Part shown: piece after piece, positions 1-64,000 of the stretch
Layout of the letters: each line of letters opens with the position of its first letter
Position numbering within the stretch: position 1 is the stretch's first letter
Assembly: GCF_963921235.1 (NCBI RefSeq)
Contig: NC_086128.1
Location: forward strand, 10,106,001 to 10,170,000
DNA length: 64,000 nt
From: Mobula hypostoma
Taxonomy: Eukaryota
Direction: 5' to 3'
Program-made: the position numbers and the translations under genes
The notes under the pieces: generated by a model
The model's database searches: none
Seen by the model: only the letters and a program-made list of their open reading frames with translations
What the model was told of the DNA's origin: nothing

Positions 1-1260
1 GGGCTCATTATTCTTTCCCTCCTTCTTCTCCCTTCTTCAGACAAATTTTCTGAACTGTGTATCAGTACAAATGACATGGCCATGACCTCAGCCTTATCCC
101 TACTGGAGACTGCAGTTTCCTCCTCAGATATCATTACTGGATATTCCCATTCCCTTCTATCTCCTCCCATCCTCTTAATCATTCCCCATATCTCTCCCAC
201 AGGTGTTGTTCTTCCTACCTTGTCGCAAAAACTCCTCCAACTTGCCCTTTTAGCTTGACGTATAGTTCTTCTCACCACTGCCTGTGCTTTCTTATATTGA
301 ACCAAATGCTGCATATTATGGGTTCTTTTAACTAGCCTGAATGCTCTATTTCTGTTTTTTACAGCCTGACACCATTCCTCTGTCCACCATGGTACCAGTT
401 TTCTATTCATCCTATTTTTACTCCTAGGTATAGATCCTTCTGCTGCCATGATAATTGCTGAAGTCACCTGACTGTTTAATTCATCTACATTTCCAGAAAT
501 ATCAATCTTTGTCAACCCTTCTTCACTCAACTTCTGGAACTTACCCCAATCAGCTTTTTCAAACACCCACTTTGGGGTTCCGCCACCTGGTCTTACTTCA
601 ACTCTTTCACCCACTGAACACAAAACTGGGTAGTGATCACTGCCTACTGTTGAAGCAGTCCAAACTCCCCAGTTACTAACTCCAGCCAAGGTATTAGACA
701 CTAACGTAATATCTAACACTGACTCAGTTCCTGTTGTTATATCTATCCTTGTGCCGCTACCATCATTCATACACACCAAATCCCTTTCTTCCATCAAATC
801 CTCAATTACCTTTCCATTTGGATCTGTAATCTGATCCCCCCCATATTGTGCTATGAGCATTGAAATCTGCACACCACACTACTTTATGTCTGTTTTGTCC
901 TTGTATCTTTAATAGGCTGTCCAAATCCAATCTTTTACATGGATTGTAGTAGTTAATTATAACCACTCCCTCCCCTCTCTCCCACACTTCCACCACTATG
1001 TATTCCTGATCATCTCCTTTCTCCAGTACTCTATATGGTATAACTTGCTTGATTAACATAGCACAACCCCCTCCTCCCCCTAGATTTCTATCTTTCCTTA
1101 TCATTGTATACCCATATACCACAAAGTCTAAAGTTGGTTTCAACCAAGTTTCCTGAATACACACTACATCCAGTTTTACAACCATTTCTTTAATAAAGTG
1201 CTTGAATTCCTGGCTATTGGCCAGTAAGCTCCTTGCATTCCATTGTAAAAGAATCACCAT
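1..1260 (-). pseudogene. LINE ORF2 N-terminus (APE endonuclease plus linker) with a single +1 frameshift
   Basis: MVILLQWNARSL...QETWL...ADFNAH. Removing one G from the G7 run at 836-842 continues as WGDQITDPNGKVIED...GSDHYPV...VPWW, which I read as open to the window edge. Confidence 0.82.
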
Positions 1261-1268
1261 AATTAGTA

Positions 1269-2501
1269 TTAACCAACACATGACACTTCCTGGCTTGACT
1301 GATTACTGAGGTTCTCCCTCACTTCCTCCCATGTCAGTCCTACTAACCCTAAATGGTTTACTGCTGCTTTTACCACCAGCTGAATTTTGTCACTTTTTGA
1401 CTTTACCTCAGCAGTACTATTAATCACTCCTGCAATGAATGTTACTAGAGCCTTTTTGTCTACATAAATCCTGTCATTTGTGCTTTGTTGCATCTCTCGT
1501 ATCCCTATTGCTCCCTGTTCATTAGGAGCATTATTCTGTTCTCTTGACATTCTTACAGCTTCTGCATAAGTGATCTTTCTTTTCACTCTTATTTCTTGAA
1601 TTTTAGTCTCCCGTCTCACAACCTCACACCCACTATATGCAACATTATGAGCTCCTCCACAATTGCAGCATTTTGGTTGAACTCCTGTTCCACACTTTCC
1701 ATATTCATGATCACCCCCACATCTAGCACATCTCCTCTGCCTTTTACAGTTTTTAGCCACGTGTCCAAACCTTTGACAATTATAGCACCTCAATGGCTTT
1801 GGCACATACGCCCTTACTGGGTAACTCATGAAACCCAGGAACACCTTCCTTGGCACTCTTTCTTCTTCAAATTCAATCAATACTGATTCACTTTCCTTTT
1901 TCACTCCCTCCTTTGTTGTTTTCAGTCTTTGAACATTCATTACTTTCCCTCCTTTGATATTCCTCTTGATCTCCTCCATATTTATACTCATTGGTATCCC
2001 CATGATCACTCCTTTACAACCACTGTTTTGTGCTCCCACCCTCCCAGTGTATTCCACCTTGCATTTTCCTATCTCTTTTAGCTTGAGTGCTTTCTCAAGT
2101 TGTTCCTCACTCGCACATCTTACCAATAAGTTGCCATCATTAAGGACTTTTGCAAATACTATTTCCCCTATCTTATTTGTCAGAGTTGTTGTTAGCACAA
2201 ACGGGTTAATTTTCTTCATATGTCCCTGAGCCTTCTCATTAAACCTAATTATGACAACACCTCCTCTCTGAGCTTGTTCATCTTCCTCACTTTCAGAGCT
2301 TTCTCCACCATCATTTCTTATTCTTTTATTCCCTTTGTCTTGGTTTTTATTCATCCGACCCCTCACTACCTCCTCATTCCCTTTATTTCTCCCTTCACAA
2401 TAATCCACCTCTCCCCAGCTGCCTACCTCTGGTCCCAAGTCTCTATCCCTCTCCTTCTCCACTTTCTTTCCCTCAACCCCACCTCTTATCTTGTCCGCCA
2501 T
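1269..2501 (-). CDS. LINE ORF1, gag-like nucleic-acid-binding protein (~410 aa from ATG MADKIRGG)
   Basis: Uninterrupted ORF with PLRCYNCQRFGHVAKNC, RCARCGGDHEYGKC and KCCNCGGAHNVAYSGC zinc knuckles and an ITYAEA motif. The ORF-track start at 2717 is probably 5'UTR read-through. Confidence 0.88.
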   Translation of the reverse strand: MADKIRGGVEGKKVEKERDRDLGPEVGSWGEVDYCEGRNKGNEEVVRGRMNKNQDKGNKRIRNDGGESSESEEDEQAQRGGVVIIRFNEKAQGHMKKINPFVLTTTLTNKIGEIVFAKVLNDGNLLVRCASEEQLEKALKLKEIGKCKVEYTGRVGAQNSGCKGVIMGIPMSINMEEIKRNIKGGKVMNVQRLKTTKEGVKKESESVLIEFEEERVPRKVFLGFMSYPVRAYVPKPLRCYNCQRFGHVAKNCKRQRRCARCGGDHEYGKCGTGVQPKCCNCGGAHNVAYSGCEVVRRETKIQEIRVKRKITYAEAVRMSREQNNAPNEQGAIGIREMQQSTNDRIYVDKKALVTFIAGVINSTAEVKSKSDKIQLVVKAAVNHLGLVGLTWEEVRENLSNQSSQEVSCVG

Positions 2502-2806
2502 TACCGGACCCACACGACCCCCTCCCAGCAATTTCCGTTCCTTCCCCACTCTCTTTCCCTCAACAGGTTCCAAAACACACTCACACATCAAGCAAAACAC
2601 AGCCAGCTTCCAGCAGCAGCCCACACTCCCCTTGACCCCACCGATTCTCTGCCCTGAACGAAGATGAACAAAACAGAGAGAACTTAACCAGAGAAACAAA
2701 ACAAGGCACAGGTGCACTGATAACTAAAATGAGACACAGGTGGAAATTATCAACAGATGAGTGGGGGGGGTGGGGGGGGTGTAGGAGCTTGGTGCCTGGA
2801 GGACTC

Positions 2807-2825
2807 TGGCGCCTCCTGGTGATCA
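2807..2825 (-). promoter_or_regulatory. Candidate CTCF-binding motif
   Basis: Minus strand TGATCACCAGGAGGCGCCA resembles the CTCF core TGGCCACCAGGGGGCGCTA. Motif match only. Confidence 0.35.
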
Positions 2826-2929
2826 GATGAAGCATGACTGTAGGGAATCCCTGCTCCTTCAGTATTGGATGTCACATTCAATTGTGATGCATCTGAGGCA
2901 GCAAAATGGCCCATAGAGATGGTTGAAAG

Positions 2930-4582
2930 CTAAAGCAAAAACTTATCAGCTTCCTCTTAATAATTTCTCCTTTGGCTCCACCCACTTCCTTCAAACTAAA
3001 GGTGTAGCCATGGGCACCCATATGGGTCCCAGCTATGCCTGCCTGTTTGTTGGCTATGTAGAACAGTCCATGTTCCAAGCCTATACTGGTATCCGCCCCC
3101 CACTTTTCCTTCACTACATCGACGACTGCATTGGCGCTGCTTCCTGCATGCATGCTGAGCTTGTTGACTTCATCAACTTTGCCTCCAACTTTCACCCTGC
3201 CCTCAAATTTACCTGGTCCATTTCCGACACCTCCCTCCCCTTTCTTGATCTTTCTGTCTCTATATCTGGAGACAGCTTATCTACTCATGTCTACTATGAG
3301 TCTACTGACTCTCACAACTATCTGGACTATTCCTCTTCTCACCCTGTCTCTTGCAAAAATGCCATCCCCTTCTCTCAATTCCTCCATCTCCGCTGCATCT
3401 GCTCTTAGGATGAGGCTTTTCATTCCAGGACGAGGGAGATGTCCTCCTTTTTTAAAGAAAGGGGCTTCCCTTCCTCCACTACCAACTCTGCTCTCAAACG
3501 CATCTCTCCCATTTCACGCACATCTGCTCTCACCCCATCTTCCCGCCACCCCACTAGGGATAGGGTTCCCCTTGTCCTCACCTACCATCCCACCAGCCTC
3601 CGGGTCCAACATATAATTATCCATAACTTCCACCACCTCCAACGGGATCCCACCACCAAGCACCTCTTTCCCTCCCCCTCACTTTCTGCTTTCTGCAGGG
3701 ATCGCTCCCTACGCGACTCCCTTGTCCATTTGTTTCCCCCCCCCCCACCATCCCTTCCCACCGATCTCTCCTGGCACTTATCCTTGTAAGCGGAACAAGT
3801 GCTACACATGTCCTTACACTTCCTCCCTCACCACCATTCAGGGCCCCAGACAGTCCTTCCAGGTGAGGCGACACTTCACTTGTGAGTCGGCTGGGGTGAT
3901 ATACTGCGTACAGTGCTCCCGATGTGGCCTTCTATATATTGGTGAGACCTGACGCAAACTGGGAGACCATTTCGCTGAACACCTATGCTCTGTCCGCCAG
4001 AGGAAGCAGGATCTCCCAGTGGCCACACATTTTAATTCCACGTTCCATTCCCATTCTGATATGTCTATCCGCGGCTTCCTCTACTGTTGAGATGAAGCCA
4101 CACTCAGGTTGGAGGAACAAGTGTATTCCGTCTGGGTAGCCTCCAACTTGATGGCATCAACATTGATTTCTCTAACTTCCGTTAATGCTCCTCCTCTCCT
4201 TCTTACCCCATCCCTCCTATTTATTTTATTTTATCTTATTTTTTGTTTGTTTATTTTCTACTTCTCTTTTTCCTTCTCACAATAACTCCTTGCCTGTTCT
4301 TCATCTTCCTCTGGTGCTCCCCTCCCGCTTTCTTTCTTCCCAGACCTTCCGTCCTATGATACTCCCCATTCTCCAGCCTTGTATTCTTTTTGCCAATCAA
4401 CTCCCCAGCTCTTAGCTTCATCCCTCCCCCTCCTGTCTCCTCCTATCATTTCGGGTCTCCCCCTCCCTCTCCCACTGTAGAAGACTGTACTTCTTCCTAT
4501 TGATGCTGCCTGGCCTGCTGTGCTCCACCAGCATTTTGTGTGTGTTGCTTGAATTTCCAGCATCTGCAGATTTTCTCGTGTT
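2930..4582 (+). mobile_element. Penelope-like element, 5'-truncated (RT C-terminus, GIY-YIG endonuclease, 3' pLTR)
   Basis: QTKGVAMGTHMGPSYA and YIDD RT motifs; VIYCVQCSRCGLLYIGET GIY-YIG domain; stops and frameshifts; terminal repeat GATGCTGCCTGGCCTGCTG...CAGCATCTGCAGA. Confidence 0.9.
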
Positions 4583-5139
4583 TACATCAGCAAAAATTAT
4601 GTGTTTTCAAAGGATATTATTAAGTGGCAATGACAGAACCTGGGAATTACCATATAATAGGGTAAAAATAGGAAGAAAAACCATGTTGTTTCTGTGACCA
4701 CAAGGGCATTGCTACCTGTCTGGGTAATCTAATGTAGATAACGAATGGACAACACTAAGGAAGAGTTGTTCACTAACAGGCCCAGAGACTAAGGGTGGGG
4801 GAGGTTGGAGAGGATGCAATATGCAAGGAGAATGGGGTGAGAGTAGATTTTTGGAGAAGTGGTTGATGTCAGCAGACATGTGAGGAAAGAAAAAATATTT
4901 GAGGAGAGGACGCTATCGACAACTCTAAATAACACTGATATCTCAAATAGAAAGTTGCTCTCCCAGATGAGTTTGAAGGGGACTGTAGTGGCTACTTGAG
5001 TAAACTGTTTCTTTCTTCTCCTTCCAGACAATTCATGCAACAGTCATCTAGGCTAGAGGTTACCAGCACTTATCCCAGTACCGAGTGATCTTTACCACCA
5101 CTCTCTGTCAAGTCGAAGTCATGATGCTCCAAGAGCTGT

Positions 5140-8100
5140 AGCTCCTCAAACCTCTGTCTCCTGTACAAGACAGATCTTGGTATAGGCCTGTCCAGACGCT
5201 GGTCTTGGTCTTGATGCGTACCTGTCGCACAAATTCTTTTGGAAAAGCTTGAAAGATTCTTCCCATAATCCTTGAAATTTGAGGCGCTGTGTCATTAACT
5301 ATGAGCACAATATCTTCTGGGAGGAAATTTCGTCTTATCCTTGACCATTTCTAATGCTCCTGTAGCTGTGGTAAATACTCATTGACCCACCATTTCCAAA
5401 ATAAGTTTAACATGTATTGGACTTAATTCCATCTACGATGAGCATAAACATCTTCCTTTTGGAACTCTTCTGGCAGTAAGGATGGTGAGGTCTTCAGAAG
5501 CAACAGATGGTTGGGTGATAACACTTCCAAATCATTGGGATGAGATGATGCTTTCGTAATCCCATGCCTCATCACTGTACTCCTTCTGGTTTTCACCTCA
5601 AAAGGTCCAAAGTAGTACATACCTACATGTGTGAATGGAGGTTCATTTGGAGAGACCCTGTCGAGAGGTAGAGCTGCCATGTACTGGCATTCTGGACTTA
5701 CGTGCAACCATCAACAAACAACACACTTAGACAGGACTCTTCTTATTGCTGCACTAGCACCAAGAATCCAATATCTTTGGCACAACCTTGGTAATGTGTA
5801 GTTATGGTCACCGTGTCCAACTTCTTGATGTACGTGTCTCAGAATGAGGTCTGAGATGTGAAGATCCTTTGCCAGTATAACAGCATGTTTAAACTCTTCA
5901 GGCATGGCTGCCCTACTAAGCTGTCCACCAACTCTCAAGACACCATCTTCAAATACTGGACTGAGCTTGAAAATATGGCTGTTCCTTTATACACTTTCTC
6001 CCCTTTGCAAACTTGAGAATTCACCTGGAAATCTCTTTCTTTGACAAAACCCAATGATCTCCATTTCAGCCTTTCTGAGCTCTACCACCGAGAGACAAAC
6101 TTGGCCAATCTGACCTTTGGCCTTCTCACTCTCTCTCCAAGAATATCTTTGTTGTTCATCGTCCAGGTCAGACTGAGAGTAAACAATATTCAATTGCTTC
6201 TTGTTCTTTTTAATAAATATGAGCAGCTTCTTAGATCTAAGAATCCAGGCCACCGTCTTCCTCAAATGGGTCCAAGACTAGAAGTGATGGTTTATACATG
6301 TTACCATGTCCACCTCCTCTACAATCTACATGACATTCATTGTAACACTCCCCTTGACCCCTGGATCATCTAGAAAGGCTGAAATGCTTCAGAACAATTG
6401 GGATTCACAGCTTTCAGGCTGAAGAAGATACTGAGGTCCTGACATCCATGTCTCATTCTTCAGGAAAGCCTTCACCTTCAATCCTCATCTGCTGGGTTAC
6501 CTGAAATGTTTACATACCTCCATTGAGATGCTTGTGAGACCTTAAGAATTTCTGAAACAAAGTTAGCAATGAAGGTTCAGAACCTGGAAGTTTCATTCTT
6601 GATATACTTCAGCACAGAAGTACTATCTGTCCAAATAGTGAGCCCTGAAGTTTCGTGTGCAACTCCTTCCTCCACAATGTGTCCAGACGGCTTGCCATCG
6701 TAGCAGCAATGAGCTTAATATAAGGGATAGAAACCGACTTCAATGGAGCTACCCTAGATTTTCCCATAATGAAAGCACTGTGCACCTGAGAGTATGTGTT
6801 GTGCAACAATAGACCGGTCACTGCTCCATAGCCATCTTTGCTTGCATCCCTAAAGTAGTGTAACTGCACAGCAGCAACTTCTCCAAAATCCAAGGATTTC
6901 AAACATCTAACAACCTTGAAATCTTCCAACTGGCAGAGTTCTTCCAGCCAGATTGCCCACTTGTGAGCAACTGATGTTGGTATAGCGTCGTCCCAGCCAA
7001 GCCCTTTCTTACATAGATCTTGTAGAATCTTCTTAGCAGATAACACCACTGGACACAAGATTCCTGAAGGGTCATAGATGGAACTAAGTGTGGAGAGGAT
7101 CCCCCTCTGCTAAGCGGCCTATCTTGGATCATGATCTTAAACTTGAAAGAATCACACTGAATACACCACTGCACACCCAGTACTCTCTCCACTGAAGGAA
7201 TTTCTTGATCCAAATCCAAATCTTTCATGTCTTTCTCTCTTTGCTCTTCTGATATTACAGATAGCACACTATATCTGTTACTTATCCACTTTGTGAGTCG
7301 AAAGCTGCCTTTAGCACAAATGGATATGATAGAGAGATACCGCTTCTTCCTCAGAGGACACTGACACAAGGCAGTCATCAGCATAGAAGCAATGCAAAAC
7401 CTTATCCACTGTCTCACAGCTGAACTGTTCTTCATCATCTTCTGCACTTTTCCTAAGAGCAAAATTGACACAGTTCAGTGATGAAGTTGCTCCAAAGAAT
7501 GTACCACCATTATAAAGTCCACCATATCTTGGTTGAGGTCACCATTAGACCACCAGAGAAACCTCAGCAGATCTGCATCTTCCGCTAGTACCTTAACCTG
7601 ATGAAACATTGGTTCAACATCTGCTAGGATCACCACTGGTTCTTTTCTGACTCTGGCTATGACTCCAATCAGTGAACTAGTAAGATCTGGTCCCTGTAAC
7701 AACTAAGCATTAAGTGACGTTTCCTGAAAGGTTGCTCCACAGTCTAACACAACGTGGTTTCCCTTTTCTGGGGTGGTAAACACCATAATGTCGAATATAC
7801 CAGCCCTTCACATCACTGCATTGCAGGTCCTCTTCTGGCACTCTTTCAACATAACCTTTGGAATTGACATCCTTTATGAAAGCTGTGCAGTCAGCGTGAA
7901 GTGACAAATCCTCCTTGAACCTCTTCCTTAGATTCAGATCACACTGTTTAGCAATCTTTCCAGCTCCAACTGAACTTGTGATCTTCCCTTGACAAACCAG
8001 TTTGTTCATCCTGATTGCATTCAGGGAAGTTTGCTTTAAACTGCTGCTGCCAAACCTCATCCAAGTTCAAGACTGAAATCCTGCTAATTGTCAGTTCTGA

Positions 8101-8410
8101 CCAAGCATGGTCTCTTCAACAACCACGGTCTCCGTTCAATGGTCCATTACAGTCCAACCCAGCATTGTTCTGATTGCATGGGGTCCATCATTAACATTGA
8201 GAATCACTTGCAACGGCTCCAATGCCTTAGAGACATTCACTCCTATCAGCAGCTCAATTCCTGGCAAATGAATATGCTTCCGGTGTGACCGTTCCTGAAG
8301 ATCCCTCTGACAAGGAATGTTCCCTTTGTGGACAGGCATCCTTCCCTGCATATAGATGTTAGGTAGCTCACAGTAGTTTTCACTATCATTTGCTCCCATC
8401 ATCTGAACCT
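5140..8410 (-). mobile_element. BEL/Pao LTR retrotransposon pol (RT, RNase H, integrase), degenerate
   Basis: LQGPDLTSSLIGV..ADVEPMFHQV (RT); FRDASKDGYGAV and MGKSRVAPLK (RNase H); H..GH..RYWI..CVVC (integrase Zn finger); [13 protein letters not shown]; SPNHLL. Many stops and frameshifts, and most of the integrase core is deleted near 5560. Confidence 0.9.
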
Positions 8411-8724
8411 GGATTATTAAACACTACTGTATCCAACTCAGGACAGAGTTCAAGCCACAGGTTAGAAATATCCAGGTGTAAGATATAATTCTCTTTTTCT
8501 CTCTCATTCAGTTTCTCAGTCAGTCACTGTCTTCGTATTATCCCCAAAGGGATGATTGTTCAAACCTCCGTCTCCTTAGCCCTTTTCCCCAAGTTCAAGG
8601 ATAAAGTAGAGACCTTGAGATCCCCGGAGCTTAAAGAATGATTCAGGAGTCCAGACGTCCCAATCCACCTGTGTTCCCACTTGTGACGGAGAGTGCTCAG
8701 TAACCACATTCCGTACACATGTGC

Positions 8725-8728
<4 letters not shown>

Positions 8729-8765
<37 letters not shown>
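8729..8765 (+). repeat. (AC)n microsatellite
   Basis: About 18 perfect AC units. Confidence 0.97.
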
Positions 8766-8766
<1 letters not shown>

Positions 8767-10677
8767 CCTTTTCATTCTGTTGTCATTACACTGAGCATGT
8801 GCACACTTCCCCCGGTATCTTCTCATAATGGATCCTAAAGGATTTGATTTTATGTTTCACTTCCCTCCGTACACGGCAGAATATTCCACTTCTTTAGAAA
8901 TGGGGATGTGTAAATGCGTCTATTGTTTTTATACTGTATACAGTATTTAAGGTAGATACTTCTGCTTATTTTGTAACATGATTGTGGATGCATCATATTC
9001 TGAGTGATGTGTCATCTTAAATTAACTTTGTGGGTAATTAAAGGTGGTATGTCCTGGTGTCTAAAAATACAGGGTGGATTGCTCCTGGTAGGAGAGAGAG
9101 AGATCGAGCAGCCAGTTCATTTTGGGATACTATGGAGCTGTTTGTTGTATTTTCTGTAAATATTGGCAGTTCTCTTTTTGCTATTTCTCTAAAGTGCTAA
9201 GCAACTTCAGCCATTTTTCTTCAGTCACTATACACACATCACAAAACCACGGTATGACCTATCAAATTAATTCCCCACCTTGGTCTTTTCCATAGTTCAG
9301 GAACTTTTTTCTCACTTCATTTGAGTCAGTGATAGTAAACCCGATTCTTGGAAAATCAGTTGAAGTCGAAGTGAGCTGATGGTTTGCTAACAGAGTACCT
9401 ACCAATATTCATTCGCATGGCATTGTAGTGGCTGATGCTCAATTTAGTGAATCTTGCCTATTGCGACCAGCTAACTGGAAGTAAACTGGGTGCTGATTTG
9501 CAGTTCTGTTGGAAGGAATATTCACCATTTATGTCCTCCTGTTGCTGGAAGTGCCTCTGAGTGTCTGAACCTCACTGAGACATTTCAGGGCTGGGCACAG
9601 AACGAGGGGAGGAGGGGGCTTCATGGCATAGTTGGCACTGGACCATTTATTATGGTCACATGTACCGAAATACAGTGAAAAGCCTTTATTTGCCTGGGTT
9701 CCTGCTCTTGCAGCATCTCTGGGCAATGGAAAGCCCGAAAGCCCCTTGGTCATTTGCCTGCCTATAGGGAAGATCCCACTGGAGGGAAAGAATGTGGAAG
9801 AGGAGGACATGAGGGCCACATTCCCCTCTGCATAGACTTTATTCTTCTTGAAGGGCTTCATCTTCAGCCTTAGCCCATTAGAAAACTCATGCCCCTTGGA
9901 ACATTCCAATCCTGGCCAAAATCCATTTGCAACAGATCCCTGCCTATGACACTACAAATGCACAGCACAGTTCGTCACCTGCTGATTAAGTGTGGGAATC
10001 CGTAAGTGCTGACTTCACAACAGGAAGACCCTTCTTTAAATTTGCACTATTTGCATCAGGGTTAATATTGAATTTTCGATTCTTTGAATGGTGGTCTAAA
10101 CTTGGATTTTCCACTGACGTTCATTTTACAATGTAGTGTGGTACTCTGATCGGTGTATTGGCCAACAGCCAATCTTCCAGGACAACAAACTTATTGTTCA
10201 TTTAGTCGTCCCTTGATCCATGTAGGGCAGAGGCTGTACCAGCTCCCTGGCCAGGTAGTTGGACCACAAGAACCTGCAGCAATGAGGCTGCCAATAACAT
10301 TTTGACAACAGTCTAGGAGCAAGCTAACAGTCGGCTTTCTCATTGAGTGAGATAGGAAGTTCCAGAGGGAAGGTCAAAGATTTATTCTTCAGTGTGGCAA
10401 CATCAAGAGGAAATATCCTCCTGATCTGATGTTTCCTGGAAGACTTTCAGAGGGAACAAATCAATTGAATGTGAATCCATCAGCCATGCACTGGACAATG
10501 GGCAATCTGTACAAATAAATGAGTTCCCAAGATTAATAATGCATGCCTCTGGCTGAACTGTCTCTTTTGCAATGGAGTGGTAAGTGATGAGTTCCCTATG
10601 GGCTTGTTTGATAGTTAGATGTCTACGAACCCCAGAATGTAACTCATAACAAGCCCTCACCACTGCATCTAATTCTC

Positions 10678-10812
10678 TTCTGAAGAAGGGTCTCAGCCCA
10701 AAATGTCAACTGTTTATTCATTTCCATGGATAATGCCTGACCTGCTGAGCTCCTCCAGCATTTTGTGTGTGTTGCTGTGGATTTCCAGTATCTGCAGAAG
10801 CTCTCGTGTTCT
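10678..10812 (+). mobile_element. Short Penelope pLTR-derived repeat with a degenerate hammerhead motif
   Basis: CTGAAGA-AGGGTCTCAGCCC-AAAA-TGTC followed by the same tail as at 4490-4582. Confidence 0.75.
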
Positions 10813-11039
10813 CTTCCACTGACCTCAATGGCAAACAAAATCACCACGAACTTTTGTGAAACTGTCTTGGATCTGAAACGTTAACTTTGTTTCTTCTCCA
10901 AGATGCTGCCTGACGAGCTGAGTATTTCCAGCTTTTTATGTTTTTATTTTATATCTCCCCACTTATGTCATAAGCTATGTTTACATAGCCTATAGCGCAG
11001 ACAAAGAACAGTTTCTGCCAGTGCTTTTGATTCATCAAT

Positions 11040-11640
11040 GTGATATGCCCATCCCTGTCAGTCCTTCAGAAGATGGTCACGAGTTGCCTTCTTCAGCTGC
11101 CACAGTCCTGTTGAAAGTGTGTCTGCACTGCTTTTGGTGTGACAATTCCAGGACTTACACTCAGTAATACTGAAGGAACGTCAATAGATTTCCAAATTAG
11201 GATGGTGTATAACTTGGAAGAGAAGCAGTAGGTCAGGGGCTCCCAAACAAGAGTCATAAAAAAAGAGATGGGGTTTCTGCCCTCACTCTTTGATGGCATA
11301 GATGAAGGTGCTGACAGAATGGCCAAGTCACTGCAGTGAACATGGTGGATGGTACATTCTGCAGCGCTGAGAACCGCGGTGTAAGGGATGAATATTTAAA
11401 GTAGTGGGCAGCCTGCAATCAGTAATTTTCCTTGCCCTCGAGCAGGTTGAGTTTCCTGAAGGTTGGACCTGCACGTGCAGGCAAGTTGGAAGTATTCCAT
11501 CACACTCCTGATTTGTGCCTTGGAGATGGTGGACTGGATTTGGGCTTCTAAATGTGAGTCACTCGTTACAGAACTCACTTTTCACAACTGGATGGCTAAA
11601 CCTCTGGTCATGTTCACTCAGCATACCCAACAACCACTCC
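11040..11640 (-). mobile_element. Ancient CR1-group LINE 3' remnant
   Basis: STISKAQIRSVMEYFQLAC resembles the LINE RT C-terminal Y..RS.MEY motif; related to 45060-45640. Confidence 0.55.
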
Positions 11641-11899
11641 TCCAACCATAACCCTGCACCAGTCCAACTATTAACGCACATGTGCCAAATGAAAGACAAG
11701 AGGCTGGTGTCATTGGTGATCATCAATCTAATGAAGAGCAGAGCTTGCTTCAGTGATACAATTACCTCCTTCTATGGAACCGCATGTGTGGAGGGAAATG
11801 GACAGTCAACATTTTGGGCCTTGATTCTTTATCTGGACATCCAGGTGAAAGATCTCAATCCAAAATATTGACTGAAATGAAAGGGAAGATTGGTAGCTC

Positions 11900-12065
11900 A
11901 GGTTGGCTGCTTGCTTGTAGGGTTTGTTCACAGAGCCTGGAGGTTAGGTCGTAAACGTTCCATCACCAGTCAAGATGACCTCATCAGCGCGCAGTTGAGT
12001 GTTGTTTCTACCAGGTGCTCGCGTTTATATTGGTCCGACTCATTTTGATTGGTTGGCTGTCATGC
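11900..12065 (-). mobile_element. Second Penelope-type terminal fragment with a hammerhead-like motif
   Basis: Minus strand CTGATGA-GGTCATCTTGACTGGTGAT-GGAA-CGTT at about 11952-11987. Confidence 0.5.
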
Positions 12066-12835
12066 TAGCTGCCAGTCTCCACTGAGTCCCGGCCAACCAG
12101 AAAGCTGAGTGATCCCCAGGGATATGGGCCAGTAGAGATCACACAGCTATCCACTTGGCCGGGACCAAGTGGAGCCTAGAGGCCAGCGCAACAGCTTTGA
12201 AAAACAAAGAAAATCAACAAGAAGTTGCAAATAAGTGAAAGCAGCTTCCCAAATCCTGAAGGTTCAACCCCAGTTCTTTTTCTAAAGGAAGGAACACATC
12301 CCTGTTGCTCCAAGGTAGCCTGTTGTGCAATGTCCTTTCTACAATGTGACTTGTGAATGAAGTGCTCTCATTAGAAAGGCACTGGCTGTGATCACTTTCA
12401 TTATTTGACACCTTCTTCAAAAGGGGCTGTGATAATTAACAGTGAGGCCTGTGGTGGAACTGTCATTAAAAGGAGTCCTGATGCCTGTGTGGCCTTAAAG
12501 GACTGAGAGAATGTGCCCTTAATGGAGAGGGAGGGTCAAGAGTAACCTCAGGTTCTTGAGTCCTTACCTCCTTGGCAAACTGGCGTGTGGCAACAATGGA
12601 TATTCTTTACTGGTGGGAGTGGCAGCCTTGCAGGGCAGGTGAAGGCAAGGCTTGCATTACAGGGGCATCAGCAGTGAGTGTATTGTCATCCAACAGTAAT
12701 GGAGACTGATATGACCATTGGATGGTTTCTCGAGCACACATTTTGGCCTGGCACCTGTGGGGGACGGGGTTCTGTCCCTGGGCATCAACTGGGATGCTGA
12801 GAGGGTGGGAGGGTGACAAACAATAGTGGAGTATT

Positions 12836-12952
12836 GAGTCCTGCCAAAGGGTCTCGGCCCAAAATATTGACTGTATTCTTTTCCATAGAAGCTGCCTGGC
12901 CTGCTGAGTTCCTCTAGAATTTTGTGCGTGTTGCTCAGATTTTCTCTTGTTT
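12836..12952 (+). mobile_element. Short Penelope pLTR-derived repeat with a degenerate hammerhead
   Basis: GAGTC-CTGCCAA-AGGGTCTCGGCCC-AAAA-TATT-GACTG plus the family tail. Confidence 0.75.
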
Positions 12953-13289
12953 GTGAGTAGAGTATTGATGATAGTTTACCAGTTGTTTTGACTTGAATTA
13001 ACCTGGGTCAGCCTGAACAACAGCAGCAGAGAGCATCACGCAGGCTTTAACAACCTCAGAGAAGGGGAGTATAGGGTGAGCTTTCTGCAGGATTCCTATC
13101 TGCAAGATTCCTGCACCTATTCCTGGCTCTTGGGTTGGCAAGTTCGGGGGGGGTGGGGCGGTCTCCATGGGTTAACCGATTCTATGAACTGTGGGGTGTC
13201 TAACTTGTTATTCCCAGCCCATTACCCTGAGATCATTTGATACAAAGGCCTTGTGCCAATCTACTTCCTCCACCTCTTCATTCCCCTGG

Positions 13290-13436
13290 GTGAAGAGGAC
13301 GACGGAGACTGGACAGCAGAAGCAGAGGAGCAAATTTGAGATCGCTTCGAGTCAGTGGACTGGACCATATTCCAGGATACATCAGCGAAACTTAACTGAA
13401 TATGCCAGTGACTTCATAAGAGCGTGGGGACGAGTG
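13290..13436 (+). mobile_element. Rex1/Babar LINE ORF fragment, left of the satellite
   Basis: Translates with frameshifts as WTAEAEEQI*DRFESVDWTIFQDTS..EYASDFIRA..DECIPTKT, the endonuclease-to-RT linker typical of Rex1/Babar. Confidence 0.75.
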
Positions 13437-16400
13437 TATACCCACAAAAACACCCCGAGACTTCTACCCACAAAACATTCTGAGATTTATACACACAAAA
13501 ACACTGTGAGACTTATACCCACAAAATCATTCCAAGATCTATACCCACAAAACATTCCGAGACTTATACTCACAAAAACACACTGAGATTTATACCCACA
13601 AAAGCATTCTGAGACTTATACCCACAAAAACACTCCAAGATTTATACCCAGAAAAACACTATGAGACTTATACCCACAAAACATTCCAAGATCTATACCC
13701 ACAAAACATTCCGAGATTAATACCCACAAAAACACACTGAGACTTATACCCACAAAACATTCTGAGACTTATACCCACAAAAACACTCCGAGATTTATAC
13801 CCACAAAAACACTATGAGACTTATACCCACAAAACATTCCAAGATCTATACCCACAAAACATTCCGAGATTTATACCCACAAAAACATTCCGAGATTTAT
13901 ACACATAAAACATTCCGAGACTTATACCCACAAAAACACGCCGAGACTTATACCCACAAAACATTCTGAGATTTATACAGACAAAAACATTCCGAGATTT
14001 ATACCCACAAAAACATGCCAAGACTTATACCCACAAAAACATCCAAGATCTATACCCACAAAACATTCCGAGATTTACATCCACAAAAGCATTCTGAGAT
14101 TTATACCCACAAACCATTCCGAGATTTATACTGACAAACCATTCCGAGATTTATATCCACAAAAGCATTTCGAGATTTATACCCACAAAAATATTCTGAG
14201 ATTTATACCCACAAAAACACTATGAGACTTATACCCACAAAACATTCCAACATCGATACCCACAAAACATTCCGAGATTAATACCCACAAAAACACACTG
14301 AGACTTATACCCACAAAACATTCTGAGACTTATACCCACAAAAACACTCCGAGATTTATACCCACAAAAACACTATGAGACTTATACCCACAAAACATTC
14401 CAAGATCTATACCCACAAAACATTCCGAGATTTATACCCACAAAAACATTCCGAGATTTATACACATAAAACATTCCGAGACTTATACCCACAAAAACAC
14501 GCCGAGACTTATACCCACAAAACATTCTGAGATTTATACAGACAAAAACATTCCGAGATTTATACCCACAAAAACATGCCAAGACTTATACCCACAAAAA
14601 CATCCAAGATCTATACCCACAAAACATTCCGAGATTTACATCCACAAAAGCATTCTGAGATTTATACCCACAAACCATTCCGAGATTTATACTGACAAAC
14701 CATTCCGAGATTTATATCCACAAAAGCATTTCGAGATTTATACCCACAAAAATATTCTGAGATTTATACCCACAAAAACACTATGAGACTTATACCCACA
14801 AAACATTCCAACATCGATACCCACAAAACATTCAGAGATTTATACCCACAAAAACACGCCGAGACTAATACCCACAAAACATTCTGAGATTTCTACAGAC
14901 AAAAACATTCCGAGATTTATACCCACAAAAAAACTATGAGACTTATACCCACAAAAACACTATGAGACTTATACCCACAAAACATTCCAAGATCTATACC
15001 CACAAAACATTCCGAGATTTATACCCACAACAACATTCCGAGATTTATACCCACAAAACATTCCGAGAGCTATACCCACAAAAATACCCCGAGACTTATA
15101 CCCAGAAAACATTCTGCGATTTTTACCCACAATGCATTCCGAGACCTATACCCACAAAAACAGTCTGAGATTTATACCCACAAACCATTACGAGATTCAT
15201 ATCCACAAAAGCATTTTGAGATTTATACCCACAAAAACATTCCGAGACTTATACCCACAAAAACATTCCGAGATTTATACCCACAAAAAAATTCCGAGAC
15301 TTATACTCACAAAGACATTCCGAGATTTATAACCACAAAACATTCTGAGACTTGTACCCAAAAAAACATTCCGAGATTTAAAACCAAAAAACATTCCGAG
15401 AGTTATATCCACAAAAACACTCCAAGATTTATACCCAGAAAAACACTATGAGACTTATACCCACAAAACATTCCAAGATCTATACCCACAAAACATTCCG
15501 AGATTTATACTCACAAAAACACACTGAGATTTATACCCACAAAACATTCTGAGACTTATACCCACAAAAACACTCCAAGATTTATACCCAGAAAAACACT
15601 ATGAGACTTATACCCACAAAACATTCCAAGATCTATACCCACAAAACATTCCGAGATTAATACCCACAAAAACACACTGAGACTTATACCCACAAAACAT
15701 TCTGAGACTTATACCCACAAAAACACTCCGAGATTTATACCCACAAAAACACTATGAGACTTATACCCACAAAACATTCCAAGATCTATACCCACAAAAC
15801 ATTCCGAGATTTATACCCACAAAAACATTCCGAGATTTATACCCACAAACCATTACGAGATTCATATCCACAAAAGCATTTTGAGATTTATACCCACAAA
15901 AACATTCCGAGACTTATACCCACAAAAACATTCCGAGATTTATACCCACAAAAAAATTCCGAGACTTATACTCACAAAGACATTCCGAGATTTATAACCA
16001 CAAAACATTCTGAGACTTGTACCCAAAAAAACATTCCGAGATTTAAAACCAAAAAACATTCCGAGAGTTATATCCACAAAAACACTCCAAGATTTATACC
16101 CAGAAAAACACTATGAGACTTATACCCACAAAACATTCCAAGATCTATACCCACAAAACATTCCGAGATTTATACTCACAAAAACACACTGAGATTTATA
16201 CCCACAAAACATTCTGAGACTTATACCCACAAAAACACTCCAAGATTTATACCCAGAAAAACACTATGAGACTTATACCCACAAAACATTCCAAGATCTA
16301 TACCCACAAAACATTCCGAGATTAATACCCACAAAAACACACTGAGACTTATACCCACAAAACATTCTGAGACTTATACCCACAAAAACACTCCGAGATT

Positions 16401-19400
16401 TATACCCACAAAAACACTATGAGACTTATACCCACAAAACATTCCAAGATCTATACCCACAAAACATTCCGAGATTTATACCCACAAAAACATTCCTAGA
16501 TTTATACACATAAAACATTCCGAGACTTATACCCACAAAAACACGCCGAGACTTATACCCACAAAACATTCTGAGATTTATACAGACAAAAACATTCCGA
16601 GATTTATACCCACAAAAACATGCCAAGACTTATACCCACAAAAACACTCCGAGATTTATACCCATAAAACATTCCGAGACTTATACCCACAAAAACATCC
16701 AAGATCTATACCCACAAAACATTCCGAGATTTACACCCACAAAAGCATTCTGAGATTTATACCCACAAACCATTCCGAGATTTATACTGACAAACCATTC
16801 CGAGATTTATATCCACAAAAGCATTTCGAGATTTATACCCACAAAAACACTCCGAGATTTATACCCATAAAACATTCCGAGACTTATACCCACAAAAACA
16901 TCCAAGATCTATACCCACAAAACATTCCGAGATTTACACCCACAAAAGCATTCTGAGATTTATACCCACAAACCATTCCGAGATTTATACTGACAAACCA
17001 TTCCGAGATTTATATCCACAAAAGCATTTCGAGATTTATACCCACAAAAATATTCTGAGATTTATACCCACAAAAACACTATGAGACTTATACCCACAAA
17101 ACAGTCCAACATCGATACCCACAAAACATTCAGAGATTTATACCCACAAAAACACGCCGAGACTTATACCCACAAAACATTCTGAGATTTATACAGACAA
17201 AAACATTCCGAGATTTATACCCACAAAAAAACTATGAGACTTATACCCACAAAAACACTATGAGACTTATACCCACAAAACATTCCAAGATCTATACCCA
17301 CAAAACATTCCGAGATTTATACCCACAAAACATTCTGAGAATTAGACCCACAAAAACACCCTGAGACTGATACTCACAAAAACACCCTGAGACTTATAAC
17401 CACAAAACATTCTGAGATTTATACCCACAAAAACATGCCAAGACTTATACCCACAAAAACACCCCGAGATGTATACCCACAAAACATTCCGAGACTTATA
17501 CCCACAAAAACATCCAAGATCTATACCCACAAAACATTCTGAGATTTACACTCACAAAAGCATTCTGAGATTTATACCCACAAACCATTCCGAGATTTAT
17601 AGCCACAAACCATTCCGAGATTTATATCCACAAAAGCATTTCGAGATTTATACCCACAAATATATTCCGAGATTTATACCCAAAAAAACACTATGAGACT
17701 TATACCCACAAAACATTCCAACATCGATACAGGCAAAACATTCCGAGATTTATACCCACAAAAACATTTCAAGATTTATACCCACAAAACATTCCGAGAC
17801 TTATACCCACAAAAACACTGCGAAATTTATAGCCACAGAAACACTATGAGACTTATACCCACAAAACATTTCAAGATCTATACCCACAAAACATTCCGAG
17901 ACTTATACTCACAAAAACACACTGAGACTTATACCCACAAAACATTCTGAGATTTATACACACAAAAACATTCCGAGATTTATACCCACAAAAACATTCC
18001 GAGACTTATACCCACAAAAACACTCCGAGATTTATACCCACAAAAACAATATGAGACTTATACCCACAAAAACATCCAAGATCTCTACCCACAAAACATT
18101 CCGAGATTTATACCCCCAAAAACATTCCAAGATTTATACACACAAAAACATTCCGAGGTTTATACCCACAAAAACATTCCGAGACTTATACCCACAAAAA
18201 CACTCCGAGATTTATACCCACAAAAACAATATGAGACTTATACCCACAAAAACATCCAAGATCTCTACCCACAAAACATTCCGAGATTTATACCCACAAA
18301 AACATTCCGAGATTTATACCCACAAAGCATTCCGAGATTTATATCCACAAAAGCATTCCGAGATTTATACCCACAAAGACATTCCGAGATTTATACCCAC
18401 AAACCATTCCGAGATTTATACCCACAAAAACGCTCCGAGATTTATACCCACAAAAACACTATGAGACTTATACCCACAAAGCATTCCAAGATCTATACCC
18501 ACAAAAGATTCCGAGATTTACACCCACAAAAACACTATAAGACTTATACCCACAAAACATTATGAGGTTTATACCCACAAAACATTCCAAGATTTATATC
18601 CACAAAAGCATTCCGAGATTTATACCCACAAAAACACCCCGAGACTTATACCCACAAAACATTCTGAGATTTATACCCTTAAAAACATTCCGAGATTTAC
18701 ACCCACAAAATATTCCGAGACTTATACTCACAAAAACAACCCCGAGACTTATACCCACAAAACATTCCGAGACTTATACTCACAAAAACACCCCGAGACT
18801 TATACCCACAAAACATTCTGAGATTTATACCCACAAAAACATTCCGAGATTTGTACCCACAAAAGCATTCCGAGATTTATACCCACAAAAACATTCCGAG
18901 ACTTATACCCACAAAAACACTATGAGACTTATACCCACAAAACAATCCAAGATCTATACCCACAAAACATTCCAAGATTTATACCCACAAAAACATACCG
19001 AGATTTATACCCACAAAACATTCCGAGATTTATATCCACAAAAGCATTCCGAGATTTATACCCACAAATACGTTCCGAGATTTATACCCACAAAAATATT
19101 CCGAGATTTATACCCACAAAAACATTCCGAGATTTATACCCACAAAACATTCCGAGACTTATACCCACAAAAACACTCCGAGATTTATACCCACAAAAAC
19201 ACTATGAGACTTATACCCACAAAGCATTCCAAGATCTATACCCACAAAAGATTCCGAGATTTACACCCACAAAAACACTATGAGACTTATACCCACAAAA
19301 CATTCTGAGATTTATACCCACAAAACATTCCGAGATTTATATCCACAAAAGCATTCCGAGATTTATACCCACAAAAACACCCCGAGACTTATACCCACAA

Positions 19401-22400
19401 AACATTCTGAGATTTATACCCTTAAAAACATTCCGAGATTTACACCCACAAAACATTCCGAGACTTATACTCACAGAAACAACCCCGAGACTTATACCCA
19501 CAAAACATTCCGAGACTTATACTCACAAAAACACCCCGAGACTTATACCCACAAAACATTCTGAGATTTATACCCACAAAAACATTCCGAGATTTGTACC
19601 CACAAAACATTCTGAGACCTATACCCACAAAAACATTCCGAGACTTGTACCCACAAAACACTATGAGACTTATACCCACAAAACAATCCAAGATCTATAC
19701 CCACAAAACATTCCAAGATTTATACCCACAAAAACATTCCGAGATTTATACCCACAAAACATTCCGAGACCTATACCCACAAAAACACCCCGAGACTTAT
19801 ACCCAGAAAACATTCTGCGATTTATACCCACAATGCATTCCGAGACCTATACCCACAAAAACATTCCGAGACATATACCCATAAAAACATCCAAGATTTA
19901 TACCCACAAAAACACTATGAGACGTATACCCACAAAACATTCCAAGATTTATACCCACAAAAACATTCCGAGATTTATACTCACAAAACATTCTGAGGCC
20001 TATACCCACATAAACATTCCGAGATTTATACCCACAAACCATTCCGAGATTTATACCCACAAAAGCATTTTGAGATTTATAACCACAAAAACATTCCGAG
20101 ACTTATACCCACAAAAACATTCCGAGATTTATACCCACAAAAAATTCCGAGACTTATACTCACAAAGACATTCCGAGATTTATACCCACAAAACATTCTG
20201 AGTCTTGTACCCACAAAAACATACCGAGATTTAAAACCAAAAAAAAATTCCGAGACTTATACCCACAAAAACACTCCGAGATTTACACCCACAAAAACAC
20301 TATGAGACATATACCCACAAAACATTCCAAGATCTATACTCACAAAAGATTCTGAGATTTGCACCCATAAAAACACTATGAGACTTACACCCACAAAACA
20401 TTCCAAGATCTATACCCACAAAACATTCCGAGATTTACACCCACAATAGCATTCCGAGATTTATATGCACAAAAGTATTCTGAGATTTATACCCACAAAC
20501 CATTCCTAGATTTACATCTACAAAAGCATTCCGAAATTTATACACACAAAACATTCCGAGATTTACACCCACAAAAGCATTCCGAGATGTATACCCACAA
20601 AAGCATTTATAGATTTATACCCATAAACCATTCCGAGATTTATATCCATAAAAACATTCGGAAATTTATACCCACAAACCATTCCGAGATTTATATCCAC
20701 AAAAGTATTTTGAGATTTATACCCACAAAAACATGCCGAGAATTATACCCACAAAAACATTCCGAGATTTATACCCACAAAAAATTCCGACACTTATACT
20801 CACAAAGACATTCCGAGATTTATCCCCACAAAACATTCTGAGACTTATACCCACAAAAACATTCCGAGATTTGTACACACAAAACATTCCGAGACCTATA
20901 CCCACAAAAACATTCCGAGACTTATACCCACAAAAACATTCCGAGATTTATACCCACAAAACACTATGAGACTCATACCCACAAAACAATCCAAGATCTA
21001 TACCCACAAAATATTCCGAGATTTATACCCACAAAAACATTCCGAGATTTATACCCACAAAAACATTCCGAGATTTATACCCACAAAAACATTCTGAGAT
21101 TTATACCCACAAAACATTCCGAGACCTATACCCACAAAAATACCCTGAGACTTATACCCAGAAAACATTCTGCGATTTATACCCACAATGCATTCCGAGA
21201 CCTATACCAAGAAAAACATTCCGAGATTTATACCTACAAACCATTCCGAGATTTATACCCACAAAAGCATTTTGAGATTTATACCCACAAAAACATTCCG
21301 AGATTTATACCCACAAAAAAATTCCGAGACTTATACTCACAAAGACATTCCGAGATTTATACCCACAAAACATTCTGAGACTTGTACCCACAAAAACATT
21401 CCGAGATTTAAAACCAAAAAACATTCCGAGACTTATACCCACAAATACACTCCGAGATTTACACCCACAAAAACACTATGAGACTTATACCCACAAAACA
21501 TTCCAAGATCTATACCCACAAAACATTCCGAGATTTACACCCACAAAAGCATTCCGAGATTTATATGCACAAAAGTATTCCGAGATTTCTACCCACATAC
21601 CATTCCTAGATTTATATCTACAAAAGCATTCCGAAATTTATACCCACAAAACATTCCGAGATTTACACCCACAAATGCATTCCGAGATGTATAACCACAA
21701 AAGCATTCCGAGATTTATACCCATAAACCATTCCGAGATTTATATCCATAAAAGCATTGTGAAATTTGTACCCACAAACCATTCCGAAATTTATATCCAC
21801 AAAAGTATTTCGAGATTTATACCCACAAAAACATTCCGAGACTTATACCCACTAAAACATTCCGAGACTTATACTCACAAAGACATTCCGTGATTTATAC
21901 CCACAAAATATTCTGAGACTTATACCCACAAAAACATTCCGAGATTTATACCCACAAAAACATTCCGAGATTTATACCCACAAAACATTCCGAGACTTAT
22001 ACCCACAAAACATTCCGAGACTTGTACTCACAAAGACATTCCGAGATTTATACCCACAAACCATTCCGAGATTTATACCCACAAAAACGCTCCGAGATTT
22101 ATACCCACAAAAACACTATGAGACTTATACCCACAAAACATTCCAAGATCTATACCCACAAAACATTCCGAGATTTACACCCACAAAAACATTCCGAGAT
22201 TTATACCCACAAAACATTCCGAGACTTATACCCACAAAAACACCCCGTGACTTATCCCCACAAAACATTCTGAGATTTATAGCCACAAAAACATTCCGAG
22301 ATTTATACCCACAAAACATTCCGAGACTTATACCCACAAAAGCACCCGAGACCTTTCCCCATAAAACATTCTGAGATTTATACTCACAAAAACACCCCGA

Positions 22401-25400
22401 GACTTATACCACAAAACATTCCGAGATTTATACCCACAGAAATACTTCGAGATTTATACCCACAAAACACTATGAGACTTATACCCACAAAACATTCCCA
22501 GATCTATACCGACAAAACATTCGGAGATTTATACCCACAAAACATTCCAAGATTTATATCCACAAAAGCATTCCGAGATTTATACCCACAAAAACACCCC
22601 AAGAATTATACCCACAAGACATTCTGAGATTTATACCCACAAAAACATTCCGAGATTTATGCCCACAAAAACACTATGAGACTTATACCCACAAAATATT
22701 CCAAGATCTATACCCACAAAACATTCCGAGATTTACACCCACAAAAACTCTATGAGACTTATACCCACAAAATATTCCAAGATCTATACCCACAAAACAT
22801 TCCGAGATGTATACCCACAAAAGCATTCCGAGATTTATACCCATAAACCATTCCGAGATTTATATCCATAAAAGCATTCTGAAATTTATACCCACTAACC
22901 ATTCCGAGATTTATATCCACAAAAGTATTTCGAGATTTATACCCACAAAAACATTCCGAGACTTATCCCCACAAAAACATTCCGAGATTTATACCCACAA
23001 AACATTCCGACACTTATACTCACAAAAACATTCCGAGATTTATACCCACAAAACATTCTGAGACTTATACCCACTAAAACATTCCGAGAATTATACCCAC
23101 AAAGCATTCCGAGACTTATACTCACAAAGACATTCCGTGATTTATACCCACAAAACATTCCGAGACTTATACCCACAAAAACACTTCGAGATTTATACCC
23201 ACAAAAACACTATGAGACTTATACCCACAAAGCATTCCAAGATCTATACCCACAAAACTTTCCAAGATTTACACCCACAAAAACATTCCGAGATTTATAC
23301 CCACAAAAGCATTCCGAGATTTATACCCACAAACCATTCCGAGATTTATATCCACAAAAGCATTCCGAGATTTATACCCACAAATACGTTCCGAGATTTA
23401 TACCCACAAATCATTCCGAGACGTATACTCACAAAGACATTCCGAGATTTATACCCACAAACCATTCCGAGATTTATACCCACAAAAACGCTCCGAGATT
23501 TATACCCACAAAAACACTATGAGACTTATACCCACAAAGCATTCCAAGATCTATACCCACAAAAGATTCCGAGATTTACACCCACAAAAACACTATGAGA
23601 CTTATACCCACAAAACATTCCAAGATCTATACCCACAAAACATTCTGAGGTTTATACCCACAAAACATTCCAAGATTTATATCCACAAAAGCATTCCGAG
23701 ATTTATACCCACAAAAACACCCCGAGACTTATACCCACAAAACATTCTGAGATTTATACCCTTAAAAACATTCCGAGATTTACACCCACAAAACATTCCG
23801 AGACTTATACTCACAGAAACAACCCCGAGACTTATACCCACAAAACATTCCGAGACTTATACCCACAAAAACATTCCGAGACTTACACCCACAATGCATT
23901 CCGAGACTTATACTCACAGAAACACCCCGAGACTTATACCCACAAAACATTCCGAGATTTATACCCACTAAAATACTCCGAGATATATGCCCACAAAACA
24001 CAATGAGACTTATACCCACAAAACATTCCAAGATCAATACCGACAAAACATTCCAAGATTTATACCCACAAAACATTCCAAGATTTATATCCACAAAAGC
24101 ATTCCGAGATTTATACCCACAAAACATTCCGAGACTTATACCCACAAAAACACCCTGAGACCTTTCCCCATAAAACATTCTGAGATTTATACCTACAAAA
24201 ACACCCCGAGACTTATATCCACAAAACATTCTGAGATTTATACCCACAAAAACATTCCGAGATTTAGACCCACAAAACATTCCAAGACTTATACCCACAA
24301 AAACATTCCGAGACTTATACCCACAAAAATACTCTGAGATTTATTCCCTCAAAACACTATGAGACTTATACCCACAAAACATTCCAAGATCTATACCCAC
24401 AAAACATTCCGAGGTTTATACCCACAAAACATTCCAAGATCTATACCCACAAAACATTCCGAGGTTTATACCCACAAAACATTCCAAGATTTATATCCTC
24501 TAAAGCATTCCGAGATTTATACCCACAAAAACACCCCGAGACTTATACCCACAAAACATTCCAAGATTTATACCCACAAAACATTCTGAGATTTATACCC
24601 ACAAAAACATTCCGAGATTTGTACCCACAAAACATTCTGAGACCTATACCCACAAAAACATTCCGAGACTTGTACCCACAAAACACTATGAGACTTATAC
24701 CCACAAAACAATCCAAGATCTATACCCACAAAACATTCCAAGATTCATACCCACAAAAACATACCGAGATTTATACCCACAAAACATTCCGAGACCTATA
24801 CCCACAAAAACACCCCGAGACTTATACCCAGAAAACATTCTGCGATTTATACCCACAATGCATTCCGAGACCTATACCCACAAAAACATTCCGAGACATA
24901 TACCCATAAAAACATCCAAGATTTATACCCACAAAAACACTATGAGACGTATACCCACAAAACATTCCAAGATTTATACCCACAAAAACATTCCGAGATT
25001 TATACTCACAAAACATTCTGAGGCCTATACCCACATAAACATTCCGAGATTTATACCCACAAACCATTCCGAGATTTATACCCACAAAAGCATTTTGAGA
25101 TTGATAACCACAAAAACATTCCGAGACTTATACCCACAAAAACATTCCGAGATTTATACCCACAAAAAAATTCCGAGACTTATACTTACAAAGACATTCC
25201 GAGATTTATACCCACAAAACATTCTGAGTCTTGTACCCACAAAAGCATACCGAGATTTAAAACCAAAAAAAAATTCCGAGACTTATACCCACAAAAACAC
25301 TCTGAGATTTGCACCCACAAAAACACTATGAGACATATACCCACAAAACATTCCAAGATCTATACTCACAAAAGATTCTGAGATTTGCACCCATAAAAAC

Positions 25401-28346
25401 ACTATGAGACTTACACCCACAAAACATTCCAAGATCTATACCCACAAAACATTCCAAGATTTACACCCACAATAGCATTCCGAGATTTACATGCACAAAA
25501 GTATTCTGAGATTTATACCCACAAACCATTCCTAGATTTACATCTACAAAAGCATTCCGAAATTTATACCCACAAAACATTCCGAGATTTACACGTACAA
25601 AAGCATTCCGAGATGTATACCCACAAAAGCATTTAGAGATTTATACCCATAAACCATTCCGAGATTTGTATCCATAAAAGCATTCGGAAATTTATACCCA
25701 CAAACCATTCCGAGATTTATATCCACAAAAGTATTTTGAGATTTATACCCACAAAAACATGCCGAGAATTATACCCACAAAAACATTCCGAGATTTATAC
25801 CCACAAAAAATTCCGACACTTATACTCACAAAGACATTCCGAGATTTATCCCCACAAAACATTCTGAGACTTATACCCACAAAAACATTCCGAGATTTGT
25901 ACACACAAAACATTCCGAGACCTATACCCACAAAAACATTCCGAGACTTATACCCACAAAAACATTCCGAGATTTATACCCACAAAACACTATGAGACTC
26001 ATACCCACAAAACAATCCAAGATCTATACCCACAAAATATTCCGAGATTTATACCCACAAAAGCATTTTGAGATTTATACCCACAAAAACATTACGAGAC
26101 TTATACCCACAAAAACATTCTGAGATTTATACCCACAAAACATTCTGAGACCTATACCCACAAAAATACCCTGAGACTTATACCCAGAAAACATTCTGCG
26201 ATTTATACCCACAATGCATTCCGAGACCTATACCCACAAAAACAGTCTGAGATTTATACCCACAAACCATTCCGAGATTTATACCCACAAAAGCATTTTG
26301 AGATTTATACCCACAAAAACATTCCGAGATTTATACCCACAAAAAAATTCCGAGACTTATACTCACAAAGACATTCCGAGATTTATACCCACAAAACATT
26401 CTGAGACTTGTACCCACAAAAACATTCCGAGATTTAAAACCAAAAAACATTCCGAGACTTATACCCACAAATACACTCCGAGATTTACACCCACAAAAAC
26501 ACTATGAGACTTATACACACAAAACATTCCAAGATCTATACCCACAAAACATTCCGAGATTTACACCCACAAAAGCATTCCGAGATTTATATGCACAAAA
26601 GTATTCCGAGATTTATACCCACATACCATTCCTAGATTTATATCTACAAAAGCATTCCGAAATTTATACCCACAAAACATTCCGAGATTTACACCCACAA
26701 ATGCATTCCGAGATGTATAACCACAAAAGCATTCCGAGATTTATACCCATAAACCATTCCGAGATTTATATCCATAAAAGCATTCTGAAATTTGTACCCA
26801 CAAACCATTCCGAAATTTATATCCACAAAAGTATTTCGAGATTTATACCCACAAAAACATTCCGAGACTTATACCCACTAAAACATTCCGAGACTTATAC
26901 TCACAAAGACATTCCGTGATTTATACCCACAAAATATTCTGAGACTTATACCCAGAAAAACATTCCGAGATTTATACCCCAAAACGTTCCGAGATTTATA
27001 CCCCAAAACGTTCCGAGATTTATACCCACAAAACATTCCGAGACTTGTACTCACAAAGACATTCCGAGATTTATACCCACAAACCATTCCGAGATTTATA
27101 CCCACAAAAACGCTCCGAGATTTATACCCACAAAAACACTATGAGACTTATACCCACAAAACATTCCAAGATCTATACCCACAAAACATTCCGAGATTTA
27201 CACCCACAAAAACATTCCGAGATTTATACCCACAAAACATTCCGAGACTTATACCCACAAAAACACCCCGTGACTTATCCCCACAAAACATTCTGAGATT
27301 TATAGCCACAAAAACATTCCGAGATTTATACCCACAAAACATTCCGAGACTTATACCCACAAAAGCACCCGAGACCTTTCCCCATAAAACATTCTGAGAT
27401 TTATACTCACAAAAACACCCCGAGACTTATACCACAAAACATTCCGAGATTTATACCCACAAAAATACTTCGAGATTTATACCCACAAAACATTCCCAGA
27501 TCTATACCGACAAAACATTCGGAGATTTATACCCACAAAACATTCCAAGATTTATATCCACAAAAGCATTCCGAGATTTATACCCACAAAAACACCCCAA
27601 GAATTATACCCACAAGACATTCTGAGATTTATACCCACAAAAACATTCCGAGATTTATGCCCACAAAAACACTATGAGACTTATACCCACAAAATATTCC
27701 AAGATCTATACCCACAAAACATTCCGAGATTTACACCCACAAAAACTCTATGAGACTTATACCCACAAAATATTCTGAGATTTATACCCACAATAACATT
27801 CCGAGATTTATACCCACAAAACATTCCGAGACTTATACCCAGAAAAACTCCCCGAGACTTATACCCATAAAACATTCTGAGATTTATACCCACAAAAATA
27901 TTCCGAGATTTATACCCACAAAACATTCCGAGACCTATACCCACAAAAACACTCCGAGACCTATACCCACAAAAACATTCCGAGACTTATACCCACAAAA
28001 ACACTCCAAGATTTATACCCACAAAACACTATGAGACTTACACCCACAAAACATTCCAAGATGTATACCCACAAAACATTCTGAGATTTATACCCACAAA
28101 AGTATTCCGAGGTTTATACCCACAAACCATTCCGACATTTCTATCCATAAAAGCATTTCGAGATTTATACCCACAAAAACATTCCGAGATTTATACCCAC
28201 AAAAACATTCCGAGACTTATACCCACAAAACATTCCGAGATTCATACCCACAAAACATTCCGAGACTTATACTCACAAAAAGCATTCTGAGATTTATACC
28301 CACAAAAACATTCTGAGACTTATACCCCCAAAAGCATTCAGAGATT
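13432..28346 (+). repeat. Tandem satellite/minisatellite array, 25-26 bp monomer GAGA(T/C)TTATACCCACAAAA(A)CATTCC, roughly 580-590 copies
   Basis: Directly visible head-to-tail repeats over ~14.9 kb with no interruption by other elements; higher-order duplications present. Confidence 0.98.
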
Positions 28347-29800
28347 CCCTTAACCAGAAACCCTGGATGAACAAGGAGATTCGTAATCTGCTGAGGAGAA
28401 GATCTGTGGCATTTAGTGCTGGTGCCCTAGTGATATATAAGCCCAAGTACAGCCTCCAGAAGTTCATTGCAAGCATAAAAGAACAATGAAGACTAAACTG
28501 GAATCACATGTGGAAGCTTGAGAGCTGTGTCCGGAGCTGCACAGTATCGCTTCCTACAGTGTGCGATCAGGTAGTGCAAGTGACTATGACCCTTCACTCC
28601 CTGATCAGTTCAAGACCTTTTTGCACGCTTTGACAGGGAGCACGATGACATGCCCTCATCTCCATATGCCCCTTAAGTTTAGCCTCTGAGGCTGACATTC
28701 GGGTATCCATCAAGAGCATGAATCCACGAAAGGTGTTTGATCCAAATGTTGTACCTGGCCAAGTGCTAAATATCTGTGTGGACCAACTGGCTGGAGTACT
28801 TACAGACAGATGCGTCAATGTCTACCATCTGGTATTACTTACATCAATTGGAATGAAGTGCTTTGAAAGGCTGGTTATGGTGTGTATCGACTCCTGCCTC
28901 CGACACTACCTGAATCCACTTCAATTTGCCCATGGCCACACCAGGTCAACAGCAGATACGATCTCTCTCTCTCTTCACTCTGCTCTGGATCATCTTGACA
29001 ACAGGAACTCACACATCAGACTGCTCTTCATATAAGTTCAAAGTAAAATTATTATCAAAGTACATACATGTCACCATATACTACCTTGAGATTTATTTTC
29101 TTGTGGGCATTCACAGTAAGTACAAAGAATCAATGAAATGCTGCACACAAACAAAGACAGACAACCAACCAACAAAACTGTGCAAATGCAAAGAGAAAAC
29201 ATAATAATAATAAACCAATAAAGAAACAAAGAAATATTGAGAACATGAGTTGTAGAATACTTGAAATTGAGTCCATAGGTTGTGGAATCAGTTCAGTGTT
29301 GGGGTGAGTGAAGTTACCATTTACATCAACTACAACTCAGAGTTCAACACCATCATCCTATCTAAACTCATTATCAAGCTTCGAGACCTGGGCCTCTGTA
29401 CCTCCATCTGCAGCTGGATCCTCAACTATCTCATCAGTAGACCTCAATCAATGAAGATTGGTAACGACATCTCCTACTCGCTGACCAAAGGCACCGGTGC
29501 ACCTCAAGGCTGCCTGCTTAGCCCCCTGTTCTAAGCTGTACAGATGTGGACCGTATGGCAAAGCACAGCTCCCATGCCATATGCAAACTCGTCAATGACA
29601 CCACTGTTCATGGACGAATCACAGGTTACCTGCCTCAATGACTACCATCTGGTAGCACTTACATCAATTGGAATGAATCGCAAGTGGCAATGAGTCAGTT
29701 TGTTGGAGCAGAGTCGGACCTGGTTGAGTGCTGTCACAATAACAACCTCAAACTCAACGTCAACAGATAAAGAGCTGATTGTTGACTTCAGGAAGGGGAA
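28322..29800 (+). mobile_element. Rex1/Babar LINE ORF continuation (RT), degenerate, with nested insertions
   Basis: IPPKAFRDSLNQKPWMNKEIRNLL; DQLAGV; LTSIGMKCFERLV; LNPLQFA; TGAPQGCLLSPLF; KLVNDTT; KELIVDFRK. Confidence 0.88.
29033..29316 (-). mobile_element. LINE (Rex1/L2-type) 3' tail inserted antisense into the Rex1 RT
   Basis: Interrupts RLLFI|NYNSEFNTI; AT-rich tail resembling those at 49760 and 53995. Confidence 0.55.
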
Positions 29801-30490
29801 GGTTTCACTGCTAATATAATGGTTTCTCTGTAGTAGCAATGTTTGGGTCATGACTAGAGATAACGGGGGCTTTGGAATGTGCGCCATCCAATGAGAGGCA
29901 TGTTGCTCTTTCTTGTGGGTCTGAGAGAAGGGACTTCACGGTCTTTTGTCGGCGAGAGATGAAGAGAGAAGATGCGAGTGGACAGAGTTGATAGACCACC
30001 GGATGAAGTGGACCTACAGTGAGGGTCCGAGGGTCCGCAATGCTTGGAGGAGGTCGATGGGGAATGAATGGACGGAAATGTGAGCTCCAACGTGCACGTT
30101 AGACTGTTTTCATGTGAATGGGCCCTTTTTCTGTTTCTTTACTCCATCGTCGTTGTGGCTATCCCTCGAGGTCGAGGATGATGGTCTTCATTCTGTTGAT
30201 CTACTTATGGGCTCTCAAGTGGCTTATGAGTCCAATCTTGGCTTTGAAAGTTCTTCTGCATTCAGGACAGGTAGTTCCAGATGGTAGATCGGGCTTTGGT
30301 TGTTGCTGCCTCTTTCCATTTTCTTCTCTTTTCTTATAATTCTGCACATCTGTTGGCTTCAAAAGTTACTGTTCCTTCTTGGATGATGGCTTGCAATCAT
30401 CCTATAGTCTTTATAAACCTATAGTTAAATTAATAATCATAAAGCTCAGTCATTTAATTGCATATTGTGTACTGTTTGTTATTTTGTGTT
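29800..30490 (+). mobile_element. Partial LTR (same family as 37102-37685, opposite orientation), split by an RTE insertion
   Basis: 29800-30142 and 30415-30480 align to the reverse complement of 37240-37670. Confidence 0.7.
30143..30414 (-). mobile_element. RTE-clade LINE 3' fragment
   Basis: Minus-strand translation QQQPKPDLPSGTTCPECRRTFKAKIGLISHLRAHK*, the C-terminal C2H2 finger typical of RTE elements. Confidence 0.75.
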
Positions 30491-30499
30491 TTTGTTCTA

Positions 30500-30670
30500 A
30501 TTATGTTCTTTCGTGCAAAACCAGTCCATTTTGTTCCATAAATGTATGTTTTTCTTGTGAATGTTGTGTATCTGATACCCTGTGTCTGTGATGCTGCTGT
30601 AAGTAAGCTTTTCATTGCATCCTTGCATACATGTATTCAAGCAGATGACAATAAACTCAACTTGACTTTG
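30500..30670 (+). mobile_element. Rex1/L2-type LINE 3' tail
   Basis: GATGCTGCTGTAAGTAAG...GACAATAAACTCAACTTGACTTTG terminus. Confidence 0.5.
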
Positions 30671-30734
30671 TGTGATTACTCGTTGTGAAAACCTATGACC
30701 CCAGGCAATCTGTCGCATGCACTCTTCAAGAAGT

Positions 30735-30867
30735 GCTGAAGAAGGGTCTCGGCCTGAAACATTGACTATTCATTCATTTCCATAGTTGTTGCCTTGCCCG
30801 CTGAGTTTCTCCAGCATTTTGTGCGTGTTGCTTTGGATTTCCAGCATCTGTGAATGTCTTGTGTTTA
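30735..30867 (+). mobile_element. Short Penelope pLTR-derived repeat with a hammerhead core
   Basis: CTGAAGA-AGGGTCTCGGCCT-GAAA-CATT-GAC plus the family tail. Confidence 0.75.
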
Positions 30868-31039
30868 TGATTTGCTCTTCAAGAAGTCTCTGCTTCTTGG
30901 GTTCTCCAATGGTAGTGATTATATCATCCTCAGGGGGATTTTCTGTGGCACGCTCAAGGTATTGGATCACTCTGGTCCCCAGGGTTCCAGAGAGAATGAG
31001 GGAACAGGTCAATAACCATCTTCACCTTCCACTCTGCCA

Positions 31040-31250
31040 GTGACCACTTTCAATGGATCATCCTTCACAATGCAGTCTGTCCAAGGGAAGACATTACTTC
31101 CTTCATGTCTCCCTGGACTTCACCTACTGCCCATCCAGGGACCCAAACAGCCTGTCACTGAACCAGTGCTTCACTGGCTCTTCTCCCAATCTCGCCATTT
31201 GATGTTCACAATGTGGTCTCCTCTGCATCGGAGAAACCAAATACAGATGA
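31040..31250 (+). mobile_element. Penelope GIY-YIG remnant
   Basis: PIQGPKQ and CSQCGLLCIGET-like remnants similar to 3830-3950. Confidence 0.5.
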
Positions 31251-31254
31251 CTTT

Positions 31255-31470
31255 ATTGTATTTTATTTTATTTAGAGATGCAGAGCAGAACAGGCCCTTC
31301 CAGCCCAATGAGCTGCGCTGCCCCAGCAACCCCTGGCAGTGCCAATTTAACCCCAACTTGATCACAGGACAATTAAGCTACCTGATACGTTTCTGGACTG
31401 TGGGAGGAAACCAGAGGACCCGGGGAAAACCCATGCATTCCACAGGGCGGATGTACAGACTCCTTACAGG
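31255..31470 (-). mobile_element. V-SINE (HE1-like) fragment
   Basis: Reverse complement carries the V-domain-like GGGTTTTCCCCGGGTCCTCTGGTTTCCTCCCACAGTCC and a CR1-like tail. Confidence 0.65.
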
Positions 31471-31639
31471 GGCATCAGTCAGGGCAGCACAATATGGAGA
31501 GTGTGATGCCCATTGCAGCTAGCTCCCTCTCTCCATACAGCTGACGGATCGGAAGAAATAGCAGAGACCAATACAGACTGGCATAAGCATAAGGTCCTGG
31601 AGTGAAGTCTAAAAGGGGAAAGCTTTGTGGGAGCTTGGC

Positions 31640-32555
31640 TATAACCGGCGCACCAATCCTGAGTTGGAGAGCAGGGAAGGTTCAGGCATGTAAGGGAGCC
31701 ACTGCCTAGCGGAGCGGTCATTGATGGAGTGGTCTGAGGCAGAGTGGTAGGGCTTTGGCTCACTCGGGTTTCGGTGAGGTAGCTGGACTTCATTTTTTTT
31801 CTCCTTGCATTTTTTTAGAGGCATAGGGTGCATGTCTGTAGGGTTGGTACTTTGCTCTGGGTGTCAGGTGTAGGAATCCTGGGAATCTTCCAGCCTCCCA
31901 GATGGCCACATCTGCGCCAGATGCACCGAGATGCAGCTCCTCAGAGACCGTGTTAGGGATCTGGAGCTGTGACTTGATGACCTACAGCTTATTAGGGAAA
32001 GTGAGCAGGAGATAGATAGGAGCTACAGGGAGTTTGTCACCCCAAGGCTGCAGGAGTTAGACAAGTGGGTGACTGTCAGGGAAGGGATGGGAAGAGCTCA
32101 GACAGAAGAGAGCACCCCGATGGCCATCCCCCTCAGTAATCGTTATCTCATTTTGGATGCGGTTGAGGGAGATGTTCTGATAGAGGATGACCATGGTGAT
32201 CGGGTCTCTGGCACTGAGCCTGGTTCCGTGTGCAGACGGAGAGAAGAAGATGAGGAATGTGGTAGTCATAGGGGATTCCATGGTGAGGGGAACAGACAGG
32301 TTCTGTCAGCCTGATAGAGATACCCGCATGGTGTGTTGCCTCCCAGGTGCAAGGGTACGGGATGTCTTAGATCAGGTGCAGAGTATTCTGAAGGGAGAGG
32401 GTGTACAACCGGAAGTCTTGGTACATATTGGTACCAATGACACAGGTAGAAAAAGGGAGGAGGTCCTGAAGAGGGAATTCAGGGAGTTGGGTAGGAAGCT
32501 GAAAAGCAGGACCTCCAGGGTAGTAATCTCAGGATTGCTGCCTGTGCCACGTGAC
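31640..32555 (+). mobile_element. CR1 LINE 5'UTR and ORF1 (zinc finger, coiled coil, SGNH esterase), degenerate
   Basis: HICARCTEMQLL; VVIGDSMVRGTDR; CCLPGARV; VHIGTND; VVISGLLPVPR. Confidence 0.85.
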
Positions 32556-32599
32556 TAGTTTCGAGGCGCCAGTGGTCCGCCTTTGGCCCTACTCCTGTC

Positions 32600-32778
32600 A
32601 GTAGAAATGGGTCCGCCAGACTTAGCGGCCAATCCACACGTGAAGGCCAGGAAACCCATGCATTCCACAGCGAGGACGGACAGACTCCTTACAGAGGACA
32701 TCAGAATTGAGCTCTGAATCTGATGCCCTGAGCTGTAATAGCAACACACGAACTGCTACACTACTGTGGCGCACAGTA
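32600..32778 (-). mobile_element. V-SINE 5' (tRNA-related) fragment
   Basis: Similar to 31430-31470 and 39960-40070. Confidence 0.55.
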
Positions 32779-32899
32779 TCGTAGTGGTCAGATTAGGTGA
32801 CTTGGAAGGGTAAGAAGCAAAAGATGGCAAGCTTAGTGAACCGAGTTATTGAAGAAAATTGAATGTTTGCTCAGGGAAATGAAGGAATTGTGAAAACAA

Positions 32900-33540
32900 G
32901 TCACTTGAATTTTATAGGCAATCAGGAAAAAGAAAGAAGAAATTAGGCAGAAAATAAGGGGGCAATTGAAATGACAATGGCAAGTAGGATTAAGCAGAAT
33001 CTGAAAAGTTTTTATAATTAAATCAAAAGCAAGACAGTAGCTGAGGAAGGCACAGGTTTCCTTGGGAACCAGATGGGTAAATTATAGTTGAGCCAGGGAC
33101 TAGGAGCGAGATCCTGAATGAATGCTTCTCATCCTAAGTCACCATGGAGAAGGACACAGAGGCTGGAGAATTCATGGAGATATATGTAGATATTCTGTAG
33201 CATGCTTGCATCAGAAAGGTGGAAGTGCTTGAAGCTTTGGAGCATATTAGGGTGGATGGTTCTCCAGGGACAGAAGGCATTCTGTCACCAGGACGTTAAC
33301 GGAAGCAAGGGAGGAGATAGCTTAGACTCTGATGGAGATTTTTGCATCTTCATTAGCTACGGGTAAGGTTCCAGAAGGCTGGAGGACAACTCATGTTGTT
33401 GCCTAATTCAAAAAGGGTAGTAGGAGAAGCCTGGTGAGCCTTACATCAGTGGTAAGGTAGATGCTGAGGTACTGGACTTCTGCTCACTTGGAAAGGCGGG
33501 GACTGATTAGGAGGAGTTAGCGTGGTCTTGTGCAGATTCA
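32900..33540 (+). mobile_element. Old CR1 ORF2 fragment
   Basis: Degenerate RIKQNLKSF, SPGTEG, VPEGWRTTHVV and VSLTSVV motifs. Confidence 0.7.
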
Positions 33541-33744
33541 TTCCTTCTTTAACGTCTGTTTCTTCTGCCTGAGTGGCTGATTCATTGCTGAATGACCAAA
33601 TATACTTGTTGCCAGACCTGGAGTAATGTAGATCTCAGATTAGAATTTGGTGTGAGTTAGGGATGTAGGCAGCAGATTACTGATGAACCGAAGCTGACAG
33701 AGTTTGAAGTGTAGGTGAATAGAAGTTGCATATTTTGAATAAAA

Positions 33745-35100
33745 CCATAAGACCATAAGATATAGGAGCAGAAGTAGGCCATTCAGCCCATCAAATTCTC
33801 CGCCATTCAATCATGGGCTGATCCAATTCTTCCAGTCATCCCTACTCCCCTGCCTTCTCCCCATACCCCTTGATGCCCTGGCTAATCAAGAACCTATCTA
33901 TCTCTGCCTTAAATGCACACAATGACTTGGTCCCCACAACCACTCTTGGTGACAAACTCCATAGATTTACCACCCTCTGACTAAAGTAATTTCTCTGCAT
34001 CTCTGTTCGAAATGGACATCCTTCAATCCTGAAGTCATGCTCACTTGACTTAGACTCCCCTACCATGGGAAATAACTTTGCCATATCTAATATGTTCAGG
34101 CCTTTTAACATTCGGAATGTTTCTATGAAATCCCCCCTCATTCTCCTGAACTCCAGGGAATAGAGCCCAAGAGCTGCCAGACGTTCTTCATACGGTAACC
34201 CTTTCATTCCTGGAATCATTCTCGTGAATCTTCTCTGAAGCCTTTCCAATGTCAGTATATCCTTTCTAAAATAAGGAGCCTAAAACTGCAGTCAATTCTC
34301 TAAGTATGGTCTCACGAGTGCCTTATAGAGCCACAACATCACATCCCTGCTCTTATATTCTATACCTCTAGAAATGAATGCCAACATTGCATTTTCCTTC
34401 TTCACAACCGACTCAACCCGGAGGTTAACCTTCAGGGTATCCTGCACAAGGACTCCCAAGTCCCTTTGCATCTCTGCATTTTGAATTCTCTCCCCATCTA
34501 AATAATAGTCTGCCTGTTTATTTCTTCCACCAAAGTGCATGACCATACACTTTCCAACATTGTATTTCATTTGCCACTTCTTTGCCCATTCCCCTAAACT
34601 ATCTAAGTCTCTCCGCAAGCTCACTGTTTCCTCAACACTACCCGCTCCTCCTCCTATCTTTGCATCATCGGCAAATTTAGCCTCAAATCTATTAATCCCA
34701 TAGTCCAAATCATTGACATACATCGTAAAAAGCAGCGGTCCCAACACCGACCCCTCTGGAACTCCACTGGTAACCGGCAGCCAGCCAGAATAGGATCCCT
34801 TTATTCCCACTCTCTGTTTTCTGCCGACCAGCCAATGATCCACCCACGCTAGTAACTCCCCTGTAATTCCATGGGATCTTATCTTGCTAAGCAGCCTCAT
34901 GTGTGGCACCTTGTCAAAGGCCTTCTGAAAATCCAAGTACACCACATCTCCTTTGTCTGCCCTGCTTGTAATTTCCTCAAAAAATTGCAGTAGGTTATTC
35001 AGGCAGAATTTTCCTTTCAGGAAACCATGCTGGCTTTGGCCCATCTTGTCATGTGTCTCCAGGTACTCCGTAATCTCATCCCTAACAATCAATTGCAACA
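33745..35100 (-). mobile_element. CR1 LINE, 5'-truncated (RT to 3' tail)
   Basis: SQHGF; [13 protein letters not shown]; GVPEGSVLGP; KFADD; short repeat tail at 33745. Confidence 0.93.
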
Positions 35101-35789
35101 ACAAGCTGTTCTTGATTGTCAGAGACTATTTGAGACGCACACCATTGGGAGCATTTAATAGGTAGTGGGAGCTTGTCCCCATTACCACCCCCGGCTATAA
35201 CCTTAAGGAACCAGATTTAATGTACAATACATTCAGGTTTATTGTGTGTCTGAAAGTATTTAGCAAGCATGGTTCAGCGATAGTATAATCAGTGACAATG
35301 AGACACAGCAGTACAAACCAGAGGTCAGCTAGGGTACAAAATTAAAACCTGATCCAACTCAAATTCTGATCGACCTTTGACTCATATCTGCAATCATATT
35401 TTGAACTCCCTGCCCTCCCTTCACCTGGCATCTCACTCTGGCCTGTGAGCACTCACTCCACCCTGCACCGAGAGCACCAGTCCTGAGTATCGCCCCAACC
35501 CTTAAGATGGCCTGCTCCGGTCTGGTCTGGCCCAGTCCAAGCGAGCCAAGGACATTCAGTTGGTTTCTAAGCCAACCCAGCTCCAGCCAACGCACTGAGG
35601 AACATCAGGTGACCAGGATTAACAATAACTCACCCGCTATATGGATGTACTTCCCTCGGCAACAAACAGACTGGAAGAACAGAGCTAGGTGAAGTATCAG
35701 AGGTGAAACTCTTAGCTCAGACTGGAGCAGGTGAGTATCATGTTGGACAACTGGGCACTTGAAATGAAGAGCAAGGAAGTTGATAAGAA

Positions 35790-36960
35790 AGATCCCATTG
35801 AGGCCAGGTCCTGATTTACTACTGCCCATAATCTATTTAGCAACTTGGATTCAGAAGTCAAAAGTATAATTTCACAACTTACAGATGGCATCAAATTGGT
35901 GCAAGTGGGGGGAGGTGGGATACAGTTAAAATAGAAGAAGATTGTGCAAATATGATGTCAGTTTGTAGGATGAAGGCAGCTTGCAACATAATTTCCATAT
36001 ATAACAAAAGACTGAGATGATGCACTTAGCAGGGAGAATGAGGAAACTGTGTACTCCTTGGAAACGAGGTGAGATAGCAGAGTGAAGCGAGGAAGTGTCG
36101 AGGTGAACAGATCACTAAGAAAAAAGCGTCAATGGAATAATAAGGCTACTAAAAGACAAAAATGTCATCAGCTTCATTCCTGTTGAGAAGTTATGCCAAG
36201 CATTTAGAACCTTGATTAGACCACACTTAGAGCACCGTTCCAGTCTTTGAGTTGCAGCAAATTGTTAAGGCATTGGAAAGGGGCATACATTTACAGTATT
36301 GTAACTGGGAGTGCTGGGTGGCGGGGTGGAGACACTATATGTCTCTACTAAAGGGGGTGTAAGGTGCTCCTTCCCTCTGCTAGCCTGCAGGTCACCCTTG
36401 GGCAAAGTGTAGCACCTGCTTAGCCCCCCGATCAGGGCCACGTGAAGCCATAGGAGCAGGTGGTGGATGGTCGTACGAGCAGCTGGTGCATATCACAATC
36501 CTGGTTATGTGACAACTGACACCAGGCAGACAATCTCTGAAGAGTATTGATAATGGCTAGGGTCACCTGTCTTGTAAAGACACTGCCCAGAAGAAGGCAA
36601 TGGCAAACCACTTATGTAGAAAAATTTGCCAAGAACAATCATGGTCAAGACTATGATTGCTCACGTCATACGACATGGTACAAAATTAGTGAATGAACTG
36701 GAAATGAGAACTATCAGGAAAGGGGAAATGAGTTGGTCTTGCATTCTCTTGGAATGGGAGCTGGCTTAGAAGAGATCTTAAATCTAATTAAGGGTTTTAC
36801 AAAGAGGATGAGGAAGTCCAAAATGAACTATAAACACAATATAGTCACTACTAAATCCAATGGAAAATTTTGGAGAAACTTCTTCATTCATGGAGAAGTT
36901 AGATTGTGGAACTTGTTACCATATGTAGTTGAGACAAAGAGAACAATATGTAAATACAAG
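35790..36960 (+). mobile_element. Ancient CR1 remnant interrupted by an RTE-related SINE
   Basis: NLDSEVKSIISQLTDGIKL; LIRPHLEH; FWRNFFIHGEVRLWNLLP. Confidence 0.6.
36320..36690 (+). mobile_element. SINE-like element with an RTE/BovB-type tail
   Basis: GAAGAAGGCAATGGCAAACCACT...GCCAAGAACAATCATGG resembles the RTE/BovB-derived SINE end motif. Confidence 0.6.
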
Positions 36961-37101
36961 TCTTGTTTGTATATCTCTAAAGTTTATTTCTAAATGAATC
37001 AAAAAGACAAAGAGGTCCCATCTCAGTGGAGAATCAGAAAGGAAGAATACTATTGGGTAAATTGTTTTTTTCGTAATGATGATGATAGGCTTTATCATGG
37101 A

Positions 37102-37685
37102 TGTAACCTTCAAATTCGGCCAGCATGCATTGGTCTAGGGGAGGGCAGCCCCTGGCCCAGCCAAACTGAGAAATCTCATTTGTGTGGATGCTGTGTGATG
37201 TGTTGCCCTGTTACAAATCCGATCCGCAAAATATCAGACAGTACACCGTATGCAATTAAACAATTGAACTTTATAATTCTTAATCTGACTATAAGGTTAG
37301 TAAAGAAAATAAAAAGGGCCCATTTTAATGAAACAGTCTAATGTGCACGTTGGAGTTCACAGATTCGTCCATTCGTTCCACATTGACCTCCCCCGAGTGT
37401 CGTCGACTCCTGGACCCTCGCTCCAAGTCCACTCCATCTTGTGGTCTACCAATTCTCTCCACCCACGTCTTCTCTCTTCATCTCTCGTCGACAAAAGACC
37501 ATGAATGCTTCTCTCAGACCCACAAGAAAGAAACAACATCCTTCTCATTGGATGGCACACATTCCAAAACCCCATTATCTCCAGTCATAACCCAAACATT
37601 GCTGCTACAGAGAAACCATTACGTCAGCAGTGAAACATTACAGAGAGGCCATTACACTAGCAGTGAAACCTTACAGCATGTTACA
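37102..37685 (-). mobile_element. Solo LTR (~584 bp)
   Basis: TGTAAC...GTTACA inverted termini; near-TSD ATGGA/ATGGT; second partial copy at 29800-30490. Confidence 0.7.
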
Positions 37686-38459
37686 ATGGTTTACACTAAC
37701 AATATGAATCTCAGGGTTGCATATGGTGATATATACCGTATGTACTTTGATTATAAATTTACTTTGACCTTTGGACTTTGAAGTGGAGCCACAGGATTCA
37801 TTGCTCATACTGAGGCTTGCTCATCCTGACCTTTTCCACATATTTCTACCACTCCTGGAATTGTCATTTTAATACAGCCATCCTGAGATGTGGAGTCAAT
37901 CTCTCAGTTTCTCTGTCCATCACTTACACATTATATGGTGTCATTCCACAATTAATCAGCATCCATGGGCATCCGACCAAGCCACACAGAAGGGTCGTTT
38001 GTGTAATTGCAGTTAGTGAGCAGCCTGATCTGCACTGCTAATGCAATGTTTGATTTATTGAGTAGATATTTGCCGAGTGAGGATAGTAAACAGAAAAAAA
38101 AAATCAAGGAGCAATCTGCTCTTCTGCATATTGAATGGTCCATTGACTCAGAAATGTTTTCTTATAACTTAGCGTGAGTCTGAATTTAAACCAGAGAAAT
38201 GAGGTAAAAATCTCTCACAGCCCTGTCTCTGGGCCTGACTGGATGAAGTAGGAACATTGGGAAGTTAAAATGTCACCTTCACACTCTCTAATTAACAGAA
38301 TCATGAGGTTGGAAATTCATGTCAAGTCAAGCCAAGTCAAGTTTATTATCATTTAACTATATACATGGGTACTGCCAAACAAGACAATGTTTCTCCTGAC
38401 TAGGGTGTAAAGCACAGTAGTACACGCAACACATGTGTAACATGCGGTAATTAAAGAAA

Positions 38460-39310
38460 TTCAGGATGAAGTAGTAAATGGGATTAGACATTGGCTTTCT
38501 GAGAGAAGCCAGAGAGTGGTGGTAGATGGATAGTGTTGGGTCTGTGGCAGGGATCGGTGCTGGGTCTGCTGTTGTTTGTCATCTGTATCAATGATCTAGA
38601 TGATAATGTGCTTAACTGGATCAGCAAATTTGTGCATGCCACCAAGATTGAGGGCTGTAGTAGACAGTGAGGAAGCCTATCAAAACTTGCAGTGGGATCT
38701 GGACCAGCTGGAAAAATGGGCTGAAACATGGCAGTTGGAATTTAATCCAGACAAGTGTGAGGTGTCACACTTTGGTAGGACCAACCGGGGTAGGTATTAC
38801 GCAGTGAACAGCAGGGCACTGAGGAGTGTGGTAGAACAGAGCGATCTGGGAATACAGGTCCATAATTCATTGAAAATGACATCACCCGTAGATAGGGTCG
38901 TAAAGAAAGCTTTTGGCACATTGGCCTTCATAGAGCAGTGTATTGAGTTCAGGAGATGGGATGTTCCGTTGAAGTTGTTTAAGACATTGTTGAGGCCTAG
39001 TTTGGAGTATTGTGTGCAGTTTTGGTCACCTACCTACAGGAAAGATGTAAACAAGGTTGAAAGAGTACAAATAAAATTTATAAGGACGTTACCAGGACTG
39101 GAGGACCTGAGTTATAAGGAAAGATTGAATAGGTTAGTACTGTATTCTTTAGAACATAGAAGATTGAGATGAGATTGATAGAGGTTTACAATATTATGAG
39201 GGGTAGGGATAGTGTAAATGCAAGCAGGCCTTTTTCACTGAGGTTGGGTGAGACTACAAACAGAGGTTATGGGTTAAGGGTGAAAGGTGAGATGTTTAAG
39301 GGGAACATGC
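38460..39310 (+). mobile_element. CR1 RT 3' fragment
   Basis: FNPDKCEV; RPSLEYCVQFWSP; LERVQ-like motifs. Confidence 0.9.
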
Positions 39311-39824
39311 TGGTCTCTGCAAAGGTGATGAAAGCTACCTGTTATACAATTTTTCTGGTTCATTGATGCTGTTCTGTACAAGAAATCTGTCACCCTTATC
39401 TAGTCTGGACCAGGTGTGACTCCAGACCTACCCACGTGGTGAACTCTTAAGTGCCCAGTCACATTGCCTCACAAGCGACTGAGCTGTTCCAGTGCTATTA
39501 TTAAATTAGACAGACTGCCTGGCATTGATGTCACCACCAATTCCAGTCTCAACAAACTTGTTCTCAGACCAACCCTCATCCAACATTCTGCAGCTAGTGT
39601 CTGAATTGGGAGAATTAGTCAAAATATCCATATACAGTTGTACTCACAGAATCAAACCTCCTGAATAACATGGCAGGCTCCTCTGTCACAACCCTTGCAT
39701 ACGTCTTTCCCTTTGGTTGGAGCTGAGGGGTTGATAGAGGGTGTACAGTTAGGAGAGAGTGGTCCCATGAGACCTCAAAATAGCTTCCAAGAAGTCTCTG
39801 AACATCTCATCTTTTTAAAAATTA

Positions 39825-40072
39825 TTTATTGCAATACAGCGTGGAATGAGCCACACTGCCCAGCAACCCCCAATTTAATCCTGGGACAATTTACAAAGAC
39901 CGATTAACCTACCAACCGGTACATTTTTTGAGTGTGGAAGGAAATCGGAACACCTGGAGGAAACCCACGTGGTCACAGGAAGAATGTACAAACTGCTTCT
40001 GCCAGTGGAGGGAATTGAACGTGGGTCGCTGATACTGTAAAGCGTTATACTACCATGCCACATCACAGAAAG
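39825..40072 (-). mobile_element. V-SINE (HE1-like), near complete
   Basis: Reverse complement starts GTGGCATGGTAG (A-box-like), then CGTTCAATTCC (B-box-like), then V-domain GTGGGTTTCCTCCAGGTGTTCCGATTTCCTTCCACAC. Confidence 0.7.
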
Positions 40073-40614
40073 CTACAGACCAATTGTGAGAAAGTGGCAA
40101 GAGCATGGAGTGTATCCTGGGTGGGAGCTTCAATGTCCACCACCAAGATTGATTTAGTAGCTCCACCACAGATTGGTCTGGGTGAGTCCTAAAGGACAGA
40201 GGCACCAGACTGGGTCTGCGGCTGGCACCGAGTGGATCAATCCACATTGTCCTCACCAGTGTACCAGATGGATCTTGGTAGAAGTGACCACTGGATGGTC
40301 TGTGTGGAGACAAAGTCTTGTCCACACATTGAGGACACCTTCCAACATGTGTGGTTTTGCAAATATACTAAATGGGCATCCACAAGGTGCTATGGGCAAC
40401 CAGAAACAGAGGAGATATACCTGATTTGTAGCCTTGTGGTCCACCTCATCCCCACCTCGACCACTACCATGGATCCTAAAGGTCAACTCTGGCCACTGAG
40501 GCGTGCAGAAGGGCTTGTCAGGAGCAGCTGTGGGGAAAGATGAAAATGACTGGAGGTTTCATATGTGATGCTCCACATTGGTGCTGAGATCCCTGCTTGA
40601 CAAATAATAGAAGT

Positions 40615-40870
40615 ATTCTAGATGAAAATGTAGGTAGTCTGATTAATAATTTTGCAGACAAAACAAAAATTGGTGGGCTTGTGGATGGTGAGGAAGGTTG
40701 TCAACAACATAGCAGGATATAGATCAATTAGAAATTTGGATACAAAATTACAGATGGAGTATAATCCAGAGAAGTGTGAGGTGTTGCAGTTTGGGAAGTC
40801 AAATGCAAGAGGGAAGTATACTGTAAATGACAGGACCCTCAGGAGGAGTGTTGTACAGAGGGTTCTTGTG
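40615..40870 (+). mobile_element. CR1 RT fragment
   Basis: FADKTKIGG; QMEYNPEKCEVLQFG. Confidence 0.75.
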
Positions 40871-41157
40871 TCTCAATGTGAGCTGGCAAACAACTGAACC
40901 CGGGTGCAGAGGAACGATTGACTCCCATGCAGAGACAGAAACAAAAGTTTATACAAAGGAATTCCAACAGAACATCGGTGGCTCAATCAAGCGATACTAT
41001 GAGATGAATCATTCTTAAAATGAGGACCCCACAAGAAGTGCTAATCGGTCGTCTGCTTTAAATAATCACAATACGTGGAGAACCCGTGCCAGTCAAAATA
41101 AGCCTAGCAAGATTCGACAGAAAGTACAAGGGCTCAATGGCTCTCATTAAGATAGTT

Positions 41158-42715
41158 AACATAAAAACATAGAAAACCTACAGCACAATACAGGCCCTTC
41201 AACCCACAATGCTGTGCCGAACATGTACTTATTTTAGAAATTACCTAGGGTTACCCACAGCCCTCTATTTTTCTAAGCTCCATGTACCTATCCAGGAGTC
41301 TCTTAAAAGACCCTATCGTTTCCACCTCCATCACCTTCGCTGGCAGCCCATTCCACGCACTCACCACTCTCTGCGTTAAAAACTTACCACTAACATCTCC
41401 TTAGTACCTACTTCCAAGCACCTTCAAACTATGCCCTCTCTTGCTAGCCATTTCAGCCCTGGGGAAAAGCTTCTCACTATTCACACGATCAATGCCTCTC
41501 ATTATCTTGTACACCTCTATCAAGTTACCTCTCACCCTCTGTCGTTCCAAGGAGAAAAGGCCGAGTTCACTCAACCTATTCTCATAAGGCATGCTCCCTA
41601 ATCTAGGCAACATCCTTGTAAATCTCCTCTGTACCCTCTCTGTAGTTTCCACATCCTTCCCATAGTGAGGTGACCAGAACTGAGCACAGTACTCCATATG
41701 GGGTCTAACCAGGGTCCTAAATAACTGTAACCTTACCTCAGCTCTTAAACTCAATCCCATGATTGATGAAGGCCAATACACCGTATGCTTTATTAACCAC
41801 AGAGTCAACCTGCGCAGCAGCTTTGAGTGTCCTATGGACTCGGGCCCCAGAATCCCTCTGATCCTCCACACTGCCAAGAGTCTTACCATTAATACTATAT
41901 TCTGCCATCATATTTGACCTACCAAAATGAACACTTATCTGGGTTGAACTCCATCTGCCACTTCTCAGTTTTGCATCCCATCGATGTCCCGCTGTAACCT
42001 CTGACAGCCCTCCACACTATCCACAACACCCCCAACCTTTGTGTCATCAGCATTTTTACTAACCCATCCCTCCACTTCCTCATCCAGGTCATTTATAAAA
42101 ATCACGAAGAGAAGGGGCCCCAGAACAGATCCCTGAGGCACACCACTGGTCACCGACCTCCATGCAGAATATGATTCATCTACACCCACTCTTTGCCTTC
42201 TGTGGGCAAGCCAGTTCTGGATCCACTAAGCAATGTCCCTGTGGATCTCATGCCTCCTTATTTTCTCAATAAGCCTTGCATGGGGTACCTTATCAAATGC
42301 CTTGCTGAAATCCATATACACTACATCTACAGCTCTACCTTCATCAACGTGTTTAGTCACATCCTCAAAAAATTCATTCAGGCTTGTAAGGCACGACCTA
42401 CCTTTGACAAAGCCATGCTGACTATTCCTAATCATATTATGCCTCTCCAAATGTTCATAAGTCCTGCCTCTCAGGATCCTCTCCATCAACTTACCAACCA
42501 CTGAAGTAAGACTCACTGGTCTATAATTTCCTGGGCTGTCCCTACTCCCTTTCTCGAATAAGGGAACAACATCCGCAACCCTCCAATCCTCCAGAACCTT
42601 TTCCGTCTCCATTGATGATGCAAAGATCATTGACAGAGGTTCAGCAATCCCCCCCCCTCGCCTCCCACAGTAGCCTGGGGTACATTTCGTCCGGTGCCGG
42701 TGACTTATCCAACTT
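41158..42715 (-). mobile_element. CR1 LINE, 5'-truncated
   Basis: PGNYRPVSLTS; SQHGF; [12 protein letters not shown]; [10 protein letters not shown]; (TTCTATG)-type tail. Confidence 0.93.
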
Positions 42716-43099
42716 GACTTACTAATGCCCAACTTGGGCTTCATGGTGGTTCCTTTCTCCAGCATTGGACCAAAGAGCAAAATTCCAGAGGTGAGGTGTG
42801 AGTGACAGCAAGGCAGCAGTTGATCAAGTGAGGCATTAGAGATCTTGTCAATCTTCCCAATGAACATCAAAGGGAAAACATTCCTTGTTTCCATGGTTCT
42901 TCATACACAAAGGAAGGTGGTTGTCACTGGAGGAAAACCAACCGTTTCTGGGGATATTAGTGCACAAATTATTCAAGGCGATGTCTTAGACACAAGATCT
43001 CAGCAACATTTAGGCATGAATTGAAAAGTAAAAGTGCCAACAAAAGACAGTCTGACCAATGCCATTCAATAGCATTACCACCACCAACATTATCAGCAA

Positions 43100-43895
43100 T
43101 ATCCAACAGCAGCTCCCCAACTGGGGGAAGGGGCGGAGAGATAAAAGGCAGATGGGGCTGGGTGAGGCAGCCTGTGGGTGAAATGTGTGGGTATTAGGTG
43201 GGTGGAAGTAGGAGGGGAGGGAATGAAAATGAGTGATGTGATTAATTGGAATGGGACAAAAATGTGAGGAATGGAAGAGGATTGTGGTGGGCAAACACAT
43301 TACAGGCGAAGATAACCTGAAATGAAAAACTCAGTGTCAGTACCATCGGGTTGTAGATAACCTAGGTGGGATACAAGGGTTGCTTCTCTAATTGGTGTTG
43401 GGCCTTAGTGTGGCTGTGGAGAAGGGGCAAGAACAGATAGCTTGTTGTGGGAAAGAGAGTTGAAATGAGTTTCCAGTTGAAATGGCTGTTAACTGGAAAC
43501 TCGGAATAGCTCCTACGGACAGAACACTGGTGCTCGGCAAATGAGTCACCCAGTCTGCACTTGGCCTTTGTGAGGTAGAGTAAACCACTTTGGGACACTG
43601 AGTGCAGCAGACAAGGTTGAAGGAGGTGCAGGTGGATCTCCTCCTCACCCGGGAGGGCAGTTTGTATGCCTGGGTGATGGTGAGGGATGAGGTGTAGGGG
43701 CAGGTGCAGGGGAAAGTACCAGGGAGTCAGGGATGGGTGGGTGGGGACCAGGATGTCCAGAGGGAGTGATCCCTGTGGGAGGGGGAACAGGGTGGGAGGG
43801 GAAGATATGGTTGGTGGTGGGATCACGTTGTAGCTGGTAGAAATGCCAAAGGATGATGTGCTGGTTGCGGAGGTTGGTGAGCACCAGGGTAACTT
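43100..43895 (-). mobile_element. Penelope-like element remnant (GIY-YIG region)
   Basis: HFYQLQRDPTTNHIFP; CTSFNLVCCTQC; GLLYLTKAKCRLGDSFAEH. Confidence 0.8.
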
Positions 43896-44060
43896 TAATA
43901 ACAGGAATTCTGTAGATGCTGGAAATTCAAGTAACACACATCAAAGTTGCTGGTGAACGCAGCAGGCCAGGCAGCATCTCTAGGAAGAGGTACAGTCGAC
44001 GTTTCAGGCTGAGACCCACTGCCTGGCCTGCTGCGTTCACCAGCAACTTTGATGTGTGTT
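43896..44060 (-). mobile_element. Young short Penelope-derived insertion with an inverted terminus and a 13-bp TSD
   Basis: TSD ACCAGGGTAACTT at 43883-43895 and 44061-44073; perfect 44-bp inverted repeat at 43931-43974 and 44019-44062. Confidence 0.9.
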
Positions 44061-44504
44061 ACCAGGGTAACTTCGTCTCTTTTCTATCAGGATGGAGGTG
44101 AGTTCGGTGTTTCTCCATTATTTCTCTCTTTCTCAGTTCTGACAAAGGGTCCCGGCCTGGACCTGAAGCCTAAAATGCTTCACTTTTCACAGATGCTGCC
44201 AACCTGCTGGTTGTTTCCATTATTTCTTGATTTTATTTAAGATTTTAGGCATCTGCAGTTTTTTTTTTGGGATGTTCATGGGCTGTTGGCATTGGCGACG
44301 TATTTCACCCTCAGTTATCCGGAGGGAAAAGAAACACTGCAAACTGTGGCAAGCAAGTACTTCTGTGGATAGGTGCAAGGTTCAGGTTTTGGACCCAGTG
44401 ACAAGAAAATCATGGTTAGAGTGTGAGGGAAGAGTATGAAGTTCTTTCAACTACTTCTATGGTTTTCTGTATTTTTTGGCTATCTGGAGAAGACAAATCT
44501 TAGA

Positions 44505-45041
44505 GTTAGCATCCACCTTATTAGATACAGGAGTGGAACCCAGTGCGGTCTTCTGCTGCTGTAGCCCATCTATTTCAAGGTTCAACGTGTCATGCATTCA
44601 GAGATGCTCTTCTGCACACCACTGTTGTAACGTGTGGTTATTTGAGTTACTGTCACCTTCCTGTCAGCTTGAACCAGTCTGGCCATTCTCCTCTGACCTC
44701 TCTCATTAACAAGGCATTTTCACCCACAGAACTACCACTCACTGTATGTTTTTTTTTGTTTTTCACAGCATTTTCTGTAAACTCTAGAGTCGGTTGTGCA
44801 TAACAATCCCAGGAAATCTGCAGTTTCTGAAATACTCAAACCACTCCATCTAGAACCAACAGTCATTCCACCATTAAAGTCACTTAGACCACATTTCTTT
44901 CCCACTCTGATGTTTGGTCTGAACAACATCTGAACCTCTTGGCCTTACCTGCATGAGTGGCTGCCACATGGTTGGCTAACTAGATGTTTGCATTAATGAG
45001 CAGGGTACCAGTGTACCTAACAGAATGGCCACTGAATGTAG
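44505..45041 (-). mobile_element. Internally deleted Tc1-family DNA transposon
   Basis: GKKCGLSDFNGGMTVGSRWSGLSISETADFLG..SRVYRK matches a Tc1 paired-like HTH; degenerate TIRs CCACCTTATTAGATACA / TGTACCTAACAGAATGG. Confidence 0.8.
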
Positions 45042-45059
45042 AGTCTCATGTGCCAATTG

Positions 45060-45640
45060 CCCTTCAAATTTTAGGTGATGGTGCTAACAGATTTGGGTGG
45101 TACTATTGAAGAAGGCTTGGGAACTCGATTCAGTGTGCCTTGTGGAATGCACTGTGCACTGGTGGTGGAGTGAGTGAATAACTGGGGTGATTGATGGTGT
45201 GCTAATCTGGCACGCTGCTTCATCACGAATGGCATTGAACTCCCTGACAGTTGTTGGGGCTGCACTCACCCAGGCACGCGGAGAGAATGCCATTGCATCT
45301 TTCAATAGTGGCAATGCTTTGGGGAGCGAAGAGATGAAATCACTTGTCATAGCTGCCAGCATGATGTTGTCACCATAATCATTATCTGGTTGGTTCGGTT
45401 AAGTTTCAGACCATGCTGATTCAAAGGGTGTTAATGAGAGCCAGCTGATGGCTGTGAATGCTCTTGAATGTCAAGAGAGGTAATTATAACGACACACAGG
45501 ATGCAGGCATCACCTTTCGTGTGCTAATGTTATTTCACATTCATCCTCCTAGCCCTGGGTCACAGGTTGTGGCACTGAACAGTGGAACGATGAATGCAAC
45601 TCAAGACCATGGTCACCAGCAATATCTCATCCTCTGGTAG
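45060..45640 (-). mobile_element. Ancient CR1-group LINE remnant
   Basis: SPRAWVSAAPTTVREFNAIRDEAACQI...IHSLHHQCTV. Confidence 0.6.
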
Positions 45641-46089
45641 TAATTGAAAGAAGACATGCTCGGGCCTCCAGCAACAACCAGCATCACGCCTTGTGCAATT
45701 CTTTAAAAAACTCATCTGCTCTGTATGGAAAGTGTAAATGGAGAGAGGTGAGAGCAGTTGGAGATGGGAAAAATACTGTGCTCTTGTGCAATGGCTGCTT
45801 CAGTTTTCTAGTCACATCTCTAGCATCTATACAAAGCTGTGTCATTGGAATGGATTGGCTAGGCTTTCCAGCTCAGCTCAGTCCACAGACAAACCCCTCC
45901 CTACATACGTAGCAGGTGTTGCACTGTAGAGAGTGGGTGACTACCAATTCTTTCCAATGCATCGCCAAAGTTTTTCTCGAACGATGTGTTGGAGTGTCCC
46001 ACCCTAGAGATCAGTCTAGATTCAGCAGCATGAACAATGGCCCAGGATCCAGGTGGGAATGTGAGTCCATTCTTCCAGAACTTGCCAAC

Positions 46090-46880
46090 ACCGTAAGACC
46101 AGAAGACATAGAAGCAAAATTAGCCCATTCGGCCCATTAAGTCTGCTCCACCACCTCCATCATGGTTGGTCCATCATCCCTCTCAGTACCATTCTCCTGC
46201 CTTTTCTCTGTACCCTTTGATAACCTGACCACCCTCTGGCTAAAGAAAATTATCCTCATCGCTGTTCTAAATGGACGTCCTTGTATTCTGAGGCTGTGCC
46301 CTCTGGACCTAGACTCCCTCACTATAGGAAACATTCTTTCCACATCCACTCTATTCGGACCTTTTAGTAGTCGATAGATTTCCATTAGATCTCCCCTCAC
46401 CTTTCTAAACTCTCATGAGTACAAGCCCTAAACTATCAAACACTCGATCATATGGTAACCCTTTCAGTCCTGGGATCATCCTCGTGAACCTCCTATGCTA
46501 GCACATCTTTTCTTAGATGAGGGGCCCGATTTGCGGGAGGAAGTATCTCAGTATACATACTTAGATAACAAAAGTACTCTGAAACTTTGAGAACTGCTCA
46601 CAATACTCCAAGTGTGGTCTGACCAGTGCCTTATAAAGCCTCAGCATCACATCCTCGCTCTTAAACTCGAGTCCTCTCAAAATCAATGCCAACATTGCAT
46701 TTGCCTTCCCTACCATTGGTTCAACCTGCAAAATTAACCTTCAGGGAATCCTGTACGAGGACTCCCAAGTCCCTTTGCACCTCAGATTTTGGATTTCCTC
46801 CCCATTTAAAAGATAGTCCGTGCCTTCATTCCTTGTGTCAAAGTGCGTGACCATGCACCTCCCTAGATTATATTTCATCT
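46090..46880 (-). mobile_element. CR1 3' fragment
   Basis: RGDLMEIYRLLKG; RGHSLRI; FFSQRVV; CR1 tail. Confidence 0.88.
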
Positions 46881-47919
46881 CACCCCAATGCATCCCTCAG
46901 TGCACTGCATGCACAGCTGGATTACTGTCATAGGGAGGCAGACTGAAAAATCCTGCTGGCAATATTGGGTGGAATGTTGCTCCAGCTTGGGGAGGGGCTA
47001 GAGCTGTGAGGGAGGGAGGGGTTTTCAGGAGGCCAAAACCTGCCAAAGATCCCTTAATCAAGAACAGGACTGTGGCCAGAATGATGTCTGGTCTATCAGT
47101 GGAGCCATTCTCCTTTTTCGTCATCTAATCTCTGCTGGATGTGGTGTGTTCTGTGACCTGCATACACCCCTCCAACACCATCCCCTCCCCACACCCCTTC
47201 AATTCTTCATATCAGCCCTTTGCATGATCCCAAACTTGGCCTCCCCTCAACATTCTTCCCTTCCAACAGAACCCAATACTCCGTACAATCCTTTCAATGC
47301 AGACTTTATTGGCTGATTTTATTGGCTGCTTATTAGACTTCTATATCTGTACAGAATTCACTTGCTGGCGGCCACTGCAGACTGAACCTGCAAACTATGT
47401 CTCTCCGCTCCAACTCATTTTTGCTGCCTGAATCTTATTCACATTCACTTAATTTTCTTTAATAAGCCCCCATGTGATGCCTTGTCGAAGGACTTCCCAG
47501 TGCTCCCCACACATAGTGTGTCTACCATTAACCACGGCCCGGGAATTCCTCTGTGCAACACTGAAAGAAACAACGTTTCTTGTTGAGGATCACATTAACC
47601 ATTCTGGACACAGTTTACTCCTGAAGATAAGAAGGATGCCGTTTTGCTGAGAGAATGTTGTGTATCCCAGCACCAGGGCAGAGGAGCGGGAAATGGATTT
47701 CAAAAAGTGTGAGGTGCTGTCCAGATCCCCCAAATGATGTCAACAGTTGTGTGACACCAAAAACGCTTCTGTCGAGCTATGGAAAGAATCACAATTGCAG
47801 ACGTTCACCCACATAAGAAGTAGCCATTAATGACACTGAAGGATCAAACTAAACCTTTTTTAAGGTGTCAGACACAGATCTCCTGCAATGTAGACAGTGT
47901 GCCGAGCAACTGTCAGTCA

Positions 47920-48910
47920 AACTAAGCCAGTGACTAGTGGCGTGGTGCAGGGGTCGGTGCTGGGACCAGGTTATTTGTATAGATGACTTGTTTGCGAATG
48001 CTCAAGAATTGATCAGCAAGTTTGCAGATGAAATTGGGAGGGATTGTTGATAGTGAAGGTTATTGTAGGTTACAAGGAAAGTGGGCTGAGGAGTGGAAAA
48101 TGGATTTCAATACAGATCAGTGTGAGGTAATGCATTTTGGAAAGTCAAACCAGAACAAGATAGGGCACTAGGGAGTGTAAAGGAACAGGAAAAGGATCTG
48201 GAATATAAGTGCATTGTTCGTTGAAAGCAATGTCACAGGTAGATTGAGAGCTGAAAAAGGCATTTGCCGTGCTGGCCTTCATCAGTCAGAGTATTAAGCA
48301 CAGGAGCTGGGACACGAGGTTGCAGTTTTGTGAGTCATTGGTCAGGCCACATTTGGAGTGTTGTGTACAGTTTTGGCTGCCCTATTATAGGAAAGATTTT
48401 ATTAAACTGGAAAGAGTACAGAGAAAGTTTACAAAGATGTTGCCAGTCTAGGTCTTAATTTTACAGTCGACGTCTCGGCCCGAAACGTCAGCTGTACTCT
48501 TTTCCACAGATGCTGCCTGGCCCGCTGAGTTCCTCCAGCATTGCGTGTGTGTGTTGCCCGGATTTCCAGCATCTGCAGATTCTCTCGTTTTTAGGTCTTA
48601 ATTTTCCTTGGAACAGAGGAGAAGGAGGGGCAAACTTATAGAAATGCTGAGAGGCATAAGGAAGTTAAATGGTAACAGTCTTTTGCCATGGGAAGGGGAG
48701 TCCAAAATGAGGGAGCACAGATCTAGGGTGAGAGGGGAAAGATTTAAAAGGGGCTGGAGAGGAACTGTTTCACACTGAGGGTGGTGTGTATATGAAATGA
48801 TCTGCCAGAGGAAGTGGTTGGGACAGGAACAAAAGTTACCATCATTAAGAAGCACTTGAATAGGTAAATGGAGGGTTGGAACTCAGAGGGATATGGGCTG
48901 AACACAGGAC
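47920..48910 (+). mobile_element. CR1 RT fragment containing a nested Penelope-derived insertion
   Basis: VTSGVVQGSVLGP; RPHLECCVQFWLP. Confidence 0.85.
48463..48591 (+). mobile_element. Short Penelope-derived insertion with a 14-bp TSD
   Basis: TSD TAGGTCTTAATTTT at 48449-48462 and 48592-48605; begins with the inverted piece ACAGTCGACGT, then CTCGGCCCGAAACGTC. Confidence 0.88.
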
Positions 48911-49007
48911 ATAGAATATTTTTTGTTGACTGCTGATTTGAATGCTAATTACGCTTATTCCGCCTATTTTGTTATTTTGCTAATTTTGGTTACACTCATA
49001 TTACACT

Positions 49008-49337
49008 CGATGTTGGGGAAGTCCAGAACGAGGGGTCACAGTTTGAGGATAGAGGGGAAGCCTTTTAGGACCGAGATTAGGAAAAACTTCTTCACACAGA
49101 GAGTGGTGAATCTGTGGAATTCTCTGCCACAGGAAACTGTTGAGGCCAGTTCATTGGCTATATTTAAGAGGGAGTTAGATATGGCCCTTGTGGGTAAAGG
49201 AATCAGGGGGTATGGAGAGAAGGCTGGGGCGGGGTTCTGAGTTGGATGATCAGCCATGATCATAATAAATGGCGGTGCAGGCTCGAAGGGCCGAATGGCC
49301 TACTCCTGCACCTATTTTCTATGTTTCTATGTTTCTA
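49008..49337 (+). mobile_element. Young CR1 3' end (same subfamily as 62250-63630)
   Basis: Highly similar to 63308-63630; (TTTCTATG)n tail. Confidence 0.92.
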
Positions 49338-49759
49338 TATCTAATATAAGATTATTCATCTTTGCTGGTTTCGTAATAAAGGACTGAACGTATTTTTTTT
49401 CAATTTGGAACTCTAAAGGAAGCGCACCACACAGTATCGAGTCCTTTACTCAGTTTCTCAGTCGTTTTGGTTTGCTTTCACCTAGACAATCCTGACTGAC
49501 AGCACAAACCCAGGCAGTTACTGCAGGTTCCCTTCAGAATGGCTGGAAACGCTGGATAAAGCGATGTGGCTCCATGTTTATTGGACTGGAAACGGGAGAC
49601 GTCAGCCAGAACAGGTGACACCAGGAGGATGTGTAGGTTCCTCTGCCCACTGACAGGGCTCAGTCTCTTTCCTCCTTGTCAACATTCCCAGTGGCTGAGA
49701 GAGCTCCAGTTGTCTGTTGTTGTGCACCTTTGAGGGGGGGGGTCAGAGCTTACAATAAA

Positions 49760-50062
49760 AATCAGGTTTATTATCGCTGACCAATGCTGCGAAATGTGTT
49801 GTTTTGTGGCCACAGTACAGCACAAGACATAAAATATTACAATAAAAATAAATAAGGAATAGTGAGGTGGTATTCATGGGGCCATGGACCCATTCAGAAA
49901 TCTGATGGTAGATGTGAAGAAGCTGCTCCTAAAAAGTTGAGTGAGGATCTTCAAGCTCCTGTACCACCTCCTTGATGATCAGAGGGCATGTCCCATGTGG
50001 TGATGGTTCTTAATTATGAACGCCCCCTTCTTGAGGCACCACCTTTTGAAGACATCTAGAGG
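49760..50062 (-). mobile_element. Rex1/L2-type LINE 3' fragment
   Basis: Related to 53995-54210; begins TCAGGTTTATTATCGCTGA. Confidence 0.55.
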
Positions 50063-50064
50063 AT

Positions 50065-50570
50065 GTCTAAAGGAAGCCCAGAGGAGGTTCACCAGAATGA
50101 TTCAGACAATTAACAGGTTACTGTATGAGGAGTGTTTGATTGCTCTGGGCCTGTATTTGCTGGAGTTTAGAAGACTGGCGGGGGGGGGGGGTGGATCTCA
50201 TTGAAACCTATCAAATACTGAAAGACCGAAACAGAATGGATGTGGACAGGATGTTTCCCATGGTGGGGGAGTCTAGGACCAGAGGGCACAGCCTCAGAAC
50301 AGAGGAATGTCCATTTAGAATAGAGATGAGAAGGAATTTCTTTAACTAGGGAGTGGTGAATCTGTGGAATTCACTGCCACAGACAGGCGTGGTGTCCAAG
50401 CATACTTAAAGCAGAGGTTAATAGGTTGTTGGTTAGTCAGGGTGTCAAAGGTTACGGAGAGAAGGCAGGAGCATGGGGCTGAGAGGGATAACAAATCAGC
50501 CATGATGGAATGGTGGAGCAGACTCGATGGGCCAAGTGGCCTAATTCTGCTCCTATGCCTTATGGTCTCA
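50065..50570 (+). mobile_element. CR1 3' fragment
   Basis: QRRFTRMI; DLIETY; RGHSLR; CR1 tail. Confidence 0.88.
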
Positions 50571-51234
50571 TGCCCTCAGTGGCGGGGATGCTTGTGCTCC
50601 TCTACAGCCTCTTTCAATCCTGTGCATTAGTAGCCACTAACATCCAAAATCTGACCTCTGCTACCTGCTCATCCTGAAACAATTGGTGCTAAAGTCCGGC
50701 CCTCACCCTGACCACTCATATTGGCTAATCACTGTCTCTGCCTCTTCCTATTGGTCCAAGGAAGTTGAAGGCATTGCACACAGCAGTGGATGGAATCACG
50801 TGGGGAGGAGGACTGGATTAACCCAGGTTAGCAGGACCTCAGTGAACATCCTTCTACCGCTGTGGGACTCTGATCAGGGACAAGCTGCAATACCTCCTGT
50901 CTTGATGATTGAATAATTGCTATTGTTTCACACGTTCCTGCTTAGTATGGGAACAACAAATCAATGCACTGTCACGGTCGGTGCATTCAGTCTGGGGAAT
51001 GGACAGTGCTGAGGAACACTGCTGCCGCTGTAAAAGGTGTGTGCAGTAAGAGTGTGCTGAGCAGGGGCAGGTACGTGGAGCTTGCTCTGTTAAACAGGCA
51101 GGACTTGGTGTGGAGTCTGTCAATAATATACACTCAGGCTGTTGTCTTGGCTCTCCTCAGCTTGGCTCAGTTTAGTTCACGTAATAATATAACAACAGTA
51201 AGCCACACAGTCCCTCAAGCCTGTCCCATCATTT

Positions 51235-51885
51235 GCAGGTTGAGTCGGTGGTGAGGAAGGCAAATGCAATGCTAGCATTCATTTCAAGAGGACCAGAATG
51301 TAAAAGCAAGGATGTCATGTTGAAGCACTGGTGAGGCCTCACTTGGAGTATTGTGAGCAATTCTGGCCCTGTATCTAAGAAAGGATGTGCTGACATTGGA
51401 GACGATTCAAAGGAGGTTCACAAAAATGATTCTGGGATTGAATGGCTTGTCATATGATGAGCGTTTGATGGCTCTGGGTCTCCACTCACTGGAATTCAGA
51501 AGAATGAGGGGTAACCTCATTGAAACCTATCGAATGTTAAAGTAGACATGGAGAGGATGTTTCCTTCTATGGGGGAGTCTAAGATCAGAGGACACAGCCT
51601 CAGAATAGACCAATGTCCATTTCGAATGGACATGAGAAGGTACTTCTTTAGTTAGAGAGTGGTGAATCTGTGGAATTCTTTGCCACAGGCAGCTGTGGAG
51701 GCCAAGTCTTTATGTATATTTAAGGCAGAGGTTGATAGATTCTTGTTTACTCAAGACATGAAGGGATATTGAGGGAAGGCAGGAGATGGGGGCTAAGAGG
51801 AAAATAGATCAGCCATGATGAAATGGCAGAACAGACTCGATGGGCCAAATGGCCTAATTCTGCTCCTATACAATATGGTCTTATA
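51235..51885 (+). mobile_element. CR1 3' fragment
   Basis: ANAMLAFISRG; RPHLEYCEQFW; CR1 3' stem and tail. Confidence 0.88.
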
Positions 51886-52751
51886 CAATATGATCCTGGC
51901 CCAGGTCTCAGCTCCTCTCTGTTTCAGACCCAGTAACCCTTAATCTTTGAAAAATGTATCTCTTTCCTCAAATATCCCCAGCGATCCGGCCTCCACAACC
52001 CTTCAGGGAAGGCAGTTCAGCTTGGGATTGGCTCAGTTTGGGAGTGGCTGTGGTGGGTCAGGATTTAGTTTGCCCAGCCATTCTGTCGTCACACGGTGCA
52101 TCGGTTTCAGTGAGCTGGAAGACTGCAGGTAGACAGCCGGGTGAGGGGCCGGTGGTGGGCTCCCCATCACTAACGTCGGGCAGAGGCTCGGAGTGCTGAC
52201 TCTGCAGGACACTGGCCTTCGTCTTGCTTTATAATTGAACATTAAGTAACTCAATATATAAATATTTTTTCATCTATTTGTTGCAGTGGGCTTGGAGGAC
52301 CTCCACTTTCCTGTTTGCTCAGGGTCTCAGTAACCCGGAGCCCATCTCTGTCCATGGATAACACAGCACCTTCAGACAGCAGACCTTGTATCCAGAGACT
52401 TTGTACTCATTCTTACAGTGACATTTCCTTATTATTTAAAACTCTTCATGGGGTGATGATTTGCCTCAAAAATTAAGCTCTAATTATTTATCAGTCTTCT
52501 TAAAGCAGCCACCAAATGTTGCTCAGATGGCGAGATGCCTTGTCTCCATGGGGTTCTTATCCCTCTGAGTGATGGGTTAGTGGGTTGCCTGTTGCTCCAT
52601 TTCTGGTGGAAGTTACACTTGATGTTGTTGCTGCCGTCTATGCTGTTGTATCAGTTGTGGCAAGCACTGGATCTGCTTATATCTGGCCCGCTTGTCCGTC
52701 TCATGCTCATTGACATATGATCCTGGGTATCAAGTTTATCAGTGACACAAG

Positions 52752-52875
52752 GGATGCTGCAGATGCTGAAAATCTTGAGCAATGCTGGACGAACTCAGCC
52801 AGTCAGGCAGTATCTATGGAGGGAATAAGCAGTCAATTAACCTTTCAGAGACTCTCCGAGACTCTTCATCAGGAC
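52752..52875 (-). mobile_element. Short Penelope pLTR-derived repeat with hammerhead core boxes
   Basis: Minus strand GTC-CTGATGA-AGAGTCTCGGAGAGTCTCT-GAAA-GGTTA..GAC plus the family tail. Confidence 0.7.
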
Positions 52876-54279
52876 CTTATCAGTGACCATCAGCTGGGTT
52901 TTCATCACTGGATCCCGTACACTCAATGCTTACCCTCTTAATAGCTCAGCTCATGACTTATCTTGACCAGGGTAGTTTCCTTTCACTTGTGCACCAGCAG
53001 TTATTTTCCTACTTGGTCTTGTGAACAATGTATTCAGTTCGGCTGTATTGTCTTGTTTATTCTGTCATTCATAGCTTGGCAGGTATTCTCACATCAGTCT
53101 TAACAGATGGAGCTTGGTGTGAAAATAAATGAGATACATTTATATCTCCCTTTATCTCACTGCACTTAGTAAGGCTCCTCCTGTCTATTTGGACATGTCT
53201 CTGTATCCATGTCCTCTCAGACGGTGTTGGGATAAAGTTATCTTGGTGAACCTGGATTGCTCTCAACTCTCCAACAGTGAATTGGGTTCTATTGTCACCT
53301 TCCCGTTTCCCAGAAATCCCTTGTTTTCCAACTCTTCATTCTTCTAATGGAGTGGCAGTCTCCAACTCTGGCATAACATTCCTGTCTGTGTGTGAACACA
53401 ACCGTTTCCTATGCTGTCCCATTGGCCATTGGGTGCTTCCCTGGTCTCCATTCTCTCTCTACCTTTGCGGGTATTAACCCTGTATGGTGTTTATCCAGTG
53501 TTCAGCTTGCATTTTCTAACCCACACACGTCCTCTCAAGCAGTTTGCTGTGCGCCCTTTAGTTGACCATTCTGAAACCAGCCAGCCACACGACATCTTCC
53601 TGGGTACTTTTCACACCTGATTGACCGACAGGATCTCGTAGTCAGTGGCACTTTTCTGCCTATTCGGTGTTCACTTACTGAGATACCATGTTGCATTTTT
53701 TGGACTCTTCTCTGCCCTTACTGTTACGACATATATACCAGGCGGCATATCTTCACACCGAGATCTCCCACCTACAGCTCTCTGGTGCCAATGGATGAGA
53801 AGGCACAGGCTGCACTATTTGTTTTCCTGCTTTGTCCTCCAGAGAGAATTCCTAACTTGGAAGCCCAAGGAGTAATCTTTGTGATCTTTCCGCAAACTTC
53901 CCTCGGTAGAAAGAGTGAAACTTCTCTCATCCATACCTGATTGCCTACAGTTCTCTTTCTTTGTTGAATTTTGTTTCTGCTTACACAACCAGAGTCAGAA
54001 TCAGGTTCGTTATCACTGATGTATGCTGTGAAATTGGTAGTTTTGTGGTCGCTGTACAATGCAAGACACAAAAAAAAAATTACCACAAGTTACAAAATAA
54101 ATAAATAATCAGTGCAATAGAGGAATTCTCATTTTCATTCTGGTTCTGGATAATGAAGTAGTGTTCATGGACCATTCAGAAACATGATAGCAAAAGGGAA
54201 GTACTTCCCTAGGTCACTCTTGTGCTTTCTGCCAAACACCCATTCCCGTTCTCCCCCTCAACCTCAGGAGATGCTGAAC

Positions 54280-54612
54280 CTCTTCCTCTCCCATCAAGAA
54301 CCAAAACATGCCTTCCAGGTGAAGCATTCCTTCCATTCAGCATTCAGCATTCAGCGTTCACAGAGCAGTCCCCTCTGCATCAGGGAAACTAACCACACAT
54401 TGGTTGACTGCTTTGCAAAAACAAGATTGAAAGTGCAACCATGAGCTTCCAGTCCCCTATCGCTTTGACCTCTATTTTTGGCCTTTTGCACTGTTCCAAA
54501 GAAGCTCAACATAGGAAGCTCAAAGAATGACACCTTGTCCTCTATCTAGGTGCAGTACAGTACTGTACAGCCCTCGGGACTTAATATTGGATTCAGCAGT
54601 TTCAGAAAACCG
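54280..54612 (+). mobile_element. Old Penelope GIY-YIG remnant
   Basis: QEPKHAFQVK..IQRSQSSPLCIRETNHTLVDCFAK parallels 3840-3980. Confidence 0.55.
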
Positions 54613-55806
54613 GCTTTTCCAGTTTGTGTTGGAACTGGCCTGTTCCAACAAGCGTGGTTTGCAGGTTGCTTGGCTTCTGTGGGTGGTGGTGTGGGGGTAG
54701 GGAGGAATGATTGACAAGGCTGACATCTCGCATCCCTGACCTTTCCTGGTGATGACTTGTAGAGCTGGGATATTAGCTTTACTTCTCTCTCCAGATCCTG
54801 TTTTGGTTTCAGACTTCCTTCATCAGCAGTAATTTTTTGCTTTTCACTCCCTGGCCAATTCTGATGTAACTCAGTTTTTGCCTCTCCACGGATGCTGCCC
54901 AACCTGTTGGGCTTTCCCAGCCATTCGCCTTTACTTCAGTTTTCCAGCAACTATTTTGTTCTGTATCTCACTGCAGACTCTCTTGCTCTTTCCCCTCATC
55001 TACCTTCTATCCTTCCTGTCTTCTTCAGACAGATCAGCTGGGATTAACAAGCCTTCCCCACTCTCTCGGCCAACACCAGCAGCAGCTGTATCAATCAGCC
55101 TCTCTCGGTCTCCATGTGACTATACCTGCAAAAGGTGCATCCAGCTGCAGCTCCTGTTAAACCAAGTTCAGGAACTGGAGCTGGAGCTGGATGAACTTCA
55201 GATCATTCAGGAGGCAGAGGCAGTAATAGATTGGAGTTTCAGGGAGACAGTCACCCCTAAAAGTCAGGAGACAGGTAACTGGGTGACTGTCAGGAGAGGG
55301 AAGGGGAATAGACAGAAAGAGCAGAGCACCCCTGTGGCCGTTCCCATCAACAATAAGTATATTGTTTTGGATACTGTTGGCGGGGACAACCTACCAGGGA
55401 CAAGTTATAGTAGTCGTGTCTCTGGCACCGAGACTGGCCCCTCAGCTCAGAAAGGAAGTAGGGAAAAGAGGAGAGCAGTAGTGATAGGGAATTCGATAGT
55501 TAGGGGGACAGATAAGAGGTTCTGTGGGAGAGATCGAGAATCCCGGATGGTCTGTTCCCTCCCTGGTGCCAGGGTCCGCGATATCTCGGATCGAGTTCTC
55601 GGTATTCTCATGAGAGAGGGTGAGCAGCCAGGTGTCGAGGTCCATGTGGGGACCGATGACATAGATAGGAGTAGGGATGAGGTCCTGAAGAAGGAATATA
55701 GGGAGTTAGGAAAGAAGTTAAAAAGCAGGACCTCAAGGGTGGTAATCTCGGAATTGCTACCTGTGCCACGAGACAGAGAGGGTAGGAACAGGAAGTTATG
55801 GCAGAT

Positions 55807-56536
55807 AGTCATAGTCATAGTCATACTTTATTGATCCCGGGGGAAATTGGTTTTCGTTACAGTTGCACCATAAATAATTAAATAGTAATAAAACCATAAA
55901 TAATTAAATAGTAATATGTAAATTATGCCAGGAAATAAGTCCAGGACCAGCCTATTGGCTCACGATGTCTGACCCTCCAAGGGAGGAGTCGTAAAGTTTG
56001 ATGGCCACAGGCAGGAATGACTTCCTATGACGCTCAGTGCTGCATCTCGGTGGAATGAGTCTCTGGCTGAACGTACTCCTGTGCCCGCCCAGTACATTAT
56101 GTAGTGGATGGGAGACATTGTCCAAGATGGCATGCAACTTGGACAGCATCCTCTTTTCAGACACCACAGTGAGAGAGTCCAGTTCCATCCCCACGACATC
56201 ACTGGCTTTACGAATGAGTTTGTTGATTCTGTTGGTGTCTGCTACCCTCAGCCTGCTGCCCCAGCACACAACAGCAAACATGATAGCACTGGCCACCACA
56301 GACTCGTAGAACATCCTCAGCATCGTCCGGCAGATGTTAAAGGACCTCAGTCTCCTCAGGAAATAGAGACGGCTCTGACCCTTCTTGTAGACAGCCTCAG
56401 TGTTCTTTGACCAGTCCAGTTTATTGTCAACTCGTATCCCCAGGTATTTGTAATCCTCCACCATGTCCACACTGACCCCCTGGATGGAAACAGGGGTCAC
56501 ACCGCGGTACCTTAGCTCTCCTCAGGTCTACCACCA
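55807..56536 (-). mobile_element. Rex1/Babar 3' fragment inserted into CR1 ORF1
   Basis: YKYLGIRVDNKLDW, KKGQSRLYFLRRLRSF, SFLPVAIKLY; (CTATGA)n tail; 6-bp TSD GCAGAT at 55801-55806 and 56537-56542. Confidence 0.92.
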
Positions 56537-56719
56537 GCAGATGAATGTATGTCTGAAGAGTTGGTGCAGGGGGCAGGGGTTCAGATTTCTGGATCATTGG
56601 GATCTCTTCTGGGGAAGGTCTGACCTGTACAAAAAGGATGGGCTGCACCTGAACTGGAAAGGGACCAATATCCTGGCGGGCAGGTTTGCTAGAGCTGTTG
56701 GGGAGGGTTTAAACTAGTT

Positions 56720-59640
56720 TTGCAGGGGGGTGGGAATCAGAATGTGAGTGCAGAGATTAGGGTAGAAGGACAAGGGCATGATGTTATGTGTTCTGAGTTG
56801 GTGAGGAAGGACAGGCAGGGGACAAAACATAAATGTAGCAAGTTAGAGGGGTTGAAATGTGTCTATTTCAATGCTAGGAGTATCAGGAATAAAGGGGATG
56901 AACTTAGAGCATGGATCAGTACGTGGAACTACGATGTTGTGGCTGTTACTGAAACTTGGCTGGAGGAAGGGCAGGATTGGTTGATGCAGGTGCCGGGGTT
57001 TAGATGTTTTATAAGGAATAGGATGGGAGGTAGAAAAGGCGGGGGAGTAGCATTATTGGTCAGGGATAGTACCACGGCTATAGAAAGGGAGGATGCTGCA
57101 GAGGGAGTGTCCACTGAGTTGTTGTGGGTGGAGGTCAGAAATAGGAAGGGATCAATCACTGTGCTGGGAGTAGTCTATAGGCCCCCAAATAGCCCTCGGG
57201 ACACTGAGGAGCAGATAAGCAGGCAGATTTTAGAACAGTGCAAGAAATACAGGGTTGTAGTTATGGGTGATTTCAACTTCCCTCATATTGACTGGCAACT
57301 CCTGACTGCAAGGGGGATAGATGAGGCTGAATTTGTCAGGTGTGTTCAAGAAGGATTCCTGACACAGTATGTGGACCGGCCGACGAGAGGAGAGGCCATA
57401 CTGGATCTAGTTCTGGGTAATGAACCTGGTCAGGTGGCAGACCTCTTGGTGGGGGAGCATTTTGGTGAGAGTGACCACAACTCCCTTAGCTTCAGCATAG
57501 CTATGGAAAAGGATAAAAACAGATAAAATGGGAAAGTGCTTAACTGGGGAAGGGCTAACTATGAAGGGATGAGGCAGGAACTAGCGAGAGTAAATTAGAA
57601 ACAGATGTTCAAGGGTGAAAGCACAGAAGAAATGTGGAGGAAGTTTAGGGACTACTTGTGCTGGGTTCAAGATAGGTCTGTCCCGCTGAGACAAGGAAAA
57701 AATGGTAGGTAAAGGGAACCGTGGCTGATGAAACACGAGGCAACTTATCAAGAGGAAGAAGGAAGCATGTGTCAGATATAAGAAGCAGGAAGCAGGAGGC
57801 AGGAGGGGCTCATGAGAAATATAGAGTAGCCAGGAAGGAGCTTAAAAAAGGACTTAGGAGAGCTCAAAGGGGGCATGAGAAGGCCTTGGCATGTAGGATT
57901 AAAGAGAACCCCAAGGCGTTCTATGCATATGTGAAGAACAGAAGGATGACAAGAATGAAGGTGGGGCCGCTAAAGGATAAAGAAGGCAACATGTGCCTGG
58001 AGGCGGAGCAGATTGGGGAGGTCCTAAATGAATACTTTGCTTCAGTATTCACAAGTGAAAAGGACCTTGATCAGGGAGAGGTCGAAATAGAACAGGCCTG
58101 TGTGCTGGACAATGTGGAGACTAAGGAAGAAGTAGTGTCGGAACTTCTTAAAAACATCAAGATTGATAAGTCCCCAGGGCCGGACGGGATATACCCCAGG
58201 TTGCTGTGGGAAGTGAGAGAAGAGATCGCTGGAGCAGTAGCTATGATCTTTGAATCCTCTTTGGCTGCAGGGGAGGTGCCGGAGGACTGGAGAATGGCAA
58301 ATGTAGTTCCCTTGTTTAAGAAAGGTAATAGGGAGAATCCTGGGAACTATAGACCAGTGAGTCTTACGTCGGTGGTCTGCAAACTATAGGAAAGTATTCT
58401 TAAGGATAGGATCTACGAGCATTTGGAGAAGTACAGTCTACTCAAGGATAGTCAACATGGCTCTGTGAAGGGAAGGTCGTGCTTCATGGGCCTAATTGAG
58501 TTTTTTGAAGAGGTAACAAAAGAAATTGATGAGGGTAGGGTGGTAGATGTGGTCTACATGCATTTTAGCAAGGCATTTGACAAGGTCCCCCACAAGAGAC
58601 TCATCCAGAAAGTCAAGAGGCATGGAACCTTGGCTGTTTGGATAAAAAATTGGCTTAAAGGAAGAAAGCAGAAGGTAGTAGTGGAAGGAAAGTATTCTGT
58701 CTGGAGGTCGGTGACTAGTGGAGTGCCACATGGATTTGCCCTGGGACCCCTGCTCTTTGTGATTTTTATAAATGACCCGGATGAAGAGGCGGAAGGATGG
58801 GTGAGTGAGTTTGCGGATGACACGAAGATTGGAGGAGTTGTGGATGGAGCTGTAGGTTGTTGAAGCTTACAAGAGGATATAGACAGGATGCAGATTTGGG
58901 CAGAAAGGTAGCAGATGGAGTTCAATCCGGATAAGTGTGAGGTGATGCATTTTGGAAGGACAAACCAGAAGGCTGAGTACAGGGTTAATGGTCGGTTACT
59001 TAAGAGAGTGGATGAACAGAGGGACCTTGGGGTTCAAATCCATACATCCCTCAAGGTCGCTGCACAGGTTGATAGGATAGTTAAGAAGGCCTATGGGATA
59101 CTAGGCTTCATTAATAGGGGGATTGAGTTCAAGAGTAGAGAGGTCATGTCGCAATTCTACAAATCTCTGGTGAGACCACACTTAGAATATTGTGTTCAGT
59201 TCTGGTCACCTCATTATAGGAAGGATGTGGAAGCTATGGAGAAGGTGCAGAGAAGATTTACCAGGATGTTGCCTGGATTGAAAAACAAGTCTTACGAGGC
59301 AAGGTTAGCAGAGCTGGGACTTTTCTCTTTGGAACATTGAAGGATGAGAGGGGACTTGATAGAGGTCTACAAGATTATGAGGGGCATAGATAGGGTGGGT
59401 AGCCAGTACCTGTTTCCCAGGGCACAAATAGCAAACACCAGAAGGCATATGTACAAAGTTAAGGGAGGGAAGTTTAGGGGAGACATCAGGGGTAAGTTTT
59501 TTACACAGAGGGTTGTGGGTGCCTGGAGTGACTTGCCAGGGATGGTGGTGGAGGCTAAAACATTAGGGGTATTTAAGAGCCTTTTGAACAGGCACATGGA
59601 TGAAAGAAAAATAGAGGGTTACGGGGTAGTGTCGGTTTAG
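56720..59640 (+). pseudogene. CR1 ORF2 (APE endonuclease and reverse transcriptase), broken by stops
   Basis: ORF pieces 56720-57526, 57721-58389, 58423-58863, 58915-59340 and 59344-59640 are colinear CR1 ORF2 segments. Confidence 0.92.
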
Positions 59641-60674
59641 TACTTTTTTTAGGAATATATGGGTCGGCACAACATTGAGGGCTGAAGGGCCTGTACTGTG
59701 CTGTAGTATTCTAGTGTTCAGTGTCTTCTCGTGTCCATCCCATCACAGATCTCCCCACTTCCCTCAGTTCTCCCCACTCCCCTGCCTTCGGTGCAATTGA
59801 GAACTAAAATTTTCTTAAACCATTAAGCTGAGTATTTTCAGCATTTTCTGTTTCAATTCTATGACTCAAATCTTTAATCATTTTACTGTACTGTTCACAT
59901 CTATTTTTTCTCAGGATTGGTGCTGTCTACACTATGGGCCTTGACTCCTCACTTAGTCTTCCAATTATGAAGATGTTTGGTTGAAGGAAAAGCCAAGATT
60001 TCCATTGAGTGAGATCCCGGGAACTGTTGGGCTGACACACTTTAATAAAACTCAATGTGTCCATTCTTGCTCTGGGCTGTATTGTATTCTTTTTTTTCCA
60101 GAGCCCCTCTGTATAATCTTGATAGCAAACATCATTCAGCACTGGTGACTTTAGACTGATCATCCCTTAAGCAGTATGTTTCCATGTGGGGCCTGCTAAT
60201 TTACAGGCAACGCAGATTAGGAGAACCTGCTGCCGGCACTGTGAAGCTTGCCACGCCATCCATTTCTCTGAAGGCCCCGATTAATCAATTTGTTGCTATC
60301 AACTCTGAAAAGCACATTCAGGATGGTGATAATGAAGTTGTCTGTCTACCTTATTGGTGGGGTGTGCTCCAGACCGAAACCACCTTGTTAGCAGCATTGG
60401 ATCTGCCTTGATGTGCAACCACTTCACTTGCTACAGACAAAAGTAATACCCATACATCCTCTCCAATAAAAGCGCCAAGGCTTGGCTCTGCAGGAGCAGC
60501 TCCCTGCTGGCCTGGTGCCTGTCTGCAGGCAGTGTGTGAGTGTGAATCTCCGTCGAGCACAGACCTGCACTCAGCCACACTCTGTCGAGAGCCTGCACCT
60601 GCTGCCAGCCGGTACTTGACAGCTCCCCTCTGCTCTTCCTGCCCTGTCCCCATCCTCTCCTTTCCATGTTTCTT

Positions 60675-61385
60675 ATATAACAATTACAGCACGGAAGCAG
60701 GCCATCTCGCCCCTTCTAGTCCGTGCTGAACTCTTACTCTCACCTAGTCCCACCGACTTGCACTCAGCCCATAACCCTCCATTCTTTTCCTGTCCATATA
60801 TCTATCCAATTTAACTTTAAACGACAACATCGATCCTGCCTCAACCACTTCTGCTGGAAGCTCGTTCCACACAGCTACCACTCTCTGAGTAAAGAAGTTC
60901 CCCCATCATGTTACCCCTAAACTTTTGCCCTTTAACTCTCAACTCATGTCCTCTTGTTTGAATCTTCCCCATTCTCAATGGAAAAAGCCTATCCACGTCA
61001 ACTCTATCTATCCCCCTCATAATTTTAAATACCTCTATCAAGTCTCCTCTCAACCTTCTACGTTCCAAAGAATAAAGACCCAACTTGTTCAACCTTTCTC
61101 TGTAACTTAGGAGATGAAACCCAGGCAACATTTTAGTAAACCTCCTCTGTACTCTCTCAATTTTATTGACATCTTTCCTATAATTCGGTGACCAGAACTG
61201 TACACAATACTCCAAATTTGGCCTCGCCAATGCCTTGTACAATTTCAACATTACATCCCAACTCCTATACTCAATGCTCTGATTTATAACGGCCAGCATA
61301 CCAAAAGCTTTCTTCACCACCCTATCCACATGAGATTCCACCTTCAGGGAGCTATGCACCATTACTCCTAGATCCCTCTGTTCTC
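60675..61385 (-). mobile_element. CR1 3' fragment
   Basis: RPNLEYCVQFWSP; LRGDLIEVFKIMRG. Confidence 0.9.
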
Positions 61386-62249
61386 CTTATATTTGTTTTT
61401 TCACCCTCAGCCCAGGTTTCATGTCGAGAGACTGTACGGCCAGCCCAGCTGCGATGGCTGGGGTAATGGCTGGCGTTAGACCCAGCTGGGAAAACTTTGT
61501 CAGTCACCCAGACTCTCTGCCGACTTACATCATTTGTAGTGTCCTCTTCCAAACACACACTCCCAATCATCTAACCTCCAGCCTGTGTCCTGTGTGGCTG
61601 TTCAAGTTCTCACATCCATACCTACACTCAGACCTGGGCAAGCCCCAGGCTACAGTCCATGTCAGGGGTTTTGCACATGTTCAAAGTTAGTTTCTTGTCA
61701 AACTACATGTATGTCACCACATACCACCCCGAGATTTATTTTCAGTCTGAGGCCCCTTGCCTGAATGTTCCTAGTGCACACTGCCTGTTCTGGGGGTGAG
61801 CATCTCTCCTGTTGCCCACTCCTGCCCTCTGCACTTCCCCTGTTCTGATGGCCAACATTTGTTGTTCCCCACTGGCTAACTTCTGCCCTGAGCAAAGAAG
61901 CTGTTCTGGTCTGTGTCCTACATCTGTGCTAATGAAACCAGGACCCTGTCCACACTTGTACCACAGAAAGAAGCCCTTTCGGCCTACCTCATCCATGCTG
62001 AGTGTGACAACCATCTAGTCCCATTTACCCGTATCCCTCTACCCATTTCCTAACCAAATGCCTGTACAAGCACCTTTTAAACATTGTAATTGTATCAGCC
62101 TCTACAATCTCCTCTGGCAACCTGTTCCTTCAAAACACTACTCCTTTAAAATAGTCTCCTCTCACCTTAAACCTGTGGCTCTAAGCTCCCCAGCCTTGGC
62201 ATATAGACTCTAGCTATTTAGCCTGTCTATACCCCTCTATATTTTATAT

Positions 62250-63630
62250 TTGGTGGTGGGGAAACTGCTGGAGTCAGTTATCAAGGATGTGATAACAGCA
62301 CATTTGGAAAGCGGTGAAATGATCGGACAAAGTCAGCATGGATTTGTGAAAGGAAAATCATGTCTGACGAATCTCATAGAATTTTTTGAGGATGTAACTA
62401 GTAGAGTGGATAGGGGAGAACCAGTGGATGTGGTATATTTGGATTTTCAAAAGGCTTTTGACAAGGTCCCACACAGGAGATTAGTGTGCAAACTTAAAGC
62501 ACACGGTATTGGGGGTAAGGTATTGGTGTGGGTGGAGAATTGGTTAGCAGACAGGAAGCAAAGAGTGGGAATAAACGGGACCTTTTCAGAATGGCAGGCG
62601 GTGACTAGTGGGGTACCGCAAGGCTCAGTGCTGGGACCCCAGTTGTTTACAATATATGTTAATGACTTGGATGAGGGAATTAAATGCAGCATCTCCAAGT
62701 TTGCGGATGACACAAAGCTGGGTGGCAGTGTTAGCAGTGAGGAGGATGCTAAGAGGATGCAGGGTGACTTGGATAGGTTGGGTGAGTGGGCAAACTCATG
62801 GCAGATGCAATTTAATGTGGATAAATGTGAAGTTATCCACTTTGGTGGCAAAAATAGGAAAACAGATTATTATCTGAATGGTGGCCGATTAGGAAAAGGG
62901 GAGGTGCAACGAGACCTGGGTGTCATTATACACCAGTCATTGAAAGTGGGCATGCAGGTACAGCAGGCGGTGAAAAAGGCGAATGGTATGCTGGCATTTA
63001 TAGCGAGAGGATTCGAGTACAGGAGCAGGGAGGTACTACTACAGTTGTACAAGGCCTTGGTGAGACCACACCTGGAGTTTTGTGTGCAGTTTTGGTCCCC
63101 TAATCTGAGGAAAGACATCTTTGCCATAGAGGGAGTACAAAGAAGGTTCACCAGATTGATTCCTGGGATGGCAGGTCTTTCATATGAAGAAAGACTGGAT
63201 GAACTGGGCTTGTACTCGTTGGAATTTAGAAGATTGAGGGGGGATCTGATTGAAACGTATAAGATCCTAAAGGGATTGGACAGGCTAGATGCGGGAAGAT
63301 TGTTCCCGATGTTGGGGAGGTCTAGAACGAGGGGTCACAGTTTGAGGATAGAGGGGAAGCCTTTTAGGACCGAGGTTAGGAAAAACTTCTTCACACAGAG
63401 AGTGGTGAATCTGTGGAATTCTCTGCCACAGCAAACTGTTGAGGCCAGTTCATTAGCTATGTTTAAAAGGAAGTTAGATATGGCCCTTGTGGCTACAGGG
63501 GTCAGGGGGTATGGAGGGAAGGCGGGGTTCTGAGTTGGATGATCAGCCATGATCATAATAAATGGCGGTGCAGGCTCGAAGGGCCGAATGGCCTACTCCT
63601 GCACCTATTTTCTATGTTTCTATGTTTCTA
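62250..63630 (+). mobile_element. Young 5'-truncated CR1 with an uninterrupted RT frame (427 codons), inserted in an older minus-strand CR1 remnant (~61960-63880)
   Basis: Open ORF 62250-63533 with [26 protein letters not shown] and KFADD; (TTTCTATG)n tail. Confidence 0.95.
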
Positions 63631-64000
63631 TCCCTTCATTGCAGACAACATCCTGGTGAAGCTCTTCTGCACTCTCTCTGTTGCCACTATACCCTTCCTA
63701 TAGTGTGCTGACCAGAATTGCACACAGTACTTCAAATGTGCCCCGACCAGTATCTGTAACTCAATACTTCAGTCTGCAAAGACAAACCTACCAGATGACT
63801 TCTTCACTGCCCTATCCACCTGTGAATCACTTTTAGCAAGCTGTAGACTTGTACATCAATGCTCCTAAGATCTCCACAAATAGCAAAGGTCAGGGTACAC
63901 TTTTACCTTCTGCTTATGACTGTTTATTCCCCTCCATGCCATCTTGGTTCTTGGCTGCTGTAACTCTCATGTTATTTGAAATATGCAACTTCTATTCACC

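What the first reader, a model, noticed from the sequence alone, without database searches (positions are those of the whole stretch)
13290..28500. 15-kb satellite that appears to have grown in place from ~8 codons of a Rex1/Babar retrotransposon ORF
Seen in sequence: the left flank ends ...GAC GAG TGT ATA CCC ACA AAA ACA (DECIPTKT). The right flank begins ATA CCC CCA AAA GCA TTC AGA GAT TCC CTT AAC CAG AAA CCC TGG ATG AAC (IPPKAFRDSLNQKPWMN). Known: Rex1/Babar ORFs read roughly D.C.PTKT.R.FPNQKPWM in the endonuclease-RT linker. Removing the array therefore restores one continuous element, and the monomer is that element's own coding sequence. Inference: a 25-bp segment bounded by GAG microhomology (cGAGtgtatacccacaaaaacattcaGAGatt) was duplicated and then amplified to roughly 585 copies. 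Satellites derived from TEs are known in general. A case with both parental junctions intact and a seed inside coding sequence would be an unusually clean record of how a satellite begins.
Basis: partly seen in the sequence, partly recalled or inferred. Interest (0 to 1): 0.9.

Follow-up and report, generated by a model that had tools for sequence, protein, structure and literature searches.

The report
Tandem array grown inside dead LINE
A 14.9-kb run of 584 head-to-tail copies of a 26-base unit grew in place from one short piece of a dead retrotransposon's coding sequence; it is a very clean example of a process that is already well known.

Summary

The main interpretation also holds. The flanks are two adjacent pieces of one decayed, 5'-truncated non-LTR retrotransposon ORF. 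Joined through exactly one monomer, they match uninterrupted relatives without a gap, both as protein and as DNA from a Pristis pectinata copy. One monomer scores best, shuffled monomers never reach that score, and the observed phase is the best of 26 rotations.

A related species carries the same left junction and an orthologous right flank, so the array is older than that split. It later grew by copying multi-monomer blocks.

Three details do not hold or stay open:
- The unit is 26 bp, not 25. The 25-mers have lost one A.
- The proposed GAG microhomology is not supported, because the joint it predicts occurs nowhere inside the array.
- The Rex1/Babar label is only consistent with the data, and it is not shown that this is the only array of its kind.

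Tandem repeats that expand in place from transposable elements are well documented. The scan noted this same stretch before (s1-143939) and logged similar unchecked cases on other pieces of this genome. This is a new member of a known kind, of moderate-to-low interest.

The parts
13290..13436 (+). Left fragment of a 5'-truncated, decayed non-LTR retrotransposon ORF. It covers the region just upstream of the RT and ends in ..DEC.
   Evidence: tblastn finds P0005 residues 91-119 and P0003 residues 603-628 at 13310-13396. No homology was found further upstream. The frame has stops and frameshifts. Positions 13392-13428 are single-copy in reads at 90% likeness or more (table 3).
13437..28346 (+). 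Tandem array of 584 monomers of 26/25 bp, in the same orientation as the element. The unit is the element's own codons for (C)IPTKTFRD.
   Evidence: for the array; for register and phase.
13437..13462 (+). First monomer, continuous with the left parental sequence.
   Evidence: A contig of the related species (organism B) spans 12936-13526 and crosses this junction (records 21 and 29).
28321..28346 (+). Last monomer, continuous with the right parental sequence.
   Evidence: A 779-bp contig of organism A spans 28284-28800 (record 8).
28347..29801 (+). Right fragment of the same element: ..SLNQKPWMNKEIR.. followed by decayed RT. It has stops, about 290 bp with no match to the relative at roughly 29031-29325, and a short internal duplication (28811-28857 and 29631-29677).
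   Evidence: blastn against the P. pectinata copy matches up to window position 29801. Weak RVT_1 hit for 29271-29531, E 0.0017, below Pfam's cut-off.
19493..22555 (+). A 3-kb block of 120 monomers that recurs 5,025 bp downstream, at about 24518-27580, with 0.53 edits per monomer (about 2%).
   Evidence: the lag-197 minimum also shows.

Best explanation
A 5'-truncated and therefore dead copy of a non-LTR retrotransposon inserted here. One 26-bp stretch of its ORF, codons (C)IPTKTFRD just upstream of the conserved NQKPWM motif, was then duplicated in tandem at the DNA level. The breakpoints fall at 13436/13437 and 28346/28347, with no detectable microhomology. The duplicate was expanded, most likely by replication slippage and unequal exchange between sister chromatids or homologues. 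Variants arose through loss of one A (giving 25-mers) and through CpG decay. Later growth copied multi-monomer blocks of about 0.56-0.74 kb, 2.3-2.6 kb and 5.0 kb, reaching 584 units. The array existed before the species diverged from a relative whose flanks differ by about 3%. No function is implied; it is a neutral by-product. Shown: the array, the in-register junctions, homology of the monomer to the element, presence at the same locus in a second species, and the block duplications. Inferred: the order of events and the molecular mechanism of seeding and expansion.
For: The array is real. Nine relatives, including P0005 (annotated Pristis pectinata), P0003, P0007 and P0008, read ..C[VIL]P..... 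.[FC]P[NS].KPWMN.. with 10 residues between C and N (P0005 has S there), and one more (P0006) has the same spacing without the C. The window gives CIPTKTFRDSLNQKPWMN when joined through one monomer. The global DNA alignment to L001 (P. pectinata) scores 134, 181, 159 and 133 for 0, 1, 2 and 3 monomers and is gap-free across both junctions. Five hundred shuffled monomers give a mean of 151.6, sd 5.2 and maximum 170, and phase 0 is the best of 26 rotations. A 580-bp contig of organism B at single-copy depth crosses the left junction and runs 90 bp into the array, and a 783-bp contig of B matches the right flank from 28367. Flank differences total 70 in 2,258 bp. The sequence immediately left (13392-13428) and right (28432-28728) of the array is single-copy at 90% likeness or more. 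Other copies of the family read ..ACATTCCAGACATTCCCAAACCAAAAGCC before the KPWMN codons, with no array (loose ends at 28364). Among the runs served, only organisms A and B hold the array's words. Block duplications are shown.
Against: I could not obtain a consensus of the same subfamily from the same genome; the closest uninterrupted relative is only 17/26 identical over the monomer. The right junction in organism B is not bridged, because its contig starts at 28367, inside a high-copy part of the element. Summed contig depth over the array is 3.5-7 times what one 14.9-kb array would naively give. A simulation shows that overlapping short unitigs alone inflate this measure by anything from 0.7 to 6.2 times, so other arrays are neither shown nor excluded. 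No spanning read verified the array length.
Confidence: 0.8

Rival explanations
1. The array was not born at this copy. Either a master element already carried a short array at this ORF position and this insertion inherited it, or the array arose in another copy of the family and reached this one by ectopic recombination or gene conversion through the homologous flanks. Both routes would also leave in-register junctions.
For: In-register junctions cannot separate these routes from a local origin. Summed depth over the array is higher than a naive single-array expectation. First-stage notes list many arrays linked to transposable elements in this genome.
Against: The flanks next to the array are single-copy at 90% likeness or more. 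Contigs of other family copies show ordinary sequence at this site and no array. The excess depth is within the range expected from unitig overlap. The 298 array contigs laid are of the order of the 198-544 unitigs simulated from this array alone. Only a 0.01-0.03 share of the laid contigs runs on into unlike sequence.
Confidence: 0.1
2. One reading: slippage between two GAG (in fact CGAG) motifs 25 bp apart in the native sequence duplicated a 25-bp unit, which was then amplified.
For: The native sequence does carry CGAG twice, 25 bp apart (aCGAGtg...ttcCGAGatt), and 270 monomers are 25 bp long.
Against: This model predicts CGAGTG|TATACCC at every internal joint. GAGTGTATAC occurs 0 times inside the array, and the internal joints are GAGATT or GAGACT followed by TATACCC. 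The 25-mers differ from the 26-mers by one A of the A5 run, not at the joint. The observed phase fits the flanks best of all 26 rotations.
Confidence: 0.07
3. Assembly artefact: the array or its length was created by misassembly.
For: No spanning read was examined. Contigs of public runs break inside the array.
Against: Both junctions are present in contigs of organism A, and the left one is present in an independent species. Hundreds of distinct array contigs exist in the reads. Monomer variants and block structure are too diverse for a collapsed or echoed repeat.
Confidence: 0.02

Closest known systems
Single-locus minisatellites and satellites derived from transposable elements in the human genome (Ahmed & Liang 2012, PMC3389668)
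   Same: A short internal piece of a transposable element is duplicated in tandem and then expands locally. The repeat units are most similar to each other, and only part of the array is shared with related species. That paper also finds that the postulated initiation mechanisms explain only about 6% of cases.
   Different: Most human cases have 2-3 units. This one has 584 units and 14.9 kb, with multi-monomer block structure.
Satellite DNAs with similarity to LINE ORF2: PROsat (Phodopus), Pvc20 (Phoca) and the chicken HinfI/CR1 satellite (reviewed in PMC9659126)
   Same: The monomer derives from LINE coding sequence.
   Different: By my reading of that review, the link to the element there rests on sequence similarity alone. 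Here the parental copy is still attached on both sides, in register.
Internal VNTRs carried in the consensus of an element (L1PA, LTR12, as discussed in PMC3389668)
   Same: A tandem repeat inside an element.
   Different: Those repeats are part of the family consensus and travel with transposition. Here the relatives and other family copies examined have a single copy of the segment.
Double-insertion model of satellite origin (McGurk & Barbash 2018, PMC5932611)
   Same: A transposable element is the substrate for a new tandem array.
   Different: That model makes tandem dimers of whole elements by nested insertion. Here the unit is 26 bp of internal sequence, so a different seeding event is needed.

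Membership tests
Tandem repeat derived in place from a transposable element | Head-to-tail array of a short unit | tested here: met
Tandem repeat derived in place from a transposable element | The unit is homologous to an internal segment of the element | tested here: met
   In the element's frame the monomer reads IPTKTFRD. It aligns to LPSRTFKV in P0005 and IPTKNVRS in P0008 and is 17/26 identical in DNA to the P. pectinata copy. No shuffled monomer out of 500 fits as well.
Tandem repeat derived in place from a transposable element | Both flanks belong to the same element copy, adjacent and in register, so that one unit restores the element | tested here: met
   The score peaks at exactly one monomer, the alignment is gap-free across both junctions, and the observed phase is the best of 26.
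Tandem repeat derived in place from a transposable element | Single locus: no arrays of the same unit elsewhere | tested here: inconclusive
   The adjacent flanks are single-copy and no foreign junctions were listed. Summed depth is uninformative because of unitig overlap. No whole-genome search was possible.
Rex1/Babar clade of non-LTR retrotransposons | Placement of the RT within the Rex1/Babar clade by phylogeny | not testable with these tools
   No reference RT sequences of LINE clades were available. Pfam gives only a weak RVT_1 hit.
Rex1/Babar clade of non-LTR retrotransposons | RT motifs targeted by the Rex1-specific primers RTX1-F1 and RTX1-R3 (which encode FSSAFNT and SRLFLLR; PMC4635592) | tested here: inconclusive
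   The relative L002 has IDFSSAFNTI and the window element has INYNSEFNTI at 29331. A similar 3' fragment at 55952-56500(-), not shown to belong to the same family, has QSRLYFLRRL. The primers themselves do not match at 3 mismatches or fewer. This is consistent with Rex1 but does not diagnose it.
Classical satellite DNA (multi-locus, heterochromatic, very long arrays) | Many or very long arrays that make up a visible genome fraction | tested here: not met
   Within this window there is one 14.9-kb array. Its words occur only in two species among the runs served. The number of distinct array contigs is of the order expected from this one array. A better name is a large minisatellite or a young single-locus satellite.

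The most novel reading that the evidence does not exclude
This locus may be one instance of a genome-wide habit. First-stage notes on other pieces of the same genome list many 4-50-kb arrays said to have grown from short internal pieces of LINEs, LTRs and Penelope-like elements. If these hold up, this lineage expands short segments inside transposable elements into very long arrays far more often than mammals do. That would point to a lineage-specific property of replication or repair, and loci like this one, with both junctions intact and a dated orthologue, would be the calibration points.
Probability: 0.2. Interest if true: 0.6.

Novelty: new member of a known kind. Interest (0 to 1): 0.33.

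Why it matters
This locus shows how a long tandem array starts and grows. The seed, its exact breakpoints and the parental sequence on both sides are all still readable, and the same junction exists in a second species, so the array can be dated. The seeding duplication shows no microhomology and no hairpin potential. This adds one well-resolved case to the majority of such repeats whose initiation current models do not explain (PMC3389668). It does not reveal a new kind of element or process.

Tried and rejected
- The search for homologous proteins with the 55-aa stop-free right-flank piece found nothing, because its length filter excludes full-length relatives.
- The look-up of encoding contigs gave no DNA for P0007 or P0003. 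P0004's locus is truncated 5' of the junction, so it gave no information.
- No other copy of the same family spanning the junction exists in the window. The NQKPW-type motif occurs once, and the element at 237-602(-) belongs to a different family.
- A hairpin or slipped-strand structure as the driver of expansion is not supported: three monomers fold at 0 and -0.2 kcal/mol on the two strands, no better than shuffles.
- A divergence gradient from the edges to the centre is not seen: edits per monomer are 2.5-3.4 in all 40-monomer blocks.
- I first read the summed depth as evidence for 70-110 kb of this satellite in the genome. I withdrew that reading after a unitig simulation showed 0.7-6.2 times inflation from overlap alone.
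- Rfam and tRNA scans of the window found nothing.
- The search of earlier findings by sequence was blank.

Full report
**Observation**

Tandem Repeats Finder reports one array at 13437-28346 with period 26 (equally well 51), 584 copies and 81% matches. Segmenting it gives 584 monomers: 306 of 26 bp, 270 of 25 bp and eight of 24 or 27 bp. The consensus is TATACCCACAAAAACATTCCGAGATT, with a mean of 2.8 edits per monomer. The consensus with up to 3 mismatches matches 205 times on the + strand. The 200 matches listed lie inside the array, and none is expected by chance. The array is strongly C-over-G skewed (about -0.5) and lower in GC (about 0.36) than its surroundings. The 25-mers differ from the 26-mers by one A of the A5 run.

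**What the flanks are**

The right flank gives a stop-free 55-residue piece (28322-28486) reading IPPKAFRDSLNQKPWMNKEIRNLL.... The left flank reads WTAEAEEQI*DRFESVDWTIFQD..., followed by frameshifts, and ends in DEC.

An exhaustive phmmer search with the 55-aa piece found eight proteins. Seven are retrotransposon ORF fragments; the eighth, P0002, is unrelated repeat protein. A second search seeded with P0005 found five more fragments. P0005 is annotated as a Pristis pectinata protein.

Nine of these twelve relatives read ..C[VIL]P.....[FC]P[NS].KPWMN.. with exactly 10 residues between the C and the N (P0005 has S there). P0006 keeps the spacing without the C, P0001 has diverged there, and P0004 starts downstream of this point. 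P0005 also matches the window's left flank (residues 91-119 at 13310-13396). Joined through one monomer, the window reads CIPTKTFRDSLNQKPWMN, which has the same spacing.

No homology to the element is detectable upstream of about 13290-13310, so the copy is 5'-truncated. The right part continues to about 29801 as decayed RT. It has stops, about 290 bp with no match to the relative, and a small internal duplication. A Pfam RVT_1 hit for 29271-29531 is weak (E 0.0017, below the cut-off).

**Register test at the DNA level**

I aligned left flank + n consensus monomers + right flank to the uninterrupted P. pectinata copy (L001).
- Global scores are 134, 181, 159 and 133 for n = 0, 1, 2 and 3.
- With n = 1 the alignment has no gap across either junction.
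- Five hundred shuffles of the monomer gave a mean of 151.6, sd 5.2 and maximum 170; none reached 181.
- Of the 26 circular permutations of the monomer, the observed phase scores best.

The monomer is therefore the element's own sequence. Exactly one unit is native, and the breakpoints are 13436/13437 and 28346/28347.

**Seeding mechanism**

The native sequence does contain CGAG twice, 25 bp apart. Slippage between them would put CGAGTG|TATACCC at every internal joint. GAGTGTATAC occurs once in the window, at the parental left junction, and never inside the array. Internal joints are GAGATT|TATACCC (161) and GAGACT|TATACCC (114), with minor variants.

With the present sequence there is no microhomology at the breakpoints: G versus T on the left and C versus T on the right. 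Three monomers have no folding potential as single-stranded DNA on either strand. The seeding event therefore stays mechanistically unexplained. That is the usual situation for such repeats: in human data only about 6% fit the postulated mechanisms (PMC3389668).

**Growth**

Pairwise monomer distance averages 4.4 edits, about 17%.
- A block of 120 monomers (19493-22555) recurs 5,025 bp downstream with 0.53 edits per monomer, about 2%.
- Blocks of 562, 664 and 742 bp recur at about 4-5% divergence.
- Blocks at offsets of 2.3 and 2.6 kb recur at about 5%.

Divergence from the consensus is flat along the array. About 55% of monomers keep the CpG of CCGAG; the commonest variants are TG and CA. The array therefore grew largely by duplication of multi-monomer segments, as unequal exchange would produce, and it has aged since.

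**Evidence from reads**

Public runs of the source species (organism A) and of a relative (organism B) hold the locus.
- In organism B, a 580-bp contig at single-copy depth spans 12936-13526. It crosses the left junction and runs 90 bp into the array.
- Another organism B contig matches the right flank from 28367, with 24 differences in 434 bp. It starts inside a high-copy part of the element, so the right junction is not bridged in B.
- Flank differences between A and B total 70 in 2,258 bp, about 3%.
- The sequence immediately beside the array is single-copy at 90% likeness or more (13392-13428 and 28432-28728), so there are no close paralogues of this locus.
- Contigs of other family copies that match the KPWMN codons continue upstream as ordinary element sequence, not as array (loose ends at 28364).
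- Among the runs served, only organisms A and B hold the array's words: 0.32-0.38 of words in A and 0.06-0.08 in B.

**Is it the only array?**

Summed contig depth over the array suggested 3.5-7 times more satellite than 14.9 kb. I simulated k=31 unitigs from the assembled array. Summing depth times length over overlapping short unitigs inflates the measure by 0.7 to 6.2 times, depending on the shortest contig kept. The array alone yields 198-544 unitigs, and 298 contigs were laid. The depth therefore gives no evidence for other arrays and does not exclude them. A whole-genome search is needed.

**Family label**

The Rex1-specific primers quoted in PMC4635592 encode FSSAFNT and SRLFLLR.
- A relative (L002) has IDFSSAFNTI.
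- The window element has INYNSEFNTI.
- A similar 3' fragment at 55952-56500(-), whose family I did not establish, has QSRLYFLRRL.
- The primers do not match the DNA at 3 mismatches or fewer.

This is consistent with a Rex1-like element, but no phylogeny was possible.

**Comparison with what is known**

Tandem repeats derived from transposable elements that expand in place are common. They make up 23% of human minisatellites and satellites, mostly at single loci (PMC3389668). Satellites similar to LINE ORF2 sequence are also recorded: PROsat, Pvc20 and the chicken HinfI/CR1 satellite (PMC9659126).

What is unusual here is the degree and the clarity, not the kind:
- 584 units;
- both parental junctions in register;
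- an orthologue in a second species.

First-stage notes list many similar claims on other pieces of this genome. I did not check them. If true, they make this locus less singular and the genome-wide pattern more interesting.

**Verdict**

The origin in place from the element's own coding sequence holds. The 25-bp GAG model does not, and the Rex1 label and the uniqueness of the array are open. This is a new member of a known kind.

Noticed in passing
window 12777-13044; weaker copies near 4483-4549, 10686-10776, 30742-30832, 48472-48565, 43930-44017(-) and 52781-52837(-): A very high-copy short interspersed repeat lies just upstream of the element. Summed contig depth is about 1.3 million against about 10 for single-copy sequence, in both species. 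Neither ARAGORN nor Rfam recognises a tRNA-like or known RNA part.
   Followed up: partly
window 54878-59640 (+): A long LINE of a different family with largely open frames: an ORF1-like 318-aa frame, an endonuclease (Exo_endo_phos, E 1.7e-19) and RT pieces. Its 5' part is interrupted by a minus-strand 3' fragment of another element at 55952-56500, whose product hits Pfam ALKBH8_N (E 5.5e-12). That Pfam model seems to match a LINE C-terminal region.
   Followed up: partly
window 62250-63533 (+), 34292-35104 (-), 42226-42894 (-): Three further RT open frames (RVT_1, E 2e-28, 3e-21 and 5e-14) show that the window is dense in LINE copies of several families.
   Followed up: no
window 1269-2717 (-): A 482-aa open frame with a CCHC zinc knuckle, possibly gag-like and part of an LTR or other retroelement.
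   Followed up: no
window 12277-12381 (-): A faint match (E 0.02) to the same ..RTFPNQKPWMN.. linker region on the opposite strand. It may be a much older remnant of a related element.
   Followed up: no
window 28284-28800 in organism A, and 28367-28800 in organism B: The contigs covering the right flank have about half the depth of the left-flank contigs in the same runs (3.75 against about 9-10 in X1; 6.4 against about 11 in X5). This could reflect heterozygosity or chance at low coverage; I did not resolve it.
   Followed up: no
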